NCBI GenBank assembly: GCA_965541585.1
Contig: CBEUCH010000004.1
Location: 32,001 to 96,000, forward strand
Length of the DNA stretch: 64,000 nucleotides
DNA from: an uncultured bacterium
GTDB lineage: Bacteria; Zixibacteria; MSB-5A5; UBA10806
Reading direction: 5' to 3'
Shown here piece after piece: positions 1 through 64,000 of the stretch. Positions within the stretch are counted from its first letter, which is position 1. Every line of letters begins with the position of its first letter. A program made the translations under genes and the position numbers. The notes beneath the pieces were generated by a model that was given only the letters and a program-made list of their open reading frames with translations, was not told where the DNA came from and ran no database searches.

Positions 1-293
1 ATAGTATTGGGAAAGACTTCCTTCCAGGTTTCTGCACCCAACTCAATCGGATCCTGTTTGATTTGCGCCTTTTCCTGATCTGGCATAAAATACCCGTTTC
101 TTCGAAATGCCTCGCCAAAGGCATTGCGTTTAGGGATAGCCACGTGACATGTAGTACAGGTCGTCTTGTACTTTCTGGCAAACGCCGGGATAGCCGCCGC
201 ATCCCTGCAAAACATTATGATTACCAGCACAGCAAAGAGCACAATCGCGCACCGGCCAAAAAGTGCAGTATGATTCATAGTATTGTTTTGCAT
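1..293 (-). CDS. Cyc2-like cytochrome c-porin fusion, 5' part (runs off the window edge)
   Basis: Not in the ORF track. Manual translation from ATG at 293: MQNNTMNHTALFGRCAIVLFAVLVIIMFCRDAAAIPAFARKYKTTCTTCHVAIPKRNAFGEAFRRNGY... It has a signal peptide, AxPxFARKY and CxxCH, and is a paralog of 7499..8782. Confidence 0.8.
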   Translation of the reverse strand, partial: MQNNTMNHTALFGRCAIVLFAVLVIIMFCRDAAAIPAFARKYKTTCTTCHVAIPKRNAFGEAFRRNGYFMPDQEKAQIKQDPIELGAETWKEVFPNT

Positions 294-629
294 GAGAACC
301 GCTTTAAGCCGTCGCCCGGTTAATCCCGCGAGCGACCCGGCGAATCGCAAAAATCAAATTGCCTCGTAAAGACTACTATGCCGCAGAGCGATACCATTAC
401 TGCCGGTGGGTTAGCTACATCATTCCACACACTATCCAACCCTTAGAATGGCTCCAATCTCATCCGGGCAAACCATACACCCGGGCAATCAAAACGGTAT
501 TAACCCGGCGTCTATTTGTCAAGTTCTATCGGGCGTTGATCCTACGCTCGCTCCGGTTTTTTGGCTACTCTCACGGTTGCCGTTCTTCAACTTCTGTCCG
601 GGTATCAGATGCCCGTGACCGCAGAGGAT

Positions 630-1055
630 TCATTCGCTACCGATCCTGGAAAGGTACATGACGTAGTAGCTGGCATTTTTGATATCCGTGTCCGAAAGTG
701 TCTTTCCCCATGCAGGCATTAGATGAGAAAATCCGACCGCTGCGCCGCCCGAGGATATTGTTTCTTCTATCAGGGCGCTATCCAGTCGTGCCTGATAACT
801 TGAGTCCGCAAAATTCCTCGGCCTGGGATCAAGATTGTAAGCATTAAATCCATCTCCTCTGCCTTCGGCCCCGTGGCAAATCGAACAGTATTTTCCGTAG
901 ACCTTTCTGCCATTAGCAAGATCGCTATCCACAATCTCCTCAAAACTATTTGCGGTTTCCAGCACAAGATCCCGCTGCGGTGTTTCCTGTTTCGAGCATG
1001 AAAAGAGAAAAACCAGTATGGCCATGGCTGTTAATGTGTTGCTGACAATTCTCAT
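630..1055 (-). CDS. Monoheme cytochrome c, probable lipoprotein
   Basis: Lipobox-like LFSC, a single CSICH and a distal Met in LMPAWG. Confidence 0.85.
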   Translation of the reverse strand: MRIVSNTLTAMAILVFLFSCSKQETPQRDLVLETANSFEEIVDSDLANGRKVYGKYCSICHGAEGRGDGFNAYNLDPRPRNFADSSYQARLDSALIEETISSGGAAVGFSHLMPAWGKTLSDTDIKNASYYVMYLSRIGSE

Positions 1056-3043
1056 TTTTTCCCCTTCTTCATAGCCATCAGAGCTGCGGTGATTTGCCTT
1101 GATTCGATATCGGAGAAGCCAAAATCAGGCTGAATAGTGGCCGGCCTGTATTTTTGAGGGTCTATCATCCAGCTATACACCCAGCCTGCTTCCAACCGGT
1201 TCCCGCAGTCATCAAGCGTCGGACCAAGGTAACCGCCGTTACCATCAATAATGTGGCAGTTCACACATTGCAGAGAATCAACAATGCGCCTGCCTGTCTC
1301 GACATCAGTCGGTTCAAACTCGTATTCAAAAAACCTGGGGATATCGTCACTTATATACACTTTTTTGATGTACTCGGCCATGAGAGATGCTTCTCTTTCA
1401 GTCATCCTGAAATGAGGCATTCGTTCCGGAAGTATCGGCCGGACGGCATATGGGCGGATGAGATAATCCCTCAACCATTCGAATTTGACTATACTTCCTT
1501 CAATTGTCAGGGGCACCGTGGAGATTGTACCCCCGTACCTGTCAATTGAGTGACAACTAATGCAACTATATTTCTCGAATAATTCGCCAAACTCGCCGGC
1601 CGGTTTCTTATAAAGAGACTTTTCAGATTCTTCAACAAGATGTTTGGCAGAATAATTTTTTCCCTTGTTGCCGAGCATAGCGATAGTTATTTCAAATGCC
1701 TCTTTCTCCGTAAAGTAGAAATTAGGCATAATGCTCGTAGAATCGAAAACGTCAGGCTGTTTCAATTTCATAAAAATCCAGTTGTAAAGGGTCGGAACAA
1801 TATCATCATAGCCTCCGAAATTCAAGCTCGATTCCAGGCGATCGCCGATATTGGACAGCTTGGGTCCTATTTTGATGGATTTGTTTTCCCCGGCAATGTT
1901 ATGGCATCCGCCGCAGCCGTATTTTTTGAATAGTCTCTCCCCATGCCGAATCTGCTCCTGTATTCTCGAAGAGGATATTGGTATATCGATTTTAACGGTA
2001 TCCCCGGGGAAAATATATTCATCCTCGGAAAATTCCTCGATTAAATAAGCCGCAATATCAAGAGCGTTCTGATTGCTGAAATAATATTCCAGCATCTTCT
2101 TTTCGGGTTGGTAGTAATGCACGTTTCGCACGAAGTTCGGAAGCCAGATCTCCCTGGCCTTGTCGCCGATTCTTTCGAGTTCCGGGGCAAAGTTTCCACC
2201 CCGGCCATGTATATTGTGACAGGTTATACATCTTGATTCGCTTACGAGGATCTTACCGGAATCCTCATCTCCCACTCCGGATGGCAGCCGGTCAATATAA
2301 ATCGGAGGTGAATTCTTCCCATCGAGACTCATTAGAAATTCGACGAGATCATAAATATCCTCATCATTGAACCGGAACGACGGCATACGAGAATTACTCA
2401 GATAATCTTTCGGATTTTTCAACCAGTGGAAAAGCCAGCCCCTGGTAACCTTGTTACCAATACCGTCCAGATCAGGTCCATTGGTTTCCTCCTCAAAAAA
2501 GCGGTTAATGTCATGACAGCCGGTACAGCCTCTGTCCTTGATGAGGAGTCTCCCATCCGTAAGAATATTCGCTTCAGGTACCTCCTCGGATTGATGGCAA
2601 GTACCACAGGAAGCCTGGATCAACTCGCGCGGAAGCATTGTCTCGTTCCAGAAGTCAAGCTTGTCATGCGCCGCTTTCTCATACGATACTGCATATCCCT
2701 GCCCGAAATGGCAGGAAGTACAGCCGAAATCTTTGCTTTTATGGATACTTAACAGATTTCCCGGATGGGTATTGAATGGTGAGGGAGCTTTTCTATATTT
2801 ATTGCTCTCGATGCCGAGATGGCAGGTTGGACAACGGTCCACTATACCTAAGCCTTCCACTACAATCTGCTTTATCCCGGGCTTGACCGAGGAGCCGTCT
2901 TTTGTCATAGAGTAAAACCTGTTTTCATCAATTTCTGAAAAATCGATCTGGACCCGCTTCCATTCCTGATTGAAATCATCAACAAGGATTAGAATAAAGC
3001 TGATGAAAAGGAAAACTCCCGATATGTAAATCCAGCGTTTCAT
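1052..3043 (-). CDS. Membrane-anchored octaheme cytochrome c
   Basis: N-terminal TM helix and 8 CxxCH motifs (CPTCH, CTSCH, CGTCH, CTGCH, CITCH, CGGCH, CISCH, CVNCH). Confidence 0.9.
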   Translation of the reverse strand: MKRWIYISGVFLFISFILILVDDFNQEWKRVQIDFSEIDENRFYSMTKDGSSVKPGIKQIVVEGLGIVDRCPTCHLGIESNKYRKAPSPFNTHPGNLLSIHKSKDFGCTSCHFGQGYAVSYEKAAHDKLDFWNETMLPRELIQASCGTCHQSEEVPEANILTDGRLLIKDRGCTGCHDINRFFEEETNGPDLDGIGNKVTRGWLFHWLKNPKDYLSNSRMPSFRFNDEDIYDLVEFLMSLDGKNSPPIYIDRLPSGVGDEDSGKILVSESRCITCHNIHGRGGNFAPELERIGDKAREIWLPNFVRNVHYYQPEKKMLEYYFSNQNALDIAAYLIEEFSEDEYIFPGDTVKIDIPISSSRIQEQIRHGERLFKKYGCGGCHNIAGENKSIKIGPKLSNIGDRLESSLNFGGYDDIVPTLYNWIFMKLKQPDVFDSTSIMPNFYFTEKEAFEITIAMLGNKGKNYSAKHLVEESEKSLYKKPAGEFGELFEKYSCISCHSIDRYGGTISTVPLTIEGSIVKFEWLRDYLIRPYAVRPILPERMPHFRMTEREASLMAEYIKKVYISDDIPRFFEYEFEPTDVETGRRIVDSLQCVNCHIIDGNGGYLGPTLDDCGNRLEAGWVYSWMIDPQKYRPATIQPDFGFSDIESRQITAALMAMKKGKK

Positions 3044-3055
3044 TCCATCTCCGAT

Positions 3056-4306
3056 TTACCAGGGCCACACGAAGTGCCAGTTTTCTCCCCGGAAGAAAGT
3101 ACCGATAATAATTAGAATCACCATGGCAATCACGAATACGCCAAACAGGATATTTTGACGTTTTCTATATTTGGAGAACCAGATACCGGTGCCCTTTCCC
3201 TTGGAATCAATGTAAGGAAGAATTACCAGGCCGACCACAATCAGGAAAGGCAATAGTACCCCTCCCAGAAAAGCCGAGTAATGCACTAGCTCCTGCAGGC
3301 CGAGAAAATACCATGGCGCTTTCGCAGGATTCGGTGTAACTGTCGGATTTGCCTGTTCCTCGAGAGGGGCATTGAAGTAGACCGAGGCAATATTCAAAAG
3401 GGCTATAACGATTACGGTAGCAAGCAGTTCCTTGGGTATCAGATGGGTCCAGGTGAAAACAAAGTTCTCCGGATTTTTCTCGGCTGTAATTTCAGTTCCG
3501 TTGGCCACGCTCATCAGGCCATATGTTTTTGTTGGCGATTCGGTAACGCTTTGTTTTATGGTTGTGTCTGTATTTTCAGGTCCTGATATCCCGCCGTCTT
3601 TTCTAATCCTCCAGAAATGAATTGCCAGTGCGGCAATAGCTAATGAAGGAAGGACGAAGCAATGGAATACATAAAACCTGATAAGAGCACCCTGCCCGAC
3701 AATATTCCCGCCAAGCAGAAGAAACTTGATTTTCTCACCGATAACAGGCGCGTAGCTGGCCATGCTGGTGCCCACCGTAATCGCCCAGAAAGCCAGCTGA
3801 TCCCACGGTAACAGGTAACCGGTAAAGCTCAGTCCGATAGTAAAAAGAAAGAGGGATACCCCGACAACCCAGTTAAACTCTCGAGGTTTACGGAACGAGT
3901 AAGTAAAGAAAACTCGGCACATGTGCAAGAATACTGTTACAACCATTGCATGAGCGGCCCAGCGGTGCATATTCCTCAGGATTCGGCCATAGGATACTAC
4001 CATCTCGATATCCTTGATACTCTGGTAGGCTTTTTCGGTTGATGGGATATAATAAAAGGCCAGGAGTATTCCAGTGACGACGAGCACCAGGAATAGCAAA
4101 AACGAGATCCCCCCCAATCCCATGGTGTACCAGAACCTGACGCTGTCTTTGCGTACCTTGACCGGGTGAAGATGAAACGCAACATTGCTGGTGATAGCCA
4201 GCGACCGGTTCAGGTCGTTATCGACTTTTCCATGACGGAAAAATGATTTCCAGACCCTGCTTTTTACAAGCCAATCTCTGGTCTTTTGATATAACTGCGC
4301 CATCAA
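3056..4306 (-). CDS. petB: Cytochrome b of a Rieske/cyt b complex (b6 and subunit IV regions fused)
   Basis: [27 protein letters not shown]-x14-HFW and [12 protein letters not shown] motifs. Confidence 0.92.
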
Positions 4307-4797
4307 GCCATCAGCCTGAAGTTTTTGTCCACTTCTTTCCGGGTGTTTACCTGAAGCTTATCGTCGCTGGTTAAGGTCAATTCATACCACTTTAATGGCT
4401 TTGGAGCGGGCCCGCTGATAGTCTTACCGTTTTTATCAAAAGTCGAACCATGACAGGGACAATCAAATCCTATCCTGTCATCGTTCCACATGACATTGCA
4501 TCCGAGGTGGCTGCATATCGATGAGACGGCGTAAAATCCCTCCTGCGTGCGGAAAATAAACAGACGGCTTTCATCAAGAAAAGTTACCGAGTCGGCAGGG
4601 AAATCCTCAATGCCGCCTACAGTGAATATTGTGGGGGGTTCGTATAAAACATTAGGAAGCATAAACCGCATCGTAGACACTACAATTCCCCCCAGGCCGG
4701 CAAAAAAGCTGAATTTACCGAGGGTCTCCAGGAATTTCCGCCGTGAACTTCCCGTCTTGCTGTCCCGGTTGCCGTTTTCAGGCATTGGTGTATTCAT
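4303..4797 (-). CDS. petC: Rieske [2Fe-2S] protein
   Basis: Tat-like SRRKFL plus TM helix, CSHLGC and CPCHGSTF boxes, GPAP motif. Confidence 0.93.
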
Positions 4798-6586
4798 TAA
4801 ATAGGATTTTCTCCATCGTTATGGTTTGCGTAGGACATCTTTTGGCACACTGGCCGCATCTAATACATGACGTTTCATCTTTAATAATGGCAAAACGCTT
4901 ATCATCCAGAACACTTGATTCCCCGGCCTGTTTGCCGGTTACCTTCAACTTTGCCGGATCCACTATTCGCAGGCAGTCAAACGGACAGACATCGACACAA
5001 CCCCCGCAGAGAATACACTTATCGCTGTCGAATATGGTATTGATATTACACTTCAGGCAGCGAGAAGCCTCCATTCGAGCTTCTTCATCTGAGTACACCA
5101 TCTCCACCTCGCTGAAGCCGGTACGGCGGTCGACCTCGATCTGGGGAATCTCAACTCTCTTTGAAGATTCAAAGCCTTCGGGCATGGTATATTTCGAGGT
5201 GTCCATCATCCGGAAATAATAGGCTTGATTGGGGAGGCTTTTAGGATCAATATAATTCATAATCGATCTGGCGGCCCGTTTGCCGTTGGCGACAGAGTCG
5301 ATAACGATCCTGGGGCCGAATACTGCATCTCCACCGGCGAAGACACCCGGGATATTGGTTTCCAGCGTATCAGGATCTGCTTTTATATTACCGTTGGGAT
5401 TTAAGTAAAGGTTTTCGTCGAGAGTAAAAGAACCCGGGTCAACCTGTTGGCCGATAGCCATGATAACTGTGCCGCCATCGATAACTGACTCAGTGTTTTC
5501 CAGAAAAGTCGGATTGAATCTACCCTCACTGTCGAAAACAGACAGGACATCAAGCACCTTCAAACCGATGGCACTTCCGGCGCGGCCGAGGATTTCTCTG
5601 GGACCTCTGGAAGTGTGAAAAACAACGCCCTCAGCCTTCGCCTCGTCGATCTCATAGCGATGGGCCGGCATTTCCTCCCATGATTCCAGGCAGACAACGT
5701 GCACTTCCTTGGCTCCCAGGCGCAAGGCGGCGCGGGCGGCATCGATAGTGGCGCTGCCATCGTCAGTCTCAGAATCGCTTTCATCTCTTATCGCGGAACG
5801 GGCGATATCAATGGCCACGTTTCCACCACCGATCACGATCACGCGGTCGGCAAGGTCAACTTTGTAACCGAGGTTAACGTTGATCAAAAAATCGATACCA
5901 TTGATGACACCATCAAGATCGCTGCCGGGAATCGCGACACCTTTGCTCTTGGAGGCTCCAATACCCATAAATATCGCTCTGTAGCCCTGGTCTTTTAATG
6001 TCTGGAGTGAAAAATCCCGGCCCAATGCCCACCCGGTTTTTATTTGCACGCCGAGATGCAGTACCCGCTCGAACTCCATCCTGATCAAGTATCGTGGCAG
6101 GCGGTATTCCGGAATACCGAGATAGAGCATGCCACCGACTACACGAGTTGATTCGAAAATGGTTACCTCATAACCGTTAAGGGCAAGATAATATGCGCAT
6201 GAAATACCCGAGGGTCCGGCGCCTATTACAGCAACCTTGATACCGTTTGACGGTGGCCGTTTTCTTGGCAGATACTTTTTCCCCGATTCCGGACCGAATT
6301 TTTCGCAGGCAATACGTTTTAAGGCTCGGATAGAGATGGGGTTGTCGATATCACCGCGCCTGCAAACTGACTCACATGGATGAGCACAGACCCGGGCGCA
6401 GATAGAGGCCAGGGGATTGGGAGCGGCTGCAACCTCATACGCCTCATTGAGGTTACCGTCCGCAATCGCCTGTACGTAGCGGCCGGCATGAGTGTTTACC
6501 GGACAGCCTTTCCGGCAGGGAATCAGATCCAGGTAATATTCGAGATCTGGAATAACGACATTATATGTGTCTTTTTGTTGGGGCAT
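4778..6586 (-). CDS. NAD(P)-dependent FAD/Fe-S oxidoreductase (GltD/NfnB/DsrL-like) with C-terminal 2x[4Fe-4S] domain
   Basis: CxxxCP, CxxxCxxxCxxxC, GAGPSG and GGGNVAID dinucleotide motifs, and two CxxCxxCxxxCP. Start placed at MPQQ (the ORF track starts at 6625, overlapping the upstream gene). Confidence 0.9.
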   Translation of the reverse strand: MPQQKDTYNVVIPDLEYYLDLIPCRKGCPVNTHAGRYVQAIADGNLNEAYEVAAAPNPLASICARVCAHPCESVCRRGDIDNPISIRALKRIACEKFGPESGKKYLPRKRPPSNGIKVAVIGAGPSGISCAYYLALNGYEVTIFESTRVVGGMLYLGIPEYRLPRYLIRMEFERVLHLGVQIKTGWALGRDFSLQTLKDQGYRAIFMGIGASKSKGVAIPGSDLDGVINGIDFLINVNLGYKVDLADRVIVIGGGNVAIDIARSAIRDESDSETDDGSATIDAARAALRLGAKEVHVVCLESWEEMPAHRYEIDEAKAEGVVFHTSRGPREILGRAGSAIGLKVLDVLSVFDSEGRFNPTFLENTESVIDGGTVIMAIGQQVDPGSFTLDENLYLNPNGNIKADPDTLETNIPGVFAGGDAVFGPRIVIDSVANGKRAARSIMNYIDPKSLPNQAYYFRMMDTSKYTMPEGFESSKRVEIPQIEVDRRTGFSEVEMVYSDEEARMEASRCLKCNINTIFDSDKCILCGGCVDVCPFDCLRIVDPAKLKVTGKQAGESSVLDDKRFAIIKDETSCIRCGQCAKRCPTQTITMEKILFNEYTNA

Positions 6587-6596
6587 CTTTGCCCTT

Positions 6597-7205
6597 TTAT
6601 CTATTGAGTTTGAATTCTCTCTCAATAGTACCCTTTTCGGAAACTTCCACGGCCTGCGATTCGGCTTTCAATTTCGGATGCCACACTTTCAGAGTGTAGC
6701 TTCCTTCGGGGACATTGTCAATTTGAAAACTTCCCGAGTCATCCGCCATGGAAAAGTAAGGACTTTCCATTATCACCACGAAGGCTTCCATTTCCGGGTG
6801 AACATTACAGAGCATGACCGCATCGCAAACCTTATCGCACCTTTTCTCAAAAGTAAATGACCTTATTTCGCCTGCCGGCCATGTACCCAGGTTAAACTTA
6901 TCAGCAGACTTATCAGGTGTAAACACATTATGTGCAACTTCGTCGCTATTTAGAAAGTCTACGGTGGTCCCTGCCAGGACCGGAAGTATGTGAGGGATGA
7001 ATACCAGGTTTTTCTGATCCATAACTTCGTGTTTTGCGGGTGCTTTGAATTCGCCCTGTATGCCCTCGATATAGATCAGGGTATGCGGCAGATATTTGCT
7101 TTTTTTAGCTGTTATCTTGCCCTTAATTGTACCTGCCTGAATAGGAATCCATGTCAGAAAACTGGCAATCAGCATGGCGACCGTTAACAGCCTGATATTT
7201 CTCAT
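6597..7205 (-). CDS. Exported cupredoxin-like protein with carboxypeptidase-regulatory-like beta-sandwich
   Basis: Signal peptide, HNVF...CNVHPEM (type-1 copper-like His/Cys/His/Met set), and a C-terminal G.F.I.NVP.G.Y.L.VWH pattern. Confidence 0.7.
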   Translation of the reverse strand: MRNIRLLTVAMLIASFLTWIPIQAGTIKGKITAKKSKYLPHTLIYIEGIQGEFKAPAKHEVMDQKNLVFIPHILPVLAGTTVDFLNSDEVAHNVFTPDKSADKFNLGTWPAGEIRSFTFEKRCDKVCDAVMLCNVHPEMEAFVVIMESPYFSMADDSGSFQIDNVPEGSYTLKVWHPKLKAESQAVEVSEKGTIEREFKLNR

Positions 7206-7316
7206 ATCATCTCCTCATCCGTTTCCACATTTAGAATTAATCCAAGGCATAATCCGGGGGAGTTTCCGCACCGGTAACATCGGCTTGCCTGCCGAATATC
7301 CAGAATCTTTAACCCT

Positions 7317-7499
7317 CTACGGGCTGGTTTTGTTCTCCCCCGGGTAGCGCATTCCTTTTTTGTTAAATGCCTTGCCAAAGCCGTTAAGGCGAGGATAGGC
7401 TTAGTGGCAGGTGCTGCAACTGGTCTTGTACTTTCTGGCGAAAGTCGGGATAGCATTTACGGTCCCCGCCAGTAAAGCCGCCAGGAACAAGCAGGCCAT
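7317..7499 (-). pseudogene. Degenerate duplicate of the 5' end of the adjacent Cyc2-like gene
   Basis: Reads MACLFLAALLAGTVNAIPTFARKYKTSCSTCH*AYPRLNGFGKAFNKKGMRYPGENKTSP*. The DNA closely matches about 8590-8755, with TAT(Tyr) changed to TAA at 7401-7403. Confidence 0.85.
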
Positions 7500-8782
7500 T
7501 AAATTGAGAAATTAAACTGAATCGTTAGTCTATCATCGTCCTCGCGAGCCTCGTCAAGGGGCTTCCGGTATTCCAGAGAACATTTTACATTTGCCCGGAT
7601 CATAACGATCACAGCCGGCACCAACGTAGTCTGCGGATCGGGATCATCAAGATCGGTGTCTCTGTCGACAAACTCATAACGCGCCTGCCCTATTAACCAC
7701 GGGAAGACTACATAATTGAGCTCGCCGAACCAGGCCAGCGACGTTCTTTCCACAGCGTCATAGTCGGATTTCATTTGCATGAAAAGACCTACGACATTGA
7801 ATTTATCATACCAGAAATCGATATCTCCGCCAAAAACGGTGAAATCATCTTCCAGCGTATCTTTAACGGCGCTGCCTGAGTAAGCGAATCCTCCTAAACG
7901 TACAGAATTGTCTATGTAAAAGGCTGACTCCGAACTCTCCTGCCCTTCGGTTCCGCCTATTTCGCCGAGGCCGCCTATCTTATAGGTGCCCCTGGCGTAA
8001 AAATCTTTTGATGTATTCAGATCGAAATTATCCTCATCATTCTGGCCGTTACCTATACCGACGGCATAAGTGAAGCCGCCCTGACCACCAGATCCGTTAC
8101 CGGCGCCCCATAACTCCAGGCCACCGCCGGCGCCACTCCGCATCCTCCAGGTTCCGGATTGATTTCTGAGATCCTCAATTGCGTAATGTTCTCTGGTTAA
8201 TCTGTGATGTTCGGGACTGACAGTAAGCCCCACCGAACCGGCTTTAAGATGAATCCTTGGGCTGAAATCATATTGCAGGGCGAATTCGTAGGCCAACTCA
8301 GTCTCATGTTCTAATTCAACCTCTCCGAAATAGGAGATTTTGTCTCCAATAGTACCTGCAAACAAAAGTTCGAATTCGTGGGGTATTTCAAATGTCATTC
8401 CCTTATCCTCTTCAACCTCGCCTGTGGTTGTAGGATCATCCCATTTTCCCCCGTAATGGATACGTCCGAACGCGTGAACTGATAAGGGAGAAGTGCCGGC
8501 GATATCTGCGGGCCAAATGGCGTCCGGCCAGACCTTCTTATAGCTTTCAGAGCCAAGGCTTACGGGTTCTTCTTTCGTAAAGTTCTCGTCGCCCCCTGGA
8601 TACCTGAATCCGTTGTTCGCGAACGCCTTCCCAAATCCGTTTAGTTTCGGATAGGCATAGTGGCAGGTGCTGCAACTGGTCTTGTACTTTCTGGCAAATG
8701 TCGGGATTGCCTTTGTAGTCCCCGCCAGTAAAGCCGCCAGGAACAAGCAAGCCAGAACTGCTCCACAGTAGACTTTTTTCAT
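7499..8782 (-). CDS. cyc2: Cyc2-like outer-membrane cytochrome c-porin fusion
   Basis: Signal peptide, then AIPTFARKY-x3-CSTCH-x3-PKL (the Cyc2 family signature and spacing), followed by amphipathic beta-strands and a C-terminal aromatic motif. Confidence 0.75.
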   Translation of the reverse strand: MKKVYCGAVLACLFLAALLAGTTKAIPTFARKYKTSCSTCHYAYPKLNGFGKAFANNGFRYPGGDENFTKEEPVSLGSESYKKVWPDAIWPADIAGTSPLSVHAFGRIHYGGKWDDPTTTGEVEEDKGMTFEIPHEFELLFAGTIGDKISYFGEVELEHETELAYEFALQYDFSPRIHLKAGSVGLTVSPEHHRLTREHYAIEDLRNQSGTWRMRSGAGGGLELWGAGNGSGGQGGFTYAVGIGNGQNDEDNFDLNTSKDFYARGTYKIGGLGEIGGTEGQESSESAFYIDNSVRLGGFAYSGSAVKDTLEDDFTVFGGDIDFWYDKFNVVGLFMQMKSDYDAVERTSLAWFGELNYVVFPWLIGQARYEFVDRDTDLDDPDPQTTLVPAVIVMIRANVKCSLEYRKPLDEAREDDDRLTIQFNFSI

Positions 8783-8827
8783 TGTACCTCCTTAAACGTT
8801 TAATGCTAAAACACTTCCGATTGGTTA

Positions 8828-8843
8828 AGCAACAAACATGCCA
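8828..8843 (-). promoter_or_regulatory. Sigma54 (-24/-12) promoter of operon 1
   Basis: Minus strand TGGCATGTTTGTTGCT has exact GG-N10-GC spacing. It lies 45 nt upstream of the cyc2-like start, and a sigma54 activator gene is adjacent. Confidence 0.85.
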
Positions 8844-8913
8844 TTTACAGCGCCTGATAACTGCTTGGATAATCGGCAGTTATGGGACGGGGAAAATACC
8901 CGGCTTGTTGAAT

Positions 8914-8930
8914 TGTAACATATCATTACA
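8914..8930. promoter_or_regulatory. Palindromic enhancer site 1 (TGTAA-N7-TTACA)
   Basis: TGTAAcatatcaTTACA, about 70-90 nt upstream of the sigma54 site. Confidence 0.7.
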
Positions 8931-8996
8931 TTCACAATGGTGGTAGTCGTTTTAAGGCATTAGGATTCAAAAGGATAGAAATTATTTCAAGTAATT

Positions 8997-9013
8997 TGTA
9001 ATGAATCGTTACA
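8997..9013. promoter_or_regulatory. Palindromic enhancer site 2 (TGTAA-N7-TTACA)
   Basis: TGTAAtgaatcgTTACA, with arms and spacing identical to site 1. Confidence 0.7.
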
Positions 9014-9014
9014 G

Positions 9015-10379
9015 TTACAGATCTTTGATATCGTATTGGTCGATCTTCTTATAAAGCCGCGGGCGAGAAATTCCTAATATCTCTGCCGCCTTAGATTTAT
9101 TGCCGTTGGATTCTTTGAGAGCCTTGATTATCAGATCTTTTTCAGCTTCTGAGAATGAGGGCACCGATGTCGCTTGTTTTCCACCATGATCAGGTGCGCT
9201 GGTTATGTTTGCAGGCAGGTCTTTGGAAGTGATAATCTCCGCAGCTCTCTCCGCAAACAGACGCTCGACCAGGTTTTCCAATTCTCTGATATTACCGGGC
9301 CAGCGGTATTTTGCAAGCATGTTCAGGGCATTGTCATCAAAAGCCTTAATTTTGAAATCATGGGTCTGGTTGCCTTTATCCAGGAAGTACTGCAATAAAC
9401 CGACTATTTCATCGCTTATTTTCCTCAATGGAGGGACATCGATAGGAATAACGTTCAATCTATGATAGAGATCCTCTCTCAGCAACTTCCGGGAAAGCGC
9501 ATTTTGCAGATCAGTATTAGTGGCCGCAATAAACCGAACGTCAATCTTTAATTCTTCGACAGAGCCGACGGGCCTTATGGATCTTTCCTGGATTGAGCGC
9601 AGAAGCTTGGCCTGCGTACCGGGTTGCATCTCCACCAGCTCATCCAGAAACAGTGTTCCGCCGTCGGCGGACATCATTAAGCCCTCATGATCCTGGCCGG
9701 CGCCGGTGAATGCGCCTTTCCTGTAGCCGAACAATTCACTTTCTATCAATTCGCGGGACAGGGCGCTGCAGTTTATGGCAACAAACGGCCCTGAAGTCCT
9801 ACGGCTGTTTTTATGTATAGCCGTGGCGAAGAGTTCTTTGCCGGTGCCGCTTTCCCCGGAGATAAATACAGAACAATCACATCGGGCCGCCGATGTGATT
9901 CTGTCATAAACCTTCATCATAAGGGCATTGCTGAATACATACCCATCCAACTGAAGATCATGAGTTACTATTTTTTTTAACTGTTGAACCTCATTCTGGA
10001 GTTTCCAGATCTTATAGACCTGTTGAATTGAATTGAGCAATTCACTTTTATTGAAAGGTTTGGTGATATAATCGGTGGCGTTATCCTTGATTGCCTTTAC
10101 GGCCGATTCAATTGAGCCGTAGCCGGTCATTATGATGACCTCGATCGCAGGGTTAATCGCTTTGACCTCCTGCAATAATTGCGTACCGTCCTTGCCGGGC
10201 ATTTTCAGGTCGGCAACAACCAGGTTAATGTCATTTTTGGAGCTTATTGTTTCAAGGGCTTCGTCTGCAGATCCCAGAGCCTTAACGTGATAACCCCGGC
10301 CGGCAATTACCCTGGCACAGGTTTCGGCATAATCGATATCATCATCGACCACCAGTATTTTGAAATCACTTTCACTCAT
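9015..10379 (-). CDS. Sigma54-dependent response regulator (NtrC family)
   Basis: REC domain (VVDDD, DLKMPG), GESGTGKE, GAFTGA and a C-terminal Fis-type HTH. Confidence 0.95.
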   Translation of the reverse strand: MSESDFKILVVDDDIDYAETCARVIAGRGYHVKALGSADEALETISSKNDINLVVADLKMPGKDGTQLLQEVKAINPAIEVIIMTGYGSIESAVKAIKDNATDYITKPFNKSELLNSIQQVYKIWKLQNEVQQLKKIVTHDLQLDGYVFSNALMMKVYDRITSAARCDCSVFISGESGTGKELFATAIHKNSRRTSGPFVAINCSALSRELIESELFGYRKGAFTGAGQDHEGLMMSADGGTLFLDELVEMQPGTQAKLLRSIQERSIRPVGSVEELKIDVRFIAATNTDLQNALSRKLLREDLYHRLNVIPIDVPPLRKISDEIVGLLQYFLDKGNQTHDFKIKAFDDNALNMLAKYRWPGNIRELENLVERLFAERAAEIITSKDLPANITSAPDHGGKQATSVPSFSEAEKDLIIKALKESNGNKSKAAEILGISRPRLYKKIDQYDIKDL

Positions 10380-11527
10380 CAGGCCACCGGAAAGTATAGC
10401 TTAAATGATGCCCCTTCTCCCATATTGCTTTCTACTTCGATCCTGCCATCATGTTCAAGGATAATTTTCTTGCATAGAGCCAGCCCCAAGCCGGTACCTT
10501 CCGGCCCCGCCTTTGTAGTAAAAAATGGATCAAAAACTTTATCAATATGATCAGCCGGAATTCCCGGACCATTATCCGTAAATGTGACGGCAACCTGGTT
10601 CAACAAAAGATCTTTGCCAATTTGAATATCTATTTTACCATTTTTACCTATTACATGGATTGAATTCGAAAAAAGATTGAAGAACAGTTGCTCAATCTGA
10701 TTTTCATTACAGAAAATCTCCGTATCCTTTGTTTTTATATCAATGTTCAATGCAACGTTGTACTTTTTCAATTCGATTTCGACAAGACTTTTAACTTTAT
10801 TTATAATTGATTCGATATTTTGTTTTTTCCTGACAGGTTCCTCTTTCTTTACATAGGCGAGCAATTGCTTTACAACATTCGAGCAATGCTCTGCCTGGCG
10901 TTTGATCATGTCGACCTCTCCGGTCATAGACTGCGGGATATCTGTATCATTCAAAATATCGGCAGAAAGAATGATGGAGCCAAGCGGGGTGTTCAGCTCA
11001 TGGGCTATCCCGGCGGCGATCTGGCCGATATTTGTCAGCCTTTCGATTCGTCCCGGATCAGCCCTTAAATGGCTTTGCTCTCGTGTTTGTCTAAAAATAT
11101 TTATCAGGCCGATAACCTCGTTTCTGTTGGCAATAATCGGAATGACCGTTAACGCCATCTCGCGGCTATCCTCACCGGCAACAACTTTCGTTTCGAAATC
11201 AAAAACAGGCTTTTTCTCACGGGTGACATATTTTAATATGCTTTTATAGTCGTATCTGCATTGTTCAGCTATAGCATTTTCAAATGACGTTATCGGTTTT
11301 TTTGTACTGTTTGATTTAAACGATTTTTCAAACAAATCAGACGTTGATTCTATGGTCCCGGCGGGATCCGTTATCGCTGCCAATGCATCATAATGTTTAA
11401 GAATATGCTCCGTTTTCAGCTTTTCTTTTATATACTCCGATTGGCGACGGCGCGAATATTGCAGGAAAAGAAATATTGCAATAGACATGGCCAGAATCAG
11501 AAAGATGATTATTGGATAAACGTTCAT
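10379..11527 (-). CDS. Sensor histidine kinase
   Basis: N-terminal TM, PAS-like region, AHELNTP H-box, and DNGPGI / FFTTK / GTGLGL. Confidence 0.93.
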   Translation of the reverse strand: MNVYPIIIFLILAMSIAIFLFLQYSRRRQSEYIKEKLKTEHILKHYDALAAITDPAGTIESTSDLFEKSFKSNSTKKPITSFENAIAEQCRYDYKSILKYVTREKKPVFDFETKVVAGEDSREMALTVIPIIANRNEVIGLINIFRQTREQSHLRADPGRIERLTNIGQIAAGIAHELNTPLGSIILSADILNDTDIPQSMTGEVDMIKRQAEHCSNVVKQLLAYVKKEEPVRKKQNIESIINKVKSLVEIELKKYNVALNIDIKTKDTEIFCNENQIEQLFFNLFSNSIHVIGKNGKIDIQIGKDLLLNQVAVTFTDNGPGIPADHIDKVFDPFFTTKAGPEGTGLGLALCKKIILEHDGRIEVESNMGEGASFKLYFPVA

Positions 11528-11773
11528 CCTGCCTATTTCTCCCTTAATCCGCTAGAAACTCAATAAAATCAAATGAAATAGTGTACCTCCGGCGCCGAGA
11601 TCATCACGTAATCAACGCTGCAGGCGGCCTGGATTGGCTCATAAAACCAATCGTGCCGGAGATACCTGCAACTGAAAGCAATCCACAGCATTTTGTAATG
11701 TTAATGATAAAGTCCCGGCATCACTTAAACAAATGTTTTTTAGGCTAATCCGGTCTGGCGAAAATGTCATCGA

Positions 11774-12082
11774 ATGTCTTCGAAAAACCGCCTGATCAAC
11801 AAGCAACGGATGGCCAGCTTCCGGGCAGTCGAAACCGGCTTCTCATTGATTCGTGCAACCCGTAAAGGACTATCAGCTACATTTCACTATCATGGACATA
11901 TTCTATCTACCCCTGACTTTTCCACCACTGACGGAGAATCTATGCTATCTTACGTCTCAACTCACGGCATTAGAACAGTCTACCCCGTGATTGGTGATCT
12001 TTTTGCCTGGCTATGTGCAATGGGAGTTGCAGTACTCATAGGATGGGTATTCTTTGCTCGGTCGCTGCGCCCAGATTATTGA
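11774..12082 (+). pseudogene. C-terminal fragment of an apolipoprotein N-acyltransferase-like (CN-hydrolase) protein
   Basis: MASFRAVETGFSLIRAT..GLS and TVYPVIGDLFAWLC plus a terminal TM resemble the Lnt C-terminus. The N-terminal catalytic part is absent. Confidence 0.6.
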
Positions 12083-12335
12083 GGAACGCAAACCAGATGA
12101 ACCTGAATATCAGGAGAAAGTCCATCTCTTACTTCAAACGCCTTTTTGGCACGGTAGGTTCTGACGGACTACAATCATGGCCTATTTAATATTTTACAAT
12201 GGCAGCGAATTGATTCTAAATAGATTCTAGGGGAACCAGAAGAATTTTAATATTTTGATTTCTGCGGGGAAATAATTTCCAGCCTCCATTACACAAATAA
12301 ATGTACACGAAACCGACTCCATCTCTGGACAATAC

Positions 12336-12707
12336 TTACGAGTAACAGCCTTGCTTTATTTTACTTTTCAGAATGTCTTGTCTAGATACTATACCGATAA
12401 CTGCGTTATCCCGAGTAACTACTATACGTTTAATAGAGTAATCTAACAATAAGGCTGAAATTTGATCTACCGACGTATCTTCACTAACAGTTATCACCTC
12501 TTTGGTCATAATCTCAGTTACCGAAGCGATCAATTCGTTTTTTAGTAATAGATCGCGCTCCGTTACTATACCCACTAACTTACCTTCTTCGTTTATTATC
12601 GGAGTTCCACTAATTTGATGTTCAGTCATTATCTTGGCAACATCCGATATACCCGCATCTGCTTTAGCAGTTATAACATTCGTATTCATAATATCCTTTG
12701 CAAGCAT
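12336..12707 (-). CDS. CBS-domain pair protein
   Basis: AKDIM..VIT, GKLVGIVTERD and VIGIVSRQD. AAGGAGG lies before ATG 12707. Confidence 0.9.
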   Translation of the reverse strand: MLAKDIMNTNVITAKADAGISDVAKIMTEHQISGTPIINEEGKLVGIVTERDLLLKNELIASVTEIMTKEVITVSEDTSVDQISALLLDYSIKRIVVTRDNAVIGIVSRQDILKSKIKQGCYS

Positions 12708-12746
12708 TTGTCCCTCCTTTTTGTGAGTCATTATTTAATATTTTAT

Positions 12747-13244
12747 TTATACCATTATATCAGCACCTTTCCAGTCAGATTGAAGAATTTTGCTATCATT
12801 CGCAGGATCTATCTTGACAATTAGTTTATTATCTCGTGTAATTACATAAATCCAAAAACCTACAACGAAAGGCAATTCTCCTATCTCCTCTTTAATCTCT
12901 TTAAGTCTGAATTTTGGAACAATAACCTCAACATGAGAATAGTCAAGGTTCGCTATATTATTTTTAATCTCCTTTACATGCATCGATGTATATACTACTT
13001 CATAAACAGCAGCTGCCTCACGCTGTCCAATATCCCCTACGACAATATCCGGTATCTTCTGACCAGGTTCAACCTTCCAGGCACCTTTCTCCCAATTTTT
13101 GTGGTAAGCAAAGATATAAGCTGGCTCAAATTCTTCTAGTAACATCTTGGTCATAATAAGAACCACGAAATCATGAATTATTATATGATATGGATCAATC
13201 CGATCAGCACTTATTTTCTTCCGCATGATATTAATATCAATCAT
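12747..13244 (-). CDS. Hypothetical protein (AT-rich)
   Basis: 165-aa ORF co-oriented with the CBS gene. PDIVV...YEV is weakly PD-(D/E)xK-like. Confidence 0.55.
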   Translation of the reverse strand: MIDINIMRKKISADRIDPYHIIIHDFVVLIMTKMLLEEFEPAYIFAYHKNWEKGAWKVEPGQKIPDIVVGDIGQREAAAVYEVVYTSMHVKEIKNNIANLDYSHVEVIVPKFRLKEIKEEIGELPFVVGFWIYVITRDNKLIVKIDPANDSKILQSDWKGADIMV

Positions 13245-13503
13245 ATTTTAAACAACTCTCCTTTTATCTATTTTATCTGTCTTTTATTTCAAATCCGCCT
13301 GATCACTGTAAAGAAATATTAATGTCATTCTATTATGATATCGTCATCCTAAAGATGAAATTCAGCGTTTTATTTATCATGTCCTGCCCCCGTTTATTGT
13401 ATGACGTTGTAAGTTAGTCCTGCCACAGCGAAAGTAAAGCTTGTTTGAGGTTGTTGAACTTCCAATCTCTAACCCAAAAATGGAGGGTTTTACGGGAGGC
13501 AGA

Positions 13504-14754
13504 TCAAGACTGCAGGTGATGAAGGCGCATCGGTTGGAATCTTCCATAAGTCAACGAGCGCCAGAGCCACTCGAAGGGTCCGAACCGGAAATAGCTCAGC
13601 CATATCGGTGATACGATCAGCTGAATTATCCATATGCCGAAGACAAGCAAGATCTGGCCGTAACGGGGTATTTCACCGAAGAGACCAAAGCCATGCCCGT
13701 TGAAAATAGTAGTGCAGATTAATGTCTGAAGAAGATAATTGGTCAGGGCCATTCGTCCCACCGCCGAAAGAGGTTTGATTATATTCTTGAAACGGGCGGT
13801 TTTACAAATTAACATTATCACTCCGATGTAGGCCATACCGATAAACAGCGATCCCCAATAGTTGAATTGTATGCCGTAGAAGAAGGAAAAGTAAATCGAC
13901 CAATCCGCCCGGAAATTACGTACGATGCCATAGCTAACAACAGGCAAGCCAACGACGAGCCCAAAAGCTGCCATGGACGCGTAAAACTTTCTTGAGCGTT
14001 CTCCGGTGAGCACTCCAAACTTGTAGAGTGCCATACCGATTAACATCAGTCCCCCGGCACGCCATCCCCCCCAAATAGCAAAGACGAATGTTTGCATGAA
14101 TATAGCGCTGGAAGCGCGATGCCCTAACTGGCCCACCCACCCGGCTTGCTGGGCTCCGATTTCAATTTGAATCATCTCGGATGTAGGTTTCCAGAACTCC
14201 ATCATGCCGTTGATGGCTTCAGGCGGCCAGAATTTCATGGACCAGCCAAAGAAAAGATAAATAGCGGTGGAGACTGAGATCGAAAGCAGGCCGAATATGA
14301 GAAGCCTCCCGGGTCTGACATTGCGTAACAGATAGACAACAAGCCCGCAGCAACCGTAAGCAACGAGGATATCCCCGGACCATAACAGGTAAGCGTGCGC
14401 CAGTCCGATAAGAATCAATATTATTATTCGACGATAGTATATTCTTGTTACGCTGCCACCACTGGCTTCTATGCGCGAGACTATCATGATCACACCGCCG
14501 CCAAAGAGAATGGAAAAGATGGTCATGAATTTCTGATCGGCGAAGATATGGCTCAAAATCCACACCCAGCCGTTGATCCCGGTTAAGTCACCATATGTTG
14601 TGGGGTTGAAATAAGCGGCCTGAATCATCGAGAAATACTGGATGTTCATTATCAGTATGCCAAGCATTGCAAAACCGCGCAGGGCATCTACGGCGATGAT
14701 GCGCTCGGGCGGGGCAATTGGAATTGCATCAGTGGGACGTTCGGTTTGAGTCAT
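13504..14754 (-). CDS. DUF418 (YeiB-like) membrane protein
   Basis: RI..DALRGFA.LGIL, KF..IFS.LFG, GRMALTNYL.Q and F..GPFEWLWR motifs. Confidence 0.9.
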   Translation of the reverse strand: MTQTERPTDAIPIAPPERIIAVDALRGFAMLGILIMNIQYFSMIQAAYFNPTTYGDLTGINGWVWILSHIFADQKFMTIFSILFGGGVIMIVSRIEASGGSVTRIYYRRIIILILIGLAHAYLLWSGDILVAYGCCGLVVYLLRNVRPGRLLIFGLLSISVSTAIYLFFGWSMKFWPPEAINGMMEFWKPTSEMIQIEIGAQQAGWVGQLGHRASSAIFMQTFVFAIWGGWRAGGLMLIGMALYKFGVLTGERSRKFYASMAAFGLVVGLPVVSYGIVRNFRADWSIYFSFFYGIQFNYWGSLFIGMAYIGVIMLICKTARFKNIIKPLSAVGRMALTNYLLQTLICTTIFNGHGFGLFGEIPRYGQILLVFGIWIIQLIVSPIWLSYFRFGPFEWLWRSLTYGRFQPMRLHHLQS

Positions 14755-15097
14755 AATCCGCGGGATGATACTCCAAAGAACGGTATCGTGAATGATTTAG
14801 TGTTCCTCAATTTGCTCATCTTATTTCCGCAAAGTGCAACTTAGATTATATTATGGACTTCCGACGACCGTCAAGCCGGGTTTTCTCAACGGCTGGCGAG
14901 TTTGTCTCTAATGGCCTGGCCGTCCTGTGTCATTTAACAGTCCTGGCCTATAGTACCTCATTTAGGGTAGTCCTGCCATAGCTAAAATCAAGTTTGTTTG
15001 TAGCTGCATGGCTTCATGCGCAGGGCAAATTCAAAACGATAAGGGTTAAAGAGAATATGGATATCTGTGGCAGAACATTTAAACGGTTTTCAGAGAT

Positions 15098-16291
15098 TCA
15101 GCGGGTATACAGGGAATTATCAGAAACTTCTGCTGCCTGCTTTTTCCTAGGCACCTTAAGCGAAAAAATCATATCAATAAACACTATAACCGCTCCGGCC
15201 ATAAAAGTGGCCTTATAGCCAAAGATGCTCCAGGCTATTCCCCCTGTGACAGGAATGATTACGGCAGTAATATGATTCGCCGACATACCAAAAGATAAAC
15301 AGTTCGTAAGATCCTCGGCCGGGCACATTTTGCTGAGAAACGATTTCAATGCGATGGATGATCCGAATAAAACATTATCAATAACATAGAACGCTATTAA
15401 TACCGGCAGATAATTTATCAATGCGTAACCGGAAAAGATAAAAACCAATAAGAAAGAACATCCTGCCAATAATGCGCGCTCCCCCAGACGGTCGCTCATC
15501 TGACCCATAAACCGGTTGGTGAAAATTGTAATGAGGTTACTGACCAGCATAATGATCGATATATATGTTATGCTCAGATTGTGGTTTTTCACGAGGAGGA
15601 AGATCGCAAATGTGGTGAAGATATGCCGACGGCAGCCCCTGAGAAAAGCCAGAGTATAGTAGAGCCAGTATTTTTTATAAATCCTTATCTTGCGCTTTTC
15701 CGATCTTCCTCTGTTAGCCGGCAGGGCTACGGTCAAATATAATCCTATCCCCAGAACCGATGCCCCTATCAAATAAAAGGTTTCCCTGAAGCTCAGGAAT
15801 AATGTCAAAAACAACACCAGACCTGCGCCCGTCAACCCCGCCATTGATTCATACGATCTCAGTCTTCCCTGAGCTTTTCCTAATTCCTTTGAATCTGTAA
15901 GAAGCAATAACTGCGATGAATTGGTAGGTTCAAAGTAATGAAAGCCAAATGACATCAATACTGTCGCCAGGCCAAGAGCTATTATTGATGGCGCCAAACC
16001 GCAGAGAACCAGCCCCGATCCGATTATAACAATCGAAACGGACGCTATTTTCGATTCTGTAAGATAAAGCGCCAGTGCCCCAACACCGAAGGCCAATAAC
16101 CCTGGGATCTCCCTTACAGCTTGAATCAGACCGACATCTGTCGGAGAAGCATCAAAAACCTCCACTGCAAAATTATTAAACATTATTCGCCACGTATAAA
16201 AACCGATCCACATAATAACTGATGAAAAGGTTATGGTGTAGACTGAGACTTTCTTAAATCGCAAAGACATGCTCCAACTGTTGTACCACAA
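15098..16291 (-). CDS. MFS transporter
   Basis: About 12 hydrophobic segments and the MFS loop GQMSDRLGER. Confidence 0.85.
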   Translation of the reverse strand: MWYNSWSMSLRFKKVSVYTITFSSVIMWIGFYTWRIMFNNFAVEVFDASPTDVGLIQAVREIPGLLAFGVGALALYLTESKIASVSIVIIGSGLVLCGLAPSIIALGLATVLMSFGFHYFEPTNSSQLLLLTDSKELGKAQGRLRSYESMAGLTGAGLVLFLTLFLSFRETFYLIGASVLGIGLYLTVALPANRGRSEKRKIRIYKKYWLYYTLAFLRGCRRHIFTTFAIFLLVKNHNLSITYISIIMLVSNLITIFTNRFMGQMSDRLGERALLAGCSFLLVFIFSGYALINYLPVLIAFYVIDNVLFGSSIALKSFLSKMCPAEDLTNCLSFGMSANHITAVIIPVTGGIAWSIFGYKATFMAGAVIVFIDMIFSLKVPRKKQAAEVSDNSLYTR

Positions 16292-16438
16292 TTTAGGTTA
16301 GTATGGCAATCTTAAGGTCAAGTTTGTTTGGATTTGGAGGACTTCAGGCAGAAGGCAGTATCCTCGTTAGCTGTGTAGCCGCGTCAACAATACGTCAACA
16401 ACGAGTGGTATATCTGTGGCGTTTTCTCGTATTCCCTG

Positions 16439-16768
16439 GTGTCGAATAGTGTAGTTCGGATTCCGCCGTTAACCGGAGGAATTGGTATCAGATTTAAGCC
16501 CGATCAGCGCACTTACATAGAATTGTATTCAAACCTCGCTTTCTCCCAGCGGCCATTATCCGCGAGAGATTTGCTTGCTAGTCGAATCGATTGGGATCGA
16601 ATCCCAGCGTGGATGACTTTGAATCTGAGTTCCATGCTCAAGTGGAATGATATCGCGGCAACTTTCGCGATAGAAAACATACTCGCTATAGCGTATAAAT
16701 ACCACGGTTCAGCTATTCACCCTCCCGGCCGCGGAGTTATGATATCGATCCCATATGAGTGTTTCTGA
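16439..16768 (+). pseudogene. TonB-dependent receptor C-terminal remnant
   Basis: RIPPL.G, P.W.TLNL and ENI...Y.YHGS....PGR are typical of TBDR C-termini. No upstream barrel or plug region is present. Confidence 0.6.
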
Positions 16769-16905
16769 ACCTACCATTAAGTCTGTTGAGTAATGTGGTC
16801 TTGCCGTGATCTATATGACCAACAACTCCCATGTTTAATTCTGGCATTTCTATATTCATAATAATGAATAACAGAAGCAGTTTTTAAAGGGTGCGAAGAT
16901 AATTA

Positions 16906-17649
16906 TCAATCCATTGGCATGGTTTTTCTGGCTTTGTAAACCTCACTTAACTTTACATCTGTTGAATATATTCCTTCGTTGTCTCCTGCGCAAATAAGTT
17001 CCTTTCCCCAAGGGTCATAGATTGAAGAGTGCCCCGCATATTTTATATCAATCATCCCAACAGTATCGCTTGACATAATAAAAGATTGTGTTTCTATTGC
17101 TCTTGCTTTTAATAATGTTCTAAAATGATCTGTTCTAGCTTCTCCCCATTGTGCTGGCACTATGATTATTTCAACTCCCTTTTTCTTTAATTCATTAGAT
17201 ATTTCTGGGAATCTTAATTCGAAACAAATAATCAAGCCCAACTTGCCGAAAGAACTTTCAACCACATTAAAATTGTCTTTTCCTTGTGCAAAATATTTAT
17301 GTTCATCTCTAAATCTAAAAAGCTTGTTTTTTCCTCTCTCATAAATTAATTTTCCTTTGTCAATAATGAAACCCACATTATAAACAAGTTCATGTTCCCG
17401 CCTTATCTCAGGTAAGGTTCCTCCCATGACGAGATTATTTTCCAAAGATATTTGTTCGAGTTGCTTTTTTATTTGTTTAGTTTTTTGTGCATGCTTTTTT
17501 AGATTTTCATTATCAAAACCACAGCTAAACATCTCAGGAATCAAAGCAATTCCATCCTGTGCTTCTCTTAAATAGGAATATATTGTTTCTATGTTTCCTT
17601 CTACATCACCTAACTTTAAATTTGACTGAATTGTATATAATCTTGTCAT
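16906..17649 (-). CDS. Carbon-nitrogen hydrolase (omega-amidase/nitrilase family)
   Basis: Glu-Lys-Cys triad context: PEMF, K.KLF, ICFELRFPE, ARAIE. Confidence 0.9.
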   Translation of the reverse strand: MTRLYTIQSNLKLGDVEGNIETIYSYLREAQDGIALIPEMFSCGFDNENLKKHAQKTKQIKKQLEQISLENNLVMGGTLPEIRREHELVYNVGFIIDKGKLIYERGKNKLFRFRDEHKYFAQGKDNFNVVESSFGKLGLIICFELRFPEISNELKKKGVEIIIVPAQWGEARTDHFRTLLKARAIETQSFIMSSDTVGMIDIKYAGHSSIYDPWGKELICAGDNEGIYSTDVKLSEVYKARKTMPMD

Positions 17650-18866
17650 TTAAGCTGTTTTTTTAAATCTTCAATTACTTCATATATTTTTGTTGTTCCT
17701 TCTTTTATTTGATTCACATTTGTTGCAGAATAAGAAATTCTTATATATCCTTCAAATTCCTTTCCAAATGAAGATCCTGGGACTATTGCAACACCCCGGT
17801 CTAGACACAATTCCAAAAGTCTTTTTTCATCCATTCTTCCTGGAATATGTGGATTGAGATTAGGAAATAAATAAAATGCTCCTTCGGCCTGTTGAAGTTC
17901 AGGAAATATTTCTTTTAATCCTCGATAAGCAACATCTCTTCTTTCTTTGAGTCCATTGATGAGCTCTCCAAACCATTTGTTTCTTTTTTCTTTTTCACTC
18001 AAGCCTTTTGCAAAACCATATTGCAATGAAGTTGCAACGCCTGCACATTCTGTATATTGCCCCTTTGCCATTTTTCGAATAGCTTCTTCATCTCTGCTTA
18101 CGGCAAATCCTATTCTAAATCCAGTTGCAGCAAATGATTTAGAAAAACTGAATACAGAAATGGTTTCTGGATTGTCAAATTCTAGCATGCTCGTATGTTT
18201 TTTATCATCAAAAATAATCTCGTTGTAAGGTTCATCGGAGACAATTATAGTCCCATATCTTCTACACAGCTCATCTATCAGTCTTGATTCTTCAAAAGAA
18301 AATACTTTTCCTGTAGGATTTTGAGGAGAATTATGATAAAATGTGGATGGATTGTATTCATGTAATGCTTTTTCAAGCTTATTGGGATTAAAGGTTAGTC
18401 TTTCATTTATTTCCTCTAGAGGAAGGGTTTTAAATTCTGTTTGTGTGTAAGGAAATATATTCCCTGTTAAACAAGGCCAATACGGGCTAAAGCCTAAAGC
18501 CTTTCTTTTTTCAGGTAATTTAAAGCTAAGTTCTAATCCTTGTTGCCCGCCATTGACACACACAATGTTATCCCGAGTTAAATCATTTATGCCTTTTTCT
18601 TTAAGATAGCTCAAAACAGCATCTTTAAACCAGTCCGCTCCTCCTGATTTTGGATATTTTGTGAGCCCCTTAGCTACCAGTCCTTCTATAATACCGTCAA
18701 TAATGTATTCAGGCGTGTCAAGTCCAATTAATTCTCCTCTCTGAAATTTAATAATCGCTTTTTTTGTTTTTTCTTCAATTTTCCCAACATCTTCACTAAT
18801 TGCAACAATTGTTGATAATCCCATTTCAAAACAAGGATGAAATCTGTCTTTTATATTGTCAGTCAT
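17646..18866 (-). CDS. PLP-dependent aminotransferase class I/II
   Basis: NSPQNPTG, SDEPY, SFSKSFAATGFRIG and GYIRISY motifs. Confidence 0.92.
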   Translation of the reverse strand: MTDNIKDRFHPCFEMGLSTIVAISEDVGKIEEKTKKAIIKFQRGELIGLDTPEYIIDGIIEGLVAKGLTKYPKSGGADWFKDAVLSYLKEKGINDLTRDNIVCVNGGQQGLELSFKLPEKRKALGFSPYWPCLTGNIFPYTQTEFKTLPLEEINERLTFNPNKLEKALHEYNPSTFYHNSPQNPTGKVFSFEESRLIDELCRRYGTIIVSDEPYNEIIFDDKKHTSMLEFDNPETISVFSFSKSFAATGFRIGFAVSRDEEAIRKMAKGQYTECAGVATSLQYGFAKGLSEKEKRNKWFGELINGLKERRDVAYRGLKEIFPELQQAEGAFYLFPNLNPHIPGRMDEKRLLELCLDRGVAIVPGSSFGKEFEGYIRISYSATNVNQIKEGTTKIYEVIEDLKKQLK

Positions 18867-18924
18867 TTTTCCCCTAATCAGAGATCAAGAATTCTTTTTA
18901 AAGATTTACTCAGCCTAGAATATA

Positions 18925-19269
18925 TTAATTACTCTTTTCCCTCTTCTTCCTTTTTTCTTCAGCCTTAACCTGATCGGGGAAAATTTCAGAAAGCCTTTTG
19001 TTGCCTTGTTTTAAAACTTTGAGGTTTGTCTGAGATATTGCAGGTGAGATAATCTTTCTCCTCACAGTTTTACTGAGTCTCAATCCTTTTTGCCCGTATT
19101 CTTAGTGTTTCTTATTTCTTTCTCTTTTGGGTCTTTTTTCCATACCTTTGGCATATGTCAATAATACTTTTTTTAAGCCAGTTCCTTCAACATCTTTCAT
19201 TGCAGTAAATCCTGCCTTGTCACTCGCACATGTAATTTCAAATTCATATCCCTCCAGATCAGGAGAAAT
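18925..19269 (-). pseudogene. rps6e: Archaeal-type 30S ribosomal protein S6e, 5'-truncated with an internal stop
   Basis: Reading through TAA at 19102-19104: ISPDLEGYEFEITCASDKAGFTAMKDVEGTGLKKVLLTYAKGMEKRPKRERNKKH*EYGQKGLRLSKTVRRKIISPAISQTNLKVLKQGNKRLSEIFPDQ... This matches the S6e pattern GY...ITG.SD..GF...DV.G...K.LL...G.R.RKTVRG..I...I.Q.N.K. Confidence 0.78.
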
Positions 19270-19399
19270 GATCTTGACTTCTATGTCTTTAAGCACTAAT
19301 TCTGCGAATTGCTTTGAAGGCCCTACTTTTTCCCGGATTCTTTCCCATCTGAGCAAATAGCTACGTAATAATTCTTGCCGCGCTTATAAAATAACCCAA
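19270..19399 (-). mobile_element. Frameshifted N-terminal remnant of a phage-type tyrosine integrase
   Basis: After GAGGAG and TTG, restoring two 1-nt deletions gives MGYFYKRGKNYYVAICSDGKRIREKVGPSKQFAELVLKDIEVKI, which resembles integrase N-terminal arm-binding regions. Confidence 0.5.
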
Positions 19400-19453
19400 T
19401 ATCTTCTCCTCTCCGGCCCGGGCACTAAATGTGTCACATGGCCTTCTGAGAAG

Positions 19454-19482
19454 ATTACAGTTAAAACGTAACTGTTTGTCAA
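19454..19482 (-). promoter_or_regulatory. Sigma70-like promoter with an internal palindromic operator
   Basis: TTGACA-N17-TGTAAT on the minus strand, overlapped by ACAGTTA-N5-TAACTGT (19457-19475). Confidence 0.5.
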
Positions 19483-19510
19483 GCAATAAAATGAGTGGTC
19501 AGATAAAAAT

Positions 19511-19530
19511 AATAGCGGTGCGCCGCTATT
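19511..19530. terminator. Hairpin, possible terminator
   Basis: AATAGCGG-tgcg-CCGCTATT flanked by A- and T-rich sequence. Confidence 0.35.
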
Positions 19531-20030
19531 TGTTGCCTGATGACCTCAATTCTTATCCCAAGATGCTGATATCTTTATATACAAGGATGAATTAGCGGGA
19601 CCGGTCAACGTCCGGGACGTCATACCGACACACATCATTCGCATAAATAGAATGCGATGGCCGGCTGCAATTATACGGACCATCAAAGGTCGGAATGTCT
19701 GATTACTTATCTTTTTGCGCTGGTCTTCCAGACCTGCTACCCCCCAGAGTGGTATGACATTGAATTTGTGAGATCATAATCAAATTACCTCTATTTTGAA
19801 TTAATCCTTTCATTCCGCAATTGTTTAAAAGGGAAACATCAATACCGGCCGATAGAATAACTCCTTAGATCTACTCCATTAACAACTTCTGGTGATTTGC
19901 GCAATAAAATCAGGCCCGCAATATAATCAGACCTGATATTAGCCCGATAATGTTATTGACGAGGACAATAGTCCCTTATTGACCTGTTCAGGATATTTGG
20001 GAGGAGTGAGAAACTATTACCCCTGATCCC

Positions 20031-23000
20031 TTGAAAATAGAGATGAAAGACTCGACCGTTAAAAATGAAATAATCGATGCTTCTATCCCTGCCACAAGGA
20101 AGCTCCATCAGATTTCTCAATCGGTAAGCGATAAATTATATAAAAATCTATTCCATCACTCAAATGATGCAATCATAGTGCACGATTTATCCGGCAATAT
20201 ATTGGATGTGAATATGAAAGCGGTGGAGCTGTTTAATTGTACCAGTTCTAAATTCAAGACACTTAATATGCGTGATCTGCATCCTCCCACCGCCGTCGAG
20301 GCATCAAAGAAGGCGCTTGAGCTTATTTCTAAAAGCGGATCCGTCAATTTCGAAATAGATTTCAGAAAAAGTGACGGTGAAATTTTCCCTGCGGAGGTTT
20401 CGTCCAGCTTGATCGACGCGGACGGGTTAAGAATTATCCATGGCATTATCCGGGATGTGACTGAAAGAGGAACAGCAGAAAAAGAGCTGAGGGAAATCGA
20501 AAAGACGAACCTTGCGCTCTTGAATGCTCCAGCGGATCCGTCTCTTCTGTTAGACAGGGAAGGGATAATATTGGCCCTTAACAATGGAGCGGCAAGAGCT
20601 CTCGGCGGACCTGTAGGTGAATTGATTGGCAAGAATATATTAGGATATTTCCCCCCTGATCTGGCCAAATCCAGAAAGGATTATATTGACAGGGTGTTTC
20701 AAACTGGAAAGCCTGCTCGATTTGAGGATGAGATGTCTGGAGTTATTTATGATAATTCCATTTATCCTGTTTTCGATGAGAAAAGCAAGGTGGATAAGGT
20801 AGCCGTGTTTGCAGCCGATGTCACCGAACGCGTGCAAGTTGAGAAAGCGTTGCGGGATAGCGAAGAACGCTACAGGGCTATCTGGGAAAACTCCCCCATA
20901 GGGATATGCCTTACAGATCAAGAAGGTAAATATGGATACGTAAATCCCACTTATTGTGAGATTTATGGTTATTCCAAGGATCAACTGGTGGGCAAAAGAT
21001 TCTATGATATTCTAAGGCGACGGGGATTTAAAGGAGATCGTAAGAAAACCTATCAGAAACTATTCAAGAAGGGAGAACCCCTGCCGCTGGGCGAGATAGA
21101 GTTCTTGAGTTCTAAAGATGAACAGATATGGGTTCAGTATACGGGAGACTTCATCAGGGAAAACGGAGTGCCCAGGTATCTTGTTTCAATGAATATAGAT
21201 ATTACCGAGCGTAAGCGAGTGGAGATAGCGCTACGTGAAAACGAGCAAAAATATAAATCGATATTCGAATCGTTTCTCGATTTTTATTATCAGGCCGATA
21301 TGGACGGATTATTGATAAATGTGTCCCCATCGTGTCATGCTCTTTCCGGCTATACCCCTGACGAACTAATAGGCTGCCAGGTTCTGGATTTATGTCCCGA
21401 CCCTGCCCAGAGGAAAGCACTACTGGACACGTTGTTTAGAGAGGGATCAGTTACCGACTATGAGGTGACATTACGGGACAAAAGCGGCAAGGACATCCCC
21501 ATATCAACGAATGGCCGACTTATTCCGGATGATCAGGGCAAACCAATTAGAATAGAGGGGACTTTTCGGGATATTACGAGGAGAAAGCGAGACGAGGAAG
21601 CGCTTGCGGAAAGAGAAGAATTGCTCGGGGCAACTATTGAGTCGACAGCCGATGGCATTCTGGTTGTGAATGAGAAGGGTGAAACCACGCATTCAAATAC
21701 ACGGTTTGCGGAAATGTGGCGGATACCGCAAGAGCTTCTGGAAACAAACGATGATAATAAGCTATTAAGTTACGTGATGGATCAGTTGAAGGAGCCCCAG
21801 GCGTTTCTTACAAAAGTGCAAGAGCTTTACAAATCACCTGACACTGCCATGGACACTCTTTACTTCAAGGACGGACGGATTTTCGAAAGATATTCCTGTC
21901 CCTTGATCAAGAATCAAGGGATAGCAGGGCGGGTCTGGAGTTTCAGAGATATCACTGATTTAAAAAGGGCGGAACTGGTCCAGTCTACTTTGCATAAGAT
22001 ATCCGAGGCGACGAATCGCTCAAATGATATTATCGAGCTGCTGGGAACGATTCGAGAGATCCTCGGCGCATTGACCGATACCAGGAACTTCTATGTAGCC
22101 CTCTACGATGATGCTACGGAATCATATTCGTTTCCCTATAGTGTGGACGAGCACGATGGAACGGATTTCGCCCCCGAGCAGATGAAAAAGAGCCTTACCG
22201 ACTATGTCAGAAGAACAGGCAAACCCCTGCTCGCTGATGAGAAAACTCATAAGATCCTGATAAAAAAGGGCGAGGTGGAATCCGTGGGCGAATCATCGCC
22301 GATCTGGCTGGGTGTGCCGCTTGAAGCTCCGCGCGGAGTTATCGGCGTGATCGTTGTACAGGGCTATACGGATCCGACTATGTATGGCATTTCGGATTTA
22401 CATCTATTGTCTCTTGTTTCCGGCCATATTGCATTGGCTATAGAACGTAAAAGGGCAGAGATCGAACTTGACGTAGAAAAGGCTTATCTCGAGCAATTAT
22501 TCGAAAGCGCTCCCGAGGCAATCGTTGTCGTTGGGAACGACAGCCTGGTTGTCAGGTTTAATAGCGAGTTTACGCGAATGTTTGGCTACACGATAGGTGA
22601 ATCGCGAGGCAGATCAATAGATGATTTGATCGCCCCGGATCATTTAAACAGGGAAGCTTCTTCAATAACGCGGCAGGTATCGTCAGGTGAGACTTGCAGT
22701 CTCGAAACCCAAAGGCGACGCAAAAACGGATCATTTGTTGACGTGTCGATACTGGCAACGCCTATCAGGGTCCAGGGCGGGCAGGTGGCAATATATGCAA
22801 TCTACCGGGATATCACGGATCGCAAACAAGCGGAAAAACAATTGCGGCAATCGGAAGAAAAATACAGAACTCTGTTCGAGACTATTCATGACGGCATAAT
22901 TATAACTGATCTTAAGGAAGATATCATATTTGCCAATCCGGCGGCCTGCAATATTTTCGGATACCCCCGCGAAGAACTTATGGCCAAGAATCTTCGACAA

Positions 23001-24377
23001 TTAGTTATTGATGAGGATATTGAAAAGTTGAAACTGGAAACTGAAAGAAGGAAGGAAAGGAAGAGCAGTCGCTATGAATTATCAGTGATGAGAGGTGATG
23101 GTAAGATAAGGAATATTCTCATTTCAGAAACCCCTTATGTGGATGACTCTAACGACATAAATGGATCGGTTTGCATACTATCTGATATAACAGAAATCAG
23201 GAATTTTGAGAAGGAAAGACAGGCACTACGGGAAAAATTGGCAAATGCTCAAAGAATGGAATCTTTGGGGGTTCTTGCCGGCGGGGTTGCTCACGATCTT
23301 AACAATATTCTGGGACCATTGGTCGCGTATCCCGAAATGATAAAGTTGGAACTCCCCTGGGACAGCCCCATCCTCGATAAAGTCGTTAAGATCCAGAAAT
23401 CGGCCCGAAGAGCGGCCGATGTCGTCCAGGATTTGCTTACAATGGCTAGAAGAGGCCGTTATGAAATGAAGAATGTTAACATCAATACTATCATCGAATC
23501 CTATCTTAAGTCTCCTGATTTTATGAACTTAAAGACAAATCAGCCAAAGGTAATCGTTAGCCTCTCGCTCGATACGACGATTCCGGATATTTATGGTTCG
23601 GCCAGCCACTTATTAAAGGTAATAATGAACCTGGTGATAAATGCTTATGATGCTATGCCGCAGGAAGGAACACTCACTATAAAAACGGAATCCAGATACA
23701 CGGAAAAACTAATTGGAGGTTTCAGCAATATTGATGGTGGAAATTATGTAATCCTTACTGTCAGCGATACCGGAATCGGAATTGGAGATGAGGACCAAAA
23801 GCATATTTTTGAACCATTCTACTCAAAGAAAAAGCTCGGTCGAAGTGGCAGCGGTCTTGGTCTGGCAATAGTCTATGGCGTGGTAAAGGACCACAACAGT
23901 TATATTGATATAAAGAGCGAATTGAATAAGGGAACCGAAGCCTACCTATATTTCCCGGTTATGGATTCTACTCCGGATAATGAGGGAGAGGAAGAGATCG
24001 TTGACATACGTGGAAGCGAACTGGTTTTGGTTGTTGATGATATTCCTGAGCAAAGGGATCTGGCAGCAACTGTTTTGTCGAGTCTGGGATATACAGTTGA
24101 AACCGCGCCGAGTGGAGAAAAAGCAGTTGAATATTTAAAATCGAAGTCATTCGATATTGTGATCCTTGACATGATTATGGAGCCGGGCATCGACGGATTG
24201 GATACATATAAAGAGATTATCGAAATTCACCCCGGCCAGAAGGCGATAATTGTCAGTGGCTATTCTGAAACCGATCGAGTTAAAGAGGCCCAGAGGCTCG
24301 GGATCGGCAGATACGTTAGAAAACCCTACACAATGCAACAACTCGGCAAGGCTATTCGCGAGGTACTTTCCGGCTAG
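20031..24377 (+). CDS. Cytoplasmic hybrid histidine kinase (about 7 PAS, GAF, HisKA, HATPase, REC)
   Basis: Repeated PAS ends (DVTER, DITER, DITDR), a GAF region (WLGVPL...IGVIVVQ), AHDLNN, GSGLGL and a C-terminal receiver (VVDD, DMIM, KP). Confidence 0.93.
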   Translation: MKIEMKDSTVKNEIIDASIPATRKLHQISQSVSDKLYKNLFHHSNDAIIVHDLSGNILDVNMKAVELFNCTSSKFKTLNMRDLHPPTAVEASKKALELISKSGSVNFEIDFRKSDGEIFPAEVSSSLIDADGLRIIHGIIRDVTERGTAEKELREIEKTNLALLNAPADPSLLLDREGIILALNNGAARALGGPVGELIGKNILGYFPPDLAKSRKDYIDRVFQTGKPARFEDEMSGVIYDNSIYPVFDEKSKVDKVAVFAADVTERVQVEKALRDSEERYRAIWENSPIGICLTDQEGKYGYVNPTYCEIYGYSKDQLVGKRFYDILRRRGFKGDRKKTYQKLFKKGEPLPLGEIEFLSSKDEQIWVQYTGDFIRENGVPRYLVSMNIDITERKRVEIALRENEQKYKSIFESFLDFYYQADMDGLLINVSPSCHALSGYTPDELIGCQVLDLCPDPAQRKALLDTLFREGSVTDYEVTLRDKSGKDIPISTNGRLIPDDQGKPIRIEGTFRDITRRKRDEEALAEREELLGATIESTADGILVVNEKGETTHSNTRFAEMWRIPQELLETNDDNKLLSYVMDQLKEPQAFLTKVQELYKSPDTAMDTLYFKDGRIFERYSCPLIKNQGIAGRVWSFRDITDLKRAELVQSTLHKISEATNRSNDIIELLGTIREILGALTDTRNFYVALYDDATESYSFPYSVDEHDGTDFAPEQMKKSLTDYVRRTGKPLLADEKTHKILIKKGEVESVGESSPIWLGVPLEAPRGVIGVIVVQGYTDPTMYGISDLHLLSLVSGHIALAIERKRAEIELDVEKAYLEQLFESAPEAIVVVGNDSLVVRFNSEFTRMFGYTIGESRGRSIDDLIAPDHLNREASSITRQVSSGETCSLETQRRRKNGSFVDVSILATPIRVQGGQVAIYAIYRDITDRKQAEKQLRQSEEKYRTLFETIHDGIIITDLKEDIIFANPAACNIFGYPREELMAKNLRQLVIDEDIEKLKLETERRKERKSSRYELSVMRGDGKIRNILISETPYVDDSNDINGSVCILSDITEIRNFEKERQALREKLANAQRMESLGVLAGGVAHDLNNILGPLVAYPEMIKLELPWDSPILDKVVKIQKSARRAADVVQDLLTMARRGRYEMKNVNINTIIESYLKSPDFMNLKTNQPKVIVSLSLDTTIPDIYGSASHLLKVIMNLVINAYDAMPQEGTLTIKTESRYTEKLIGGFSNIDGGNYVILTVSDTGIGIGDEDQKHIFEPFYSKKKLGRSGSGLGLAIVYGVVKDHNSYIDIKSELNKGTEAYLYFPVMDSTPDNEGEEEIVDIRGSELVLVVDDIPEQRDLAATVLSSLGYTVETAPSGEKAVEYLKSKSFDIVILDMIMEPGIDGLDTYKEIIEIHPGQKAIIVSGYSETDRVKEAQRLGIGRYVRKPYTMQQLGKAIREVLSG

Positions 24378-24652
24378 AATACATTCCCAGCATTCGCTCA
24401 AATTGGCTTGCGAAGCCGCAATTCCGGAGTATTCCCCACCATATAAGTCTCAGGGCATAGCCTGACAGGCTTAAGCGAAATAGGTCGGCGAATCGCGGTC
24501 AGAGGATTCATCTCCTGAAGGCAAACCTCTTTCCGAGTCTCTCAGACAATAAAAGGCTGGATAAATATATACTTCAAGTCCGGCCTAAAATTATATTCAC
24601 AAGGCAAGATTCTCGTGGTATAAATCCTGAGGAAACAAAAAAAGGAGGAAAA

Positions 24653-25915
24653 ATGAGACGGACCGAAAAAAGAGGTCACTGCAGTTATTTTTGGCAGGCG
24701 TTGTTCACAGCGATAATCATAGCGTTGATCCTGCCTATTCCATCTCAGGCAATCGAAATCGGCGACGGGCTCGATCTCGGTGGAAATGTGCGCTGGCGGG
24801 CTGAACTGGACGGTAAGGATTTCTCAGATAAGACCGCCATGAACGAAATGTCCCTCCTGAGGAGCCGGGTTGGTTTGACTATAACCGCTATCGAGAATAC
24901 CACCCTTTATCTCCAGATGCAGGATTCGCGGAATCTGGGTGTAAACTCGTCCGGCCTGACAAACGACACCAATCTCGGAATCCATCAGGCCTATATTGAA
25001 ATGTCGAACATCGTCACCAGGGGGCTGTCGTTGCAGCTCGGTAGATTTGAGGCCGTCTACGGCCGCCACCGGTTGATGGGCAACGTGGGCTGGGACAATG
25101 TCGGACGGTCGTTCGACGGTGGCCGCCTGATGCGCAGAGGCAAGACTTACAGCGCCGATATCTTCGTCCTGAAGGTAATAGAGCGTTCGTTCAACGCACC
25201 ACCCAATCACAAGGACCGGAAGCTTTATGGTTTACACAGCACCTTCCTTGAAGATCGCCTCGACCTTTTTGTTCTCTATGATTGGGATCAAATGAAAACC
25301 GGCGATGATTATAATCTGGCAAGATTCACGATAGGCTCATACTTCAAGAACAAGCTGGCATCCGGAATTGGATATGAATTCGATGCCGCTATTCAGACCG
25401 GTAACCGGGGCGCCCAGGATATTTCCGCTTATATGGTCGCCGGCGACCTCTATTATTCCCCGAAGCACAAAATGATGTTCATTTATTCAGAGGTGAGCAA
25501 AGTAGGAATCGGTTTTGATATAACCTCCGGTGACGATGATACCACCGACGATGAAATCAAATCGTTTAACAACTTGTATTATACCGGCCACAGATTCAGA
25601 GGATATATGGACTTTTTTCTGGGGACATCGACCCAGGGTCTGATGGATTTGATTTTTCGCGCCGCCGTTAAACCCCGTCCTCATTGCCAGATCTCTGTGG
25701 ATTTTCATCATTTCCGGACGATGGAAGACCATTTGACACCCGACGGTGATTCCTCCAAAGCGATCGGGCAGGAGATCGATATTACATTCAAGCGCAAACT
25801 GCAAAAAGGATTGACCTTCCAGGGCGGAATGTCAATGTTCATAGCATCGGATGACTGGATTGCCGACGCTGATCAGGCATACTGGCTTTACGCTATGATA
25901 TCCGCAGGCTTCTAA
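24653..25915 (+). CDS. Alginate-export (AlgE-like) outer-membrane beta-barrel
   Basis: Signal peptide, R.R.E, HQAY, W.NVGRSFDG and GQEID motifs, C-terminal Phe. Confidence 0.8.
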   Translation: MRRTEKRGHCSYFWQALFTAIIIALILPIPSQAIEIGDGLDLGGNVRWRAELDGKDFSDKTAMNEMSLLRSRVGLTITAIENTTLYLQMQDSRNLGVNSSGLTNDTNLGIHQAYIEMSNIVTRGLSLQLGRFEAVYGRHRLMGNVGWDNVGRSFDGGRLMRRGKTYSADIFVLKVIERSFNAPPNHKDRKLYGLHSTFLEDRLDLFVLYDWDQMKTGDDYNLARFTIGSYFKNKLASGIGYEFDAAIQTGNRGAQDISAYMVAGDLYYSPKHKMMFIYSEVSKVGIGFDITSGDDDTTDDEIKSFNNLYYTGHRFRGYMDFFLGTSTQGLMDLIFRAAVKPRPHCQISVDFHHFRTMEDHLTPDGDSSKAIGQEIDITFKRKLQKGLTFQGGMSMFIASDDWIADADQAYWLYAMISAGF

Positions 25916-25971
25916 CGATTTTCCGAATGGCGGTTTGACGGCAACGGAATACTTTGTGATAGTAAATGATA

Positions 25972-27528
25972 TTACATCATGCTTGAACGCATGTTCATAT
26001 CGAGGTGCATGATCGAGAGCGAGATAAAAGAAAATATGATCATGGCGGTCAGAAGAGGAACCTGCGCCAGTAGCGCTCTTTTCCCCGTGCCGAACATCTT
26101 TTCGCCGGCTTTAGCGGCTATTTTTATACCGAGGATATGGCCGGTTATTACCAGAATAACCTGCATGGTCCAAACGGTGTTATCGCTCAGAAACATTGGA
26201 TACGCTTTTCCAACGGTCCCGAACAGATTCCAGCCATAGCCGAACGGATCAGAGAGAAGCGGTATTATGCTCTGGCCCTCCATCCCCAGGTGCATTGTGT
26301 TGTGCGCCAGGTGATAGAATAGGGCGATCGGTATCAGGCTATATGAAAAGCGTATGAAAATCTCCCATGTCGAAATACCGTTACTGCCGATACGAGCCGA
26401 AAGCCAGCAGAGAAAATGGTACAGTGAATAAGGAACCAACAGGACAATACCCATACCGACTGTAAAAGAAAATAACGGTCCCAGTCCGAAAAGATTATTC
26501 ATAAAGGCGATTATGGAATTTCCTCCACCGGCTAAATCCTCCCAGAGCGGCGTCATGGATAGCCCGTGGAACGAGGTCAGCGAAAGCAGGATTACGGCCA
26601 GGATGGCCTCATCGGGCCTCGGCCTCGGGTAAGCGATGATATCAGTCCCTAACGGTCGTATATTAAATGCCACATTGTCCGAAGGACAGGCTTTGAAACA
26701 TTCGGTACACATTGTACAATATGTATTCTCATCCAGAGTAGTGAGATTGAGGCCGGTCGGACACGGATAGGCACCGCCGTTGCCTTTGTAACAGTCTTTG
26801 GTTTTACATTGCAGGCAGATACTATGATCTTTCGGCCGGATCTCAACGGGCGATATATTTGCGTAGAGTCCGGAAATTCTTCCCACGAGACAGCCGTACC
26901 GGCAAAAGGATTTCTTTTCGAAAATGAACACTGGAAGAACAACCAGCATAAGCATGAATAAACCCATTACGGCCGTGGCAAATGGATCGGTCGTGACCTT
27001 AAATCCCAGTTCGAGCCAGGTTAGTATTATAAAAAGCCCGATAGCCATCGATATATTGCGGGCCTTTTTCGGCCACTTCATGTTAAGCGAAAGAGGTTCT
27101 TTTGTTATTTTCCATAAACGCAGGCGACTTGCGATGGATGCAACAAGGTCCCACGGACAGGCAAAGCACCAGACTTTACCGAGGATCAGTATGGCAAAAA
27201 TAAGACCGCCCCACCAGATAGTCCATGTAAGCGTGGGCGCGATATTTATTCGAGGATTGCCGAAAAATCCCGCATACAGGATTATAACAAAAAGAAATAA
27301 AAGCGGCAGTTGAACGGAAAACTGAAGCCATCTCCTTTTTAGAAGATAATCGACAAAGCCGATTCGAGAAATGTCGAAACGGACATTGAGACTCTTGCCA
27401 CTTCTTTTAGAATAAAATATAAATGATACCAAGAGGACAAGTCCCACACCGGACAGAAACATCCAGGCGGGCAACCCGCTCATCAAATGAACACCGTTTT
27501 CGGCGTGGCAGCTAGCTGTCTCTCCCAA
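25972..27528 (-). CDS. Polytopic membrane 4Fe-4S-binding protein (NapH/NosR-C/FixG-like)
   Basis: WCFACPW, FCRYGCLVG, CLQC..CY and CTMCTECFKACP, with many TM helices. Confidence 0.8.
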   Translation of the reverse strand: MGETASCHAENGVHLMSGLPAWMFLSGVGLVLLVSFIFYSKRSGKSLNVRFDISRIGFVDYLLKRRWLQFSVQLPLLFLFVIILYAGFFGNPRINIAPTLTWTIWWGGLIFAILILGKVWCFACPWDLVASIASRLRLWKITKEPLSLNMKWPKKARNISMAIGLFIILTWLELGFKVTTDPFATAVMGLFMLMLVVLPVFIFEKKSFCRYGCLVGRISGLYANISPVEIRPKDHSICLQCKTKDCYKGNGGAYPCPTGLNLTTLDENTYCTMCTECFKACPSDNVAFNIRPLGTDIIAYPRPRPDEAILAVILLSLTSFHGLSMTPLWEDLAGGGNSIIAFMNNLFGLGPLFSFTVGMGIVLLVPYSLYHFLCWLSARIGSNGISTWEIFIRFSYSLIPIALFYHLAHNTMHLGMEGQSIIPLLSDPFGYGWNLFGTVGKAYPMFLSDNTVWTMQVILVITGHILGIKIAAKAGEKMFGTGKRALLAQVPLLTAMIIFSFISLSIMHLDMNMRSSMM

Positions 27529-28074
27529 TCAAGATTTCCTTTCTTTGAATCTTCTTTTTTTTAGTATCGCAACAATCACCGCGAAGGAAAGAATGAAAGC
27601 AATCGATCCCCCCAGATATGTCCATACAGGATTACCCATGCCGACTTTCAGATCGAAAAGAACGTTATTTTGCCTCAGCCCGTCGTTGAAGCTGACGCGC
27701 ACATAATAATGCCCGTCATCCTCGTAGACCCAGCCGACTTTATAAATATTGGTCGGGTTACGATAGGCGGTAAAGGGATGGCTCTCGGTGGGGTCCTCAT
27801 GCTTTCCAAATACCTTAAAGATTACGGCTCCATCGAAAACCTTGCTGGAGTCAATGTCGCGAATATATATGGCGAGGTCATATGCACCCTGGCCCGGTAT
27901 TTTGTAATATGTAAATGTGACGTCATAGTTATTGACGGTTTGAGTAACTTCATATACCGGAGTCTCCGGATAGTGATCCTGATAAGTATAATGCGGGATA
28001 CCGCGGATATGGTGGCCATAAGCGGTCGCCGCAAGAATGTGTAACACGGGCAATATCAAACGTATTTTGATCAT
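27529..28074 (-). CDS. Exported protein with C-terminal membrane anchor and His-rich N-terminus
   Basis: Signal peptide, mature start HHIRGIPHY, C-terminal TM plus basic tail. Start placed at MIKIRL. Confidence 0.7.
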   Translation of the reverse strand: MIKIRLILPVLHILAATAYGHHIRGIPHYTYQDHYPETPVYEVTQTVNNYDVTFTYYKIPGQGAYDLAIYIRDIDSSKVFDGAVIFKVFGKHEDPTESHPFTAYRNPTNIYKVGWVYEDDGHYYVRVSFNDGLRQNNVLFDLKVGMGNPVWTYLGGSIAFILSFAVIVAILKKRRFKERKS

Positions 28075-28081
28075 AACCGAT

Positions 28082-28993
28082 TCACTCCCCAACAGATTTT
28101 GCTTTGGCGCCCCATACATACACGAGGGCGTTCTTTTGTGTGCTATCGCAGGCGTCGATACATAAACCGCAATTGTCGCATTCTCCCGGAAATTCGCCCT
28201 TTGCCGGAACCAGATCGTAAGGGCAAGCAGGATTGCATAGACCGCACATATCGCATTTGGCCTCGACTCTTTTTATTCGCAGGAAACGCCATTTTCCTAT
28301 TATTGAGAACAATGCTCCCCCCGGGCAAATTCTCCTGCAGAACAGATGAGGCGAAAATAATATCTCTGCCGACCATAATATTATCAAAAACAATAATCCC
28401 CAGGTTATGGCGCCGGTGATTACTATGTGATAAACGCCCTCGGTAATCAGCCGCGGAGGATAAATCAAAACTGCAATGGGAATACTGATAACCGCTCCAA
28501 GTACAATTGATATCACCAAAAAGAAAAGGGATGATTGCCGGGGCAGATCGATGTTGAAATATTCGATTCCGAACCTCTTCAGATATTCTGTTAACCCTTT
28601 TCCCGCCTCCGCGAAAAGAGAATACGGACAAACCCAGGAGCAAAAATACCTGCCCAGAACCAGCAGGAGCACGACCGGAATAATAATGGAGAAAAGCAAG
28701 CCGTAATCGACTGTGAAAGAAGTAAAGGACGACACGACGAATGCCAGCGGATCTGAAAGCGAGAGCCCCAGGACTTTGAAGCTCCACAGCCCGCCTTCGA
28801 AATGTCCCCGGAAAAGCATCGGTTTATTTTCGCCTCCGAACGCGAAATCGTACGCCGAGAGCACAACCGATTCTTCGATTTCTCTTTCCGCTCCCAGCTG
28901 CCCTGCTTTTTTCTCATATAGGTTGGAATAAACCAGCAGGACCATTAGAGCGATTACAGATATTCTTGTGATGTTTCTATACTTTCGCACCAA
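28082..28993 (-). CDS. napH: NapH-like quinol dehydrogenase membrane subunit
   Basis: LSDPL, GRYFCSWVCP, FCRRICPGG and two CxxCxxCxxxC motifs. Confidence 0.85.
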   Translation of the reverse strand: MVRKYRNITRISVIALMVLLVYSNLYEKKAGQLGAEREIEESVVLSAYDFAFGGENKPMLFRGHFEGGLWSFKVLGLSLSDPLAFVVSSFTSFTVDYGLLFSIIIPVVLLLVLGRYFCSWVCPYSLFAEAGKGLTEYLKRFGIEYFNIDLPRQSSLFFLVISIVLGAVISIPIAVLIYPPRLITEGVYHIVITGAITWGLLFLIILWSAEILFSPHLFCRRICPGGALFSIIGKWRFLRIKRVEAKCDMCGLCNPACPYDLVPAKGEFPGECDNCGLCIDACDSTQKNALVYVWGAKAKSVGE

Positions 28994-29597
28994 CTTCTTC
29001 GACTTTTCCCGGTATGACTTTTATTGCTTGCGGGTAATGGATACATACCTGCTCGCACAGCCCGCATCCCACGCACTTATCCGTTACTACCGGTTGCTCC
29101 CAGGTTTCGGAATAAATGGCAATACCGTCGTAGGGACAGGCAAATACGCATACGCCGCAGACGTAACCGTTGAAGGAATTGCAGATGTTCTTATCGACAA
29201 CTGCTTTCCCCATCCTGACACTTTTTAAAATTTCCTCGGAATCATCAGGTATGGCAACAAGAGCGCCGCTGGGACAGGTGTTGTTGCACTTCATGCAGAG
29301 AATACAGCCTTTTTCGCGAGGTTTAATGTATGGTGTGCCGGTCATGGCGGGGTCGAAGCTGTCATAATATTTTATTGTCTCGTTGGGACATACCTGCCCG
29401 CAGCGCCGGCAGCGAATGCATTTGGAGAGAAACGCCTTTTCCGCCAGAGCTCCCGGTGGCCTTAATGGAGGATATTTCTTTCCGGGGATAAGTTTCTTAA
29501 CGCTGTAGAAACCACCGGCGAAAAGGGGCAAGGCGGGAATGACAGCAGCGACAAATGTTTTTAAAAACTCCCTTTTTTTCATATCTTCCCAGCTCAC
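28977..29597 (-). CDS. napG: NapG/MauM-like polyferredoxin
   Basis: Tat-like KREFLK, LRPPGA, CIRCRRCGQVCP, GTPYI, four Fe-S motifs. Confidence 0.88.
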   Translation of the reverse strand: MSWEDMKKREFLKTFVAAVIPALPLFAGGFYSVKKLIPGKKYPPLRPPGALAEKAFLSKCIRCRRCGQVCPNETIKYYDSFDPAMTGTPYIKPREKGCILCMKCNNTCPSGALVAIPDDSEEILKSVRMGKAVVDKNICNSFNGYVCGVCVFACPYDGIAIYSETWEQPVVTDKCVGCGLCEQVCIHYPQAIKVIPGKVEEVGAKV

Positions 29598-29625
29598 ACA
29601 AATGCGGGAAAACAGGTTCTATTAT

Positions 29626-32286
29626 TCAGATCTTTTCAATTCTGGCGGCCAGCTTTTTAAAATCGACCTGCCCCGATACCGGATCGTATGCCCGGTGCGA
29701 GGTTGCGTTTACAAGCCACTTGTTCTTCGCCGGATCGGCGGAGTCGGCCACCGACAGGTTCCACGGTGAAAAGATATATCCTTTAGGCACCTCGTTTCGA
29801 GCCGGTTTGATCTTGGATCGCACGCCGCCGATCGACACTCTTCCCTCATAGAAACCGCGGCGAGTGTGGACTCTGATTTTGTCGCCGTCGTTCAAACCGT
29901 TTTCACCGGCATCATCCGGATGTATCTCCACATACTGTTCGGGCACAAGCCTCCTGGTTGTCGCTCCCCTGATGGTTTTGGCGGTATGGAAATGTTCATA
30001 GACTATACCGAGGCCGAGCCAGAACGGATATTTGCTCTTGGGCACTTTGGCCCAATGTTTACCCAGATGTTCAAAATCGGGGAGTTCCGGCGTCAAGGCC
30101 ATATCCCTGGCCTGAATCAGAACATCATGATGATCCACCGCGTAATAGCCCGGTTCGGTTCCCATCTTTCGCATTTCCGCAAGAACCTTGCGACGTTTGC
30201 TGTAATCCTGGCGACAGATCTTAAAATGCATTTTGCCGTCCGGTTTGCGGAACATTCCATAAGGTTTATCCGCCCAGCTTTCCTGATCCATATACCGGCG
30301 CGTGGTGCCGCCGCGCTTTGCTATTTCATAATTCGGCGCAGGCCACTGAATTCCTTTCAGGCGTCTGATCTGATCATATAAACCGATACCGTCGCGTTCA
30401 CGCACCTCCAGAAGGCCGGTCATGTCACAATCGGTTCCTTTCGAACCCCGGACTATCTCCTCGAATATTTCTTCAGCGTCGTAAAGCTCCGGGCCGTCGG
30501 GATGGAATCTCTTCTTTTTATATGGGAATATAGTCTCGGAATCGAGTCCCATCATCCTTGCCAGCATTTTACCCTTGTCGATAGCCATATCAAGATCGGG
30601 CCAGCATTTCTCCAGACCGGGGGCGCCTTTTCCGACTCCGTCTACGACGTTGAATCTCCTCTCTGATGAGATATATGTTCCCCCCTGCCATTCGCCCCAG
30701 GTGAGAGCGGGAAATATAACGTCAGCATAAAGAACATTGGGAGCGTGACGGTAGATATCCTGAACTACAACAAACATTTTCCTCAACGCCGGTCGAATCA
30801 GGTTGTTCAGGTCAGGCTGATGTATGTGTGTCGTGTACATATAGAACATGGCTTTAACATCGTCCTTTAATGCCCTCTCAAACATGCCGACCATCATGCC
30901 CGGGTTTTTCGCCTTATTGACGATTTCAAGTCTCTCCTCGGGCAGGTTCCAGACCTGGTTCATCCATCCGCGATGTTTGTCGTCATTCAAACCGATATTG
31001 AATGGCAGACGTCCCGTAAGACCACCCATCAAACGCTCGCCCATAGCGTTGGGCTGGCCGGTCATAGAGAACGGGCCCGCTCCCGGACGGCCGATATCAC
31101 CGGTCAGGCAATGCAGGTTAATTATGCTGATAACATTGTGCTGACCGTGTATATGCTGATTGTAGCCGATACCCCAGAAGGAAATGACGCCACCCCTGCC
31201 TTTAGCTTTGCCCTTTCTGCTGGCGGCAGCCCACCGGGCTGCAACTTCCCGGATGAGTTTCGGATCAACCATCGTGCGGTCGCGTACCTTTTCCGGAGCG
31301 TACTCCTCCTTCACGACTTTTATATACTCCTCCCAGCCAACCGTATTCTCCTTTAGAAATTTATGGTCCACAACGTCGGGATGCTCGGTTACTATCACAT
31401 GCGCGATGGCATTTAATATGGATATATCGCCGTTGATGCTCTGGAAATGCGAACTGTTACGGGGACTTATGGATTCCAGGGCCTGAACAGTACCCGTCCT
31501 GCGAGGATCTGATACCACAGTAGGAATTCCGTTTTTCTTCTTGTGATCGGCTATCCTCCAGAAGATAATAGTATGCGCTGCACGCGCGTTATGCCCCCAC
31601 ATGGTAATCATATCCGCTTCTTCTATATCGTCATAGCTTAAGGGGGGAGTATCGGAACCGAGAGTAGCGAAATAGGCTGTAACGGCCGATGTCATACAGG
31701 TGCGGGCGTTGGCCTCGATGGAATTCGAGCCGAGAATTCCCTTCATCAGCTTATTCTCCATCCACTGCGCTTCCACCGTCAACTGTCCCGAACCATAGAG
31801 GCCGACGGAATTGCCGCCGTGGGCCTTGTATATCTCCATTATCTTTTCGGCGACGAGATGTTCGGCTTCCTCATACGATGCTTCTTCAAACAGATCATCG
31901 TCGAACCGTCCCTTAGTGGCGGATTCGTATCCCTTCATAGGATCCGACATATCCTTGCGAACCAGCACCCTGTCGAGGCGGTCGACATATGTCGGCTCGT
32001 CAGCGTTCAAGCCTTTGATACATTGGACGCCCTTGTTGGTTGGATGTTGTTTATCGGGTATCACTCCGAGGATCCGCCCGGTCTTGTCCGCCTTGATTAT
32101 AGTGCCGCAACCTACCCCGCAATAAGGACACTGGCTGATCAAGCTCTGGGCGACCGGTGAGAGCTCGCCTACTTCCGCCAGCAGTTTCTCCGGAGCGAAA
32201 ATAGCCGAACCCAGTCCCAGAGCGGTCGCGCCGGCAACCGAACCCCTCAAGAAATTTCTTCTGGTAACTGATCCCTTTTTCGGCAT
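29626..32286 (-). CDS. napA: Tat-exported Mo-bisPGD nitrate reductase catalytic subunit (NapA/NarB family)
   Basis: TRRNFL Tat motif, CPYCGVGC..C [4Fe-4S], GSGQ, NARTCMTSAV (Cys-Met active site), TGQPNAMG and DPVSGQ.DFK. Confidence 0.82.
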   Translation of the reverse strand: MPKKGSVTRRNFLRGSVAGATALGLGSAIFAPEKLLAEVGELSPVAQSLISQCPYCGVGCGTIIKADKTGRILGVIPDKQHPTNKGVQCIKGLNADEPTYVDRLDRVLVRKDMSDPMKGYESATKGRFDDDLFEEASYEEAEHLVAEKIMEIYKAHGGNSVGLYGSGQLTVEAQWMENKLMKGILGSNSIEANARTCMTSAVTAYFATLGSDTPPLSYDDIEEADMITMWGHNARAAHTIIFWRIADHKKKNGIPTVVSDPRRTGTVQALESISPRNSSHFQSINGDISILNAIAHVIVTEHPDVVDHKFLKENTVGWEEYIKVVKEEYAPEKVRDRTMVDPKLIREVAARWAAASRKGKAKGRGGVISFWGIGYNQHIHGQHNVISIINLHCLTGDIGRPGAGPFSMTGQPNAMGERLMGGLTGRLPFNIGLNDDKHRGWMNQVWNLPEERLEIVNKAKNPGMMVGMFERALKDDVKAMFYMYTTHIHQPDLNNLIRPALRKMFVVVQDIYRHAPNVLYADVIFPALTWGEWQGGTYISSERRFNVVDGVGKGAPGLEKCWPDLDMAIDKGKMLARMMGLDSETIFPYKKKRFHPDGPELYDAEEIFEEIVRGSKGTDCDMTGLLEVRERDGIGLYDQIRRLKGIQWPAPNYEIAKRGGTTRRYMDQESWADKPYGMFRKPDGKMHFKICRQDYSKRRKVLAEMRKMGTEPGYYAVDHHDVLIQARDMALTPELPDFEHLGKHWAKVPKSKYPFWLGLGIVYEHFHTAKTIRGATTRRLVPEQYVEIHPDDAGENGLNDGDKIRVHTRRGFYEGRVSIGGVRSKIKPARNEVPKGYIFSPWNLSVADSADPAKNKWLVNATSHRAYDPVSGQVDFKKLAARIEKI

Positions 32287-32293
32287 GGCAGAA

Positions 32294-34816
32294 CTACTCC
32301 TTCCCTTGCTTTATAAATGCAATAACATCATTGACCTCTTTGCCAGTGAATTCAGTGAGACCACCGCCACCCCTCATCATCGAACGCATAGCCGACTCAT
32401 GCCGTCCCAATGACATTGTCGCCTGCAAGTACCCCACAGACGCCGCCTTGACAAAATCCGGCCTCAGCAGATCCGGGGCAAAAGAGCCACTGTGATGGCA
32501 TTGGCTGCACTGCCTTTCATATACCTCCGCGCCTATTTGCGGCGTGCCGACAACGTATTTGGGGCCTATTTCATCCTCATCTTTAGTGCGAAGATAGTTT
32601 ACTATTCCCATGGCGGTATTCATATCGATTTCAACGAAACCGCCCCTGCCGAATTTTTTCATCTCGCTTCCGTCGCGACCCGACATCATCATGGCAATTA
32701 TGAAACCGTCGGAGGTCATCTCCAGGAAGCCCGGGCGGCCTATGCCGGGACCGTTACCACCGCCACCCCCGGGACCGTGACATTGCGCGCAAAAACGATT
32801 GAAATCGTCTCGTCCGTTAATACTCTCGCCCGGTATGGTGCTGATTCCGACGAAAACCGGAGGATTATCTTCGAATGTTCTTATATAAGCGACAATATCA
32901 TTTATCTCTTTCCTGGTGAGATCGACTGTACCGTCCCGCCCTTTTAGATTTCCTTTCATCGGAGATCCGGTACGTCCGTATGCAATCATCTCCCATATAA
33001 ATTCGTCGGATGCCGTCTTGAGAAAATCATGTGAGGTTATAGACGGTCCAACGTAGCCTCGACCTGATTCCCCATGGCACTGCGCACAGATTCTATCGAA
33101 CAGTTTCCTGCCGTTGAATTCAGAGCCATTGATTTTCATACTTGTTGTGCCGGTAACCGGTCCTCGATATCCGGAACGTAAAAACGAGACGATATCGCCA
33201 AGCGACTTTGCTCCCAGATAATTATAGCTCCCCATCGCCGTCCCGCGTCTGCCTCCGGTTAATGTCGCATGCAGGAACCTGCTATTGGCGAAGCGCAGGA
33301 ATTCGGGAGAATTCAAGGACGGCCCTATACCTCCCTCGGCGTTATCGCCATGGCAGGATGCACAATTTTCAGAGTAGACTTTTTGTCCCGTTCTCGCGGA
33401 GCCGTTTTGAATAGCGCGTCGGAACGAGGCGTAACTAATAACAGGATAGCGCCAGGAATCCATATATTCCAGCAGGTCGGCCAGGTCATATCTGGAGAGG
33501 AAGTTCCAGGCGGGCATGGCGGTGCCGGCTCGGCCTTTGATAATCGTTTCGTAAAGCAGCCGGTTATTCATAAGGGAAAGAAGCTGCGGCGATAGGAGCG
33601 TCGGCCCGATCATGTCCGTCTCATAATCGCCGTCGATTCCGTGACAACCGGCACAATTAGAATTGAAAATAACCCGCCCGTAGCCGACCTCACCTTTCGT
33701 CTCAACTACTTCTTTATAAGCAGGAGCTTTTTTTCTAAGAGACAACACATATGATGCTATCTTGTCGATTTCAGGATTCGATAATCCTCCACCCCGCCCC
33801 CAGGCCGGCATGATCGCAGATCCGGACCCCGAAATTATGGCGCTCAAAAACGCCTGGTCAGCAATCGCCAAAAACTGCGGGTTGCCAAGAGCCGGTCCCA
33901 TCTTGCCGAGTTCCGTGTAATTTGTTCCGCCGCCTTCCTTGCCGTGACAGGCGGAGCAATAGCTCATATAGAGATCGCGTTTTGTCTCCTCTATTGTTCC
34001 GGACGAGGCTATCATGCCTTCGGGGATAGAGAATTCCTGAAACGACTTCATGTAGACTGTCAGGTTTAATGCTTCCTGTTCGGAAAAGCCATAATCTATC
34101 ATTCCCGATGAATCCGGCTGGATTTTCGGTTGATATACCGACTCGAAAATAAAAGCCATGTTAACATTGCCGTCAAAGCGATCTATATATTCATCCGCGT
34201 TATCGGGATGAGGACGTTTCAGATGGAATGACGCCTGGCCGATTGTGGTAAGATCAGGCCCCAGAGAACCACCTCGTCCACGCACTTTATGACATCCCTG
34301 GCAGCCGTTTTCTTTAAAAAGCCGTTCACCTCTCTGGTACGCGCCGGAGAGTTCCGGCATATCCGATCTATGGCAGCGGGCGCAATTGGCCTCCAAAAAC
34401 GGCGGCATTAATACCGGTTCTTCCCAGAATTCGATAAAATGGCTGACAGCGTGCTCGAAATCGGTGGCGCGCCCCTGTCCGTCGTGACAGATCGTACATC
34501 CGAAAATATTCAGATCGTGTTTTTCGAGATAGTCACCCGGATGGGTTTTTAACGGGTTATCGAGCTCGACAGCGCGCGGGTCGGTTATGGAGACGTGACA
34601 GATTACGCAACGGTCGATCTTATCTATTTCCGGCAAGACCAGTTGACGATAATCTATTTTGAACTCAGATCCCGAATCTGTATCTGACACGAAATCGGAG
34701 TATTGACGCTGATAACTTTTCCATTCCGGGGTGAGAAACTCGGCGGCGGCCCCGATCAGAAGTAACACAATTACCAGGGAACTGGCCCAGAACATCAGTT
34801 TTTTTGTCGCGTTCAT
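32294..34816 (-). CDS. Membrane-anchored decaheme cytochrome c
   Basis: N-terminal TM and 10 CxxCH motifs (CVICH, CTICH, CARCH, CQGCH, CSACH, CAGCH, CASCH, CAQCH x2, CSQCH). The N-terminal region is homologous to 1052..3043. Confidence 0.9.
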   Translation of the reverse strand: MNATKKLMFWASSLVIVLLLIGAAAEFLTPEWKSYQRQYSDFVSDTDSGSEFKIDYRQLVLPEIDKIDRCVICHVSITDPRAVELDNPLKTHPGDYLEKHDLNIFGCTICHDGQGRATDFEHAVSHFIEFWEEPVLMPPFLEANCARCHRSDMPELSGAYQRGERLFKENGCQGCHKVRGRGGSLGPDLTTIGQASFHLKRPHPDNADEYIDRFDGNVNMAFIFESVYQPKIQPDSSGMIDYGFSEQEALNLTVYMKSFQEFSIPEGMIASSGTIEETKRDLYMSYCSACHGKEGGGTNYTELGKMGPALGNPQFLAIADQAFLSAIISGSGSAIMPAWGRGGGLSNPEIDKIASYVLSLRKKAPAYKEVVETKGEVGYGRVIFNSNCAGCHGIDGDYETDMIGPTLLSPQLLSLMNNRLLYETIIKGRAGTAMPAWNFLSRYDLADLLEYMDSWRYPVISYASFRRAIQNGSARTGQKVYSENCASCHGDNAEGGIGPSLNSPEFLRFANSRFLHATLTGGRRGTAMGSYNYLGAKSLGDIVSFLRSGYRGPVTGTTSMKINGSEFNGRKLFDRICAQCHGESGRGYVGPSITSHDFLKTASDEFIWEMIAYGRTGSPMKGNLKGRDGTVDLTRKEINDIVAYIRTFEDNPPVFVGISTIPGESINGRDDFNRFCAQCHGPGGGGGNGPGIGRPGFLEMTSDGFIIAMMMSGRDGSEMKKFGRGGFVEIDMNTAMGIVNYLRTKDEDEIGPKYVVGTPQIGAEVYERQCSQCHHSGSFAPDLLRPDFVKAASVGYLQATMSLGRHESAMRSMMRGGGGLTEFTGKEVNDVIAFIKQGKE

Positions 34817-34831
34817 TCCCGATTACTCCGC

Positions 34832-36430
34832 TTAATGGACCGGCCATAGCGATGGCCACCAGTAAAAATCCCAGTTCGGGCCTCGATGGACAGTTGCGAA
34901 ATACGTTAAAATCATAAACCCGACAATAAAACAGGTAAATATGGCAACGGCACCGAGGCGGGTTGAGCCGGATCGATTGAGGATCCGAAGAGACCACCAG
35001 ACGAAAGCCCCGGTCAATATGGTTCCGGGATTGATCGCAATAATTATTATCTGCGGAATATTCGGGAACCAGTTGCGCAGCCAGCCGAAAATGATAGTGA
35101 ACGCAAGCATAACGACAATGCAAATCGACGAGAATATAAGAGAATCTCTGAATATTTTTTTCTCGCTCTTATCGGGGAACCACAATCCCGATTCGCCCCG
35201 TGTCCTGTCCAGAAACGGAATAAGGATTATGCCCAATACTGCTATTCCGGGAATTGCCATTCCGCCAATAAATGCCGAATACGATACCAGTTCCTGAAGC
35301 CCCAGAAAATACCATGGGGCCTTGGCAGGATTTTCCGGCACCAGCGGGTTGGCAGCCTCTTTCAAAGGTGCATTGGAAATGAATGACAAAGTAATCACGG
35401 CCGCCAGCATGATGGCGAAAACCGCCATTTCCGCATGGAACAGATGCGGCCATGAGGCTACTGTTTTATTCGGGCCATTATTGACGTTGTTACCGGAGCC
35501 CTTGATAATAGCCATCAGACCATACGTTTTCCCCTCTGTGGGGAATGCCATCTCCGCTTTTTCATCCCTTGGGGTGTTTATCAACATATCTTCAGAGATA
35601 ACCGAGGGGCGCGACAGCCCGCCGTCTTTTCTGATTCGCCAGAAATGAACGCCGATCAAGGCTGTCATGGTTAGCGGCAGGAAAACGCAATGCAGGAAAT
35701 AAAATCTGATAAGCGCCTCCTCCCCCACGACATCGGCGCCAAGCAGAAGAAGCTTTTGCAATCGTCCTATATCAAAAATGCCTGTGATTCCCAGTGCATC
35801 TGTAAGTTCGGTGGGCGAGGCCGCTATCTGAGTCCCGATAGTAGTTGCCCAGTAGGCCAACTGGTCCCATGGCAAAAGATAACCTGTAAATGAAAGAGCA
35901 AGAGTCAACGTGAACAACAGCATACCGATCATCCAGTTGAATTGCCGGGGGAACCTGTATGATCCTGTATAGAAAACTCTTACCATATGAAGGATCACCG
36001 CTATTACCATTCCGTGTGCCGCCCAGCGGTGAACGTTTCTCATCAGCCTGCCACCCGGAACCGCGAAATGAATATCCTTAATGGAATTGTAGGCGCCTGC
36101 TGCGGACGGCTTATAATATATCATCAATAATACACCGGTAACGGCAAGAATAATAAACAAAGCCGCGGTGGCTACTCCAAGGCCCAGCGTAAAAGTTTTC
36201 TTCAGACTATATCTGTGGGTCCGAACCGAATGAATGTGCAAAAACAGATTCCCGAACACCGACTGGGAAACCGCCCGGGCAGATGTTCTTGGCCCGTGGC
36301 GAATTGTCGATTCTTTAAACGACTTCGGGAGCCTCTTTATATTGGCTTTAAATTTCTCAAAGCCACTGATCGAATTTGCCGGCGTCGTTTTATCAGGCAT
36401 GGAAAACCCCTTTTGTTCCGGGTTTGACAT
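34832..36430 (-). CDS. petB: Cytochrome b of a Rieske/cyt b complex (fused)
   Basis: [25 protein letters not shown]-x14-HFW and [12 protein letters not shown] motifs, with extra C-terminal TMs. Confidence 0.92.
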   Translation of the reverse strand: MSNPEQKGFSMPDKTTPANSISGFEKFKANIKRLPKSFKESTIRHGPRTSARAVSQSVFGNLFLHIHSVRTHRYSLKKTFTLGLGVATAALFIILAVTGVLLMIYYKPSAAGAYNSIKDIHFAVPGGRLMRNVHRWAAHGMVIAVILHMVRVFYTGSYRFPRQFNWMIGMLLFTLTLALSFTGYLLPWDQLAYWATTIGTQIAASPTELTDALGITGIFDIGRLQKLLLLGADVVGEEALIRFYFLHCVFLPLTMTALIGVHFWRIRKDGGLSRPSVISEDMLINTPRDEKAEMAFPTEGKTYGLMAIIKGSGNNVNNGPNKTVASWPHLFHAEMAVFAIMLAAVITLSFISNAPLKEAANPLVPENPAKAPWYFLGLQELVSYSAFIGGMAIPGIAVLGIILIPFLDRTRGESGLWFPDKSEKKIFRDSLIFSSICIVVMLAFTIIFGWLRNWFPNIPQIIIIAINPGTILTGAFVWWSLRILNRSGSTRLGAVAIFTCFIVGFMILTYFATVHRGPNWDFYWWPSLWPVH

Positions 36431-36854
36431 AGGAGTTCAGATCGATCTCCACCTGGCCCGAAGGAAGCTGCACTACTTTATGCCAGTTCAAGCCTTTCGG
36501 CGCCGGGCCCTTAGTCACATTTCCTCTACCTCCAAACCTGGAACCGTGACATGGGCAATCAAATCCGCTTCCGGTCCAGGCAACAACGCATCCCAAATGG
36601 GTGCATGTCGTTGATATAGCGTAAATCCCTTCATCATCGGAGAAAACGATTACTCTTTCCTTTTCGAAAGGTTTTACTGTCCCGGCCGGGTAATCCGATG
36701 CCGGTCCCAGTTTAATCTTCTTCGTCTCCTGCGGCAATAGTGTGGGAAGAGTAAACCTGGCCAGCGATGCTATCCAGATTCCGATAGCCCCGATAAACGT
36801 TGCGGGCGCGAATTTCGACAAGAAATCGCGTCTTGATTTCCTTTTTCCCTCCAT
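36393..36854 (-). CDS. petC: Rieske [2Fe-2S] protein
   Basis: SRRDFL, CTHLGC, CPCHGSRF and GPAP motifs. Confidence 0.93.
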   Translation of the reverse strand: MEGKRKSRRDFLSKFAPATFIGAIGIWIASLARFTLPTLLPQETKKIKLGPASDYPAGTVKPFEKERVIVFSDDEGIYAISTTCTHLGCVVAWTGSGFDCPCHGSRFGGRGNVTKGPAPKGLNWHKVVQLPSGQVEIDLNSYVKPGTKGVFHA

Positions 36855-38693
36855 TTATGGACCCACCTCGCAAAAGGTTACTCTTTCCATAGTCACGGCC
36901 CCGACAGGGCACCGTTCCGCGCAACAGGCGCATCTGATACACGACGTTTCATCCTTAATAATGGCAGAATCATTTTCGGCAAAGCCAATATCCGCCAGCT
37001 TTACCGCGTCGCCGTTTATCTCCAGATCTTCTAAGGATACAATCTTCAAACAGAACTCAGGACAGACGTCCACACAGCCTCCACAGAGAACGCAGGCCTC
37101 TCCGTTGAAAATCGTATTTACGCCGCAATCGAGACATCGGCTCGCCTCGGTAAGTGCCTCCCTGTCGGAATAGCCAATCTCAACAACGGGGTATCCGGAT
37201 TTCAAACGTTCCGAAGGTTCAATTGTGGGGATGTTTTGACGCTGGATCTCTTCGTAGGATGCTTCGCGGGCGTAGTTTTCGATTTCCGTATGATCGATTT
37301 CAAGTTCCGGCTCGAAATCTCTTTCCGGAAGTCCAGCGGCGATGGTTCTGGCTACCTTCTTGCCGTGGGCTACGGCATCAATAACCAACCTTGCACCGTA
37401 GGCGCAGTCGCCTGCGAAAAATAACCACGGCCACTCCGTGCTGCCGTCCTCATTAACATCGACGAAGCCTCTTTCATTTAATTCCACCCCGTCGCGCTCC
37501 GGTCTGATAAACGATAGATCTATTTGCTGGCCTACTGAGAGGACTACGGTATCGCAGCGGATTTCACTGATCTCCTTTTCATCAAAGGTCGGCGCGAAAC
37601 GGCCCTTATCGTCAAGTACAGAAACGCATTTTTTGAATTTAACGCCTGCTATTTTGTCATTTTCAATGATAATTTCGCTTGGCCCGATTGAAATATGTCG
37701 GATAATCCCTTCCTCTTCTCCCTCGAGAATCTCCATCTCGTCAGCAGGCATCTCTTCTAAGGATTCCAGACAGCAAAGGTGGACTTCCCTGACGCCCCTG
37801 ACTCGTTTTGCCTGCCGGGAAACATCGAACGGCTCGTTGCGCAGGATGGTTCTTCCCACATCGTAAGCAACCGACCCTCCGCCTATAACAACAACCTTCT
37901 CTCCCAGTCTAACGTTTTCTCCGAGGCTCACGGCGCGAAGAAATTCAACGCCTCCCAGTATATCATGATGATCCGCTCCCGGCATAGGCAGTTTCCTTGA
38001 GCGCTTGGCTCCAACGGCAACAACAACAGCGTCATACTCCGTGGCGAGCTCGTTCAATTGAATATCTTTGCCAACTGTGATACCGGTTTTGAATTCCACT
38101 CCCAAGGTCTCTATAATTTCAATCTCCGCGGAAATAGTATCGCGTGGAAGACGGTAATCCGGAATACCGATAGCCAGCATGCCGCCCTTAACGTTTTCAG
38201 CTTCGTAAACTGTGGGAGTAAAGCCTAATAACGCCAGGTCATGTGCACAGGCAAGCCCTGCCGGCCCCGAGCCGATTATCGCCACCTTAATAGCGTTCTT
38301 TTTGCCCGGATAATCATAAGCGGTAAGCTCTTCTCTGCTTATGTTTTCGCGGTTTGTTACGTATTGGCGGATGTTTTCCAAAAGCTTTGACCTCTCCTCG
38401 TTACCGTGCCCCTGGAAATATTTTTCGGCCGCAAAACGTTTCAAGGCTCTTATTGAAATAGGCTTATCTATATCCCCTCGCCTGCAATTGACCTCACAAG
38501 GGGCGGCGCATATTCTGCCGCAAATCGACGCCAGGGGATTCGGTCCCCTGGCTATCAAATAAGCGTTTTCAAAATTGCCATTGGCGACAGCACGAACATA
38601 ACCCCTGGCATCCGTACAGACTGGGCAAGCGTCCTGACATTTTATCTGTTTCTGCCAATAGCCGTTATCCGGTATTTCAACACGGTAACTCAT
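36855..38693 (-). CDS. NAD(P)-dependent FAD/Fe-S oxidoreductase (GltD/NfnB/DsrL-like)
   Basis: Paralog of 4778..6586 with the same Cys motifs, GSGPAG, GGGSVA and two C-terminal ferredoxin motifs. Confidence 0.9.
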   Translation of the reverse strand: MSYRVEIPDNGYWQKQIKCQDACPVCTDARGYVRAVANGNFENAYLIARGPNPLASICGRICAAPCEVNCRRGDIDKPISIRALKRFAAEKYFQGHGNEERSKLLENIRQYVTNRENISREELTAYDYPGKKNAIKVAIIGSGPAGLACAHDLALLGFTPTVYEAENVKGGMLAIGIPDYRLPRDTISAEIEIIETLGVEFKTGITVGKDIQLNELATEYDAVVVAVGAKRSRKLPMPGADHHDILGGVEFLRAVSLGENVRLGEKVVVIGGGSVAYDVGRTILRNEPFDVSRQAKRVRGVREVHLCCLESLEEMPADEMEILEGEEEGIIRHISIGPSEIIIENDKIAGVKFKKCVSVLDDKGRFAPTFDEKEISEIRCDTVVLSVGQQIDLSFIRPERDGVELNERGFVDVNEDGSTEWPWLFFAGDCAYGARLVIDAVAHGKKVARTIAAGLPERDFEPELEIDHTEIENYAREASYEEIQRQNIPTIEPSERLKSGYPVVEIGYSDREALTEASRCLDCGVNTIFNGEACVLCGGCVDVCPEFCLKIVSLEDLEINGDAVKLADIGFAENDSAIIKDETSCIRCACCAERCPVGAVTMERVTFCEVGP

Positions 38694-39118
38694 TTCCTCT
38701 TGCCTTTGGCATTTGAGGGAGTGGATAGGTCGGCAAGAGTCATTTTTTTTGACCTGGTCAGTATCTCTTTTCTAAAACTGCCCCAGGATTCGTGAAAAAT
38801 ACACGAATCTTGCCCTGAACAGCTTTTCAATCCCAAAACACATTCTTCCTTCAGGTTTGTAACGCCGCCAAGAACTTTCAAAATATTATACAGGGTTACC
38901 TTTCCGGGGTCAATCGAGAGTGTCACCCCGCCATTTGGCCCTTTGGTGGAGGTAATGAGCCTTTTTCTCCCCAGATCCGTCAGAACCTTAGCCAGAAAAT
39001 GCGCCGGAATATCAAGTTCACTCGCCACTTCCTTTGCTTTTACAATAGTACCCCTGGGAAGGCCGGCGAGATATCGCAGAGATTCAAGGGCGTAGACGAT
39101 TGACTGAGGATAGATCAT
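38690..39118 (-). CDS. Rrf2-family transcriptional regulator, probably Fe-S binding
   Basis: IP.HFLAKVL..L, S.KGPNGG and a C-x6-C-x5-C-x2-H cluster. Confidence 0.92.
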   Translation of the reverse strand: MIYPQSIVYALESLRYLAGLPRGTIVKAKEVASELDIPAHFLAKVLTDLGRKRLITSTKGPNGGVTLSIDPGKVTLYNILKVLGGVTNLKEECVLGLKSCSGQDSCIFHESWGSFRKEILTRSKKMTLADLSTPSNAKGKRK

Positions 39119-39197
39119 TTCAGAAAACCCACCTTTAATATCAGACCCGGGTCATCAAATCCAGGCCGGAATCCGAATTTCGGACCCTCAATTCGCA

Positions 39198-39226
39198 AAT
39201 TAACAACTATATGTTTCGCCTGTCAA
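39198..39226 (-). promoter_or_regulatory. Putative sigma70 promoter of operon 2
   Basis: TTGACA-N17-TTAATT about 80 nt upstream of the rrf2 start. Short palindromes (GACCCGGGTC, CCGAATTTCGG) lie in the leader. Confidence 0.45.
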
Positions 39227-39301
39227 GTATTTTCCGATTTCGCATGATCGTTCGGTATTTATTCTGATGAAAGGGCTACACGGGAGGATTCCAGCTTTAG
39301 G

Positions 39302-41236
39302 CTAATCCTCCTCAAGCAGTGTTTCCAGTTCATCAACCAGGCTGCTGAAAAGCTGAATAGTATGTAAAATCGGCTCCGGCTTCGTCATATCAACGCCGGC
39401 GTCCTTTAAGATATCGACCGGATATTTGGAGGAGCCGGTGGAAAGGAATTTCATATAAGTATCAAGATACCCCTGGTCACCATCGACAATCTTCTGCGAC
39501 ATCAGCTGTGCAGCGGCATAACATGTAGCGTATTGATAAACATAGTACTGCCAGTAGAAATGCGGTATGACCATTCCCAGGTTCCCGCTTAATTCATCCA
39601 CCGACAAAGCCTCGCCCCAGTATTTCATGTATATGTCTGAAAACGTTTTCCGGAAATAATCCGCTGAGAAAGCCCCTCCGTTTTCCATATGCGTATGAAT
39701 GGCCAGCTCAAATTCGGCAAACATCGTCTGTCGGAAAAATGTCGTTCGGATCTCCTGAATATAGAAATTCAGCAAAAACATTCTTTGTTTTTTGTCTTTG
39801 GCGCTCTGCAAAAGGTCTTTCAAGAGAACTGCCTCGGCGCAGGTTGAGGCCACTTCCGCAACAAAGATCGAATAACCCGAATAAATGTACGGCTCGGTTT
39901 GATTGACATAAAATGATTGCATAGAGTGACCCATCTCATGAGCAAGCGTAAAGACTCGATCGATCGTACCGTTGTAATTAAGCAGAATGTACGGTGGAGA
40001 AGTATAACTTCCGCCGGAGGACGCGCCGGATCTTTTACCCTCGGTTTCGAAAACATCAATCCAGCCGGAATTGAGCCCGCTTTTGAAATCGCTGATATAT
40101 GGCTCGCCCATCGGCTCCAGACCTTCGATGACCATTTCCATCGCCTGCTCGTAGCTATATTCCGTATTCTGATCGGGTATCAGGGAGACATAAAGATCAT
40201 ACGGATAGAGTGTGTCGTATCCGAGAACTTTCTTTTTGAGCGATGCCCATTTGTGAAGCGGCTCCAGATTGGCATTGACCGTTTCGATTAGATTATGATA
40301 GACGGATAAAGGAATATTATTGTTCGCCAGAGCCATTCCAAGACAGCTTTCATACCCACGGGCTTTCATGTAGAAATTGTCCTTGTTAAGTGCTCCGCCC
40401 AGCGAAGTCGCAATAGTATTGGCATACTTTTCGTACGTACCATAGAAAGCTATATGCGTGTCGTGTCGTACCCGGCGGTCGGTCGATTTGCGTAATTTAT
40501 TGTAACGCTCCTTGGTCAACTCGACCAGACTGCTGTCTTCGTCATATACCGTCCCGAATGACATATCGGCGTTGGTGAGCATTGAATATATCCGGCCGGG
40601 AGAATAAGCGATCGACCCCGACAGCGCCAGGATAGCCTCTTCCGGTGGTGACAGAATATGCTCCTGCTGGCGAATCAGATCTTCAATGTAAAAACGATAT
40701 ATATCCAGTTCTTTCTTTTCGGCCAGAAAAGTCTTTAGCTTTTTGGAATCGATACTGAGCAGTTCCGATTCCATAAATGATGAGGCGTGGCGAAACTTCG
40801 ACCCGAGCGCCCTTATCCTACCGGATAATTCCTGCCAGGAGTTAACACGAGTATCCTCGCTCAATTTCCGCCCGGCGTACGTGGAAAGATTGTCTGCAAT
40901 TATACTTATTTCTTCATTTAGTTTGAGACATTCATACAGAATATCTCCGGATTCCCCTAAACGGCCTTTGTAGCTTTCCAGACGCGCATAATTATTTTCG
41001 ACAAAACTAAAATCATTTTCCCAAGCCTCGAGATTCGGGTACATTAGTTCCAGATTCCATTTGTATTTATCATCGATATCCGAACGCTGCGGAATCTTTT
41101 TGGTTTCAGCCATAAGGCGGGCAGGCGATGTTATCATCACCGTCAGCAGAATAATTGAAATTATTCCGATACGAAATGACCTTGGTTGGTTCATGAGCAT
41201 GCTTCCTTTGCTTGAATGTTGTTTGATTCCAATCAT
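39302..41236 (-). CDS. pepF: Oligoendopeptidase F (M3B), with signal peptide
   Basis: KYKWNLE, WIDV.E..GKRSGA, TLAHEMGHSM, AEVAST and YYVYQYAT. The true start is probably 41200 or 41194. Confidence 0.93.
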   Translation of the reverse strand: MIGIKQHSSKGSMLMNQPRSFRIGIISIILLTVMITSPARLMAETKKIPQRSDIDDKYKWNLELMYPNLEAWENDFSFVENNYARLESYKGRLGESGDILYECLKLNEEISIIADNLSTYAGRKLSEDTRVNSWQELSGRIRALGSKFRHASSFMESELLSIDSKKLKTFLAEKKELDIYRFYIEDLIRQQEHILSPPEEAILALSGSIAYSPGRIYSMLTNADMSFGTVYDEDSSLVELTKERYNKLRKSTDRRVRHDTHIAFYGTYEKYANTIATSLGGALNKDNFYMKARGYESCLGMALANNNIPLSVYHNLIETVNANLEPLHKWASLKKKVLGYDTLYPYDLYVSLIPDQNTEYSYEQAMEMVIEGLEPMGEPYISDFKSGLNSGWIDVFETEGKRSGASSGGSYTSPPYILLNYNGTIDRVFTLAHEMGHSMQSFYVNQTEPYIYSGYSIFVAEVASTCAEAVLLKDLLQSAKDKKQRMFLLNFYIQEIRTTFFRQTMFAEFELAIHTHMENGGAFSADYFRKTFSDIYMKYWGEALSVDELSGNLGMVIPHFYWQYYVYQYATCYAAAQLMSQKIVDGDQGYLDTYMKFLSTGSSKYPVDILKDAGVDMTKPEPILHTIQLFSSLVDELETLLEED

Positions 41237-41343
41237 GATGTCGATAATATATGAAAATCCCGGCTATAATAAAAAGTGTTTATTAGCATTAAATCTCATC
41301 TGACCCAGCTGCCACCAGCGGGGACACCAGGTATTGGGGGCGA

Positions 41344-42015
41344 TCATCTCCGTTTTTCCTTCAGACGCCGAGCTTCATTCAGATGCAGAAAGCAATGCCG
41401 GGTGGGTGGCATTAAGAGCAGGCCCGCAATATCGCGCCCGCCCCAGTAGTCGACTATGCTTTTACCTTCCTTCAGCATAGCTTTTTCATCCCATATCCTT
41501 TTCAGGCGGGAAGGCTCAACTCTGTGCTTTAAATCCCCGGGCTTTAATTTTCTGACTAATTTTCTCGTACTCAAGGCTACTGCTATACGATACGCCTTTA
41601 GCGCCTCTATATCGATTCCGGCGCTAAGCCCGGCTATTTCTTTGTCATACATTCCGTTGCCGGTATGACGGTTCCTGGTCTTCATCTGCTTCAACCAGTC
41701 ACCCATATTGATGACCTGCTGATTATCAGCTATCAGCAGATTCATAGTGACATCTTCGATACGGGCCAGATGCCAGATTATCCAGGCGATGGAGTGGTTA
41801 TAGTTACGGGGGATTCGTCGAATAATCCCTTCCGATATATCCTGCAAAACTTCGTCTTCGAATGAATACAATCCAGACCTCGACATCCCGGCCGAATGTA
41901 CCATGGCGTGTTGACTCAAGAATAATTCAATTGCCTCTTGATGATTATCCGAGCTTGAAAGGGCGTGCCTTAATGCTTTCTGTTGTGGATTCCATAATTT
42001 TCGATTAGATTCCAT
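41344..42015 (-). CDS. DinB-family protein
   Basis: HSIAWIIWHLARIED and a C-terminal H...H metal-binding pattern. Confidence 0.75.
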   Translation of the reverse strand: MESNRKLWNPQQKALRHALSSSDNHQEAIELFLSQHAMVHSAGMSRSGLYSFEDEVLQDISEGIIRRIPRNYNHSIAWIIWHLARIEDVTMNLLIADNQQVINMGDWLKQMKTRNRHTGNGMYDKEIAGLSAGIDIEALKAYRIAVALSTRKLVRKLKPGDLKHRVEPSRLKRIWDEKAMLKEGKSIVDYWGGRDIAGLLLMPPTRHCFLHLNEARRLKEKRR

Positions 42016-42398
42016 ATTAATCTCATCCTATCCCTATTTATTTCACGACTATCTAAACTAGTCAGGCTACGGCAAAAGTCAAGTTTTCTTGAAGGCGAAT
42101 GGCATATCTATAGTATCGAAAAGACTATGTCAGGATAGCGGTGATTCCTCGCTTGCCAGCGTAATAGACTTTTTCCCAGAAGGTTAACATAAGGGCGGCC
42201 AATGTGATCTGCCGTCAAACGGACCGCCACCCATGATATCTAAGTTCATGGCATCTTTGTCATTTTGGCAGTGCGTATTACTATATATGTAAAATATACT
42301 CATTTTTTTCGTATTGACAACAAGGAATATTGCGCACATTAAGGGCCAGCCGCTGGAGGAGTGACCATAATCTCATTAAATTGCGAAAGGTGAACCAA

Positions 42399-42947
42399 AT
42401 GACAAAGCTTTGCGCTTTGGTAATAGGCCATAAAAAGGCCAGCTCGGGGGCGAGAAATGAGACCCGGGATCTCGGCGAATTCGATTTTAACGACGATTTA
42501 GCGCATCGGATTGAAAAGAAAACCGAGCATACCGAGATCCAGAGGGTATACCGGAGGACCTACGGCCAGTTGCCGGAGGATATAAACCAGCTAAATCCGG
42601 ATTTCATCGTGAGCCTGCACTGCAATTCCTTCAACAGGGAGGTATCCGGTACGGAAGTTCTCTATCATCACAGGTCGCAAAAGGGCCAGCAAATCGCCGA
42701 AATCATGTTGAGACATTTAGTCGGTTGTCTCAATCTTCCGAGCCGGGGGCTAAAACCGAAAACCACTGAAGACCGTGGCGGCTTACTTCTTAGATACACA
42801 AACGCTCCATGCATCATCGCCGAACCGTTTTTTATCGACAATGATGAGGATCTTAACAGGGCACAGGAAGATTTAGGCGGATTGGCGGAAGCCTACGCTA
42901 AAGCGATCGATGAAATATCAGAGGTTGTTGAGAAGCGTGATACATAA
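42399..42947 (+). CDS. N-acetylmuramoyl-L-alanine amidase (Amidase_3)
   Basis: IGH, E, SLHCNS, GTEVLY and EPFFIDN motifs. ATG 42399 follows AAGGTG. Confidence 0.9.
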   Translation: MTKLCALVIGHKKASSGARNETRDLGEFDFNDDLAHRIEKKTEHTEIQRVYRRTYGQLPEDINQLNPDFIVSLHCNSFNREVSGTEVLYHHRSQKGQQIAEIMLRHLVGCLNLPSRGLKPKTTEDRGGLLLRYTNAPCIIAEPFFIDNDEDLNRAQEDLGGLAEAYAKAIDEISEVVEKRDT

Positions 42948-43469
42948 TACTGGCCTGCTTTTTTAACTTTGATCCGGCCAACCACGCCTGCGGCGTGGGC
43001 GTGAGTGAAATCCACACAACAGAGCAAAACCGTCAGATGCGGATAGCGGCTGAAAAGGATGATGCATCCGGGCCGCCCTTAGAGGATATTACCTGACGTC
43101 ACAAAGATCAGGTGGTTCCCCGGAGAATTAATTCTCAGAGGGCGCAGGTCACTCCTGACGTTTTCTGCCGAAATGGGGCTCTCCAGCCAAAGAGCCCTTT
43201 TTTTACCCCGTGTCAAGAATACGACAACACGCAATGCCTGTTGTGCGAACATATCTATAAGGATCTTATGTTGTTGAAATATCAGTTTTTGAGGTAGCCG
43301 ACGATTATTCGCCGGTGAAAAGTCCTTTGAAGAAATAAAAAATTGGTCTATATACTAATAGCTTGAGAACCGTAAAATGAGGTAAACCTGCCGTGGAAAT
43401 TACGAATCTTGACTTTAGTATTAGTGAAAATCACATGGGGGAGAGAACTGGATATCCTTTCAACCAGGC

Positions 43470-44993
43470 ATGAATAATAACATCCTAGAATCAAAAACAG
43501 TCATCTCCGGTATCCGCTGGAGTGGAGCGATCCAGTTTGTGGGGGAGAGTATCCGTATAGTGGTCTCCGTAATACTGGCCCGGCTTCTGGCTCCGGAAGA
43601 TTTTGGTCTCCTGGCGATGGCCTCCGTTGTCACGGGTTTCCTGGTGCTCTTTCAATATTTAGGGACGCGCGGAGTTATTATCCAGAGAAAGGAAATCCCG
43701 CCGGAGCTTGTAAACAGCCTGTTCGTTCTCAATCTGGCGTTAGGTTTCATAATAGCCCTGGTTTTACTTTTGGGCGCTTCCTATTTTGCGATTCTCTTCA
43801 AAACCAGCCAGGTAGCTCCGGTCATCCGGATTCTGGGGATAGCATTTATTATAACATCAATCGGGATTGTGCCCGGTTCTCTGCTTGCGCGAAATATGCG
43901 TTTCGACCTCATTGCCAGAGTCAGATTCATCGAAGTTATTGTTTACGGCGGTGTTGCTATTATTCTCGCATATTCAGGATGGGGAGTATGGGCCCTTGTT
44001 GCCGCTAGCCTGATCAGTTCCGTCGTCTCGACCGTCGGTCTGTGGATGGTATCTCGCTGGCGCCCAGGCTGGACCTTCAATTGGACAGAGGTAAAAACTG
44101 TAGCCGGTTTTAGCCTGAATTTGACCGGTTCCAGCATCATCGAATACGCCACCCGCAATGTGGACAGATTTATAATCGGGCGCTGGCTCGGGTCTGCGCC
44201 ATTAGGGTATTACTCAATTGCCAACAGATTCTGCCTGCTCCCAATGGACACGATCGCCCCCGTGCTAATGAGGGTCTTGTTTCCTGCGCTGTCACGTCTT
44301 CAGGATGATTTAGCCCGGCTTCAAAAAATCTTTCTGCGGGCATGCGGCGGAATTGCATTCATTACCTTACCATTAATGACCGGATTGTGCATCCTCGCCG
44401 GTCCCTTCGTCATGGCGGCGCTGGGAGCTAAGTGGAAACCTGTAATCCCGCTTATTATGTTGCTTTCTCCTATCGGCGTATTGCGGTCGGTCTCCGCGCC
44501 GGCCAACGGCATACTGCTGGCTATGGGAAGAAGCGACTGGTTATTCCGAGTGATGCTCATAACGGGCATAGCCGTCACGGCCGGCATTCTCTGTGGCCTT
44601 AAATGGGGAATACTCGGAGTGGCATCGGCTTACGCTATAGCAATGGTCCCGTTGACGTATTTGCGCTTCGCAGTCTCGTTTCGCTTGATCAAACTTAAAT
44701 TCTCCGACCTCTGGCGCAGTTTGCGACCATACATATTAGCAACTGCGATAATGGCGGGATTCGTACTGGCATGCAGGATCATGCTCGGCAATATGGGCTT
44801 CGAGTCATATCTGGTGTTGGGTATATCTGTTTTGCTGGGAATTGTTGTCTACGCATCCTTGATGCTATTTATGCGTCCACCCGCAGTTGCTGATATTCTG
44901 AAGATCCTGCCGGGGGATCATCAATGGCTGGAACGTTTGCTCGATACTACCGCAGGACGCCAAAAATCGAAAACCAGGGAGCATGATCTTTAA
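43470..44993 (+). CDS. wzx: Polysaccharide flippase (Wzx/WzxC-like)
   Basis: LARLLAPEDFGL, GVWALV, D..IIG..LG...LGYY motifs and 12-14 TMs. Confidence 0.9.
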   Translation: MNNNILESKTVISGIRWSGAIQFVGESIRIVVSVILARLLAPEDFGLLAMASVVTGFLVLFQYLGTRGVIIQRKEIPPELVNSLFVLNLALGFIIALVLLLGASYFAILFKTSQVAPVIRILGIAFIITSIGIVPGSLLARNMRFDLIARVRFIEVIVYGGVAIILAYSGWGVWALVAASLISSVVSTVGLWMVSRWRPGWTFNWTEVKTVAGFSLNLTGSSIIEYATRNVDRFIIGRWLGSAPLGYYSIANRFCLLPMDTIAPVLMRVLFPALSRLQDDLARLQKIFLRACGGIAFITLPLMTGLCILAGPFVMAALGAKWKPVIPLIMLLSPIGVLRSVSAPANGILLAMGRSDWLFRVMLITGIAVTAGILCGLKWGILGVASAYAIAMVPLTYLRFAVSFRLIKLKFSDLWRSLRPYILATAIMAGFVLACRIMLGNMGFESYLVLGISVLLGIVVYASLMLFMRPPAVADILKILPGDHQWLERLLDTTAGRQKSKTREHDL

Positions 44994-45016
44994 TGGATCG
45001 CCACCCCGGGTAGCCA

Positions 45017-46420
45017 ATGAAAAAAGTCTTAATAATTGACTATGATTTTCCTCCCGCACGTACGAGCGGCGTCTACCGGCCGTTGAAGTTCGCAAAATAT
45101 CTTCCGGAGTTTGGATGGCAACCTATCATCCTGACGGTCAAAAACTATCCCCGTGAATTCATGGATGAAACGCTGCTTGATCAACTTCCTCCCGATACTG
45201 TTATAAGGCGTGCCTACTCATGGGAGTTGGTAAGATTCGAAAAGGCGCTTTTCACCAGACTTTTTAAAAGAACACCTCAACCGGCCTCGTCTGCGGGAGA
45301 CTCGGATCCGGAGAAACGCAAATCGAGAGCGACGCTGCTCTCCTTAATAAGGAAGTATATTCTCTCTCCTTTGAGCTGGTTCACCAACAGTTTTCTTTAC
45401 GTTCCCGATGATAAGATAGGTTGGCTGCCTCTGGCGGCTTATGAGGGATTTAAAACCATCCGCAGAGAAAAGATAGACCTGATTTTTTCGACTTCACCGC
45501 CGGAAACCAACCACATGGTCGCCTTATTTCTAAAACTCATAACTGGCAAACCCTGGGTAGCCGAAGTTCGCGATCCCTGGACCGATAATTCCATCAGGCC
45601 GGATTTCCCTGGAGTCAGGGTCAAATTTGAGAATTGGCTTGAACGTACTGTAATTCGCAAAGCAGATGCAATTCTGCATGACGGGTATGGAATGGCCCGG
45701 ATGGCGAGAGAAAAATTTACAGATATCTCTCCCGGAAAATTCCATGCCATCACAAACGGCTTTGATGAAGCTGATTTTGAAGGATTGAATGCCGGCGAAA
45801 TCTATGCAGAAAACAAAACGACATACCTCAATCTGGTTAATGTCGGCACTATTTATGAGCGCTCCGCGTTCGAGCACTTTCTGAAGGGATTTGCAAAAGC
45901 GCTTGCCAGCCAGGAATGCGGTAATAATATGCGTATCACTCTCATCGGGGATGTGATTCCCATGTGGCGGCAGATATTGGCAAAAAAGCCGTTCAAAGAC
46001 CATGTAGACTTAATAGGTTTCAAACCTCATGGAGAAATGATCCGGCTGATAATGGAGGCTGATGTACTATTGTCGATTTCTTTCGCCGCTGATGAGCGAA
46101 CAAGAGACAAGATTATCCCCGGGAAGATATTTGAACTGATACGGACAGGCAGACCGATTTTTATGATAGGCTGGGAGGGCGAATGCTCTGAAATCGTCGA
46201 AAAAAGCGGATTAGGGAAGTTTGTTCCCTCGCATAACGTAGATCTCATTTCAGAGACCATAATAGAATATTATAACAGGAAAGTGAATGACGAACTGGGA
46301 ACAACACCCAACTGGGATTACATTAACCGGTTCGAGAGAAAGAATCTCACGGGAACTCTGGCGGAATTTTTTGAGTCGGTCCTGGAAAAATGCCCCCGAT
46401 ATTCCGACGAGAATTCCTGA
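45017..46420 (+). CDS. Glycosyltransferase family 4-like
   Basis: FPP...GVYR..KFAKYL, TSPP, RDPW, ITNGFD and PGKIFE motifs. Confidence 0.88.
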   Translation: MKKVLIIDYDFPPARTSGVYRPLKFAKYLPEFGWQPIILTVKNYPREFMDETLLDQLPPDTVIRRAYSWELVRFEKALFTRLFKRTPQPASSAGDSDPEKRKSRATLLSLIRKYILSPLSWFTNSFLYVPDDKIGWLPLAAYEGFKTIRREKIDLIFSTSPPETNHMVALFLKLITGKPWVAEVRDPWTDNSIRPDFPGVRVKFENWLERTVIRKADAILHDGYGMARMAREKFTDISPGKFHAITNGFDEADFEGLNAGEIYAENKTTYLNLVNVGTIYERSAFEHFLKGFAKALASQECGNNMRITLIGDVIPMWRQILAKKPFKDHVDLIGFKPHGEMIRLIMEADVLLSISFAADERTRDKIIPGKIFELIRTGRPIFMIGWEGECSEIVEKSGLGKFVPSHNVDLISETIIEYYNRKVNDELGTTPNWDYINRFERKNLTGTLAEFFESVLEKCPRYSDENS

Positions 46421-48027
46421 GTAATTTTATTTTCTATTCTGAACAGATTCCCCAATCCCCAGACTCCACCGGAAACCGGGATGGTTCTATGATCTTGCCT
46501 GATTAAATCCAGTATTCTTTGTTGTTGCTGAATTGAATTTCCATAAAGGATAACACTGACATAAGCGCTTTTAAGGCCTAATTCAGTTTGCCATATTTCA
46601 GGGTGGTCCAACAGATATCGTTGATCGGCGGCAAACATGAGCTTATCATCCGGGATGTGCCAGAAGATACCCGGCAGAACGCCCCTTCTGACATTGTCCA
46701 CCAAAACCATATCGAAACTTCCCAACAGTGCGATTTGATCCATTTTCTTACCTTCCAGGGAATTCAAATACAGCATATCCATGCTACCGAACAATGTTTG
46801 TAGAAAACACAAGCTTATAAAGAGGATTACTTTAAACCTTCCAAAAATCCGTATGATAAGGACCGGCAGGAAAGCAAAGAACGGCCAGGCCATAACCAGG
46901 TATCTCGGAGCCATGGCGTGCAAGGGGCTCAAGAAGCAGAGATAACTGAGAACGGTAATTCCAGCCGTCCATAGAAGGAAATATAGAACATAATATCCGG
47001 TAAAGTTTATTTTTCGGAAATGGTCGGCCATATCCGGACGTTTCTTGAAATAGATAACAGACAGGCCGACAAGAAGGGATATCATGAGCAGGGGGTATAC
47101 ATACTTGTATATGATCGCAGGGGAGAATATGAATATGAACGGCATACCATGCCAGAAGAAAGTACCGAATGTCAATACGACCGCTTTTAACCTTGTTATG
47201 ATTTCTGCATATTGAAATGTCTGGGCCTGCGCCGTCTGTAATTTAGCGGATAGCAGAAAATCCGGATGAACTAAGAAAAATATAACCAGCCCTGCTGCCA
47301 CAGAAATAAGCCCGGAAGCCAGCCTGCGTCTGTCTATTTTGATAAGTCTGGCAATCAAGAATAGAACGCATCCGAGTATAATGAATGAGAAATGGTAATG
47401 TGTCAGCGCACCGGCCGCCGTCGATACCGATAAGAGTATGAATTGTAACAATCGGAAATTGCGCGTCATATCAGCGCACCTGACAACCTGCAAAACCAGG
47501 AGTATGGTACAAAATGCGAGAAGATCATATTGCCTTGCCTGGCCGGAAACCAGCATCACGGTAGGGCTCAGGGCCCAGATGAACGCTACTACGGCGGATT
47601 CAGCAGGATTTTTTAGAATGCTATTTGCCAGAGAATATAGCAATGGAATTGCGATTATAGAAATCAGGATGTTTAACGAGGGGCCGGTCCAGAGGTGAAT
47701 TCCTAAAAGAATAGACCAGAGGTGAAGCAGCCAGAAATACAGAGGGGGGTGGATATCATGCCGGGCAAGATCGGAGCCAATTTGGCTGAAACAAAATATT
47801 TCTTCTATTTGTAAAAATCTCTTCCATTCGGAGGCTTCGACCCAGGCGCCGAAGGGACTATTTCCATCAATGCGGGAATAATCGCCCTGGTGACCTGTGG
47901 CGGATAGGTAGGAAATTCCCTCGTCGTGATCCAACGTTTTTTTCCCCGCGGTTGCTACAATGCGCAACGCCGTGCTGAATATCATACCAAGCGCAAGAAT
48001 CAGAATAACCGATCGGGCCTGGCTCAC
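46318..48027 (-). CDS. GT-C fold membrane glycosyltransferase (PMT/ArnT-like)
   Basis: DE in the first loop, D.HPPLYF.LLH.W, ARQY and THY motifs, many TMs. Confidence 0.8.
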   Translation of the reverse strand: MSQARSVILILALGMIFSTALRIVATAGKKTLDHDEGISYLSATGHQGDYSRIDGNSPFGAWVEASEWKRFLQIEEIFCFSQIGSDLARHDIHPPLYFWLLHLWSILLGIHLWTGPSLNILISIIAIPLLYSLANSILKNPAESAVVAFIWALSPTVMLVSGQARQYDLLAFCTILLVLQVVRCADMTRNFRLLQFILLSVSTAAGALTHYHFSFIILGCVLFLIARLIKIDRRRLASGLISVAAGLVIFFLVHPDFLLSAKLQTAQAQTFQYAEIITRLKAVVLTFGTFFWHGMPFIFIFSPAIIYKYVYPLLMISLLVGLSVIYFKKRPDMADHFRKINFTGYYVLYFLLWTAGITVLSYLCFLSPLHAMAPRYLVMAWPFFAFLPVLIIRIFGRFKVILFISLCFLQTLFGSMDMLYLNSLEGKKMDQIALLGSFDMVLVDNVRRGVLPGIFWHIPDDKLMFAADQRYLLDHPEIWQTELGLKSAYVSVILYGNSIQQQQRILDLIRQDHRTIPVSGGVWGLGNLFRIENKITQEFSSEYRGHFSRTDSKNSARVPVRFFLSNRLM

Positions 48028-48061
48028 AAATCCACCTTAGAGAAGTATACGATTCTCATAA

Positions 48062-49204
48062 TCAGTGAATCATATCTTTAAATAGTGCAATCAATTTTTC
48101 GGCAGAATTTCTCACATCGAAACGCCTCGCAGCCTCCTCTCGAAACGAGGTAAACTTATCCCTCAATTCAGGTTCTGAAATGACCAGAGACATGGCATCA
48201 GCCAGTGCCTTTGAATCGTGAGAACGGATGCGGATTGTAGGCGTATTTTCAATCGTTTCCCGCAGCCCTACGCAATCTGTGGCTATCAAAGGGATACCGG
48301 AGCACAAGGCTTCGCAAGCCACCAGACCCCAGGCCTCGATGGTGGAAGGCATCAGAATTGCATCACAGCCCTTCATTATATCTGCTATATCAGGATTGAA
48401 AGGCAGGAACCGAAACGATCCGGCCAATCCCCTGCGTTCAACGTCTGCTTTGTATTCTTTCTCAAATCTTCCGGAGCTCATCGCCAGGACGATGATTTTT
48501 TTAATATGCTTCTCCCTCGTTTTTAATATCTCAACAGCATCTATAACATAGTTAAATCCTTTCTCCGGCTCGAACCTGCCGAAAAAGCCGAAAATGAACG
48601 TATCCTCATTGCATTGAAGCCTGTCGCGCAACCGATCGCCCGCCCCGGGCAAGTCATTCAAAAAGCGTTCCGGCTCTATACCGCTTCGTATGGCCACCCA
48701 TTTTGCCCTGGATTTTTCCAGACCGGGAAACAACGTTTTAGAATATTCGAGAATATCGTTTCCGACGCCATGAAAAACTGTTACGGTTTTCAATGAATTC
48801 CTGAATATGAATCGCTTCAATTTACCCAGCTTGCCCTGAAGATATATCTCCATCAGAATGCCATGTATGGTGAAAACGTGGGGAATACGAAACAGCCAGC
48901 TAACCAATGAGACATGAAAAGCCGATATGAATCCATTGCTGTGAACAAGATCGAATTTTCTCGTCAGTAACATCCATGCTGTCCAGAAAAATAAAGCGTT
49001 CTTACCCAGAAATGGCCTGGCCCATATCACCTTTATATTCTCAGCCTTCATATCTTCTTCCAGATACTGTCTTTCGACGGTGGGATTGGCCAATAGCGTG
49101 ATTTCGAACTCATCCTTCGGGAAATGATGATAATTATACTTTAGATAGGTCCTGATCCCGCCCCAGGGCCACATACATACAATAAGTACTCTGATCCTTG
49201 TCAT
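48062..49204 (-). CDS. Glycosyltransferase family 4
   Basis: GGI, GRFEPEKG and PS..EAWGLV..EA motifs. Confidence 0.9.
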   Translation of the reverse strand: MTRIRVLIVCMWPWGGIRTYLKYNYHHFPKDEFEITLLANPTVERQYLEEDMKAENIKVIWARPFLGKNALFFWTAWMLLTRKFDLVHSNGFISAFHVSLVSWLFRIPHVFTIHGILMEIYLQGKLGKLKRFIFRNSLKTVTVFHGVGNDILEYSKTLFPGLEKSRAKWVAIRSGIEPERFLNDLPGAGDRLRDRLQCNEDTFIFGFFGRFEPEKGFNYVIDAVEILKTREKHIKKIIVLAMSSGRFEKEYKADVERRGLAGSFRFLPFNPDIADIMKGCDAILMPSTIEAWGLVACEALCSGIPLIATDCVGLRETIENTPTIRIRSHDSKALADAMSLVISEPELRDKFTSFREEAARRFDVRNSAEKLIALFKDMIH

Positions 49205-49457
49205 GTTCGTTACCGCTTGTTGAAGGATCTTAAGGAGGAATTATCCGATATCTCAAAATTATCCTTTATCATCCAAAATCCAGTCTGAAAACTATAAGGC
49301 ATTTATCTGATTCGCAAGCCTTTTATAATTTTCACCATGAAAGCCGTTGACTTCAGAAAAAAATGAAGTAAATTATCTGCCGAAGATGTCAGGCACGGGA
49401 GTTGTTCTGCCTTAATCCTCACGTCCCTCCTGCCGACCGCATCATTCGAGGTGGCCA

Positions 49458-49955
49458 TTGGGTGACGATAAGCAAGTGCAAGCACCGGCGAAGTACAAAA
49501 TTAATTTCGCCTTCCGGGAAAAGTTAAATACCATACCCGAGGGATTCAGGCATAACTACTGTTATCAATGCGGCGCCTGTGTGGCCGATTGCCCGGCGGG
49601 CAACTATTCGGAAAAGTTCAACCCCAGGCTGATTCTTCTTAAAGCCATTCTTGGTTTCGAGGATGAGTTAATCAGCCCGGATTCCGAAATCTGGGATTGC
49701 ACCAATTGCTATACCTGCTCCGAGAGGTGTCCGCAGGACGTCCGTCCGGTCGATGTCATAATAGCTCTGAAAAATCTCTGCGCCAGGGAGGGCAAAGCAC
49801 CTCCCGTAATCGGCAATATCTACAACGCCGTTCTGGCAACGGGAATTACGACGAAGATATCATCGCTTGTGGAGAGGCGCCGACAGGAGTTCGGCCTGCC
49901 GCCGTTAAAGGAATTCCCGGTTGACGATTTGAAGAAAATTTCCGAGGCTGACTAG
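49458..49955 (+). CDS. hdrC: Heterodisulfide reductase subunit C-like
   Basis: CYQCGACVADCP and WDCTNCYTCSERCPQ. Confidence 0.88.
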   Translation: MGDDKQVQAPAKYKINFAFREKLNTIPEGFRHNYCYQCGACVADCPAGNYSEKFNPRLILLKAILGFEDELISPDSEIWDCTNCYTCSERCPQDVRPVDVIIALKNLCAREGKAPPVIGNIYNAVLATGITTKISSLVERRRQEFGLPPLKEFPVDDLKKISEAD

Positions 49956-49956
49956 C

Positions 49957-50853
49957 ATGCCCGATGAATCCTTAAAAAAATATATCCCGTTTTTCGGCTG
50001 CATGATGGTCACCAAATATCCGCAATTCGAGTCGGCCGTGCGCAAAACTGTGGCTAAGATCGGAATGGAACTCGTGGACGTTGACGGTTTTACCTGTTGC
50101 CCCGATCCCATCTACTTCCAGGCGCGGGATAAGATGGAATGGTATACAATTGCCGCCCGCAACATATCGCTGGCCGAGGATCTGGGGTATGATATCATCA
50201 CGACCTGCTCGGGCTGCACCGCCACCCTTTCAGAGGTCAATCTGGCCCTGAAGGAAGATCCGGATCTAAAAGAGAATATTAATAAGCGCCTGATGAAAAT
50301 CGGCAGGCAATTCAAAGGTTCGATAAATGTCCGGCACGCCGTCACCGTCCTGCGGGATGATTTCGGTATCGACCGGATAACCAAAACCGTTACTCGGCCC
50401 CTTGAGGGATTGAAGGCAGCCGTCCATTATGGTTGTCATCTTTTAAAACCGTCGCGGGTGATGAGAGTGGACGACCCGGACCGCCCGACGATTCTCGAGA
50501 GCTTTTTGAAGGCTATCGGCGTGGAGCCGGTTTATCATGACAGAACTCTTTTATGCTGCGGTAAGGCCTGCACGACCGATACGATTCCGGATCGGATGGT
50601 TATTGATATCCTGGAGTCAATACGGGCTAAAGGCGCCGACTGCATGGGCCTGATTTGCCCGACCTGTTTCGACCAGTTCGATGTCAAGCAGATCATTTTG
50701 AATCGAAAATATAAAAAGAATTTCGAAATACCGGTCATCTACTATTTTCAGCTTCTCGGCCTGGCGCAGGGACTGAAGCCGGAAGAGCTCGGGCTCCATC
50801 TGCACAAGATCAAAGTCGATCGCATACTTAATACGGTAGCGGTGGCATCATAG
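49957..50853 (+). CDS. hdrB: Heterodisulfide reductase subunit B-like
   Basis: Two CCG domains: GC..TCCP..CSGC and HYGCH..CCG..CPTCFDQFD. Confidence 0.9.
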   Translation: MPDESLKKYIPFFGCMMVTKYPQFESAVRKTVAKIGMELVDVDGFTCCPDPIYFQARDKMEWYTIAARNISLAEDLGYDIITTCSGCTATLSEVNLALKEDPDLKENINKRLMKIGRQFKGSINVRHAVTVLRDDFGIDRITKTVTRPLEGLKAAVHYGCHLLKPSRVMRVDDPDRPTILESFLKAIGVEPVYHDRTLLCCGKACTTDTIPDRMVIDILESIRAKGADCMGLICPTCFDQFDVKQIILNRKYKKNFEIPVIYYFQLLGLAQGLKPEELGLHLHKIKVDRILNTVAVAS

Positions 50854-50924
50854 AGATCCGCGGTCATCATACAGATCCGCAGGAAAATATATTATTTCAC
50901 ACGACAGGGGGGACGATCACCCCT

Positions 50925-53876
50925 CTAAACTCTGATCCTCTCCACCAGCGTCTCAATGACCCTGGCTGCATCCGCCGTGCGTTTCAGGAAATCGTCATAT
51001 AGCTTCCCTGCGGCCTCGGCGCTGTCGCCGTATCCCATGCTCTCGGCTACCGGCTGGAGGTGCTCCTGCTCGATAACGTTGTGGGCGGCAACCTTTAATC
51101 GATAAGTATCTCGAAGCTTCTTTATAAAGTCCAGATGCTGTCCAATTTGCTTGAATTCCTTTGCATGGGCAGGTTCGATTTCCACCAGCCTCTGCAGAAA
51201 CTTTCTGGATAAGGGATCGCGCACCCTGTGCTTGGCCTTATATATCAGAAGCAACATTTCGATGTCGCGCAGCCCCCCGGGGCATTCCTTGATGTCCCGG
51301 AAATGATCGTCATCTTTCTGCGCGTGACGTGCCGTGAGTTCATTCTTCATCTGCTCTATGTACCGGGAGGCGCGGGCGAATATCAGCGGGCTGATAATCT
51401 CATCCTGGAGCTGGTTTTCCAGTTTTCTACTCCCCACCAGCATCCTCGAACTCAATATTTGCGACTGATCTATGAAAATGCTCTCTCCGGGATTTTCAAG
51501 GTGATTGGCCAGTTGATCGAAACTGATAACATAGCTGCCAAAGTGATCGGCGAAACGATGATGCGGCAGAATCCCCCGTTTTAGTATCTCGGAATTCATT
51601 TTGCCAACAATCTTATTGCAGTATTCAATCTCATCTTCCTCGGAGGAGTCGAGGATAACGATCATGTCGTAATCGTCATCGAAACCCTGCTCGCGGGCAT
51701 GACCTCCGGTTGCATACAACGCGAAAAGATCGTGGGTACGCTGAGAATATCCGAGCGATAGATGTATATCCTCATGGCAGAGCTCATATAACGTAAGAGT
51801 GTAGTTGTCTGTAAACTCGATAAATTCCGCATCGGTCTGCTCACAGGCAGCGCCCGACATGGCAAGTATACTAACCCGCACGAATTCCAGATCATAATAA
51901 TCTCCAAGCTGTTCGATACGTTCCCCCACGGGCGACAGCGATGTCAGGTCGCTGTAAAAACCGCTGGTGATCTCTTTCAGTTTTTCGTTATTATGGAGAT
52001 TCTTGATAAACATCGGGTATTTGTTCAGAATGCTGTGGAAATGCCGCTTGAAGAATTGACTGCTCTGGTAGTGCAGATTACATAACGCCAGAAGCTGTCC
52101 GTATATATGTTGCAGTTCGGGCAACGGCTGCTCCCTGTGAGAAAGCTCTGTGAATCTGGACAGACAGTCTTTATCGATAAGGGCCAGAAATTTGTTCAAC
52201 ATCACAGGATAGGCGTAAACCAGATGTGTCAAAAGAGCTGAGGCGTCCCGAAGAAGGCCGAGTTCATCGATAAAGAGATAACTTATGAGATTGAAAAGGC
52301 TTTTCTGCTCATCGGTCTTGGCCCTTTCTCCGAGAATCACGAGAAACCTGACGACTGAGCCAGGGTCATACCTGGCGCCGTTTATATAGCCATAGGCGAC
52401 TTTGCGCCGCAGCCTTTCAGGCAATTTGTTGAGACTTTCAATAAACTCGTTTAGGAAGAGACTATTTTCAACAGCCAGCTCCTCCAGAAAATCGTCCCAG
52501 TAAGTGATCCCCTTAAAGAAATCGGAGGCCCGGATAAAATCGATTGCCAGGTTACCTTTGAATCCCGGTTTTTTGTGAATCTCTCCGGAAAAGATCGGAT
52601 TGAAGACGCTTATTTTTCGGAGATGTTTTCTTAAATCGCCGGTCAGGACTTCGATAGCATTATTACTCTTATTCAGGAATTCATAGTAGTTGACCAGCAT
52701 GAAATCCTCAGCGGAGACTACGCCCTTCTTTTCAAAACCAAGCATCCCTGCTATCCCGGCTACCATGGCTTCGATGCCGGGATCGCTCAGACTGATATCT
52801 TCATCCTGGGCAACCATTATCTGGTAGAGATGACGGAACAGTTCGAGGAAGCTCAAAGCCTGTTCCAGATCGTTGTACTGGGATTCCCGCTGAGGATTTT
52901 TCAATTTGAGTTCATCTATGATGTACCAGGAGTTGGCCTTATCCACGCCATGGACAAGCTTGAGGGCCGATAGCAGGCTTTTCATGGGCCGCAAGCCGTC
53001 ATCCTTGGGGTAGATAATTTCGGATGGCTTGGCAGAGGTCAGAAGAGAACGAATTTCACCCAGTATACCCCGGAGATAACCCTCATGATAGCGATTTTCC
53101 TTGAGACCGGGATCGAAGAAGAAACGATTGGTCACCCTTACCTTGAATTCGTCGAAGAGCTCGTAGCTTCCCAGAATCGATGCCGCACCCAGCATCTCCG
53201 TAATGATTACGAAATCATAAACACTTTTTGCGAGTATATCCTCGTATTCTTCGATGGCTGCGGCCAGGCTGTGCCGGCCGACATGTTCCGAGAGGTGGAA
53301 ATGAAGACGTGTGGCCTTTTTCAACATCTCGCCCGATAACCGTCCGATAGCCCGATTGAGGAGTTCTGAATTTTCAGTTTGGCGGTAAACTATCCCGAGA
53401 TCTATATCGTCCTGGTCGGCTCTGGTGCCGACACCCATCATAACGAATTCCGGTACTTTTTCATCATCGAGAAATATCCCCAGCAATCGCTCCATATAGC
53501 ATTTTGTCAGATAACGAAACATCCGCCCTGCTTCAAGCATCAGTTTTCTGCCAGACAACCAGCGCCGGCCACCGGCGGCTAATTCGAGTTTGACGATATC
53601 CACCATGCGCAAATTCAACGATAGAAACTGCAGGGCGTAGTAACATCCGAGGAAATTCAATTTCTCTTTTGTATCCGGTGCCGCCTGCAGCACCGTATCC
53701 ATCTCGCCCGGGATTTCCGTCGAGTAACTCCAGAGGTGCACCCTGTCACGCATCCCCTTCAACTCTAAAGATGACGTTAAGGCTTCGATATTGGCAGATA
53801 TGATATGAAGATATTTACGGTGATAATTGCCCAGGGCAGCGGTTCTTTCAGAGAGGCGTACCAACTGGTCTTTCAT
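50925..53876 (-). CDS. GlnE/GlnD-like protein with two nucleotidyltransferase domains
   Basis: GVGTRADQDDIDL and TGGHAREQGFDDDYDM NTase motifs. DIKECPGGLRDIE resembles the GlnE/GlnD K...GG.RDIE motif. Confidence 0.7.
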   Translation of the reverse strand: MKDQLVRLSERTAALGNYHRKYLHIISANIEALTSSLELKGMRDRVHLWSYSTEIPGEMDTVLQAAPDTKEKLNFLGCYYALQFLSLNLRMVDIVKLELAAGGRRWLSGRKLMLEAGRMFRYLTKCYMERLLGIFLDDEKVPEFVMMGVGTRADQDDIDLGIVYRQTENSELLNRAIGRLSGEMLKKATRLHFHLSEHVGRHSLAAAIEEYEDILAKSVYDFVIITEMLGAASILGSYELFDEFKVRVTNRFFFDPGLKENRYHEGYLRGILGEIRSLLTSAKPSEIIYPKDDGLRPMKSLLSALKLVHGVDKANSWYIIDELKLKNPQRESQYNDLEQALSFLELFRHLYQIMVAQDEDISLSDPGIEAMVAGIAGMLGFEKKGVVSAEDFMLVNYYEFLNKSNNAIEVLTGDLRKHLRKISVFNPIFSGEIHKKPGFKGNLAIDFIRASDFFKGITYWDDFLEELAVENSLFLNEFIESLNKLPERLRRKVAYGYINGARYDPGSVVRFLVILGERAKTDEQKSLFNLISYLFIDELGLLRDASALLTHLVYAYPVMLNKFLALIDKDCLSRFTELSHREQPLPELQHIYGQLLALCNLHYQSSQFFKRHFHSILNKYPMFIKNLHNNEKLKEITSGFYSDLTSLSPVGERIEQLGDYYDLEFVRVSILAMSGAACEQTDAEFIEFTDNYTLTLYELCHEDIHLSLGYSQRTHDLFALYATGGHAREQGFDDDYDMIVILDSSEEDEIEYCNKIVGKMNSEILKRGILPHHRFADHFGSYVISFDQLANHLENPGESIFIDQSQILSSRMLVGSRKLENQLQDEIISPLIFARASRYIEQMKNELTARHAQKDDDHFRDIKECPGGLRDIEMLLLIYKAKHRVRDPLSRKFLQRLVEIEPAHAKEFKQIGQHLDFIKKLRDTYRLKVAAHNVIEQEHLQPVAESMGYGDSAEAAGKLYDDFLKRTADAARVIETLVERIRV

Positions 53877-53945
53877 TTGATCCAGCCCTTAGATTTGCAA
53901 TATAGGTCGGTCATCGGAAAATGATCGGGATCTTCCCCCTGTTGG

Positions 53946-54482
53946 TCAGCCGGCGGCATCCAAACCGGCATCATACGCCTTGATATAGATATCCTCGGAG
54001 TTTTTGGGAATACGGGCCAGAATCGCCTGCTGAATTGATTTCTCGCCGACTACGTCGTTTACACCGGCAAAGAAACCCAGGGCTACGATATTGGTCATGG
54101 CGGGCTTGCCGCATTCCTTTTCGGCAATTTCCATAAAAGGTATCGAATATACTTTCCGGTCTTTATTCTCACCCGATATCTTTACATGCGAATCTACTGC
54201 AACAATCCCGTCCGGACGGAGATCATCTATATGCTTATCGAAAGCCTGTTGAGTCAGCGCCACCAGGAAATCGATGGTCTCGGCCCTGGGGTAATCGATG
54301 GCCTCATCGGAGATGATTATCTCGGCGCGGCTGGCGCTACCCCTGGCCTCCGGACCATAGGAGCAGCTTTCAGCGGCGTTGTTGTTATCATAGATAGCGG
54401 CCGCCTCCGCTATTATTCTGGCGGCCTGGATGAGCCCGGCCCCCCCGCCGCCGCTCAATCTTATGCTATATCTGAAAGCCAT
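53946..54482 (-). CDS. 2-oxoacid:ferredoxin oxidoreductase gamma subunit (orphan)
   Basis: IRLSGGGGAG, SYGPEARGSAS and NIVALG motifs. Confidence 0.88.
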   Translation of the reverse strand: MAFRYSIRLSGGGGAGLIQAARIIAEAAAIYDNNNAAESCSYGPEARGSASRAEIIISDEAIDYPRAETIDFLVALTQQAFDKHIDDLRPDGIVAVDSHVKISGENKDRKVYSIPFMEIAEKECGKPAMTNIVALGFFAGVNDVVGEKSIQQAILARIPKNSEDIYIKAYDAGLDAAG

Positions 54483-54522
54483 TTCAATCGCCTACATCCC
54501 GTGCTCTGCAGCTTTGGAAGCG

Positions 54523-54579
54523 CCGTCGGGAACCCCTTCCCGACGGGACCAAGGCTGTCAGGAAAGGGTTCCTGACAGC
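54523..54579. repeat. Inverted pair of REP-like palindromes
   Basis: CCGTCGGGAA-cccc-TTCCCGACGG (54523-54546) and GCTGTCAGGAA-aggg-TTCCTGACAGC (54554-54579). The second is a near reverse complement of the first. Confidence 0.7.
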
Positions 54580-54698
54580 TTTACCAAATCCCATATAGTC
54601 AATATATGACCAATGAAGCCTTTATTCAATGGCTAAAAAAGATCAGCGAGGCGGGTCAGAAATATATACGCTGGTGCGCGAGGATGTGCGCTAACAAC

Positions 54699-54731
54699 AA
54701 AAAGAAAGCGCCAGGTGCAAAGACCTGGCGC
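54699..54731 (-). terminator. Rho-independent terminator of the fibre cassettes
   Basis: GCGCCAGGT-N6-ACCTGGCGC stem followed on the minus strand by TTTCTTTTT. Confidence 0.7.
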
Positions 54732-54766
54732 CATAATTGACCGGACAGGCCGATCAGCCCACAACT

Positions 54767-55336
54767 TTATTGCGATACTTTTCTTACAGCCTTGGCCTTC
54801 AAGCTTGGCATGACCAGCGGCCGATCTCCACCGCCCGGCAGCAATCTACCTTCACCCGGACAATCCACACAGCCGGCAAGCGGCTCGGGGCCTCTGTAGG
54901 CCGCGATCGACTTGACAACGTCGGTAAGCTCAAAGCTCGTGCAGTTTCCATCCGCATCGGCCGAAGGCTTATACTCGGGATTCGCCTCCGTGCAAAAGCA
55001 GACGTAACCGGGTTGATCATAGCCTCTATAGTAAGCGATCATCTTGACAACGTCCGTAAGCTGCCGCGCGCTGCCGTCTTCGTCGCTGTCGCCAGGTTCG
55101 TAGATGCAGTCGCCGCCACCGGAGGGCAGACCGACCCAGTAACCGGCATCGACGGTATAGTTTTCCGATGACGACCGTCCCACTATGGCCTGCCCGATAG
55201 TGCCATCAGCCTGATGGCTCTCCGATTCCGCATGCCCTCCGCCGGAGGCGATTACAGACCAGTCGATCTGGTAATTCTGGGCACTGGCTAATGATGCTAT
55301 GAACGATAACAAGATTAATATCTTCAAAACATTCAT
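54767..55336 (-). CDS. Secreted small protein with dockerin-like C-terminal domain (copy B)
   Basis: Signal peptide, YQIDW.VIASGGG..GTIGQ..GYW domain, and two EF-hand-like repeats (GDSDEDG..LTDVVK.IAY and ADADGN..LTDVVK.IAAY). Confidence 0.75.
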   Translation of the reverse strand: MNVLKILILLSFIASLASAQNYQIDWSVIASGGGHAESESHQADGTIGQAIVGRSSSENYTVDAGYWVGLPSGGGDCIYEPGDSDEDGSARQLTDVVKMIAYYRGYDQPGYVCFCTEANPEYKPSADADGNCTSFELTDVVKSIAAYRGPEPLAGCVDCPGEGRLLPGGGDRPLVMPSLKAKAVRKVSQ

Positions 55337-55400
55337 CTGTCCCTCCTGTTAACCGGGCATTTGTTGCCCCCAAGAGGTGTCCGTGACGAACAAGGTGTAT

Positions 55401-57137
55401 TCATTTTGTCACCCAGGCACTGTTTTCGTAGAAGTTGAACTGGTTGTTCGTCGTATTGTAAATGATCATGCCGTTAACCGCAGTCAGGGCGTTCCTCTGG
55501 GCGGTGGTCATCCTGGGCAGGATAAACGCTCCTGTAGTCGAGCTGACATCCAATGCACCCTGGGGGCTTGCAGTCCCGATGCCTACATTGCCGTCCTGCC
55601 GTAAAACCATCACCTCATTATTGGCCTCATTTCGGAAATATAGCTGGGAGATTCCGGGTAAGCCAATGAACCATTTCTGGGTTCCGCCGGCCATCAATTT
55701 ATAGCCCGACATGCCGCCAGTTTGCCCATTAACTGCGATATACCGAGTCCCAAAACCATCTCCTACCTCAAGTGTATGGCTCGGCGTGGTCGTTCCGATG
55801 CCAACCCCTCCCGAAGCGCGGATGAGGAACTGATCCGCACCGGTGGAGACGAAATCGGCGTCGGTCTGGTCGGCCCAGACGAAAGCACCGTTGTGGTTGG
55901 CTTGGGCCCGGCGCCCCGCGGCAAAGGAGTAAGTGCCACCCGCTATATTTCGGGTTCCTCCGGGAACCATAGAGTGATTCCCAATGGCCGAGTTGGAATC
56001 GGCTTCAACGTCGCCACCCCCACCGCTTACAACCGAGTAATTTCCGCGTGCCTTGTTGTAGGCGCCGCCGCCGACTGTACTCTTCCATACGCTGGCATCA
56101 TTAAAAGTTCCACCGGCGACCGTGCTGCCGTCATTAGCGGCAGTGTTTTCATAGCCGCCGCCGACCGCACTGCGATTGCCGCTGGCGGTGTTGTTGGCGC
56201 CGCCGCTGACTGCTGAAGCAAAGCCGGAAGCGGTGTTACCATTCCCGCCACTGATAGTGGAGTTATCCCCGCTGGCAATATTGCTGACACCACCGCTTAC
56301 CGACGTGTAGATGGCGGTAGCCGAGTTTCCCTGGCCGGCTACGAAGGCGCTGGTGCCCGTATTTGTATTACTTGGCCCGATAGTCGCTTTGCCGGTTACA
56401 AGAATATTACCGGCAACATCCAGTTTCTCTGCCGGTGTGGCTGTCCCGATGCCTACCGAATCTGTGCTTGTCTCCAGCCTGACAACCGTGCCGTCATCAA
56501 TCCAGCCACCGCCAGCCTCCGCCTCGTTGGCTAACGGAACCCACTCGCCAGCATGGGCATAAAATGCTCTTCCCTCGAGGTGAACATGGGCGAACATGCC
56601 GTGGTAAGCTATCGGGTCAGGCAAATCCCCGAGTGTGTTGTAAAAGAATCTTATCTTGCTCTCAATGCCGGTGGCGTCGATGGCGCCGTCAACCGTCAGG
56701 TCGCTTTGAATAGTCACGTCACCGGAGATAATACCCCCGGTCGCGCCGTCAACCGTGCTGATTCGATTGGCATAGGCGACCGAGACGATTCTGGTGCGAG
56801 GCACAAGTTCGGCATCGCCCTCGACCTGCACACCGAGCCAGCGGACAGGATCGCTAAAAACGTCATCGCTGATGGGAGTAGTTTCTCCCAATGAAACATC
56901 GAACCGGCCGTCGTCATCGAACTCCACCAACTGCGTTTCCTGCCACGCATTAGGGTCTCCCGACGGCGACAGATAGATTGTGAAGGTTATATTGACCGGT
57001 TCCGTCACCGGATCTCCCTCGGAATCCGTCAATATCCCCTGGTAGCCGATCAGGGTCGGCACGTCAGCCACGACGGCTGGCGCTTTCATGAAAACTGCTA
57101 ATGCCATGATGAGAATCATTAAGAGTCTGTCTCTCAT
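55401..57137 (-). CDS. Secreted phage-tail-fibre-like adhesin (copy B)
   Basis: Signal peptide, IGYQG.L N-domain, 14-residue S.V.GG..N.A.G repeats, and VGIGT..P...L.V repeats. Confidence 0.75.
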   Translation of the reverse strand: MRDRLLMILIMALAVFMKAPAVVADVPTLIGYQGILTDSEGDPVTEPVNITFTIYLSPSGDPNAWQETQLVEFDDDGRFDVSLGETTPISDDVFSDPVRWLGVQVEGDAELVPRTRIVSVAYANRISTVDGATGGIISGDVTIQSDLTVDGAIDATGIESKIRFFYNTLGDLPDPIAYHGMFAHVHLEGRAFYAHAGEWVPLANEAEAGGGWIDDGTVVRLETSTDSVGIGTATPAEKLDVAGNILVTGKATIGPSNTNTGTSAFVAGQGNSATAIYTSVSGGVSNIASGDNSTISGGNGNTASGFASAVSGGANNTASGNRSAVGGGYENTAANDGSTVAGGTFNDASVWKSTVGGGAYNKARGNYSVVSGGGGDVEADSNSAIGNHSMVPGGTRNIAGGTYSFAAGRRAQANHNGAFVWADQTDADFVSTGADQFLIRASGGVGIGTTTPSHTLEVGDGFGTRYIAVNGQTGGMSGYKLMAGGTQKWFIGLPGISQLYFRNEANNEVMVLRQDGNVGIGTASPQGALDVSSTTGAFILPRMTTAQRNALTAVNGMIIYNTTNNQFNFYENSAWVTK

Positions 57138-57362
57138 GTTTCTCCTCCTTCAATATATGGTTATAAAGTCTAAAAACCGCACCAGGACATTCCTCGTAAA
57201 CCTGCCTTCTTCAAAACAAAGCGGGGGGAGCAACGTTTCGGCAAGTAGAGCCGCCGCTACGTTTCTTTACTGAAGAAAATGAGAGAAGTCGTTTCAGCCG
57301 CTGCCAGTAATGTCAGAGTCATAATAAGCATTATTATTGATTCCGTCAAGGGAAAACGGCGG
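56700..57362. repeat. Duplicated promoter, leader and fibre N-domain block, copy B (copy A at about 59950-60618)
   Basis: Long near-identical stretches such as catgatgagaatcattaagagtctgtctctcatgtttctcctccttcaatatatggttat. Confidence 0.85.
57321..57349 (-). promoter_or_regulatory. Sigma70-like promoter, cassette B
   Basis: TTGACG-N17-TATTAT, at the same position as in cassette A. Confidence 0.6.
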
Positions 57363-57464
57363 TCTGCTAGATGAGATTCGTGCACGCGGACAAATGTCGA
57401 CCATAATAAGGAGGCGCCAGTATATAAACCTGACGCCTGCCAGAAAATCCTTCAGCCCATAGGC

Positions 57465-58031
57465 CTATTGCGATCTCTTTTTAATAGCTCTGGCCTTCAA
57501 GCTTGGCATGACCAGCGGCTGGTCTCCAACGCCCGGCAGTAATCTACCCTGACCCGGACAATCCACACAGCCAGCAAGCGGCTCGGGGCCTCTGTAGGCT
57601 GCGATCGACTTGACAACGTCGGTAAGCTCAAAACTCGTGCAGTTTCCATCCGCATCGGCGGAAGGCTTATACTCGGGATTCGCCTCCGTGCAAAAGCAGA
57701 CGTAACCGGGTTGATCATAGCCTCTATAGTAAGCGATCATCTTGACAACGTCCGTAAGCTGCCGCGCGCTGCCGTCTTCGTCGCTGTCGCCGGGGGTGTA
57801 GACGCAGTCGCCGCCAGAGGGCAGACCGACCCAGTAACCGGCATCGACGGTATAGTTTTCCGATGACGACTGTCCCACTATGGGCTGCCCGATAGTGCCG
57901 TCGGCTTGGTGGTCAGCCGATTCGGCGTGCCCACCGCCGGAGGCGATGACGTGCCAGTCGATCTGGTAGGATTGAGCCGAGGCAGCCGACGTAGCCAGAA
58001 GTATGATGACTATCGCTTTTAAGATGTTCAT
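57465..58031 (-). CDS. Secreted small protein with dockerin-like domain (copy A)
   Basis: Near-identical paralog of 54767..55336. Start placed at MNILKA. Confidence 0.75.
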   Translation of the reverse strand: MNILKAIVIILLATSAASAQSYQIDWHVIASGGGHAESADHQADGTIGQPIVGQSSSENYTVDAGYWVGLPSGGDCVYTPGDSDEDGSARQLTDVVKMIAYYRGYDQPGYVCFCTEANPEYKPSADADGNCTSFELTDVVKSIAAYRGPEPLAGCVDCPGQGRLLPGVGDQPLVMPSLKARAIKKRSQ

Positions 58032-58044
58032 ATATGGCCCCCCT

Positions 58045-60387
58045 TTACCTTCTCTCGCCTTCAAGCTCCGCTATACGAGTTTCAAGTGCGGCGTTTTGCC
58101 GTTTTAATTCCTCAATATCGTTGATTAACTCTTTTACTCCTGCCAGGGCTACCCCTGCTACATCGGTCATGGATATACTTTCTATTACGGGTGTGCCATC
58201 CTCTGCGATAGCACCGGTATCAAATGCTTCATTGAATTCTTCCGCATAGGGACCGACATGTCTTTCGGTTGAGCCCTTATACTGCCATGTTTCTATGTCC
58301 AGGTTCGAGATTTTCCTAAATAAATCGTCGCGATTGAACGGTTGGAAATTCTCCTTGTATTTGCGGCTTGAAATGCTAAACCAAACACCGGTGAACGTTA
58401 AATAAGCTCCGTTGCCATTGGCCGGGTGTGTCCCGATATGGAGAGGCCAATTTACGCCGCCGTTGTTGTCATCTCTATTTACACCCAGGCGGCCAAAATT
58501 CCCGCCATCATAAAAAATAGTTTTTCTCGGAGAATTAACATTAACATTGCTACCGAAGGCCATTGACTCATAAGCTCCGTTGGCAATAACATTCGAGCTG
58601 CCGCCCAGGATAACTGAGTGTGAACCGCCATTTGTGTTTAGATCACCCCCCAGGACTATGGCACGGTCAGCCGACACGGTGTTACCTGCTCCTCCGCAAA
58701 TTACGCCGGCATTTGCCATAGCCTTATTAAGAGCTCCGCCACTTACGGTACTCCATTCATTTCTGGCTAAATTCTGATATCCTCCTGCGACGGTTGTTCC
58801 ATATTCATTTGCTGCGTTTCCATAACCGCCGCCGACCGTGCAAGCATAATATTCGGCACCGGCAAAGCCAGTAGTGCAGGCTACGCCGAGATTTATCATT
58901 GTATGGATACTATCACCGATTAAAATATTATCAGCCCCGCCCCGTGCAATGCCCCAATAATTACTGGTATATAGCACGCTGTCAGTGACTGTCCAGTTGG
59001 CTGCAGGAGGATATTGCCAATTCAATTGGCCGTTTCCATCAGTCGTCATTGCCTGTCCGATTGCTCCATCTGATGTCGGAAACTCATACCCATCGGTCTC
59101 ATCGCCAAAGCGAATATGCGGCATGTCAACCATAAATGTGGAACCCTGAGTAAGTATGCTATTGATGCCAAATAGGTAAGAATTATCTCCTGTTTCGGTA
59201 ATAGCGTTTGAAGATCCTCCAAGGATCGCAGAATAATCGCCGCCGGCGATATTGCTATTCCCCCCCGCGACCGTGGCGTGATTACCGCTGGCTATGTTGT
59301 CAAGTCCCCCGCCAACGGTGCCATGATCACCACCCACATAATTTCCTTCGCCTCCGCCGATAGTAGGAGCAATACTAACTGAAACCGTATCGCCCGACGT
59401 GTTCTCAATCCCTCCGCCAACTGTGCCGTAAGTGCCTATTGATCTGTTCTGCCTACCGCCGCTAATCGCAGCATATTCTCCGGACGGGATATTTGCGTAT
59501 CCTCCGCCGACAAAACTGTTTTCTCCGATTGCCAGGTTGATGTTTCCCCCCGCGACTGTCGAATGCCATGATGTAGCGTTGTTCCACTTACCTCCGCCAA
59601 TGGTGCTGAAGTCACCGCTAGCGATGTTGCCGGTTCCGCCACCCACAACGGCATTCTCGCCGTCTGCAGTATTAGTGTTTCCGCCACCGATAGCGCTTCT
59701 ATATCCGCCGGCTGAGTTGTCATCCCCGCCGCAAACCGCGCTGACATCACCGCCGGCATTGTTCGAATATCCGCCACTAATCGTGCTACTTGTTCCGCCG
59801 GCAATGTTCCCGGATCCTCCCCCGACGGTACTAGCTGTCCCGTTAGCTGTATTATTGCTGCCAGCCACGAAAGCGTTGCCTCCGGAATTGGTGTTGCCGG
59901 GGCCGATGGTCGCTTTGCCGGTCACCCGGATATCACCATCAACGTCCAGGTCGCTTTGAATGGCTACATCACCTGAAATCGTTCCGCCGCTTGCCCCGTC
60001 TACCGTACTTATGCGGTTGGCGTAAGCGACCGAGACGATTCTGGTGCGCGGCACAAGTTCGTCATCGCCTTCGACCTGAACGCCGAGCCACCGGACCGGG
60101 TCGTTGAAGACGTCATCAGTGATGGGAGTGCTTTCTCCCAATGAAACATCGAACCGGCCGCTCTCATCGAACTCCACTAGTTGCGTTTCCTGCCAGCTAG
60201 TAGTCCCGTCAGATGGGGAGTCGTAGATAGTGAAAGTAACATTGACCGGTTCTGTGACCGGATCACCCTCGGAATCCAAAAGGACTCCCTGGTAGCCGAT
60301 CAGCGTCGGCACGTCAGCCACGACGGCAGACACTGTCATAAAAACTACTGCCGCCATGATGAGAATCATTAAGAGTCTGTCTCTCAT
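58045..60387 (-). CDS. Secreted tail-fibre-like adhesin with C-terminal peptidase S74 (intramolecular chaperone) domain (copy A)
   Basis: Same N-domain as copy B with more Gly/Asn repeats. C-terminal SSRKYKENF..WQYK..HVGPYAEEF followed by a coiled coil. Confidence 0.8.
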   Translation of the reverse strand: MRDRLLMILIMAAVVFMTVSAVVADVPTLIGYQGVLLDSEGDPVTEPVNVTFTIYDSPSDGTTSWQETQLVEFDESGRFDVSLGESTPITDDVFNDPVRWLGVQVEGDDELVPRTRIVSVAYANRISTVDGASGGTISGDVAIQSDLDVDGDIRVTGKATIGPGNTNSGGNAFVAGSNNTANGTASTVGGGSGNIAGGTSSTISGGYSNNAGGDVSAVCGGDDNSAGGYRSAIGGGNTNTADGENAVVGGGTGNIASGDFSTIGGGKWNNATSWHSTVAGGNINLAIGENSFVGGGYANIPSGEYAAISGGRQNRSIGTYGTVGGGIENTSGDTVSVSIAPTIGGGEGNYVGGDHGTVGGGLDNIASGNHATVAGGNSNIAGGDYSAILGGSSNAITETGDNSYLFGINSILTQGSTFMVDMPHIRFGDETDGYEFPTSDGAIGQAMTTDGNGQLNWQYPPAANWTVTDSVLYTSNYWGIARGGADNILIGDSIHTMINLGVACTTGFAGAEYYACTVGGGYGNAANEYGTTVAGGYQNLARNEWSTVSGGALNKAMANAGVICGGAGNTVSADRAIVLGGDLNTNGGSHSVILGGSSNVIANGAYESMAFGSNVNVNSPRKTIFYDGGNFGRLGVNRDDNNGGVNWPLHIGTHPANGNGAYLTFTGVWFSISSRKYKENFQPFNRDDLFRKISNLDIETWQYKGSTERHVGPYAEEFNEAFDTGAIAEDGTPVIESISMTDVAGVALAGVKELINDIEELKRQNAALETRIAELEGERR

Positions 60388-60576
60388 GTTTCTCCTCCTT
60401 CAATATATGGTTATGAGGTTTATAAACCGCACCAGGACATTCCTTGTAAACCTGTCTTCTTCAAAGCACGATTGGGGAACAACGTTTCGGCATGTAGAGC
60501 CGACGCTGCGTTTATTTAGCGAAGTACTATGATGGGTGTCGCATCATTCGTTGTCAGTCAATTTCAATGTCAATGA

Positions 60577-60605
60577 AAAATAGGCATTATTATCGACTCT
60601 GTCAA
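60577..60605 (-). promoter_or_regulatory. Sigma70-like promoter, cassette A
   Basis: TTGACA-N17-TATTTT. Confidence 0.55.
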
Positions 60606-60894
60606 GAGAAAACGGCGGCTCTTTTCAAACGCATCTCTATTGCTGGGGGAGGGTGAGTCCACCGACTCATTTGCTTATGCATATCAAATCCACGCCATAG
60701 ATCCATGTTTCTTTCATTGGACAATAACTCTATTTTCCTATAGACTTATCTTACTGATTTTGTTAAATTGCAGCCGGGAACGTAGTCTGGTTTTAGGCAA
60801 CGAAGGTTACGAGATAGGTTAAAAGCCTTTTGATAGATAAAAAATCTCATAGACAAGATGGCCTGGTTGCCGGTTGGTAAAATTATTAGACGTT

Positions 60895-60912
60895 TTGAGA
60901 AAGAATTCACAA
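60895..60912. promoter_or_regulatory. Rex-like operator
   Basis: TTGAGAA-agaa-TTCACAA has one mismatch to the Rex consensus TTGTGAA-N4-TTCACAA and lies upstream of the kor-hdrA operon. Confidence 0.6.
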
Positions 60913-60973
60913 ACATAGTGATGGTGATCTTTATTAAAATGATTTCCAGGCAATGTTAAATGCGGAGAGTTCT

Positions 60974-61255
60974 ATGAAATACTGGAGGACTCCGTTGGAT
61001 ATCGACAAGCTCAAGATCCCCAGGGGCGAACTTCATATTATCAAAGAGCGATGCAAGGGCTGTGCCTTCTGCGTGGAATATTGCCCCAAGGACGTTCTGG
61101 TGCTTTCGGAGGAGTTTAATGCCAAGGGGTACCATCCACCGGTAGCTGTCAAACCGGAGAACTGCGTCAATTGTGATCTTTGCGAGATGCTCTGTCCGGA
61201 TTTCGCCATTTATTGCCTGCGAATTGAAGACGAAAAGAAGGGGGTGCCTGAATGA
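60974..61255 (+). CDS. korD: 2-oxoacid:ferredoxin oxidoreductase delta (2x[4Fe-4S]) subunit
   Basis: CKGCAFCVEYCP, FNAKGYHPP and CVNCDLCEMLCPDFAI. GGAGAG lies before ATG 60974. Confidence 0.88.
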   Translation: MKYWRTPLDIDKLKIPRGELHIIKERCKGCAFCVEYCPKDVLVLSEEFNAKGYHPPVAVKPENCVNCDLCEMLCPDFAIYCLRIEDEKKGVPE

Positions 61256-62409
61256 AAGCTAACCCTGAAGATGTTCTCACCGGTTCTCATTATCTCGACG
61301 GCAACCATGCCTGCGCCGAGGGAGGCATAGCTGCGGGATGTAAGTTTTTCGCCGGTTACCCCATCACGCCATCCACCGAGATTGCCGAGAGGGTTTCCAG
61401 ACGGTTTCCCCTGATCGGCGGTGTCTTCGTCCAGATGGAGGATGAGCTGGCCAGCATGGCGGCCATACTGGGGGCATCATCGGGCGGTGTAAAATCGATG
61501 AGTTGTACATCCGGACCCGGATTTTCATTGATGATGGAAAATTTCGGTCTGGGGATAATGACGGAGGTCCCCTGTGTGCTGGTCAACGTCCAGCGCGGCG
61601 GCCCCTCTACCGGTCTGCCCACCCTTCCCGGTCAGGCCGATATGATGCAGGCTCGCTGGGGATCACACGGAGACTACGAGGTGATAGCCCTGGCGCCGGA
61701 TTCGCCCCAGGAATCGTTCGAGTTGACTATTCACGCTTTTAACCTCTCCGAGAAATACCGGATGCCGGTTTTGATCATGTCCGATGAGTGTGTCGGACAT
61801 ATGACCGAGAAGGTAATCATACCCCCCGCGGAAGAGATCGATCTGATAGAACGTCGATACACCGATAAGAAACCCGGAGAAGCCTGGCCTTATCACGAAA
61901 ATGGGGATCAAATAGCGCCGATGCTGCCGGTCGGGGAAGGATACAAGTTTCATATTACGGGGCTTACCCACGATCACAGAGGTTATCCTGTTATCAATGC
62001 AGAGGCTCATGAAAAGAACGTTCGCCACCTGATTGATAAGGTTAATAAGCATACCGAGGATATAATCTGGCTAGAGGAGGAAGATGTCGAGGGGGCGGAG
62101 ATAGTGGTCATGGCCTACGGAATATCATCGCGAGTGGTTCGCCCGGCAATTGCAAGGGCCAGAAAAGAAGGCATCAAAGTCGGCCTGGTAAAAATGGTCA
62201 CCGTCTGGCCTTTCCCCGAAAAGCGAGTGAGGGAGCTTGCAAATCAAGTGAAATCTCTGATAATGGTAGAGATGAACTATGGCCAGGTTTACCTGGATAT
62301 GGAACGTTGCGCCGCCGAAAAATGCCGCTGTTACCTTATGGGGCATGCCGGCGGAACTGTGCATAACCCCGATGACATTTACAAAACCATAAAGGAAGCT
62401 GCCAAATGA
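61252..62409 (+). CDS. korA: 2-oxoacid:ferredoxin oxidoreductase alpha subunit
   Basis: FAGYPITPSTE, QMEDE, TSGPGFSLM and QRGGPSTGLPT motifs. Confidence 0.93.
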   Translation: MKANPEDVLTGSHYLDGNHACAEGGIAAGCKFFAGYPITPSTEIAERVSRRFPLIGGVFVQMEDELASMAAILGASSGGVKSMSCTSGPGFSLMMENFGLGIMTEVPCVLVNVQRGGPSTGLPTLPGQADMMQARWGSHGDYEVIALAPDSPQESFELTIHAFNLSEKYRMPVLIMSDECVGHMTEKVIIPPAEEIDLIERRYTDKKPGEAWPYHENGDQIAPMLPVGEGYKFHITGLTHDHRGYPVINAEAHEKNVRHLIDKVNKHTEDIIWLEEEDVEGAEIVVMAYGISSRVVRPAIARARKEGIKVGLVKMVTVWPFPEKRVRELANQVKSLIMVEMNYGQVYLDMERCAAEKCRCYLMGHAGGTVHNPDDIYKTIKEAAK

Positions 62410-63299
62410 GCACAAAAGTAAATAACGTTGAGACTCAGGCCGAAAAAGAGCATCCGATGGAGAAACTATTGCGGATGGACCGTATTCCGCACATCTGGTG
62501 TCCCACGTGCGGAATCGGGACAACGGTGACGGCTCTGGCGGTTGCCCTGGAACAGCTTCAGCTGGACTTAAACAACGTGGCCATTGTTTCCGGGATAGGT
62601 TGCACCGGCCGGGTGGCTGGATATATGAAACTGGATTCATTCCATACAACTCATGGCCGTCCAATTCCATTTGCCATGGGCCTGCATATCGCCCGACCGG
62701 ATATGAAGATAATCGTCTTTTCGGGCGATGGCGATTTGATTTCCATAGGCGGCAACCATTTCATACACACGGCCAGGCGAAACGCCAATATTACGGTAAT
62801 TTGCGTGAACAATTTCATCTATGCAATGACCGGGGGACAGGTTGCCCCGACAACTCCGATTACCGCGCGCACCGCCACGTCGCCCCACGGCTGTCACGAA
62901 CATCCCTTCAATCTGCCTTTACTCGCAGCCTCATCAGGGGCCACTTACGTAGCTCGCTGGACGGCACTGCATATCCGCAGGTTGACCACGGCCCTGAAGG
63001 AGGCTATCAGTAAAAGAGGCTTCTCATTTGTAGAGGTTATCGCTCCCTGCTCGACCCTCTATGCTCGTCTCAACCGACTTGGCGACGGTCTGGATTTGAT
63101 GAAGTTCTACCATGATAACAGTGTTATCAGGCACGGGGCTGACCTCAACGATATAGACATCGATTATCAGTCGAAAATCACCGTAGGAAAGTTCGTCGAT
63201 ATTGAGAAGCCAACCTATATAGATTGCTTAAACGACGGAAACAAGAGGGCATTCGGCGACAAATTCAAACCCTACGGAGGCGGCGATGGCAACGTCTGA
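62406..63299 (+). CDS. korB: 2-oxoacid:ferredoxin oxidoreductase beta subunit
   Basis: WCPTCG, SGIGC, HGR and the GDGD..IGGNH..NN TPP-binding motif. Confidence 0.93.
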   Translation: MSTKVNNVETQAEKEHPMEKLLRMDRIPHIWCPTCGIGTTVTALAVALEQLQLDLNNVAIVSGIGCTGRVAGYMKLDSFHTTHGRPIPFAMGLHIARPDMKIIVFSGDGDLISIGGNHFIHTARRNANITVICVNNFIYAMTGGQVAPTTPITARTATSPHGCHEHPFNLPLLAASSGATYVARWTALHIRRLTTALKEAISKRGFSFVEVIAPCSTLYARLNRLGDGLDLMKFYHDNSVIRHGADLNDIDIDYQSKITVGKFVDIEKPTYIDCLNDGNKRAFGDKFKPYGGGDGNV

Positions 63300-63858
63300 A
63301 ATTAGAATCACCGGCTTCGGAGGACAGGGGATAATTCTCTGCGGCTATATCATAGGTAAGGCCGCGTCCATCTTTAATGACCAGCATGCCACGCTAACCC
63401 AGAGTTTCGGACCTGAGGCTCGGGGTTCGGCCTGCAGCGCCCAGGTTGTAGTCTCCGATAGCCGTGTGTTATACCCGTATGTTACAACCCCCAATATTCT
63501 CATGGCCTTATCCCATGACGGTTACATGACTCATAAAGATGACCTTACCGATGATTGTATCATTGTTTATGAAAGAGAATTGGTTAAGCTGAAGAAACAC
63601 GGGCCGAAGGCTAAGGCTCATGGTGTACCCGCCACCCGTTTCGCCGAGGAACTGGGACGGAAAATCGTATCGAATATAGTGATGTTAGGATTCTTTGCGG
63701 CAGTAACAGCCCTGATGCCCCCGGAGGCATTGCGAAAAGCCGTTGAAAGCTCCGTGCCGGCTGGAACCGAAGAGTTGAACCTTAAAGCTTTCGATAAGGG
63801 ATATGATTACGGCCGGGAATTGGTCGATAAGGTCGAAGCGAAAGCCAGCGCGGGTTAA
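63286..63858 (+). CDS. korC: 2-oxoacid:ferredoxin oxidoreductase gamma subunit
   Basis: GFGGQG, SFGPEARG and NIVMLG motifs. Confidence 0.92.
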   Translation: MATSEIRITGFGGQGIILCGYIIGKAASIFNDQHATLTQSFGPEARGSACSAQVVVSDSRVLYPYVTTPNILMALSHDGYMTHKDDLTDDCIIVYERELVKLKKHGPKAKAHGVPATRFAEELGRKIVSNIVMLGFFAAVTALMPPEALRKAVESSVPAGTEELNLKAFDKGYDYGRELVDKVEAKASAG

Positions 63859-63895
63859 ACAAGAAAAGTAAAGGCTTGCATCGAAAGGACGAGGT

Positions 63896-64000
63896 ATGTC
63901 CTCGCAGGGGATAAGAGAAAAAGGTGTCCTGGTAGTTGGCGGCGGTATCGCGGGGATTCAGGCGGCGCTCGATCTGGCCGCCTCCCGGGTGAAGGTGTAT
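63896..64000 (+). CDS. hdrA: Heterodisulfide reductase subunit A-like, 5' part (runs off the window edge)
   Basis: Not in the ORF track. GAGG RBS, then MSSQGIREKGVLVVGGGIAGIQAALDLAASRVKVY, the HdrA FAD-binding start. Confidence 0.75.
   Translation, partial: MSSQGIREKGVLVVGGGIAGIQAALDLAASRVKVY

Follow-up and report, generated by a model that had tools for sequence, protein, structure and literature searches.

A widely conserved operon of Cyc2-type porins, a cupredoxin and an anammox-type Rieske/cytochrome b complex with an NAD(P) flavoprotein as a candidate route for electrons from outside iron

The DNA analysed here (the window) is a stretch of 64,000 nucleotides from a genome of the candidate phylum Zixibacteria, and its minus strand carries Cyc2-type porin genes in one run with genes for a cupredoxin, an NAD(P)-binding flavoprotein, a Rieske/cytochrome b complex, and c-type cytochromes. 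One widely conserved operon thus encodes a plausible route for electrons between iron outside the cell, the quinone pool, and NAD(P)H. We prefer to read this operon, with its sigma-54/two-component control, as an envelope-spanning redox chain that works as Fe(II) uptake, and we hold this reading with even confidence; it is placed ahead of an outward flow of electrons. The individual pieces of the operon are already known, and Cyc2 homologues have been reported from the phyla of the related loci described below. The first-pass annotation of this DNA knew of no account of the Cyc2-cupredoxin-flavoprotein-Rieske/b combination, and none was found in the literature that we searched.

All eight genes listed by the first-pass annotation are present and co-oriented in the order that it gave, as judged from domains, haem counts, and coordinates. 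A histidine kinase and a sigma-54 activator, absent from that list, also lie within positions 1-11527. In the 5′ to 3′ direction of the operon, the features are as follows.

10379-11527, minus strand: sensor histidine kinase, 382 aa (Pfam HisKA 4.4e-12, HATPase_c 2.6e-25)
9015-10379, minus strand: NtrC-type sigma-54-dependent response regulator, 454 aa (Response_reg 1e-25, Sigma54_activat 4.7e-64, HTH_8 1.1e-14)
8829-8843, minus strand: putative sigma-54-type -24/-12 promoter, TGGCATgtttgTTGC, read from the sequence, 47 nt 5′ of the cyc2A start codon
7499-8782, minus strand: cyc2A, a 427-aa fusion of a monohaem cytochrome c with a 16-strand porin (motif, AF2 model, Foldseek)
7326-7502, minus strand: partial, dead copy of the cyc2A 5′ end, in the cyc2A-cupredoxin gap
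6597-7205, minus strand: periplasmic type-1 cupredoxin, 202 aa (AF2, Foldseek, copper ligands)
4778-6625, minus strand: cytoplasmic GltD/NfnB-like NAD(P)-binding Fe-S flavoprotein (Fer4_20 1.2e-18, Pyr_redox_2 5.1e-25, Fer4)
4303-4797, minus strand: Rieske [2Fe-2S] subunit, 164 aa (Pfam Rieske 7.7e-14; CSHLGC...CPCHGS)
3056-4306, minus strand: cytochrome b, 416 aa (Cytochrome_B 3.2e-46, Cytochrom_B_C 6.3e-09)
1052-3043, minus strand: membrane-anchored octahaem cytochrome c, 663 aa (Cytochrom_C, Cytochrome_CBB3, and Cytochrome_C7 matches)
630-1055, minus strand: monohaem cytochrome c lipoprotein, 141 aa (Cytochrome_CBB3 2.3e-10; lipobox LFSC)
1-350, minus strand: 5′ part of cyc2B (AIPAFARKY-KTT-CTTCH motif), continuing 1122 nt beyond the window start

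On the contig, the cluster extends about 1.9 kb past the window start; there, cyc2B is complete as a 490-aa frame, and a second cupredoxin of 217 aa, again a periplasmic type-1 copper protein, follows 112 nt 3′ of it (L003/L006). According to the coordinates, the regulator start and the kinase stop overlap by 1 nt, the flavoprotein and Rieske genes by 20 nt, the Rieske and cytochrome b genes by 4 nt, and the octahaem and monohaem c genes by 4 nt, and 12 nt separate cytochrome b from the octahaem c. Wider gaps lie between the regulator and cyc2A (232 nt), cyc2A and the cupredoxin (293 nt), and the monohaem c and cyc2B (about 280-350 nt).

The sequence indicates that the operon is under sigma-54/two-component control. 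The predicted kinase has one N-terminal membrane helix and a cytoplasmic AtoS-like region before its HisKA and HATPase_c domains, and its residues 35-381 align to the NCBIfam AtoS-like model with a score below the cut-off. In addition, rpoN was found in the genome. For 65 related loci, the flank upstream of the Cyc2 gene was long enough to be compared; it includes a kinase homologue in 37 of them and an activator homologue in 43. The pattern TGGCA[CT]-N5-TTG is found for 22 of 74 related genes in the 600 nt that lie upstream of Cyc2, compared with 50 of 2220 control windows, and it is present in 21 of the 46 loci with an activator upstream compared with 1 of the 28 without.

Cyc2A has a signal-peptide-like N-terminus followed by AIPTFARKY-KTS-CSTCH-YAY-PKL, in which the single CXXCH is at residue 37. 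Its AF2 model (pLDDT 65.8, pTM 0.69) has 16 strands, and the best Foldseek matches are 16-strand porins, including OprP (2o4v); no Pfam or NCBIfam family matched the protein. The barrel and the motif are in line with the first-pass annotation of Cyc2-type porins; the haem domain of the Cyc2A model is of low confidence. According to the description by Keffer et al. (2021; PMC8406198), the Cyc2 of A. ferrooxidans, Leptospirillum Cyt572, and Mariprofundus Cyc2PV-1 share with the window proteins a signal peptide, a single N-terminal CXXCH, and the motif AXPXFAR[Q/K][T/Y], and share with Cyc2A a length of about 430 aa and, as predicted, a 16-strand OprP-like barrel. The PXL that follows the haem site is present in Cyc2A only, and Cyc2B and a third paralogue of the genome, Cyc2C, have PKR in its place. 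By its motif, single haem, PXL, length, modelled strands, and OprP-like fold, Cyc2A is therefore a predicted Cyc2 in the sense of that study. Cyc2B, the other outer-membrane Cyc2-type monohaem porin of the operon, is 30% identical to Cyc2A and 58-60% identical to Cyc2C. No named iron oxidiser is among the Cyc2 matches listed. In contrast to the gene neighbourhoods described for the known proteins, the window gene is followed by the cupredoxin and the Rieske/b-flavoprotein complex rather than by cyc1 and an oxidase.

The cupredoxin model (AF2; pLDDT 92.6, pTM 0.84) matches the NirK cupredoxin domain, a Nitrosopumilus cupredoxin, and amicyanins in Foldseek (TM to target about 0.72, rmsd 1.7-2.8 Å), and the protein also has a CarboxypepD_reg-like beta-sandwich part. 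The His-Cys-His-Met copper ligands (H92, C133, H136, and M139) do not vary among 39 sequences. The octahaem c has a hydrophobic N-terminus and combines a multihaem N-terminal part with class-I cytochrome c domains (CXXCH at residues 71, 108, 146, 173, 272, 377, 494, and 593), and the monohaem c has its single CXXCH at residue 57.

The flavoprotein (615 aa from a TTG start, or possibly 602 aa from the ATG at 6586) consists of Fer4_20, Pyr_redox_2, and a C-terminal 2x[4Fe-4S] domain, and it scores 456 bits against PRK12771 'NAD(P)-binding protein', below the cut-off of 516. No signal peptide or membrane helix was seen in its sequence. Its solved relatives are 9bov/9bp5 (8e-102), 8oh5, NfnB, and GltD, its C-terminus resembles FwdF (5t5i), and its cysteine clusters are conserved in 32 sequences. 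The Rieske subunit has a twin-arginine-like N-terminal anchor (SRRKFL), and among solved structures it matches 9rk4, the Kuenenia protein Kuste4569, best (1.1e-23). Cytochrome b fuses a four-helix b6-like N-terminal part to a subunit IV-like part, and its best solved matches are cytochromes b6. In b6f complexes, a cysteine near the b6 N-terminus holds haem cN; the window protein has no cysteine of this kind near its N-terminus.

On this sequence evidence, the predicted Rieske/cytochrome b6-subunit IV proteins are a quinone-site complex of the anammox type, and the likeness to anammox complexes proposed in the first-pass annotation is upheld by the match to Kuste4569 and by the match of the flavoprotein to solved homologues reported for Kuste4570. 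According to Hauser et al. (2025; PMC12954380), the Kuenenia stuttgartiensis complexes Kuste4569-4574 and Kustd1480-1485 share with the window a b6-type cytochrome b with a subunit IV-like part, a Rieske protein, a hexa- or octahaem c that replaces cytochrome f, and, on the cytoplasmic side, an NAD(P) oxidoreductase that has an Fe-S chain and resembles NfnABC (9bp5) and FwdF (5t5i). As far as that account goes, the window differs in the fusion of b6 to subunit IV and in the lack of an HAO-like partner, the periplasmic partners being the cupredoxin, the monohaem c, and the Cyc2 porins; moreover, its organism belongs to a different phylum and has no anammoxosome.

The gene order was expected to recur elsewhere, and it does. 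A flank of 8.5 kb or more is available for 43 related loci, of which 28 keep the full set of six downstream genes and 3 more are cut by the locus end. In 63 of 69 related loci, a cupredoxin gene comes after that for Cyc2, the record titles of the loci name many phyla, and two genomes of the window's own phylum have the identical order. Cytochrome b is encoded by two separate genes in most related loci, in contrast to the fused gene of the window. Because the same order recurs in most related loci, the arrangement is far beyond chance. From this conserved order, we infer that Cyc2 and the cupredoxin are a functional pair, that the flavoprotein serves the Rieske/cytochrome b complex as its cytoplasmic subunit, and that the operon proteins work together. 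In the proposed single wire, NAD(P) would be the cytoplasmic end. In L044, the one locus of the 'UMM' type that was annotated, a Qrc/ACIII-like quinone complex replaces the Rieske/b genes, so the Cyc2-cupredoxin pair appears to be wired to a quinone site either way.

Other known systems share parts of this wiring. The statement that Acidithiobacillus keeps its two systems apart agrees with the account by Quatrini et al. (2009; PMC2754497), in which A. ferrooxidans has an outer-membrane Cyc2, a blue copper carrier, c-type cytochromes, and a quinone-linking Rieske/b complex in two operons, rus (cyc2-cyc1-cup-cox-rus) and petI (cycA1-sdrA1-petA1B1C1), rather than in one. The uphill petI operon resembles the window in having an NAD(P)-binding gene, sdrA1, inside a bc operon; however, SdrA1 is a short-chain dehydrogenase rather than an Fe-S flavoprotein, and the complex is of the bc1 type with cytochrome c1 rather than of the b6 type with an octahaem c. 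The window operon also has no oxidase genes, and its organism is probably one of neutral pH. In Geobacter sulfurreducens, the extHIJKLMNOPQS cluster combines a phosphate-porin-like outer-membrane protein (ExtI) and multihaem cytochromes with ExtO as the Rieske protein, ExtP/ExtQ as a b6-like cytochrome b, and ExtS as a lipoprotein cytochrome c; as described, it differs in having no haem reported on ExtI, no cupredoxin, and no flavoprotein, and a rhodanese and a selenoprotein cytochrome are found only there (Jahan et al., 2018; PMC5877670). None of the three Ext models reaches its cut-off on the window proteins; for cytochrome b, the scores are 289.0 bits for ExtP (cut-off 290) and 81.7 for ExtQ (cut-off 150). 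The metal-respiration cluster of RBG-1, from the same candidate phylum, also brings together a porin, mono- and multihaem cytochromes, and PetAB Rieske/b proteins, and it was read by Castelle et al. (2013; PMC3903129) as more likely serving Fe(II) oxidation. Its porin system consists of MtrA/MtrB homologues (a decahaem cytochrome in a large porin) rather than a Cyc2-type fusion, and its description mentions neither a cupredoxin nor an NAD(P) flavoprotein.

In the uptake reading, the Cyc2 haem would oxidise dissolved Fe(II), and the high-potential cupredoxin and the c-type cytochromes would take the electrons from it. Most of these electrons would then reach a terminal reductase encoded elsewhere, for which the genome offers one haem-copper oxidase and Nap-like and Nxr-like enzymes. 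The Rieske/cytochrome b-flavoprotein complex would couple the high-potential pool to the menaquinone pool (MenA was found in the genome) and to NAD(P). If quinol is oxidised as proposed for anammox, one electron would pass to the Rieske, cytochrome c, and cupredoxin side and the other through the b haems, Fe-S clusters, and FAD to NAD(P)+. The potentials used by Hauser et al. (2025) are -70 mV for menaquinone and -320 mV for NAD(P). With these values, the acceptor of the second electron must lie above about +180 mV. Potentials of that height are usual for cupredoxins. Contig 25 of the genome carries a paralogous Cyc2 operon without a flavoprotein, a candidate for reverse flow from Fe(II) to quinone powered by the proton-motive force. 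The window itself also contains a second flavoprotein-Rieske-cytochrome b-decahaem module, whose linked enzyme, a TAT-exported NapA-like protein accompanied by NapG/NapH-like partners, is probably reductive. These two arrangements indicate that the parts of the operon are modular.

In the opposite polarity, which we regard as less likely, the Rieske/cytochrome b complex would oxidise menaquinol from heterotrophic metabolism. The high-potential electron would leave through the octahaem c, the monohaem c, the cupredoxin, and Cyc2 to a soluble outside acceptor of high potential, for example chelated Fe(III) or Mn(III), and the low-potential electron would pass through the b haems and the flavoprotein to NAD(P)H or cycle at the quinone site. 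Every gene of the operon would then serve a single reaction. Moreover, Fe(II) would reduce the same c/cupredoxin pool that is needed as the bifurcation oxidant, so a single operon with both cyc2 and the flavoprotein complex agrees with outward flow no less well than with uptake. The NapA-like enzyme of the paralogous module, likely a high-potential reductase, parallels the anammox proposal, in which nitrite reduction is the driving sink. RuBisCO was not found in the genome (98% complete), which therefore has no sign of the Calvin cycle in a carbon-fixation search that covered RuBisCO only. Fe(III)-reducing taxa, Ignavibacteriaceae among them, are also reported to have Cyc2 homologues, and FeGenie allows iron reduction for cluster 3 Cyc2. 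However, we know of no Fe(III)-reducing conduit with a blue copper protein. The blue-copper iron systems described, rusticyanin and sulfocyanin, are oxidising (Quatrini et al., 2009, among other sources), and the Cyc2 literature covered does not report the reduction of an outside acceptor by Cyc2 in vivo. Furthermore, Fe(III) has a low solubility at neutral pH, and only dissolved species can reach a monohaem plug that sits inside a narrow pore (Keffer et al., 2021).

We consider it improbable that the same wiring serves a solute other than iron, such as Mn(II), Cu(I), iodide, a quinone/humic shuttle, or a sulfur species. A large part of the Cyc2 tree is described as functionally uncertain, the closest folds to Cyc2A are anion and phosphate porins, and ExtI of Geobacter, which adjoins a Rieske/b cluster, is described as affecting selenite and tellurite rather than Fe(III) reduction (PMC5877670). 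Three diverged paralogues in one genome (30-60% identity) could also have different substrates. However, all three retain the cytochrome motif that is described as unique to Cyc2, every biochemically tested Cyc2 oxidises Fe(II) in the accounts covered (Keffer et al., 2021, among other sources), and positive evidence for another substrate is nil. It is more improbable still that the flavoprotein works as a soluble Fe-S enzyme dependent on NAD(P)H and has no more than its operon in common with a Rieske/cytochrome b complex running an ordinary Q cycle. Such a role would suit its lack of a membrane helix, its relatives in soluble enzymes such as Nfn and GltD, and its absence from 4 of the 43 well-flanked loci and from the contig 25 operon. 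On the other side, its gene directly precedes the Rieske gene in 32 of the 43 loci and in both flavoprotein-bearing modules of this genome, with the 20-nt overlap in the operon, and its extra C-terminal di-cluster domain, conserved in 32 sequences, would extend the Fe-S chain. The homologous anammox proteins are, moreover, treated and modelled as complex subunits by Hauser et al. (2025).

The gap between cyc2A and the cupredoxin gene also holds the dead partial copy of cyc2A. An 84-aa ORF that lies over it (7202-7456) was rejected as a gene; it is in another frame and matches no Pfam or NCBIfam family. In the DNA alignment, the copy lacks the first 8 or so codons, and a TAT has become TAA after the CXXCH. 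Apart from this one TAA, the copy is 78% identical in amino acids to residues 9-69 of Cyc2A, and positions 7404-7684 of the region are bridged by a contig of run X4.

The genome that holds the window (3.52 Mb, 98% complete; the window is 32001-96000 of its contig 4) carries eleven minus-strand features within window positions 1-11527, which are listed here 5′ to 3′ together with two gaps and a relic of cyc2A.

Features of the operon in the window
10379-11527, minus: histidine kinase
9015-10379, minus: NtrC-type sigma-54 activator, its start overlapping the kinase stop by 1 base
Gap between activator and cyc2A: 232 nt, carrying TGGCATgtttgTTGC 47 nt ahead of the cyc2A start codon
7499-8782, minus: cyc2A, 427 residues
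Gap between cyc2A and the cupredoxin gene: 293 nt
7326-7502, minus: dead partial copy of the cyc2A 5′ end, beginning right at the cyc2A stop codon
6597-7205, minus: cupredoxin gene
4778-6625, minus: GltD/NfnB-like flavoprotein gene
4303-4797, minus: Rieske gene
3056-4306, minus: cytochrome b gene
1052-3043, minus: octahaem cytochrome c gene
630-1055, minus: monohaem lipoprotein cytochrome c gene
1-350, minus: 5′ part of cyc2B, ~280-350 nt beyond the monohaem cytochrome c gene

The genes from the flavoprotein to the monohaem cytochrome overlap or lie at most 12 nt apart. Reading the contig past the window start gives cyc2B as a 490-aa frame; a second cupredoxin gene (217 aa) comes 112 nt further on, with a convergent gene behind it. 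Because cyc2B and the second cupredoxin extend past the window, the cluster is about 1.9 kb longer than first noted. The co-oriented gene set and its order, as described in the first-pass annotation, were borne out, with regulators, a promoter and the second cupredoxin as additions. Terminator and sigma-70 scans gave sites no commoner than in shuffles and none in the minus-strand intergenic gaps.

According to the published description, a Cyc2 protein has a signal peptide, one CXXCH, at least 365 residues and a 16-strand porin like OprO/OprP; the sequence AXPXFAR[Q/K][T/Y] just ahead of CXXCH is termed 'unique to Cyc2', and PXL stands four residues beyond (Keffer et al. 2021, PMC8406198). The N-terminus of Cyc2A reads as a signal peptide by eye (MKKVYCGAVLACLFLAALLAGTTKA ahead of IPTFARKY), and the protein continues as ...TTKA/IPTFARKY-KTS-CSTCH-YAY-PKL..., with its single CXXCH at residue 37. 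One CXXCH was found in each of 80 proteins, namely 77 relatives of at least 365 aa and the three paralogues of this genome (Cyc2A and Cyc2B of the window operon and Cyc2C of contig 25). The upstream motif is AIPTFARKY in Cyc2A and AIPAFARKY in Cyc2B and Cyc2C, in each case 3 residues ahead of the Cys, whereas the paper has '5 amino acids upstream' by a count that is either different or loose (Keffer et al. 2021, PMC8406198). Among the 77 relatives, PXFAR[QK][TY] is exact in 36, and the other 41 carry W in place of F, S in place of A, or both. The PXL element is present in Cyc2A, and both Cyc2B and Cyc2C have PKR in its place. The AlphaFold2 model of Cyc2A (28 sequences; pLDDT 65.8, pTM 0.69, haem domain of low confidence) has 16 strands, and its top Foldseek matches are 16-strand general/phosphate porins, with OprP (2o4v) at rank 5 (E 9.6e-10). 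By these predicted features, Cyc2A conforms to the published sequence and fold of Cyc2, with Fe(II) oxidase as its candidate function; the expectation of a barrel fold held for its model, and the upstream Cyc2 motif is present in all three paralogues.

Cyc2A matched no Pfam or NCBIfam family, and the ESM Atlas returned unnamed clusters only, plus one with Porin_O_P in 12% of its members. Searched against 1.84 billion proteins, a profile of the family finds 3735 representative clusters at E <= 0.001. Chlorobiaceae relatives are 32-34% identical to Cyc2A, and the matches listed in a search from one of them were Chlorobiaceae-type proteins and the Cyc2 family of the window, with no named iron oxidiser among them. 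Since no named iron oxidiser was reached, the midpoint-rooted FastTree of the Cyc2 relatives is silent on Cyc2 clusters 1-3.

The product of 6597-7205 scores 18.8 bits against Pfam Copper-bind, below the cut-off of 21.2. Its AlphaFold2 model (39 sequences; pLDDT 92.6) matches the cupredoxin domain of NirK, a Nitrosopumilus cupredoxin, amicyanins, plastocyanins and pseudoazurins, the last three groups with a TM to target of 0.6-0.8. Residues H92, C133, H136 and M139 are invariant in the 39 sequences and align with the ligands of a NirK cupredoxin domain, and we take the C-x2-H-x2-M spacing of the loop to be that of amicyanin. The fold and the His/Cys/His/Met ligands mark the protein as a predicted type-1 (blue) copper cupredoxin, to which a CarboxypepD_reg-like sandwich is joined in the same chain.

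The Rieske protein has the boxes CSHLGC...CPCHGS, and its best solved match is 9rk4 (1.1e-23), the protein Kuste4569 of the anammox bacterium Kuenenia stuttgartiensis, ahead of every b6f Rieske protein. The cytochrome b consists of a four-helix b6-type part fused to a subunit IV-like part. In the octahaem cytochrome c, a hydrophobic N-terminus precedes four closely spaced haem sites, which are followed by class-I domains. The flavoprotein, whose cysteines are conserved in 32 sequences, resembles GltD/NfnB in its two N-terminal clusters and its FAD/NAD(P) domains and carries an extra C-terminal di-cluster domain; among solved structures it is closest to the 9bov/9bp5 protein, 8oh5, NfnB and GltD, and its C-terminus matches FwdF (5t5i). 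The anammox subunit Kuste4570 has homologues in the same two structures, 9bp5 and 5t5i (Hauser et al. 2025, PMC12954380). The operon is thus predicted to encode a complex of the anammox type, with a b6-type cytochrome b carrying a subunit IV-like part, a Rieske protein, a multihaem cytochrome c replacing cytochrome f or c1, and a GltD/NfnB-like NAD(P) oxidoreductase with an Fe-S chain in the same cluster. The likeness to anammox Rieske/cytochrome b clusters with an NAD(P) oxidoreductase, already noticed at first pass, is strengthened by both Kuenenia proteins. The function of these complexes, including quinol-driven NAD(P)+ reduction by bifurcation, is still a proposal, studied in no other group than anammox bacteria (Hauser et al. 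2025, PMC12954380). The proteins are also related to those of the Geobacter sulfurreducens Ext (selenite/tellurite) cluster, yet they are not members of it by the NCBIfam equivalog cut-offs, all scores being lower (ExtP, cytochrome b, 289.0 vs 290; ExtQ 81.7 vs 150; ExtS 81.2 vs 100). In the cytochrome b alignment, the majority consensus RFYVLHC places a Cys right after a His of the b6-like part, and the window protein (3056-4306) has FHC.

Of 151 genomes sampled in the phylum of the host, 17 have a match to Cyc2A at E <= 1e-10, and the match covers most of the length in six of the 17 only (the studied genome G000, G105, G090, G019, G033 and G082); elsewhere it is the haem motif alone. G105 and G090 have the order kinase, activator, Cyc2, cupredoxin, flavoprotein, Rieske, cytochrome b, multihaem c and monohaem c, and G019 and G033 have only the Cyc2 and cupredoxin genes and those of the multihaem and monohaem cytochromes c. 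Within the family of the host, only G105 has the cupredoxin and the operon; queries from the window found neither in G129, a genome of the same genus (95% complete, 240 contigs). In the species collection, 466 stretches encode a Cyc2A relative, and loci were counted on the best 80. Among these 80, a cupredoxin gene lies downstream in 63 of the 69 loci with at least 1 kb there and is the first match in 61. Of the 43 loci in the best 80 with at least 8.5 kb downstream, 28 have all six genes (cupredoxin, flavoprotein, Rieske, cytochrome b, multihaem c, monohaem c), three end before the last gene of the set, four miss the flavoprotein alone, and one (L107) lacks a cupredoxin match, its other five genes being present; the flavoprotein occurs in 32. 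The prediction that the gene order would recur in other genomes is therefore upheld by the 28 loci and by G105 and G090. Four more of the 43 have few or none of these genes (three titled Eisenbacteria or Chlorobiaceae, one Omnitrophota), and another three have a cupredoxin, a gap of ~6 kb and then multihaem genes. In L044, the gap (12022-17248) encodes a c7-like cytochrome together with a molybdopterin-type subunit resembling QrcB, an Fe-S subunit and the membrane subunit NrfD, which by their predicted families are a Qrc/ACIII-like quinone module in place of Rieske/cytochrome b, followed by two multihaem cytochromes. L038, L048 and L074 have the same blast pattern, the gap being annotated in L044 alone. 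The record titles of the related loci name Ignavibacteria, Bacteroidales, Calditrichota, Fidelibacterota, Zixibacteria, Acidobacteria, Gemmatimonadales, Eisenbacteria, Latescibacterota and others, and some are titled as Ignavibacterium- and Melioribacteraceae-type MAGs; phyla were not counted, because several titles are plainly unreliable bin labels. The proteins from flavoprotein to octahaem cytochrome are 63-73% identical to those of G090, whereas Cyc2A is just 44-45% identical to its G090 counterpart and 67-68% identical to Fidelibacterota- and Ignavibacteria-type proteins. These differing identities indicate that the porin gene has a history of its own.

An activator gene lies upstream of the Cyc2 gene in 43 of 65 loci (best 80 of 466). 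The element 47 nt ahead of the cyc2A ATG has the -24/-12 form TGGCAT-N5-TTGC, and rpoN is present in the genome (198.9 bits). Within 600 nt upstream, TGGCA[CT]-N5-TTG was found for 22 of 74 Cyc2 genes in the best 80 of 466 loci, vs 2.3% of control windows, and it occurs in 21 of 46 such loci with the activator but in one of 28 without it. The enrichment is limited to this relaxed -12 form (TTG), and the TTGC form is not conserved: in the same best 80 of 466, the strict TGG[CT]A[CTG]-N5-[TC]TGC was found within 250 nt upstream of only two of 76 Cyc2 genes, and TGG-N9-TGC at six of 76 vs 6% of control windows. With its activator, -24/-12 promoter and rpoN, the operon is predicted to be sigma-54-dependent. 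With a single membrane helix and nothing in the periplasm, the kinase probably reads a cytoplasmic or membrane signal.

A survey of the genome (tblastn of the operon proteins, plus Pfam) found two further loci on other contigs and a second flavoprotein module in the window.

Paralogous modules of the genome
Contig 25, 11849-20200 (L111 3850-12252): third Cyc2 operon, behind a GntR-family gene
Contig 18, ~38900-46800 (L112 5895-13767): fourth cupredoxin of the same family, behind an Rrf2 regulator
Window 25972-39118, minus: second flavoprotein module, comprising
38690-39118, minus: Rrf2 regulator
36855-38693, minus: second GltD-like flavoprotein, 43% identical to the first
36393-36854, minus: Rieske protein
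34832-36430, minus: cytochrome b
32294-34816, minus: decahaem cytochrome c, its first four haem sites at the same positions as in the octahaem c
29626-32286, minus: TAT-exported NapA/Fdh-like molybdoenzyme
28977-29597, minus: NapG-like protein
28082-28993, minus: NapH-like protein

The contig 25 operon encodes Cyc2C, cupredoxin C, a Rieske protein, a split cytochrome b (b6 and subunit IV-like), an octahaem c (855 aa) and a monohaem c, with no flavoprotein. The fourth cupredoxin adjoins an Nxr/Ebd-like type II enzyme of the DMSO reductase family (alpha subunit of 1148 aa, EB_dh haem b subunit, Fer4_11 subunit); a phage-type integrase gene lies just upstream of this locus. The second module also encodes two proteins without a family, and it looks like a putative NAD(P)-linked Rieske/b complex with a periplasmic molybdoenzyme attached. 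A plain Rieske/b pair is found on contig 2. This distribution indicates that the flavoprotein goes with Rieske/cytochrome b and not with Cyc2, and the spread of the cupredoxins over the modules indicates that they are the general periplasmic carriers of the organism. The genome has one haem-copper oxidase and MenA, with no futalosine enzyme and no RuBisCO found in its 98% complete sequence. Between the two respiratory modules, a plus-strand gene at window 20031-24377 encodes a 1448-aa hybrid sensor kinase with many PAS domains, one GAF domain and one receiver domain.

The analysis establishes which parts are present, in which compartments they are predicted to lie, and that their linkage is tight and conserved. 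The parts would form a chain from Cyc2 through the cupredoxin or monohaem cytochrome c, the octahaem cytochrome c and Rieske/cytochrome b to quinone, and the flavoprotein would connect the b haems with NAD(P), as has been proposed for anammox bacteria. The first-pass annotation saw in the operon one wire joining all these parts; its porins with the Cyc2 motif, its conserved order and its anammox-type complex have stood, and the single wire is what we infer from them. It is very improbable that the flavoprotein is no subunit of the complex. Blue copper proteins usually have potentials above ~+180 mV. With menaquinone at ~-70 mV and NAD(P) at -320 mV (Hauser et al. 2025, PMC12954380), bifurcation calls for a partner above that same value of ~+180 mV, to which Cyc2PV-1 comes close at +208 mV (Keffer et al. 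2021, PMC8406198).

As to direction, we give Fe(II) uptake an even chance. We lean to it because all tested Cyc2 proteins oxidise Fe(II), because blue copper carriers are known in iron-oxidising and not in iron-reducing chains, and because even the uphill petI operon of A. ferrooxidans carries an NAD(P)-binding gene (Quatrini et al. 2009, PMC2754497). Against uptake, the oxidant pool needed for bifurcation is the pool that Fe(II) would reduce, the sister module is tied to a likely reductase, the genome has no sign of a Calvin cycle, and Cyc2 homologues occur in Fe(III)-reducing taxa. An outward flow of electrons through the same chain is accordingly a possible, if less probable, reading, and a substrate other than iron is improbable. 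We tentatively suggest that the flavoprotein, Rieske, cytochrome b and multihaem unit may be a portable, complex-I-independent generator of NAD(P)H, which would bifurcate menaquinol electrons and join whichever high-potential periplasmic redox partner the cell has. In this genome, its partners would be Cyc2/cupredoxin at the cell surface for one copy and a Nap-like enzyme for the other.

How neutral-pH iron oxidisers raise electrons to NAD(P)H is unsettled, as is the role of many Cyc2 homologues outside the classical iron oxidisers. In the available text of a 2026 review, electrons are lifted in iron oxidisers only via bc1 or ACIII with reverse complex I. If the suggestion of a portable unit is true, it would add, besides reverse bc1/ACIII and reverse complex I, a third link of iron redox chemistry to NAD(P)H for neutral-pH iron-metabolising bacteria of many uncultured phyla, and it would widen the anammox proposal to a widespread principle. 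Cyc2 homologues are already reported from Ignavibacteriaceae, Bacteroidetes and Pelodictyon (He 2019), and FeGenie has called iron oxidation in Ignavibacteriales and Zixibacteria. Also described are a porin-cytochrome-PetAB cluster of Zixibacteria RBG-1 (Castelle et al. 2013, PMC3903129), the Geobacter ext cluster (Jahan et al. 2018, PMC5877670) and the anammox Rieske/cytochrome b complexes (Hauser et al. 2025, PMC12954380). In the main texts searched, Cyc2 is nowhere described together with both a cupredoxin and a Rieske/cytochrome b complex linked to NAD(P), which agrees with the first-pass view of the combination as undescribed; supplementary figures (Castelle 2013 Fig. S9, figshare Cyc2 trees) lay outside this search and could bear on it. 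The operon is a new variant built of known kinds of parts. It brings the Cyc2 question together with that of the NAD(P)-linked Rieske/cytochrome b complex, in a single gene set that is conserved, regulated and found under many phylum labels, and the genome is a natural comparison set, with a Cyc2 operon that has the flavoprotein, one that does not, and a flavoprotein module with another periplasmic partner.

Four metagenome runs of marine or marine-sediment samples (X1-X4, three studies) have contigs 90-99% alike to window 1-11600 that cover 28-30 of 30 operon bins, so close relatives bearing the operon occur in such samples. The runs listed for window 1-10000 include no RNA run. An X4 contig spans the junction of cyc2A and its dead copy (7326-7502). 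In the same run, a joint 7343->7490 (depth 3.8, side 27) might represent a strain without the relic, the signal being too weak for use. An 84-aa ORF at 7202-7456 was rejected as a gene, since it has no family and overlies the relic in another frame. The relic is ~85-90% alike to cyc2A over its first ~130 nt (alignment by eye), with identical signal-peptide codons, and carries a TAT->TAA stop beyond the haem motif. Tandem Cyc2 genes occur at three related loci (L084, L101 and L104), and the relic probably derives from a tandem cyc2 copy.

Follow-up and report, generated by a model that had tools for sequence, protein, structure and literature searches.

Transfer of genes from archaea to bacteria has been inferred for the genomes of Thermotoga and Aquifex, and transfer in this direction is usually inferred from gene trees, with the direction and the donor often left open. 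The locus described here lies in a 64,000-nucleotide stretch of a bacterial metagenome assembly (the window) and resembles the Thermotoga and Aquifex cases in that a bacterium retains metabolic genes of archaeal origin. It differs from them in that the direction and the donor, in this case a DPANN archaeon, are marked by cut, archaeal-only translation genes and not by gene trees. Because the insert is labelled by the cut ends of two such genes, the donor group and the direction can be read independently of trees. While the kind of event is already known, the barcode-like relics and the DPANN donor make this a clean and useful example of it; in titles and abstract openings of the literature, we found no description of a pseudogene of S6e, or of any other archaeal ribosomal protein, in a bacterium.

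The relic of the ribosomal protein gene S6e (eS6) is closest to the eS6 of DPANN archaea (PF01092, NF003294), with which it shares 58 to 72% identity from codon 31 to the end, the basic insert, the LSEIFPDQ tail and the start of an aIF2-gamma gene downstream. Unlike DPANN eS6, it sits in a bacterial chromosome, has lost about 30 N-terminal codons, is interrupted by an in-frame TAA and differs at 8 of 47 near-invariant residues. For the two enzyme genes of the insert, the closest described system is the “ketoglutaramate ratchet,” in which, according to PMC6302742, a nitrilase-superfamily omega-amidase renders transamination with glutamine irreversible. The island resembles that pair in combining an aminotransferase gene with an overlapping nitrilase-superfamily hydrolase gene; the nearest solved relatives of the hydrolase include NIT2/omega-amidase, and its Glu-Lys-Cys positions are kept. 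In contrast to that system, the island enzymes score below all NCBIfam equivalog cut-offs, and their function is putative.

We consider it highly probable that a piece of about 2.5 kb of a DPANN chromosome became integrated in the bacterium, where the enzyme pair has been kept and the fragments of translation genes are decaying. According to this proposal, a random piece of that size from a Pacearchaeota/Woesearchaeota-like chromosome would have entered the bacterium and been integrated by illegitimate recombination just past the stop codon of a TonB-receptor gene. The donor piece would have been the variable spacer between the S6e and aIF2-gamma genes, with breaks inside both, so that the bacterium would have received S6e minus about 30 codons, two complete enzymes and 35 codons of aIF2-gamma. 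The enzyme genes would then have been retained, while the S6e and aIF2-gamma fragments, functionless in a bacterium, would have been left to decay; S6e would thus be a pseudogene and a barcode of the donor, not a working gene. Of this history, the analysis shows what the genes are and how they are damaged, that the host is a bacterium, that S6e has its affinity with DPANN archaea, that the genes follow a donor-type order and that diverged strains carry the island with these flanks.

An archaeal block in a bacterial chromosome

The GC profile drops from about 47% in the surroundings to 32 to 35% between approximately 16.77 and 19.30 kb of the window, where an archaeal fragment of about 2.54 kb is found (16755 to 19290, minus strand, 32 to 35% GC). 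In minus-strand order, this block contains the S6e relic, an aminotransferase gene, a carbon-nitrogen (CN) hydrolase gene and the first 35 codons of aIF2-gamma. The aIF2-gamma stub (16755 to 16859, minus strand) includes the P-loop GHIDHGKTT, with the open reading frame continuing to a stop at 16737, and is 65 to 78% identical to the starts of the genes located downstream of S6e in DPANN loci. Two of these downstream genes were checked and both featured GTP_EFTU and eIF2_C domains, so the genes are aIF2-gamma; the NCBIfam model of the IF-2 gamma subunit also matches the stub itself, at positions 5 to 37 of 412 (E = 8.9e-9). With the S6e relic on one side and the aIF2-gamma stub on the other, the block is thus cut within an archaeal translation gene at either end. 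A first-pass annotation, made from the letters of the window, had placed the junctions of an island near 16.85 and 19.27 kb; the island itself stands, whereas its edges had to be moved to 16.755 to 16.768 kb and 19.29 to 19.32 kb.

The genome that carries this block is bacterial. It is a metagenome assembly of 3.52 Mb in 40 contigs (98% complete, 0.94% contamination), in which the island is part of a contig of 244,769 bp. Bacterial ribosomal protein S6 (bS6) is present, and neither S4e nor eIF2_C, the C-terminal domain of aIF2-gamma, was found in the host genome, in agreement with the earlier view of the chromosome as bacterial. The search for the S6e family matched only the 4 archaeal genomes among 14 controls, the 10 bacterial ones remaining unmatched; it returned only the window copy from the host genome and none from 40 relatives of the host, down to class level. 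These counts uphold the starting premise that S6e is found in archaea and not in bacteria. The carrier of the present copy is neither archaeal nor eukaryotic, to judge from its bS6, the lack of eIF2_C and S4e in the searches and the remnant of a TonB receptor next to the block.

TonB-dependent receptors are bacterial outer-membrane proteins, and the C-terminal end of one of them, about 105 codons long, forms the left flank (16439 to 16768, plus strand, within a 109-codon ORF); the rest of the gene is lost, and the stop codon of the remnant abuts the island. Of 120 genomes searched from the host's class, 18 contain C-terminal stretches that match the remnant (27 to 42% identity). Thirteen of these 18 matches are located in open frames of 720 to 800 amino acids (31 to 42% identity), and one homolog carries the domains Plug and TonB_dep_Rec_b-barrel. 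On the other side, the right flank starts with about 740 bp that hold no recognisable gene (19291 to 20030) and for which tblastx found no counterpart in the DPANN loci or elsewhere in the genome. It is followed by an open frame of 1448 amino acids (20031 to 24377, plus strand), which we take, from its translation, to be a PAS sensor histidine kinase. The 3' part of this frame matches relatives at 64 to 66% DNA identity, and the MFS gene beside the island matches a relative of the host at 73%.

The block is unlike the host in composition. Compared with 13 genomes from the host's family, its DNA gave no match, whereas DNA of the flanks did. When the DNA from 13500 to 24400 was compared with these 13 genomes, only parts of the flanks were recovered, and the MFS ortholog in one relative (G007, 78% amino acid identity) has different neighbors; therefore, the empty site that preceded the insertion could not be reconstructed. 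No Rfam family matched between 16100 and 20100 at E values up to 1, and a scan for promoters and terminators returned promoter-like sites at chance level (13 versus 11.6 expected).

Two short repeats occur on the left side of the island. A noncoding stretch at 16274 to 16463 recurs over about 50 to 190 bases in intergenic DNA of the host and in relatives (73 to 88% identity), with further copies in the host assembly (G000) at C4:12925-13067, C4:13863-14042 and C18:57172-57260. Many metagenome contigs match only positions 16379 to 16427 of it and diverge on both sides. No Rfam family corresponds to it, and it could be a small repeat, a promoter element or a leader shared between loci. The second repeat, at about 14950 to 15030, sits at or just beyond the 3' end of the MFS gene and is found on several host contigs and in relatives (78 to 94% identity over 32 to 75 bases).

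The route of entry that we infer, naked DNA joined by illegitimate recombination, has to be weighed against an arrival by a mobile element, a virus or vesicle-packaged DNA carrying archaeal chromosome. We regard such a vehicle as improbable, since a scan of the block and of the genes around it (CBS, DUF418, MFS, the receptor remnant and an alginate-export protein) recovered no recombinase, integrase, transposase or phage gene, neither terminal inverted nor flanking direct repeats were found at its borders at 16755 and 19290, and the window contains no tRNA gene. Thus, none of the marks of a mobile element, namely a recombinase gene, terminal repeats and a target-site duplication, was recovered at this locus.

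The island and its flanks in diverged strains

The first-pass annotation had argued from the decay of S6e for real residence of the block in the chromosome, as opposed to a join made during assembly. To look at this in other samples, contigs from four runs belonging to four studies (X1 to X4, Logan contigs) were aligned over the junctions. None of the public runs contained the window itself, the shares of its sampled words being at most 0.12. A contig of 11,122 bp from X1 covers positions 16579 to 18938 (189 differences, 3 gaps) and 19004 to 20400 (145 differences, 4 gaps); the 65 bases of the S6e tail in between (18938 to 19004) are replaced by 67 others. This contig spans both junctions at 8 to 10% divergence and therefore presents the same island between the same flanks. 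The left junction is also bridged by a 486-bp contig from X2, another study (16691 to 17099), while the right junction is bridged by the X1 contig only; X3 and X4 contributed short contigs that cover some of the island and of the flanking DNA. Both junctions thus recur outside the present assembly, in the X1 contig, and the left one in the X2 contig as well, and the case for residence holds at the level of contigs, as distinct from reads. The insertion is older than the strain split of 8 to 10% and young enough to have kept the GC content of the donor.

These contigs bear most heavily on the possibility that reads of a co-occurring DPANN archaeon were joined into a bacterial contig during assembly or binning. 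Such an artefact has some grounds: the genome is a metagenome assembly of 40 contigs, DPANN S6e occurs in the same kinds of samples (loose ends of X2 and X3 contigs at 19233 to 19269 continue as normal archaeal S6e), and one misbinned archaeal contig was seen in another metagenome-assembled genome (MAG). However, it needs two false joins, both inside genes, and the X1 contig, at 8 to 10% difference, has identical joins and identical flanks, with the left join bridged once more in the X2 study. Moreover, the stop, the eight near-invariant changes and the missing start of the relic (see below) are not expected in the S6e of a live archaeon, and the contig is 244,769 bp long, with DNA on both sides of the island matching relatives of the host (the MFS gene at 73%, the kinase-like frame at 64 to 66%). 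The artefact is therefore very unlikely, and we regard it as largely refuted.

The differences between the X1 contig and the window are unevenly distributed. All seven indels, at 16603, 16765, 16892, 19133, 19340, 19432 and 20026, fall outside the two enzyme genes, and the one at 19133, a 1-base deletion, falls inside S6e. At least 36 differences are found in the 197 bases from 16611 to 16807, which comprise receptor remnant and aIF2-gamma stub, versus at most 153 in the next 2131 bases, nearly all of which code for the enzymes. The receptor remnant itself carries deletions of 161 and 224 bases in two sister strains.

Extent and lesions of the S6e relic

Positions 18928 to 19290 of the window encode, on the minus strand, 121 codons of archaeal ribosomal protein S6e with a single in-frame TAA; including its end, the DPANN-type pseudogene occupies 18925 to 19290 (minus strand, codon 31 approximately to the end). 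The premature TAA is located at 19102 to 19104, and a few more codons then separate the two fragments into which the reading frame has fallen, one of 84 codons (19102 to 19356, minus strand) and one of 52 codons (18925 to 19083, minus strand). Translated through the stop from 18928 to 19356 (143 residues, with X at the TAA), the sequence matches Pfam Ribosomal_S6e (PF01092) with an E value of 2.2e-17 and 63.5 bits, against a cut-off of 26 bits, over profile positions 33 to 124 of 125. NCBIfam model NF003294 gives 68.8 bits, with a cut-off of 135. To place the start more precisely, we used a clade profile built from 107 full-length DPANN S6e proteins (156 positions), which aligns with the relic over positions 31 to 150 (180 bits, E = 2.7e-57), beginning at window position 19290. 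The identification of S6e in the earlier span of 18925 to 19269 was therefore correct, but its right limit was not, as recognisable S6e reaches 19290.

Up to 19560, all three minus-strand frames were searched without finding a counterpart to the first 30 positions of the clade profile, and the relic, lacking its first 30 or so codons, is not a full-length, uninterrupted frame. A candidate N-terminal piece upstream of 19290 showed a weak MAFFT likeness only and gained no support from the profile search or from tblastx of 19300 to 20050 against DPANN loci.

Residues that hardly vary elsewhere are altered in what is left. Among the 47 columns conserved in at least 95% of the 107 homologs, 8 are changed in the relic, compared to a mean of 0.7 and a maximum of 4 in the homologs; for the 27 columns conserved in at least 99%, the relic has 5 changes and the homologs at most 2. 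The motif changes include ITG to ITC and KTVRGK to KTVRRK and, further, EGKKK to ERNKK, PKGLRLR to QKGLRLS and QIN to QTN. In the S6e tree, the terminal branch of the relic has a length of 0.76, 2.5 times the median of 0.30, and its placement within DPANN is without support. The Pfam and profile matches, the missing start, the changed near-invariant columns and the long branch together confirm a truncated, decayed S6e gene. This bears out the original reading of the gene as decayed, with one TAA, no N terminus and mutated conserved glycines (ITC for ITG, KTVRR for KTVRG), now seen in an alignment with homologs.

That S6e still works in the bacterium, for instance by read-through of the TAA or as a shortened protein, is scarcely credible: the 84-codon and 52-codon ORFs are indeed still open and most of the relic is still about 70% identical to its homologs, but 30 profile positions are missing at the start, the most conserved columns have more changes than any homolog, the terminal branch is far longer than the median, the sister strain adds the deletion at 19133 and the replaced 65-base stretch, and, to our knowledge, bacterial ribosomes have no eS6, in line with the unmatched bacterial controls.

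Donor gene order and the retained enzymes

The donor of the fragment can be approached through the relatives of S6e and through the genes next to them. Among the 120 S6e matches listed, identities to the relic range from 58 to 72%, and those with a name are all labelled Pacearchaeota, Nanoarchaeota or “archaeon.” In species-representative genomes, 260 stretches encode S6e relatives, and the best 80 of these 260 were examined as loci (L012 to L091): the labels of 79 are archaeal (DPANN), and the remaining one is an archaeal contig that was misbinned. The DPANN likeness suggested earlier for the basic insert and the LSEIFPDQ tail holds, as both match the DPANN consensus, and the nearest relatives are labelled Pacearchaeota, Woesearchaeota or Nanoarchaeota. 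The remaining case, L031 (DATJPO010000027.1, 8,056 bp, labelled Omnitrophota), was considered as a second instance of S6e in a bacterium and rejected, since this contig proved to be ordinary archaeal DNA in which S6e is intact and adjoins an aIF5B-type GTPase gene. Although beta-lactamase-family and response-regulator genes are present as well, L031 looks like archaeal DNA binned in a bacterial MAG.

In 57 of the 80 DPANN loci, aIF2-gamma starts 61 to 4056 bp downstream of S6e on the same strand; in the window this distance is 2066 bp. Long spacers between the two genes hold a variety of accessory genes (prephenate dehydratase, DAHP synthase, NUDIX, MgsA, subtilase, lipid kinase, alkylation repair, MscS and TerC), and across the 80 loci the spacer acts as a hot spot at which genes are gained and lost beside core translation genes. 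The description of S6e as a passenger of cross-domain transfer fits this arrangement, the relic being the cut 5' end of a 2.5-kb segment with the aIF2-gamma stub at its other end.

By tblastn, neither the aminotransferase nor the hydrolase was found in the 80 S6e loci. Among 401 genomes of the DPANN class, 3 have the aminotransferase type of the island (50, 41 and 40% identity). Two of these three carry it on the same strand between S6e and aIF2-gamma, and in one it follows S6e directly. The hydrolase is absent from these two loci as well. Donor gene order is thus recovered for S6e and aIF2-gamma with the aminotransferase between them and not for the hydrolase, and the exact order S6e-aminotransferase-hydrolase-aIF2-gamma was not recovered from any archaeal genome. 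A metagenome scan for the donor arrangement returned two loci, neither of which was informative; in L102, on a low-GC contig of 394 kb, the aminotransferase does not adjoin S6e.

On the bacterial side, searches for this aminotransferase type recovered nothing from the genus, family or order of the host; elsewhere in the phylum, only 5 of 200 genomes have it. These five genomes (L104 to L108 and L117 to L119) belong to two genera of one family, f9; their copies are 48 to 51% identical to the island gene and have a GC content of 52 to 56%, which is normal for their hosts, and no S6e or aIF2-gamma fragment lies near them in the four loci checked. The f9 gene may have been acquired earlier and separately, or it may mark the lineage from which the family came. 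The nearest named relatives of the hydrolase are bacterial (Aquificota, 47 to 56%; a cluster labelled Marinimicrobia, 62%), and the aminotransferase tree mixes DPANN and bacterial sequences without settling the deeper origin. The cassette may therefore be of older bacterial ancestry and have come to the host by way of a DPANN genome; the S6e and aIF2-gamma fragments at its sides identify the last donor only.

If the integration of DPANN DNA proposed above is correct, a free-living sediment bacterium can take up enzyme genes from genome-reduced DPANN archaea and retain them as their informational passengers rot, and the island provides, side by side in nature, transferred genes that survive and others that do not. 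The case also suggests a screen for fragments of archaeal-only ribosomal-protein and initiation-factor genes with bacterial flanks, which could measure such traffic and hint at the organisms that are in contact. It is tempting to go further and propose that pieces of about 2.5 kb enter bacteria repeatedly, because some Pacearchaeota/Woesearchaeota-like archaea would live in physical contact with bacteria, and not with other archaea alone, and pass DNA on by this contact. We hold this extension to be unlikely; if it were true, decayed archaeal-only translation genes in bacteria would be a searchable record of the bacterial hosts of DPANN lineages.

Both enzyme genes are intact. The first encodes a class I/II PLP aminotransferase of 406 amino acids (17646 to 18866, minus strand; Pfam Aminotran_1_2, E = 7.2e-46), with an SFSKSF stretch that we take to be the site of the PLP-binding lysine. 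Its best curated match is an NCBIfam model of archaeal aspartate aminotransferase (176 bits, cut-off 550), and the host's own aminotransferase paralogs are at most 31% identical to it. Overlapping it by 4 bases, the second gene encodes a CN hydrolase of 247 amino acids from a branch resembling Nit/omega-amidase (16906 to 17649, minus strand; Pfam CN_hydrolase, E = 1.7e-33). Residues Glu39, Lys107 and Cys142 of the hydrolase are invariant in 11 aligned sequences and presumably form the Glu-Lys-Cys catalytic triad. The nearest solved structures include NIT2 (2w1v, E = 6.7e-20) and yeast Nit3 (1f89). Its best NCBIfam matches score 93 and 88 bits, with cut-offs of 249 and 355, so that neither enzyme reaches an NCBIfam equivalog cut-off. 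Judging from the adjacency of the genes and from their families, the two enzymes are plausibly a pair in which transamination is made irreversible by hydrolysis of the amide by-product. This pairing was seen only in the clade of the island and on one JGI metagenome contig of 2,977 bp, which holds the closest outgroup pair (58 and 63% identity).

Sister-strain proteins suggest that the two genes are under constraint. In the protein database, the aminotransferase is represented by three variants with at least 90% identity, on contigs of 244,769, 11,985 and 2,910 bp. The variant P0121 is identical to the island aminotransferase at 391 of 406 positions (96%) and the variant P0242 to the hydrolase at 215 of 247 (87%), both without gaps, and the two variants share the 11,985-bp contig. 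Both genes have been kept open and look constrained, and we infer selection on them: dN/dS of the pair would be about 0.1 to 0.2, a rough estimate from the counts of differences. Change is about threefold faster in the hydrolase than in the aminotransferase (13 versus 4% of amino acids), and selection on the hydrolase may be relaxing. In P0242, the first 60 residues are identical to those of the island hydrolase, and a leucine replaces the tryptophan of the nearly invariant DPWG motif.

Follow-up and report, generated by a model that had tools for sequence, protein, structure and literature searches.

The window, a stretch of 64,000 nucleotides from an uncultured member of the Zixibacteria, carries ten co-directional genes on the minus strand between positions 25972 and 39118, which form one tight operon with successive gaps of −4, 0, −38, +15, +7, +28, −17, −38, and 0 nt (Table 1). 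The gene list and the tight spacing given in a first-pass annotation were confirmed for all ten ORFs. The same gene order was also seen in 10 genome loci from four phyla and in metagenome loci, so that the arrangement goes beyond chance; by record title, the hosts belong to the Zixibacteria, Planctomycetota, Omnitrophota, and Nitrospirota. The operon is real and widely conserved, and it joins a Nap-like reductase via a decahaem cytochrome to a quinol-oxidising Rieske/cytochrome b complex of its own. A literature search found no paper on this operon.

Table 1. Features of the operon and its convergent neighbour (window positions).
Feature	Position	Strand	Length (aa)	Evidence and remarks
AlgE-like outer-membrane beta-barrel	24653..25915	+	420	PF13372, 95.1 bits; convergent with the operon
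Polytopic membrane Fe-S protein	25972..27528	-	518	Fer4_5 / NapH-NosR-CcoG kind; weak NapH similarity only
Exported, C-terminally anchored beta-sandwich protein	27529..28119	-	196	No family assigned
NapH-like membrane Fe-S protein	28082..28993	-	303	TIGR02163, 117.9 bits (cut-off 213)
NapG-like periplasmic 4x[4Fe-4S] ferredoxin	28977..29597	-	206	16 Cys; TIGR00397, 110.5 bits (cut-off 178.85)
Bis-MGD molybdoenzyme, Tat-exported	29626..32286	-	886	Molybdopterin, Fe4S4, and Molydop_binding domains
Membrane-anchored decahaem cytochrome c	32294..34816	-	840	One N-terminal TM segment; ten CxxCH motifs
Fused cytochrome b6-like and subunit-IV-like protein	34832..36430	-	532	Four haem-ligand His (134, 148, 247, 262)
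Rieske [2Fe-2S] subunit	36393..36854	-	153	SRRDFL Tat motif and anchor
Cytoplasmic NAD(P)/FAD flavoprotein	36855..38693	-	612	GltD/NfnB-like; Pyr_redox_2, Fer4_20, and dicluster domain
Rrf2-family regulator	38690..39118	-	142	TIGR00738, 87.5 bits (cut-off 73.3)

Constant core and neighbouring genes

Across 80 metagenome loci, the constant core comprises a c-type cytochrome, the molybdoenzyme, NapG, NapH, and the 518-aa NapH-like protein. The gene immediately upstream of that of the molybdoenzyme encodes a cytochrome c in 56 of the 63 metagenome loci for which 1.2 kb or more of upstream sequence was available. Where at least 6.5 kb of downstream sequence was available, NapG followed the molybdoenzyme in every locus (41/41), while the NapH-like gene was present in 36 and the gene of the 518-aa protein in 35 of these 41 loci. 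The NapG-like signal reads KKREFLK in the window, i.e., with KR and not RR, whereas RR was found in 44 of 58 homologues from other loci. Four hydrophobic segments and two CxxCxxCxxxC motifs characterise the NapH-like protein. The 518-aa protein has about ten hydrophobic segments and 14 Cys, with CFACP and CTMCTECFKACP motifs; one complete CxxCxxCxxxCP and one CxxCP motif do not bear out its earlier description as a membrane polyferredoxin.

The 196-aa protein probably starts at the second Met; read from there, it has a normal signal peptide in addition to its C-terminal anchor. H36, H37, G40, P42, and P54 are invariant in 16 sequences; the first four make up an invariant HH..G.P pattern after the signal peptide, inside a conserved HH-x2-G-x-PHY stretch. 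Its structure model (pLDDT 80.8) matches CrdA (9ll2; TMt 0.72, E 7.5e-5) and also FetP/P19, and the protein looks like a periplasmic metal (Cu)-binding protein. A similarity to YtkA was noted as a lead only.

The Rrf2 gene overlaps the flavoprotein gene by 4 nt, and upstream of the operon, an Rrf2 gene was likewise detected in loci L028 (Pfam) and L037, L039, L040, and L080 (BLAST). As three Cys occur in a C-x6-C-x5-C-x2-H stretch, the regulator is probably an Fe-S sensor. Further neighbours include Moco-biosynthesis genes flanking the module in L028, L029, L075, L085, and L086, NnrS in L085, and hemerythrin in L038 and L086.

The molybdoenzyme and its substrate

The "napA-like" gene had been taken to encode the nitrate reductase NapA. 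This identity was rejected, as two NapA models score 336 bits (cut-off 904) and 315 bits (cut-off 931), and as the enzyme falls, in the tree, into a large unnamed clade branching outside NapA, Nas, and Fdh. No canonical NapA (TIGR01706) exceeded the cut-off genome-wide, the top match being the enzyme of the operon itself. Scores were also low for NasA (274 bits, cut-off 1000), NasC (231 bits, cut-off 1100), and Fdh-alpha (317 bits, cut-off 666), the last being nearly equal to the NapA score. The clade is related to NapA and Nas but belongs to neither, and the literature search revealed no assayed member of it. Members of the family are very numerous, and it is conserved over a wide range of phyla and habitats.

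The enzyme keeps a [4Fe-4S] Cys box of the Nap/Nas/Fdh type. Its Mo-ligand motif ANARTCMTSAV is of the Cys-Met, nitrate-reductase type (ARTCMTSAV, compared to ARHCMASAV in Nap, RLCMSSAV in Nas, and RTCHSPTV in Fdh), and TGQPNAMGER contains a conserved Arg. Among solved relatives, NapA of E. coli scores best (257.5 bits), followed by that of D. desulfuricans (243.8 bits) and by FdhF (221.6 bits). Since the enzyme stays below the cut-offs and outside NapA, Nas, and Fdh, nitrate is a substrate that we infer.

All absence searches covered the whole 3.52-Mb genome, which is 98.2% complete. The absence of napB and napD noted for the operon extends to this genome, with no matches to NapB (PF03892) or NapD (PF03927); for napC it does not, as NapC/NirT (PF03264) has two matches, both outside the operon and in other contexts. 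NrfA above cut-off, NarG, NirK, NirS, and sirohaem nitrite reductase were not found in the genome, and among 130 flanking ORFs from 19 loci, no nir, nor, or nos family was detected at E ≤ 1e-15. An HAO-family octahaem protein is encoded in the genome (101 bits) and could consume nitrite. It is uninformative, however, because such proteins occur in 112 of the 151 genomes of the phylum sample, compared to 6 of 151 for the molybdoenzyme.

Gene content, motifs, clade position, and conserved synteny are firmly established. On balance, we lean towards reading the operon as a self-contained respiratory module with a bc-linked electron route, in which a periplasmic oxyanion is reduced; the most likely reaction is that of nitrate to nitrite. 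That the same architecture instead serves another periplasmic oxyanion, i.e., chlorate/perchlorate, selenate/selenite, tellurite, iodate, or arsenate, seems unlikely to us. Such a substrate would suit a clade separate from all named nitrate reductases and under every curated cut-off, a genome in which no standard nitrite reductase was found, and a core that includes an HH-motif metal-binding-like protein and a CcoG/NapH-like partner, for which a nitrate reductase has no obvious need. It would also suit the top curated match of the cytochrome b, namely ExtP/ExtQ of a selenite/tellurite-reduction operon, although both scores are below cut-off (ExtP, 238 bits against 290; ExtQ, 59.9 bits against 150), and the NapA of C. 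jejuni reduces chlorate and perchlorate (PMC12769810, excerpt). Against it, the Cys-Met ligand motif and the conserved Arg match Nap and Nas, the nearest solved structures by sequence are NapAs, and the neighbours NnrS, hemerythrin, and Rrf2 suit N-oxide stress better. The abundance of the family across phyla and habitats likewise suits a common substrate, e.g., nitrate.

The Rieske/cytochrome b module and its closest relatives

The flavoprotein, which has neither a signal peptide nor a TM segment, comprises an N-terminal Fer4_20 domain, GxGxxG/A motifs at 141 and 271, and a C-terminal 2x[4Fe-4S] domain (C534..., C585...). Its best solved relatives are NfnABC-type chains (9bov/9bp5, 280.7 bits), and it is 43% identical to a paralogue at window positions 4778-6625. 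The Rieske boxes are CTHLGC (84-89) and CPCH (100-103, CPCHGS), with 8hn2 (66.4 bits) as best PDB match, followed by 9rk3 (64.7 bits) and 9rk4 (60.2 bits). In the cytochrome b, the SUIV-like part has five predicted TM segments, and Gly83 occupies the position of the b6 cysteine that binds haem cN.

Flavoprotein, Rieske, and cytochrome b genes occur together in all 12 bc-linked metagenome loci that extend at least 7.5 kb upstream and in all 7 genome loci whose flanks are long enough, and the set recurs in a paralogous module at window positions 630-6625. Over all 27 loci with at least 7.5 kb upstream, it is present in 12 and missing from 15, so the molybdoenzyme works without it there; the set is an add-on, not intrinsic to the enzyme. 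Of the earlier proposal of a bc complex feeding the reductase, the presence of a dedicated Rieske/cytochrome b pair with an NAD(P)-type flavoprotein is supported, but not as a fixed property of the reductase.

The cytochrome has exactly 10 CxxCH motifs. Four haems (at 70, 107, 145, and 172) make up a tetrahaem module, and the remaining six (at 287-770) belong to six class-I domains. Over its first ~180 residues, the protein matches the cytochrome of the paralogous module, and the domains of haems 5-10 share homology with partner cytochromes that carry 2, 3, 4, or 6 haems and come from loci without the bc module. By these matches, the protein appears to be a fusion of a tetrahaem module with six class-I partner-type domains. 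The idea that the decahaem replaces NapB was strengthened by these shared domains and by the cytochrome position upstream of the molybdoenzyme.

The closest known systems are the NAD(P)-linked Rieske/cytochrome b complexes of Kuenenia stuttgartiensis (Kuste4569-4574 and Kustd1480-1485), for which bifurcation was proposed (PMC12954380, excerpt). Both organisms combine in one cluster a Rieske protein, a cytochrome b that resembles b6, an SUIV-like part whose TM helices number five instead of three, a multihaem cytochrome c replacing cytochrome f, and, in the cytoplasm, an FAD/NAD(P) protein containing four Fe-S sites; Kuste4569-4574 also has a terminal catalytic protein attached, as in the window. 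The window Rieske matches 9rk3/9rk4, and the flavoprotein shares an NfnABC-type best relative with that of Kuenenia, flavoproteins and cytochromes being compared by description (PMC12954380). In contrast to Kuenenia, the window has a molybdoenzyme with NapGH-like helpers instead of an HAO-like octahaem protein, a fused 532-aa cytochrome b-SUIV protein without the cN cysteine (Gly83), and a ten-haem cytochrome with a tetrahaem module plus six class-I domains. Moreover, the hosts of the operon are not anammox bacteria, the only organisms for which such a design with an NAD(P)-type flavoprotein was previously discussed.

Energy-conserving periplasmic nitrate reduction, put forward earlier for this operon, is itself already known in bc-fed form from C. 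jejuni (PMC6195509) and was proposed for Caldithrix abyssi (PMC5317091), according to excerpts of both papers. In C. jejuni, Nap (napAGHBFLD) is fed by QcrABC from menaquinol in an electrogenic manner (PMC6195509). It shares with the window a periplasmic Mo reductase, NapG and NapH, and the lack of NapC; however, its bc complex is a general one encoded elsewhere, whereas that of the window is dedicated, and it has NapB, NapD, and a bona fide NapA but neither flavoprotein nor decahaem, the opposite of the window. The C. abyssi cluster (Cabys_2564-2557) is likewise nap-type, lacks napB and napC, and has its own Rieske and cytochrome b genes next to an epsilon-Hao; its authors proposed that a multihaem cytochrome makes the connection and discussed the bc module as a generator of pmf (PMC5317091). 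There, the partner is the tetrahaem NapM, and the excerpt describes no flavoprotein or decahaem. The monomeric NapA of D. desulfuricans (napCMADGH) resembles the window enzyme in lacking NapB and in its Cys-Mo ligand. The window enzyme is ~160 residues longer, only ~26-27% identical in a fold alignment with a low-confidence model, and outside the NapA clade, and the window lacks NapC, NapM, and NapD.

Proposed electron route

The substrate, the physical complex, and the electron direction in the flavoprotein are inferred here. In our preferred scheme, cytochrome c, the NapG- and NapH-like proteins, and the 518-aa protein would form a NapGH-style route from quinol to the periplasm. In the lineage of the window, a dedicated b6f-like Rieske/cytochrome b complex would have its tetrahaem subunit fused to the partner cytochrome. 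Upon quinol oxidation at the Qo site, protons would be released outside and the first electron would pass via Rieske, tetrahaem, and the six class-I haem domains to Mo and the acceptor, so that the reduction would be electrogenic, like that by Qcr-Nap of C. jejuni. The second electron, of low potential, would cross the b haems and reach NAD(P)+ through four Fe-S clusters and then FAD, in line with the anammox proposal. An exit to NAD(P)+ is suggested by the constant attachment of an NfnB/GltD-like gene to the Rieske and cytochrome b genes; by analogy, we advance it tentatively, and binding of the flavoprotein to the membrane complex is putative. With potentials of about −70 to −75 mV for menaquinol, +420 mV for nitrate, and −320 mV for NAD(P), ~490 mV downhill would pay for ~250 mV uphill (values from excerpts of PMC12954380 and PMC6195509). 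Without a cN cysteine in its cytochrome b, the window complex misses one of the stations of the anammox path. NapGH may be the main donor in the window too, as the bc module is dispensable elsewhere.

Quite improbable, in our view, is the use of the flavoprotein as an electron input without bifurcation, with electrons running from NAD(P)H via FAD, Fe-S clusters, and b haems to either the complex or the quinone pool, so that the reductase activity of the module would depend on NAD(P)H and quinol. It has been argued that energy conserved by complex I would be wasted in this way (PMC12954380, excerpt). The known enzymes of the flavoprotein family are reversible (Nfn, GltD, and DPD-type matches), the cN cysteine is missing, and no sequence feature fixes the direction, all of which would accommodate an input; an NDH-2-like function alone, however, hardly explains the conserved coupling to Rieske and cytochrome b.

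NapG and NapH are quinol dehydrogenase parts of reductive systems, and we know of no Nap-type nitrite oxidase. Both points speak, together with the FeS box of Nap/Nas/Fdh type and a Rieske that is a bc-type membrane subunit encoded beside cytochrome b, against the very remote prospect of a reverse module, in which the Mo enzyme would oxidise a periplasmic donor while the bc complex and flavoprotein push electrons uphill to quinone or NAD(P)+ for autotrophy, as the class-I domain chain and NAD(P)-linked outlet might suit. AioA, a relative from the superfamily branch of the window enzyme, acts as an oxidase and has a Rieske partner; it is described, however, as having no amino-acid ligand, whereas the window enzyme is Cys-ligated (PMC10100899, excerpt).

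Regarding the convergent AlgE-like barrel, homologues adjoin the operon in L012, L013, L058, L075, L041, and L086. The barrel may serve to let the anionic substrate through the outer membrane; it is tied to the operon by this recurrence only.

Operon composition and Nap partners in the genome

The ten ORFs of the operon, all transcribed in one direction, are separated by successive intergenic gaps of −4, 0, −38, +15, +7, +28, −17, −38, and 0 nt. ORF calls and family assignments by Pfam and NCBIfam (table below) match, in order, the gene list of the first-pass annotation, which is therefore correct, including the ten CxxCH motifs of the cytochrome. Between positions 24300 and 41500, we counted 36 promoter-like sites (22.9 ± 5.5 in shuffled sequences) and 20 terminator-like sites (18.3 ± 4.1 in shuffled sequences), an uninformative outcome for both. 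The top sigma-70-like −35/−10 match of this region (11/12 positions) lies some 190 nt ahead of the start codon of the flavoprotein gene; judged by its consensus, it could drive the structural genes from within the operon as an internal promoter. Inverted repeats upstream of and within rrf2 were limited to one 11-nt pair inside the gene, and this search yielded no nameable operator.

Operon genes and other features, with positions in the window unless another contig (C, of the window's genome G000) or locus (L) is named
Feature	Position	Strand	Size (aa)	Remarks
Operon	25972-39118	-		Ten ORFs
Gene 1, Rrf2 regulator		-		
Gene 2, flavoprotein		-	612	Fer4_20, Pyr_redox_2, C-terminal dicluster domain
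Gene 3, Rieske protein		-	153	
Gene 4, cytochrome b		-	532	
Gene 5, c-type cytochrome (decahaem)	32294-34816	-	840	Exactly ten CxxCH motifs
Gene 6, molybdopterin enzyme	29626-32286	-	886	
Gene 7, NapG-like ferredoxin		-		
Gene 8, NapH-like membrane protein		-		
Gene 9, 196-aa protein		-	196	No family
Gene 10, membrane protein		-	518	Weak NapH similarity
Sigma-70-like match	38913-38885	-		Within rrf2
Paralogous module	630-6625	-		No molybdoenzyme
Module flavoprotein		-	615	
Module Rieske protein		-	164	
Module cytochrome b		-	416	
Module octahaem c		-	663	
Module monohaem c		-	141	
Upstream flank of module	6597-8782			
Downstream flank of module	L021:16112-18350			
Sigma-54 two-component pair	9015-11527			Near the paralogous module
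ORF matching Ribosomal_S6e	19102-19356	-	84	E = 2.4e-10
Hybrid histidine kinase	20031-24377	+	1448	At least five PAS, GAF, receiver domain
AlgE-like barrel (PF13372)	24653-25915	+		Outer membrane; convergent with operon
HAO-family octahaem	G000:C1:351445-352728 (L111:7445-8728)		427	Stand-alone; 8 CxxCH
NarG-like enzyme	G000:C18:41257-43365 and C18:50111-53997		1149	Type II DMSO reductase; positions include the ORFs near it

The lack of napB, napC, and napD noted for the operon was followed across the whole genome (3.52 Mb in 40 contigs, 98.2% complete). Neither the dihaem NapB (PF03892) nor the chaperone NapD (PF03927) had a single match, so that the absence of both genes extends genome-wide. 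NapC/NirT searches returned two proteins only, both far from the operon and in other contexts, i.e., a 523-aa hexahaem protein adjoining an NrfC/NrfD-like pair and the N-terminus of an HAO-family octahaem cytochrome. No NapA above cut-off was found in the genome, the top match being the operon's own molybdoenzyme, and the two genes for TorD/NarJ-family chaperones each adjoin another molybdoenzyme. One of these is a NarG-like enzyme that scores far under the NarG cut-off, with ORFs carrying 20 and 28 CxxCH motifs nearby.

The NapG-like protein remained below both cut-offs (132.8 bits vs. 269 for NF007012; 110.5 vs. 178.85 for TIGR00397), as did the NapH-like protein (117.9 vs. 213 for TIGR02163; 110.6 vs. 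234 for NF007013). The domain plan is retained in both: the ferredoxin has 16 Cys, and the membrane protein combines four hydrophobic segments with a pair of cluster motifs. The NapG signal has KR in the window and RR in 44 of 58 homologues.

Identity and substrate of the molybdoenzyme

The molybdoenzyme had been called napA-like, and this description holds with respect to the active site and the closest solved relatives. It carries the features expected of a NapA, i.e., a Tat signal (TRRNFLRG), an N-terminal [4Fe-4S] Cys box (CPYCGVGCG...C), and a Mo-ligand Cys followed by Met. The ligand stretch ANARTCMTSAV aligns with PNARHCMASAV of NapA and SRLCMSSAV of Nas-like enzymes, but with ARTCHSPTV, lacking the Met, of a formate dehydrogenase; the arginine of TGQPNAMGER is conserved with a Nas-like spacing. 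Among solved proteins, the closest by sequence are two NapA enzymes, that of E. coli at 257.5 bits and that of D. desulfuricans at 243.8, with FdhF only slightly behind (221.6). Foldseek also ranked the D. desulfuricans and E. coli NapA on top (TM 0.53–0.64); the underlying model, predicted from a 13-row alignment, is poor (mean pLDDT 62.5, active-site stretches below 50), and as the ranking repeats the sequence result, we do not count it as evidence.

Membership in the NapA family, by contrast, was borne out neither by the models nor by the tree. The enzyme scored 336.4 bits against a cut-off of 904 (NF010055) and 315.3 against 930.55 (TIGR01706), with the NapA-model match split into three separate pieces, and its score on Fdh-alpha (317 vs. 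a cut-off of 666) was close to these values. Searched against 1.84 billion cluster representatives, the enzyme gave scores that dropped steeply from 999 bits (55% identity) to 764, 540, and 457, and then entered a continuum near 316 bits with 35–39% identity. Among 54 of the listed representatives that were labelled with NCBIfam, three passed NapA cut-offs and two the Fdh-alpha cut-off; all four clade representatives (P0121–P0124) reached no NCBIfam model at E ≤ 1e-130. A tree of 64 rows (quick LG+G4 search, root not inferred) placed the window's enzyme together with 12 clade rows and two unlabelled long-branch rows (P0179 and P0229) on one side of a branch with a support of 99*, and the three NapA rows above cut-off, nine near-NapA, the Nas-like, and the Fdh-like rows on the other; in this unrooted tree, the enzyme does not fall inside the NapA clade.

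The clade comprises at least 120 clusters. None of the best 120 falls below 62% identity to the query, and the only names that their sources give are "molybdopterin-dependent oxidoreductase", "nitrate reductase", "ferredoxin-nitrate reductase", and "anaerobic selenocysteine-containing dehydrogenase". It is thus an abundant and strongly conserved clade that no curated nitrate-reductase model names, and nitrogen-cycle gene surveys would therefore miss or mislabel it.

Since the enzyme is napA-like in its active site and yet outside NapA, nitrate as its substrate is what we infer from the active-site motifs. Reduction of another oxyanion is a live alternative, because the best curated match of the operon's cytochrome b, albeit below cut-off, is ExtP of a selenite/tellurite reduction operon (238 bits vs. 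290 for NF040969; 59.9 vs. 150 for ExtQ, NF040970), and because the operon encodes a conserved HH-motif protein without an obvious role in nitrate reduction. Two further readings were ruled out: formate dehydrogenase by the Met instead of His after the ligand, and arsenite oxidase by the Cys ligand and the bc-type Rieske protein.

The nitrogen-oxide context speaks rather against the nitrate reading: NrfA reached 20.5 bits only, below cut-off, and NarG, NirK, NirS, and NIR_SIR were not found in the genome. The genome searches gave a single candidate for transforming nitrite, an HAO-family octahaem (PF13447, 101 bits), whose gene adjoins a methyltransferase gene and lies near a pyruvate formate-lyase gene. 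An HAO-like octahaem is present in all six holders of the molybdoenzyme within the phylum sample, but also in 112 of the 151 sampled genomes, so its presence says little, and we rejected a specific co-occurrence. Among 130 ORFs flanking 19 loci, no nir, nor, or nos family was detected at E ≤ 1e-15; recurrent neighbours at these loci were Moco biosynthesis genes (5), sigma-54 activators (4), hemerythrin (2), AlgE-like porins (2), and NnrS (1).

Conserved core and composition of the decahaem cytochrome

The first-pass annotation had proposed a check of the operon in other genomes, and conservation was evident there. A scan with one genome per species yielded ten loci from Zixibacteria, Planctomycetota, Omnitrophota, and magnetotactic Nitrospirota; all five genes, arranged as flavoprotein–Rieske–cytochrome b–decahaem–molybdoenzyme, were present in each of the seven loci with enough upstream DNA, the remaining three being cut by contig ends. 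A metagenome scan, queried with an alignment of 13 clade members, returned 505 related stretches, of which 80 loci were kept. Here, all three genes of the bc module (flavoprotein, Rieske, and cytochrome b) were found in 12 of the 27 loci with at least 7.5 kb upstream, and none of them in the other 15. Of 63 loci whose upstream DNA reaches 1.2 kb or more, 56 have a cytochrome c gene directly before the molybdoenzyme gene. Downstream, in the 41 loci that extend for 6.5 kb or more, the molybdoenzyme gene is followed by genes for NapG (41/41), NapH (36/41), and the 518-aa protein (35/41). The 196-aa protein was detected in 18 of these 41 loci by BLAST, and phmmer found 57 homologues in all.

The upstream cytochrome differs with the presence of the bc genes: with them, it has ten haems (nine in two loci); without them, its haem number is two, three, four, or six. 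The small partner cytochromes are tandem copies of a single class-I domain and align to decahaem residues ~264–840, i.e., haems 5–10. The first ~180 residues of the decahaem, comprising the membrane anchor and haems 1–4, align to the multihaem cytochrome of the window's second bc module. Because the two parts align to different cytochromes, the alignments identify the decahaem as a bc-type tetrahaem subunit fused to the molybdoenzyme's own partner cytochrome, a history from which the electron path can be mapped concretely and in a form open to testing.

In a FastTree tree of 78 rows, the bc-linked forms fall mainly into one 31-row subclade (99*), which includes four rows without bc genes (L034, L038, L041, and L075); a small separate group (L065, L071, and L082) also carries them. 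Within the window's phylum, the molybdoenzyme is patchy (6 of 151 sampled genomes), and it was found in none of the five other genomes of the window's own family.

The two proteins at the end of the core have few leads, the ESM Atlas giving only "YtkA-like" and "Fer4_5". The 196-aa protein, which is fused to NapH in some loci, has a signal peptide, a C-terminal anchor, and, directly past the predicted cleavage site (residues 36–45), the residues HH..G.P within a conserved HH-x2-G-x-PHY; H36, H37, G40, P42, and P54 do not vary across 16 sequences. Its model, a beta-sandwich (pLDDT 80.8) with low confidence in the HH motif region, resembles periplasmic copper proteins, the best matches being CrdA (9ll2; TMt 0.72, E = 7.5e-5), followed by FetP and P19. 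The 518-aa protein is a membrane protein of about ten segments of the Fer4_5 (NapH/NosR/CcoG) kind. Copper-handling pairs exist, e.g., CcoG with a chaperone, and by analogy the 196-aa and 518-aa proteins may resemble such a pair.

The operon is hence a real and conserved feature, and apparently an undescribed one: searches of openly available full texts listed no paper on, or characterising a member of, the clade or operon, and passages from PMC3903129, PMC12769810, and PMC10100899 do not mention either. We regard it as a variant of two known designs, the Nap type of periplasmic reduction and the NAD(P)-linked bc complex of the anammox type.

The bc module, proposed electron flow, and neighbouring genes

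The Rieske protein has a Tat-type anchor and both cluster boxes (CTHLGC, residues 84–89; CPCH, residues 100–103, in a CPCHGS box). Its best PDB matches are the b6f-type Rieske 8hn2 (66.4 bits), 9rk3 (64.7), and 9rk4 (60.2), the molecule names of the latter two being styled like Kuenenia annotation. The cytochrome b aligns best with b6 (121.6 bits), keeps the four bis-His haem ligands (His 134, 148, 247, and 262), and continues into a SUIV-like part of five predicted membrane segments; PF00355, PF00033, and PF13631 were above cut-off for the two proteins. Gly83 aligns with Cys35 of b6, which we take to be the cysteine holding haem cN covalently, and the operon's cytochrome b thus lacks a covalent cN site. 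For the Qo-site motif PEWY, it reads K-A-P-W-Y (370–374), identical to the paralogue. The flavoprotein carries dinucleotide-binding motifs and dicluster regions, two of each, and is closest, among solved proteins, to NfnABC-type chains (9bov/9bp5, 280.7 bits), then to NfnI and GltD. The family is very widespread: the best 120 clusters, none below 52% identity to the query, bear names from Planctomycetota, Acidobacteriota, Latescibacterota, Firmicutes, and others, and none of these 120 is named after Kuenenia.

As described in PMC12954380, the NAD(P)-linked complexes of the anammox bacterium Kuenenia stuttgartiensis match the operon in domain plan only, with a Rieske protein, a b6-like cytochrome b, a five-helix SUIV-like part, a multihaem cytochrome c, and an FAD/NAD(P) protein that has four Fe-S sites. 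The operon differs by a molybdoenzyme as terminal catalyst, by the fusion of cytochrome b and SUIV, by the missing cN cysteine, and by the ten haems of its cytochrome. A molybdoenzyme hard-wired to such a complex shows the puzzling anammox design to be a general module, of which the window's genome alone holds two copies, and the bifurcation hypothesis could accordingly be tested outside slow-growing anammox enrichments.

The first-pass annotation had suggested that the decahaem replaces NapB and that a bc complex feeds the reductase. In the electron flow that we propose, a constant core of cytochrome c, molybdoenzyme, NapG, NapH, and the Fe-S membrane protein of 518 aa, which the 196-aa protein usually joins, would form a NapGH-style route from quinol to the periplasm and into a nitrate-type reductase. 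In the window's lineage, a second, energy-conserving route would be hard-wired onto this core: quinol would be oxidised at the Qo site of the Rieske/cytochrome b complex, and one electron would pass from the Rieske protein via the tetrahaem part and the six class-I domains to the molybdoenzyme. An experimental precedent for a bc-fed route is found in C. jejuni, where Nap (and Tor) is fed via QcrABC with an H+/2e− ratio of 2 (PMC6195509). A bc-fed route has also been proposed for the nap cluster of Caldithrix abyssi, in which Rieske and cytochrome b genes are included (PMC5317091).

The flavoprotein gene accompanies the Rieske and cytochrome b genes in every case examined, i.e., where the flank suffices, in 12/12 bc-linked metagenome loci and in 7/7 genome loci, and also in the paralogue, which is why we infer that the flavoprotein is a partner of the low-potential side. 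With the potentials quoted in PMC12954380 and PMC6195509 (menaquinol about −70 to −75 mV, nitrate +420 mV, NAD(P) −320 mV), quinol bifurcation is thermodynamically possible. The sequence fixes no direction for the flavoprotein; reduction of NAD(P)+ is a tentative reading, held at clearly less than even chances, and input from NAD(P)H is improbable, with the remaining weight going to neither of the two. More doubtful than NAD(P)+ reduction as such, at perhaps one chance among several, is the wider idea that outside anammox, in at least four phyla, the menaquinol-to-nitrate drop pushes the second quinol electron via Fe-S and FAD onto NAD(P)+. If true, the complex would act in the membrane as a "nitrate-driven NAD(P)H generator" that bifurcates quinol electrons and takes the place of reverse electron transport via complex I, and it would link this new periplasmic molybdoenzyme clade directly to the cell's reducing power.

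The paralogous module in the window shares 43% (flavoprotein) and 44% (cytochrome b) identity with the operon. It is flanked by proteins without family and by two CarboxypepD_reg-like proteins, and a sigma-54 two-component pair is encoded nearby. Homologues of the AlgE-like barrel adjoin the same operon in six loci (L012, L013, L041, L058, L075, and L086), and the barrel may let the substrate anion pass through the outer membrane as a channel. The hybrid histidine kinase encoded just past this porin gene may be a sensor for the operon region. A last observation concerns the short ORF with a match to Ribosomal_S6e, an archaeal/eukaryotic ribosomal protein family that is unusual for a bacterial genome.
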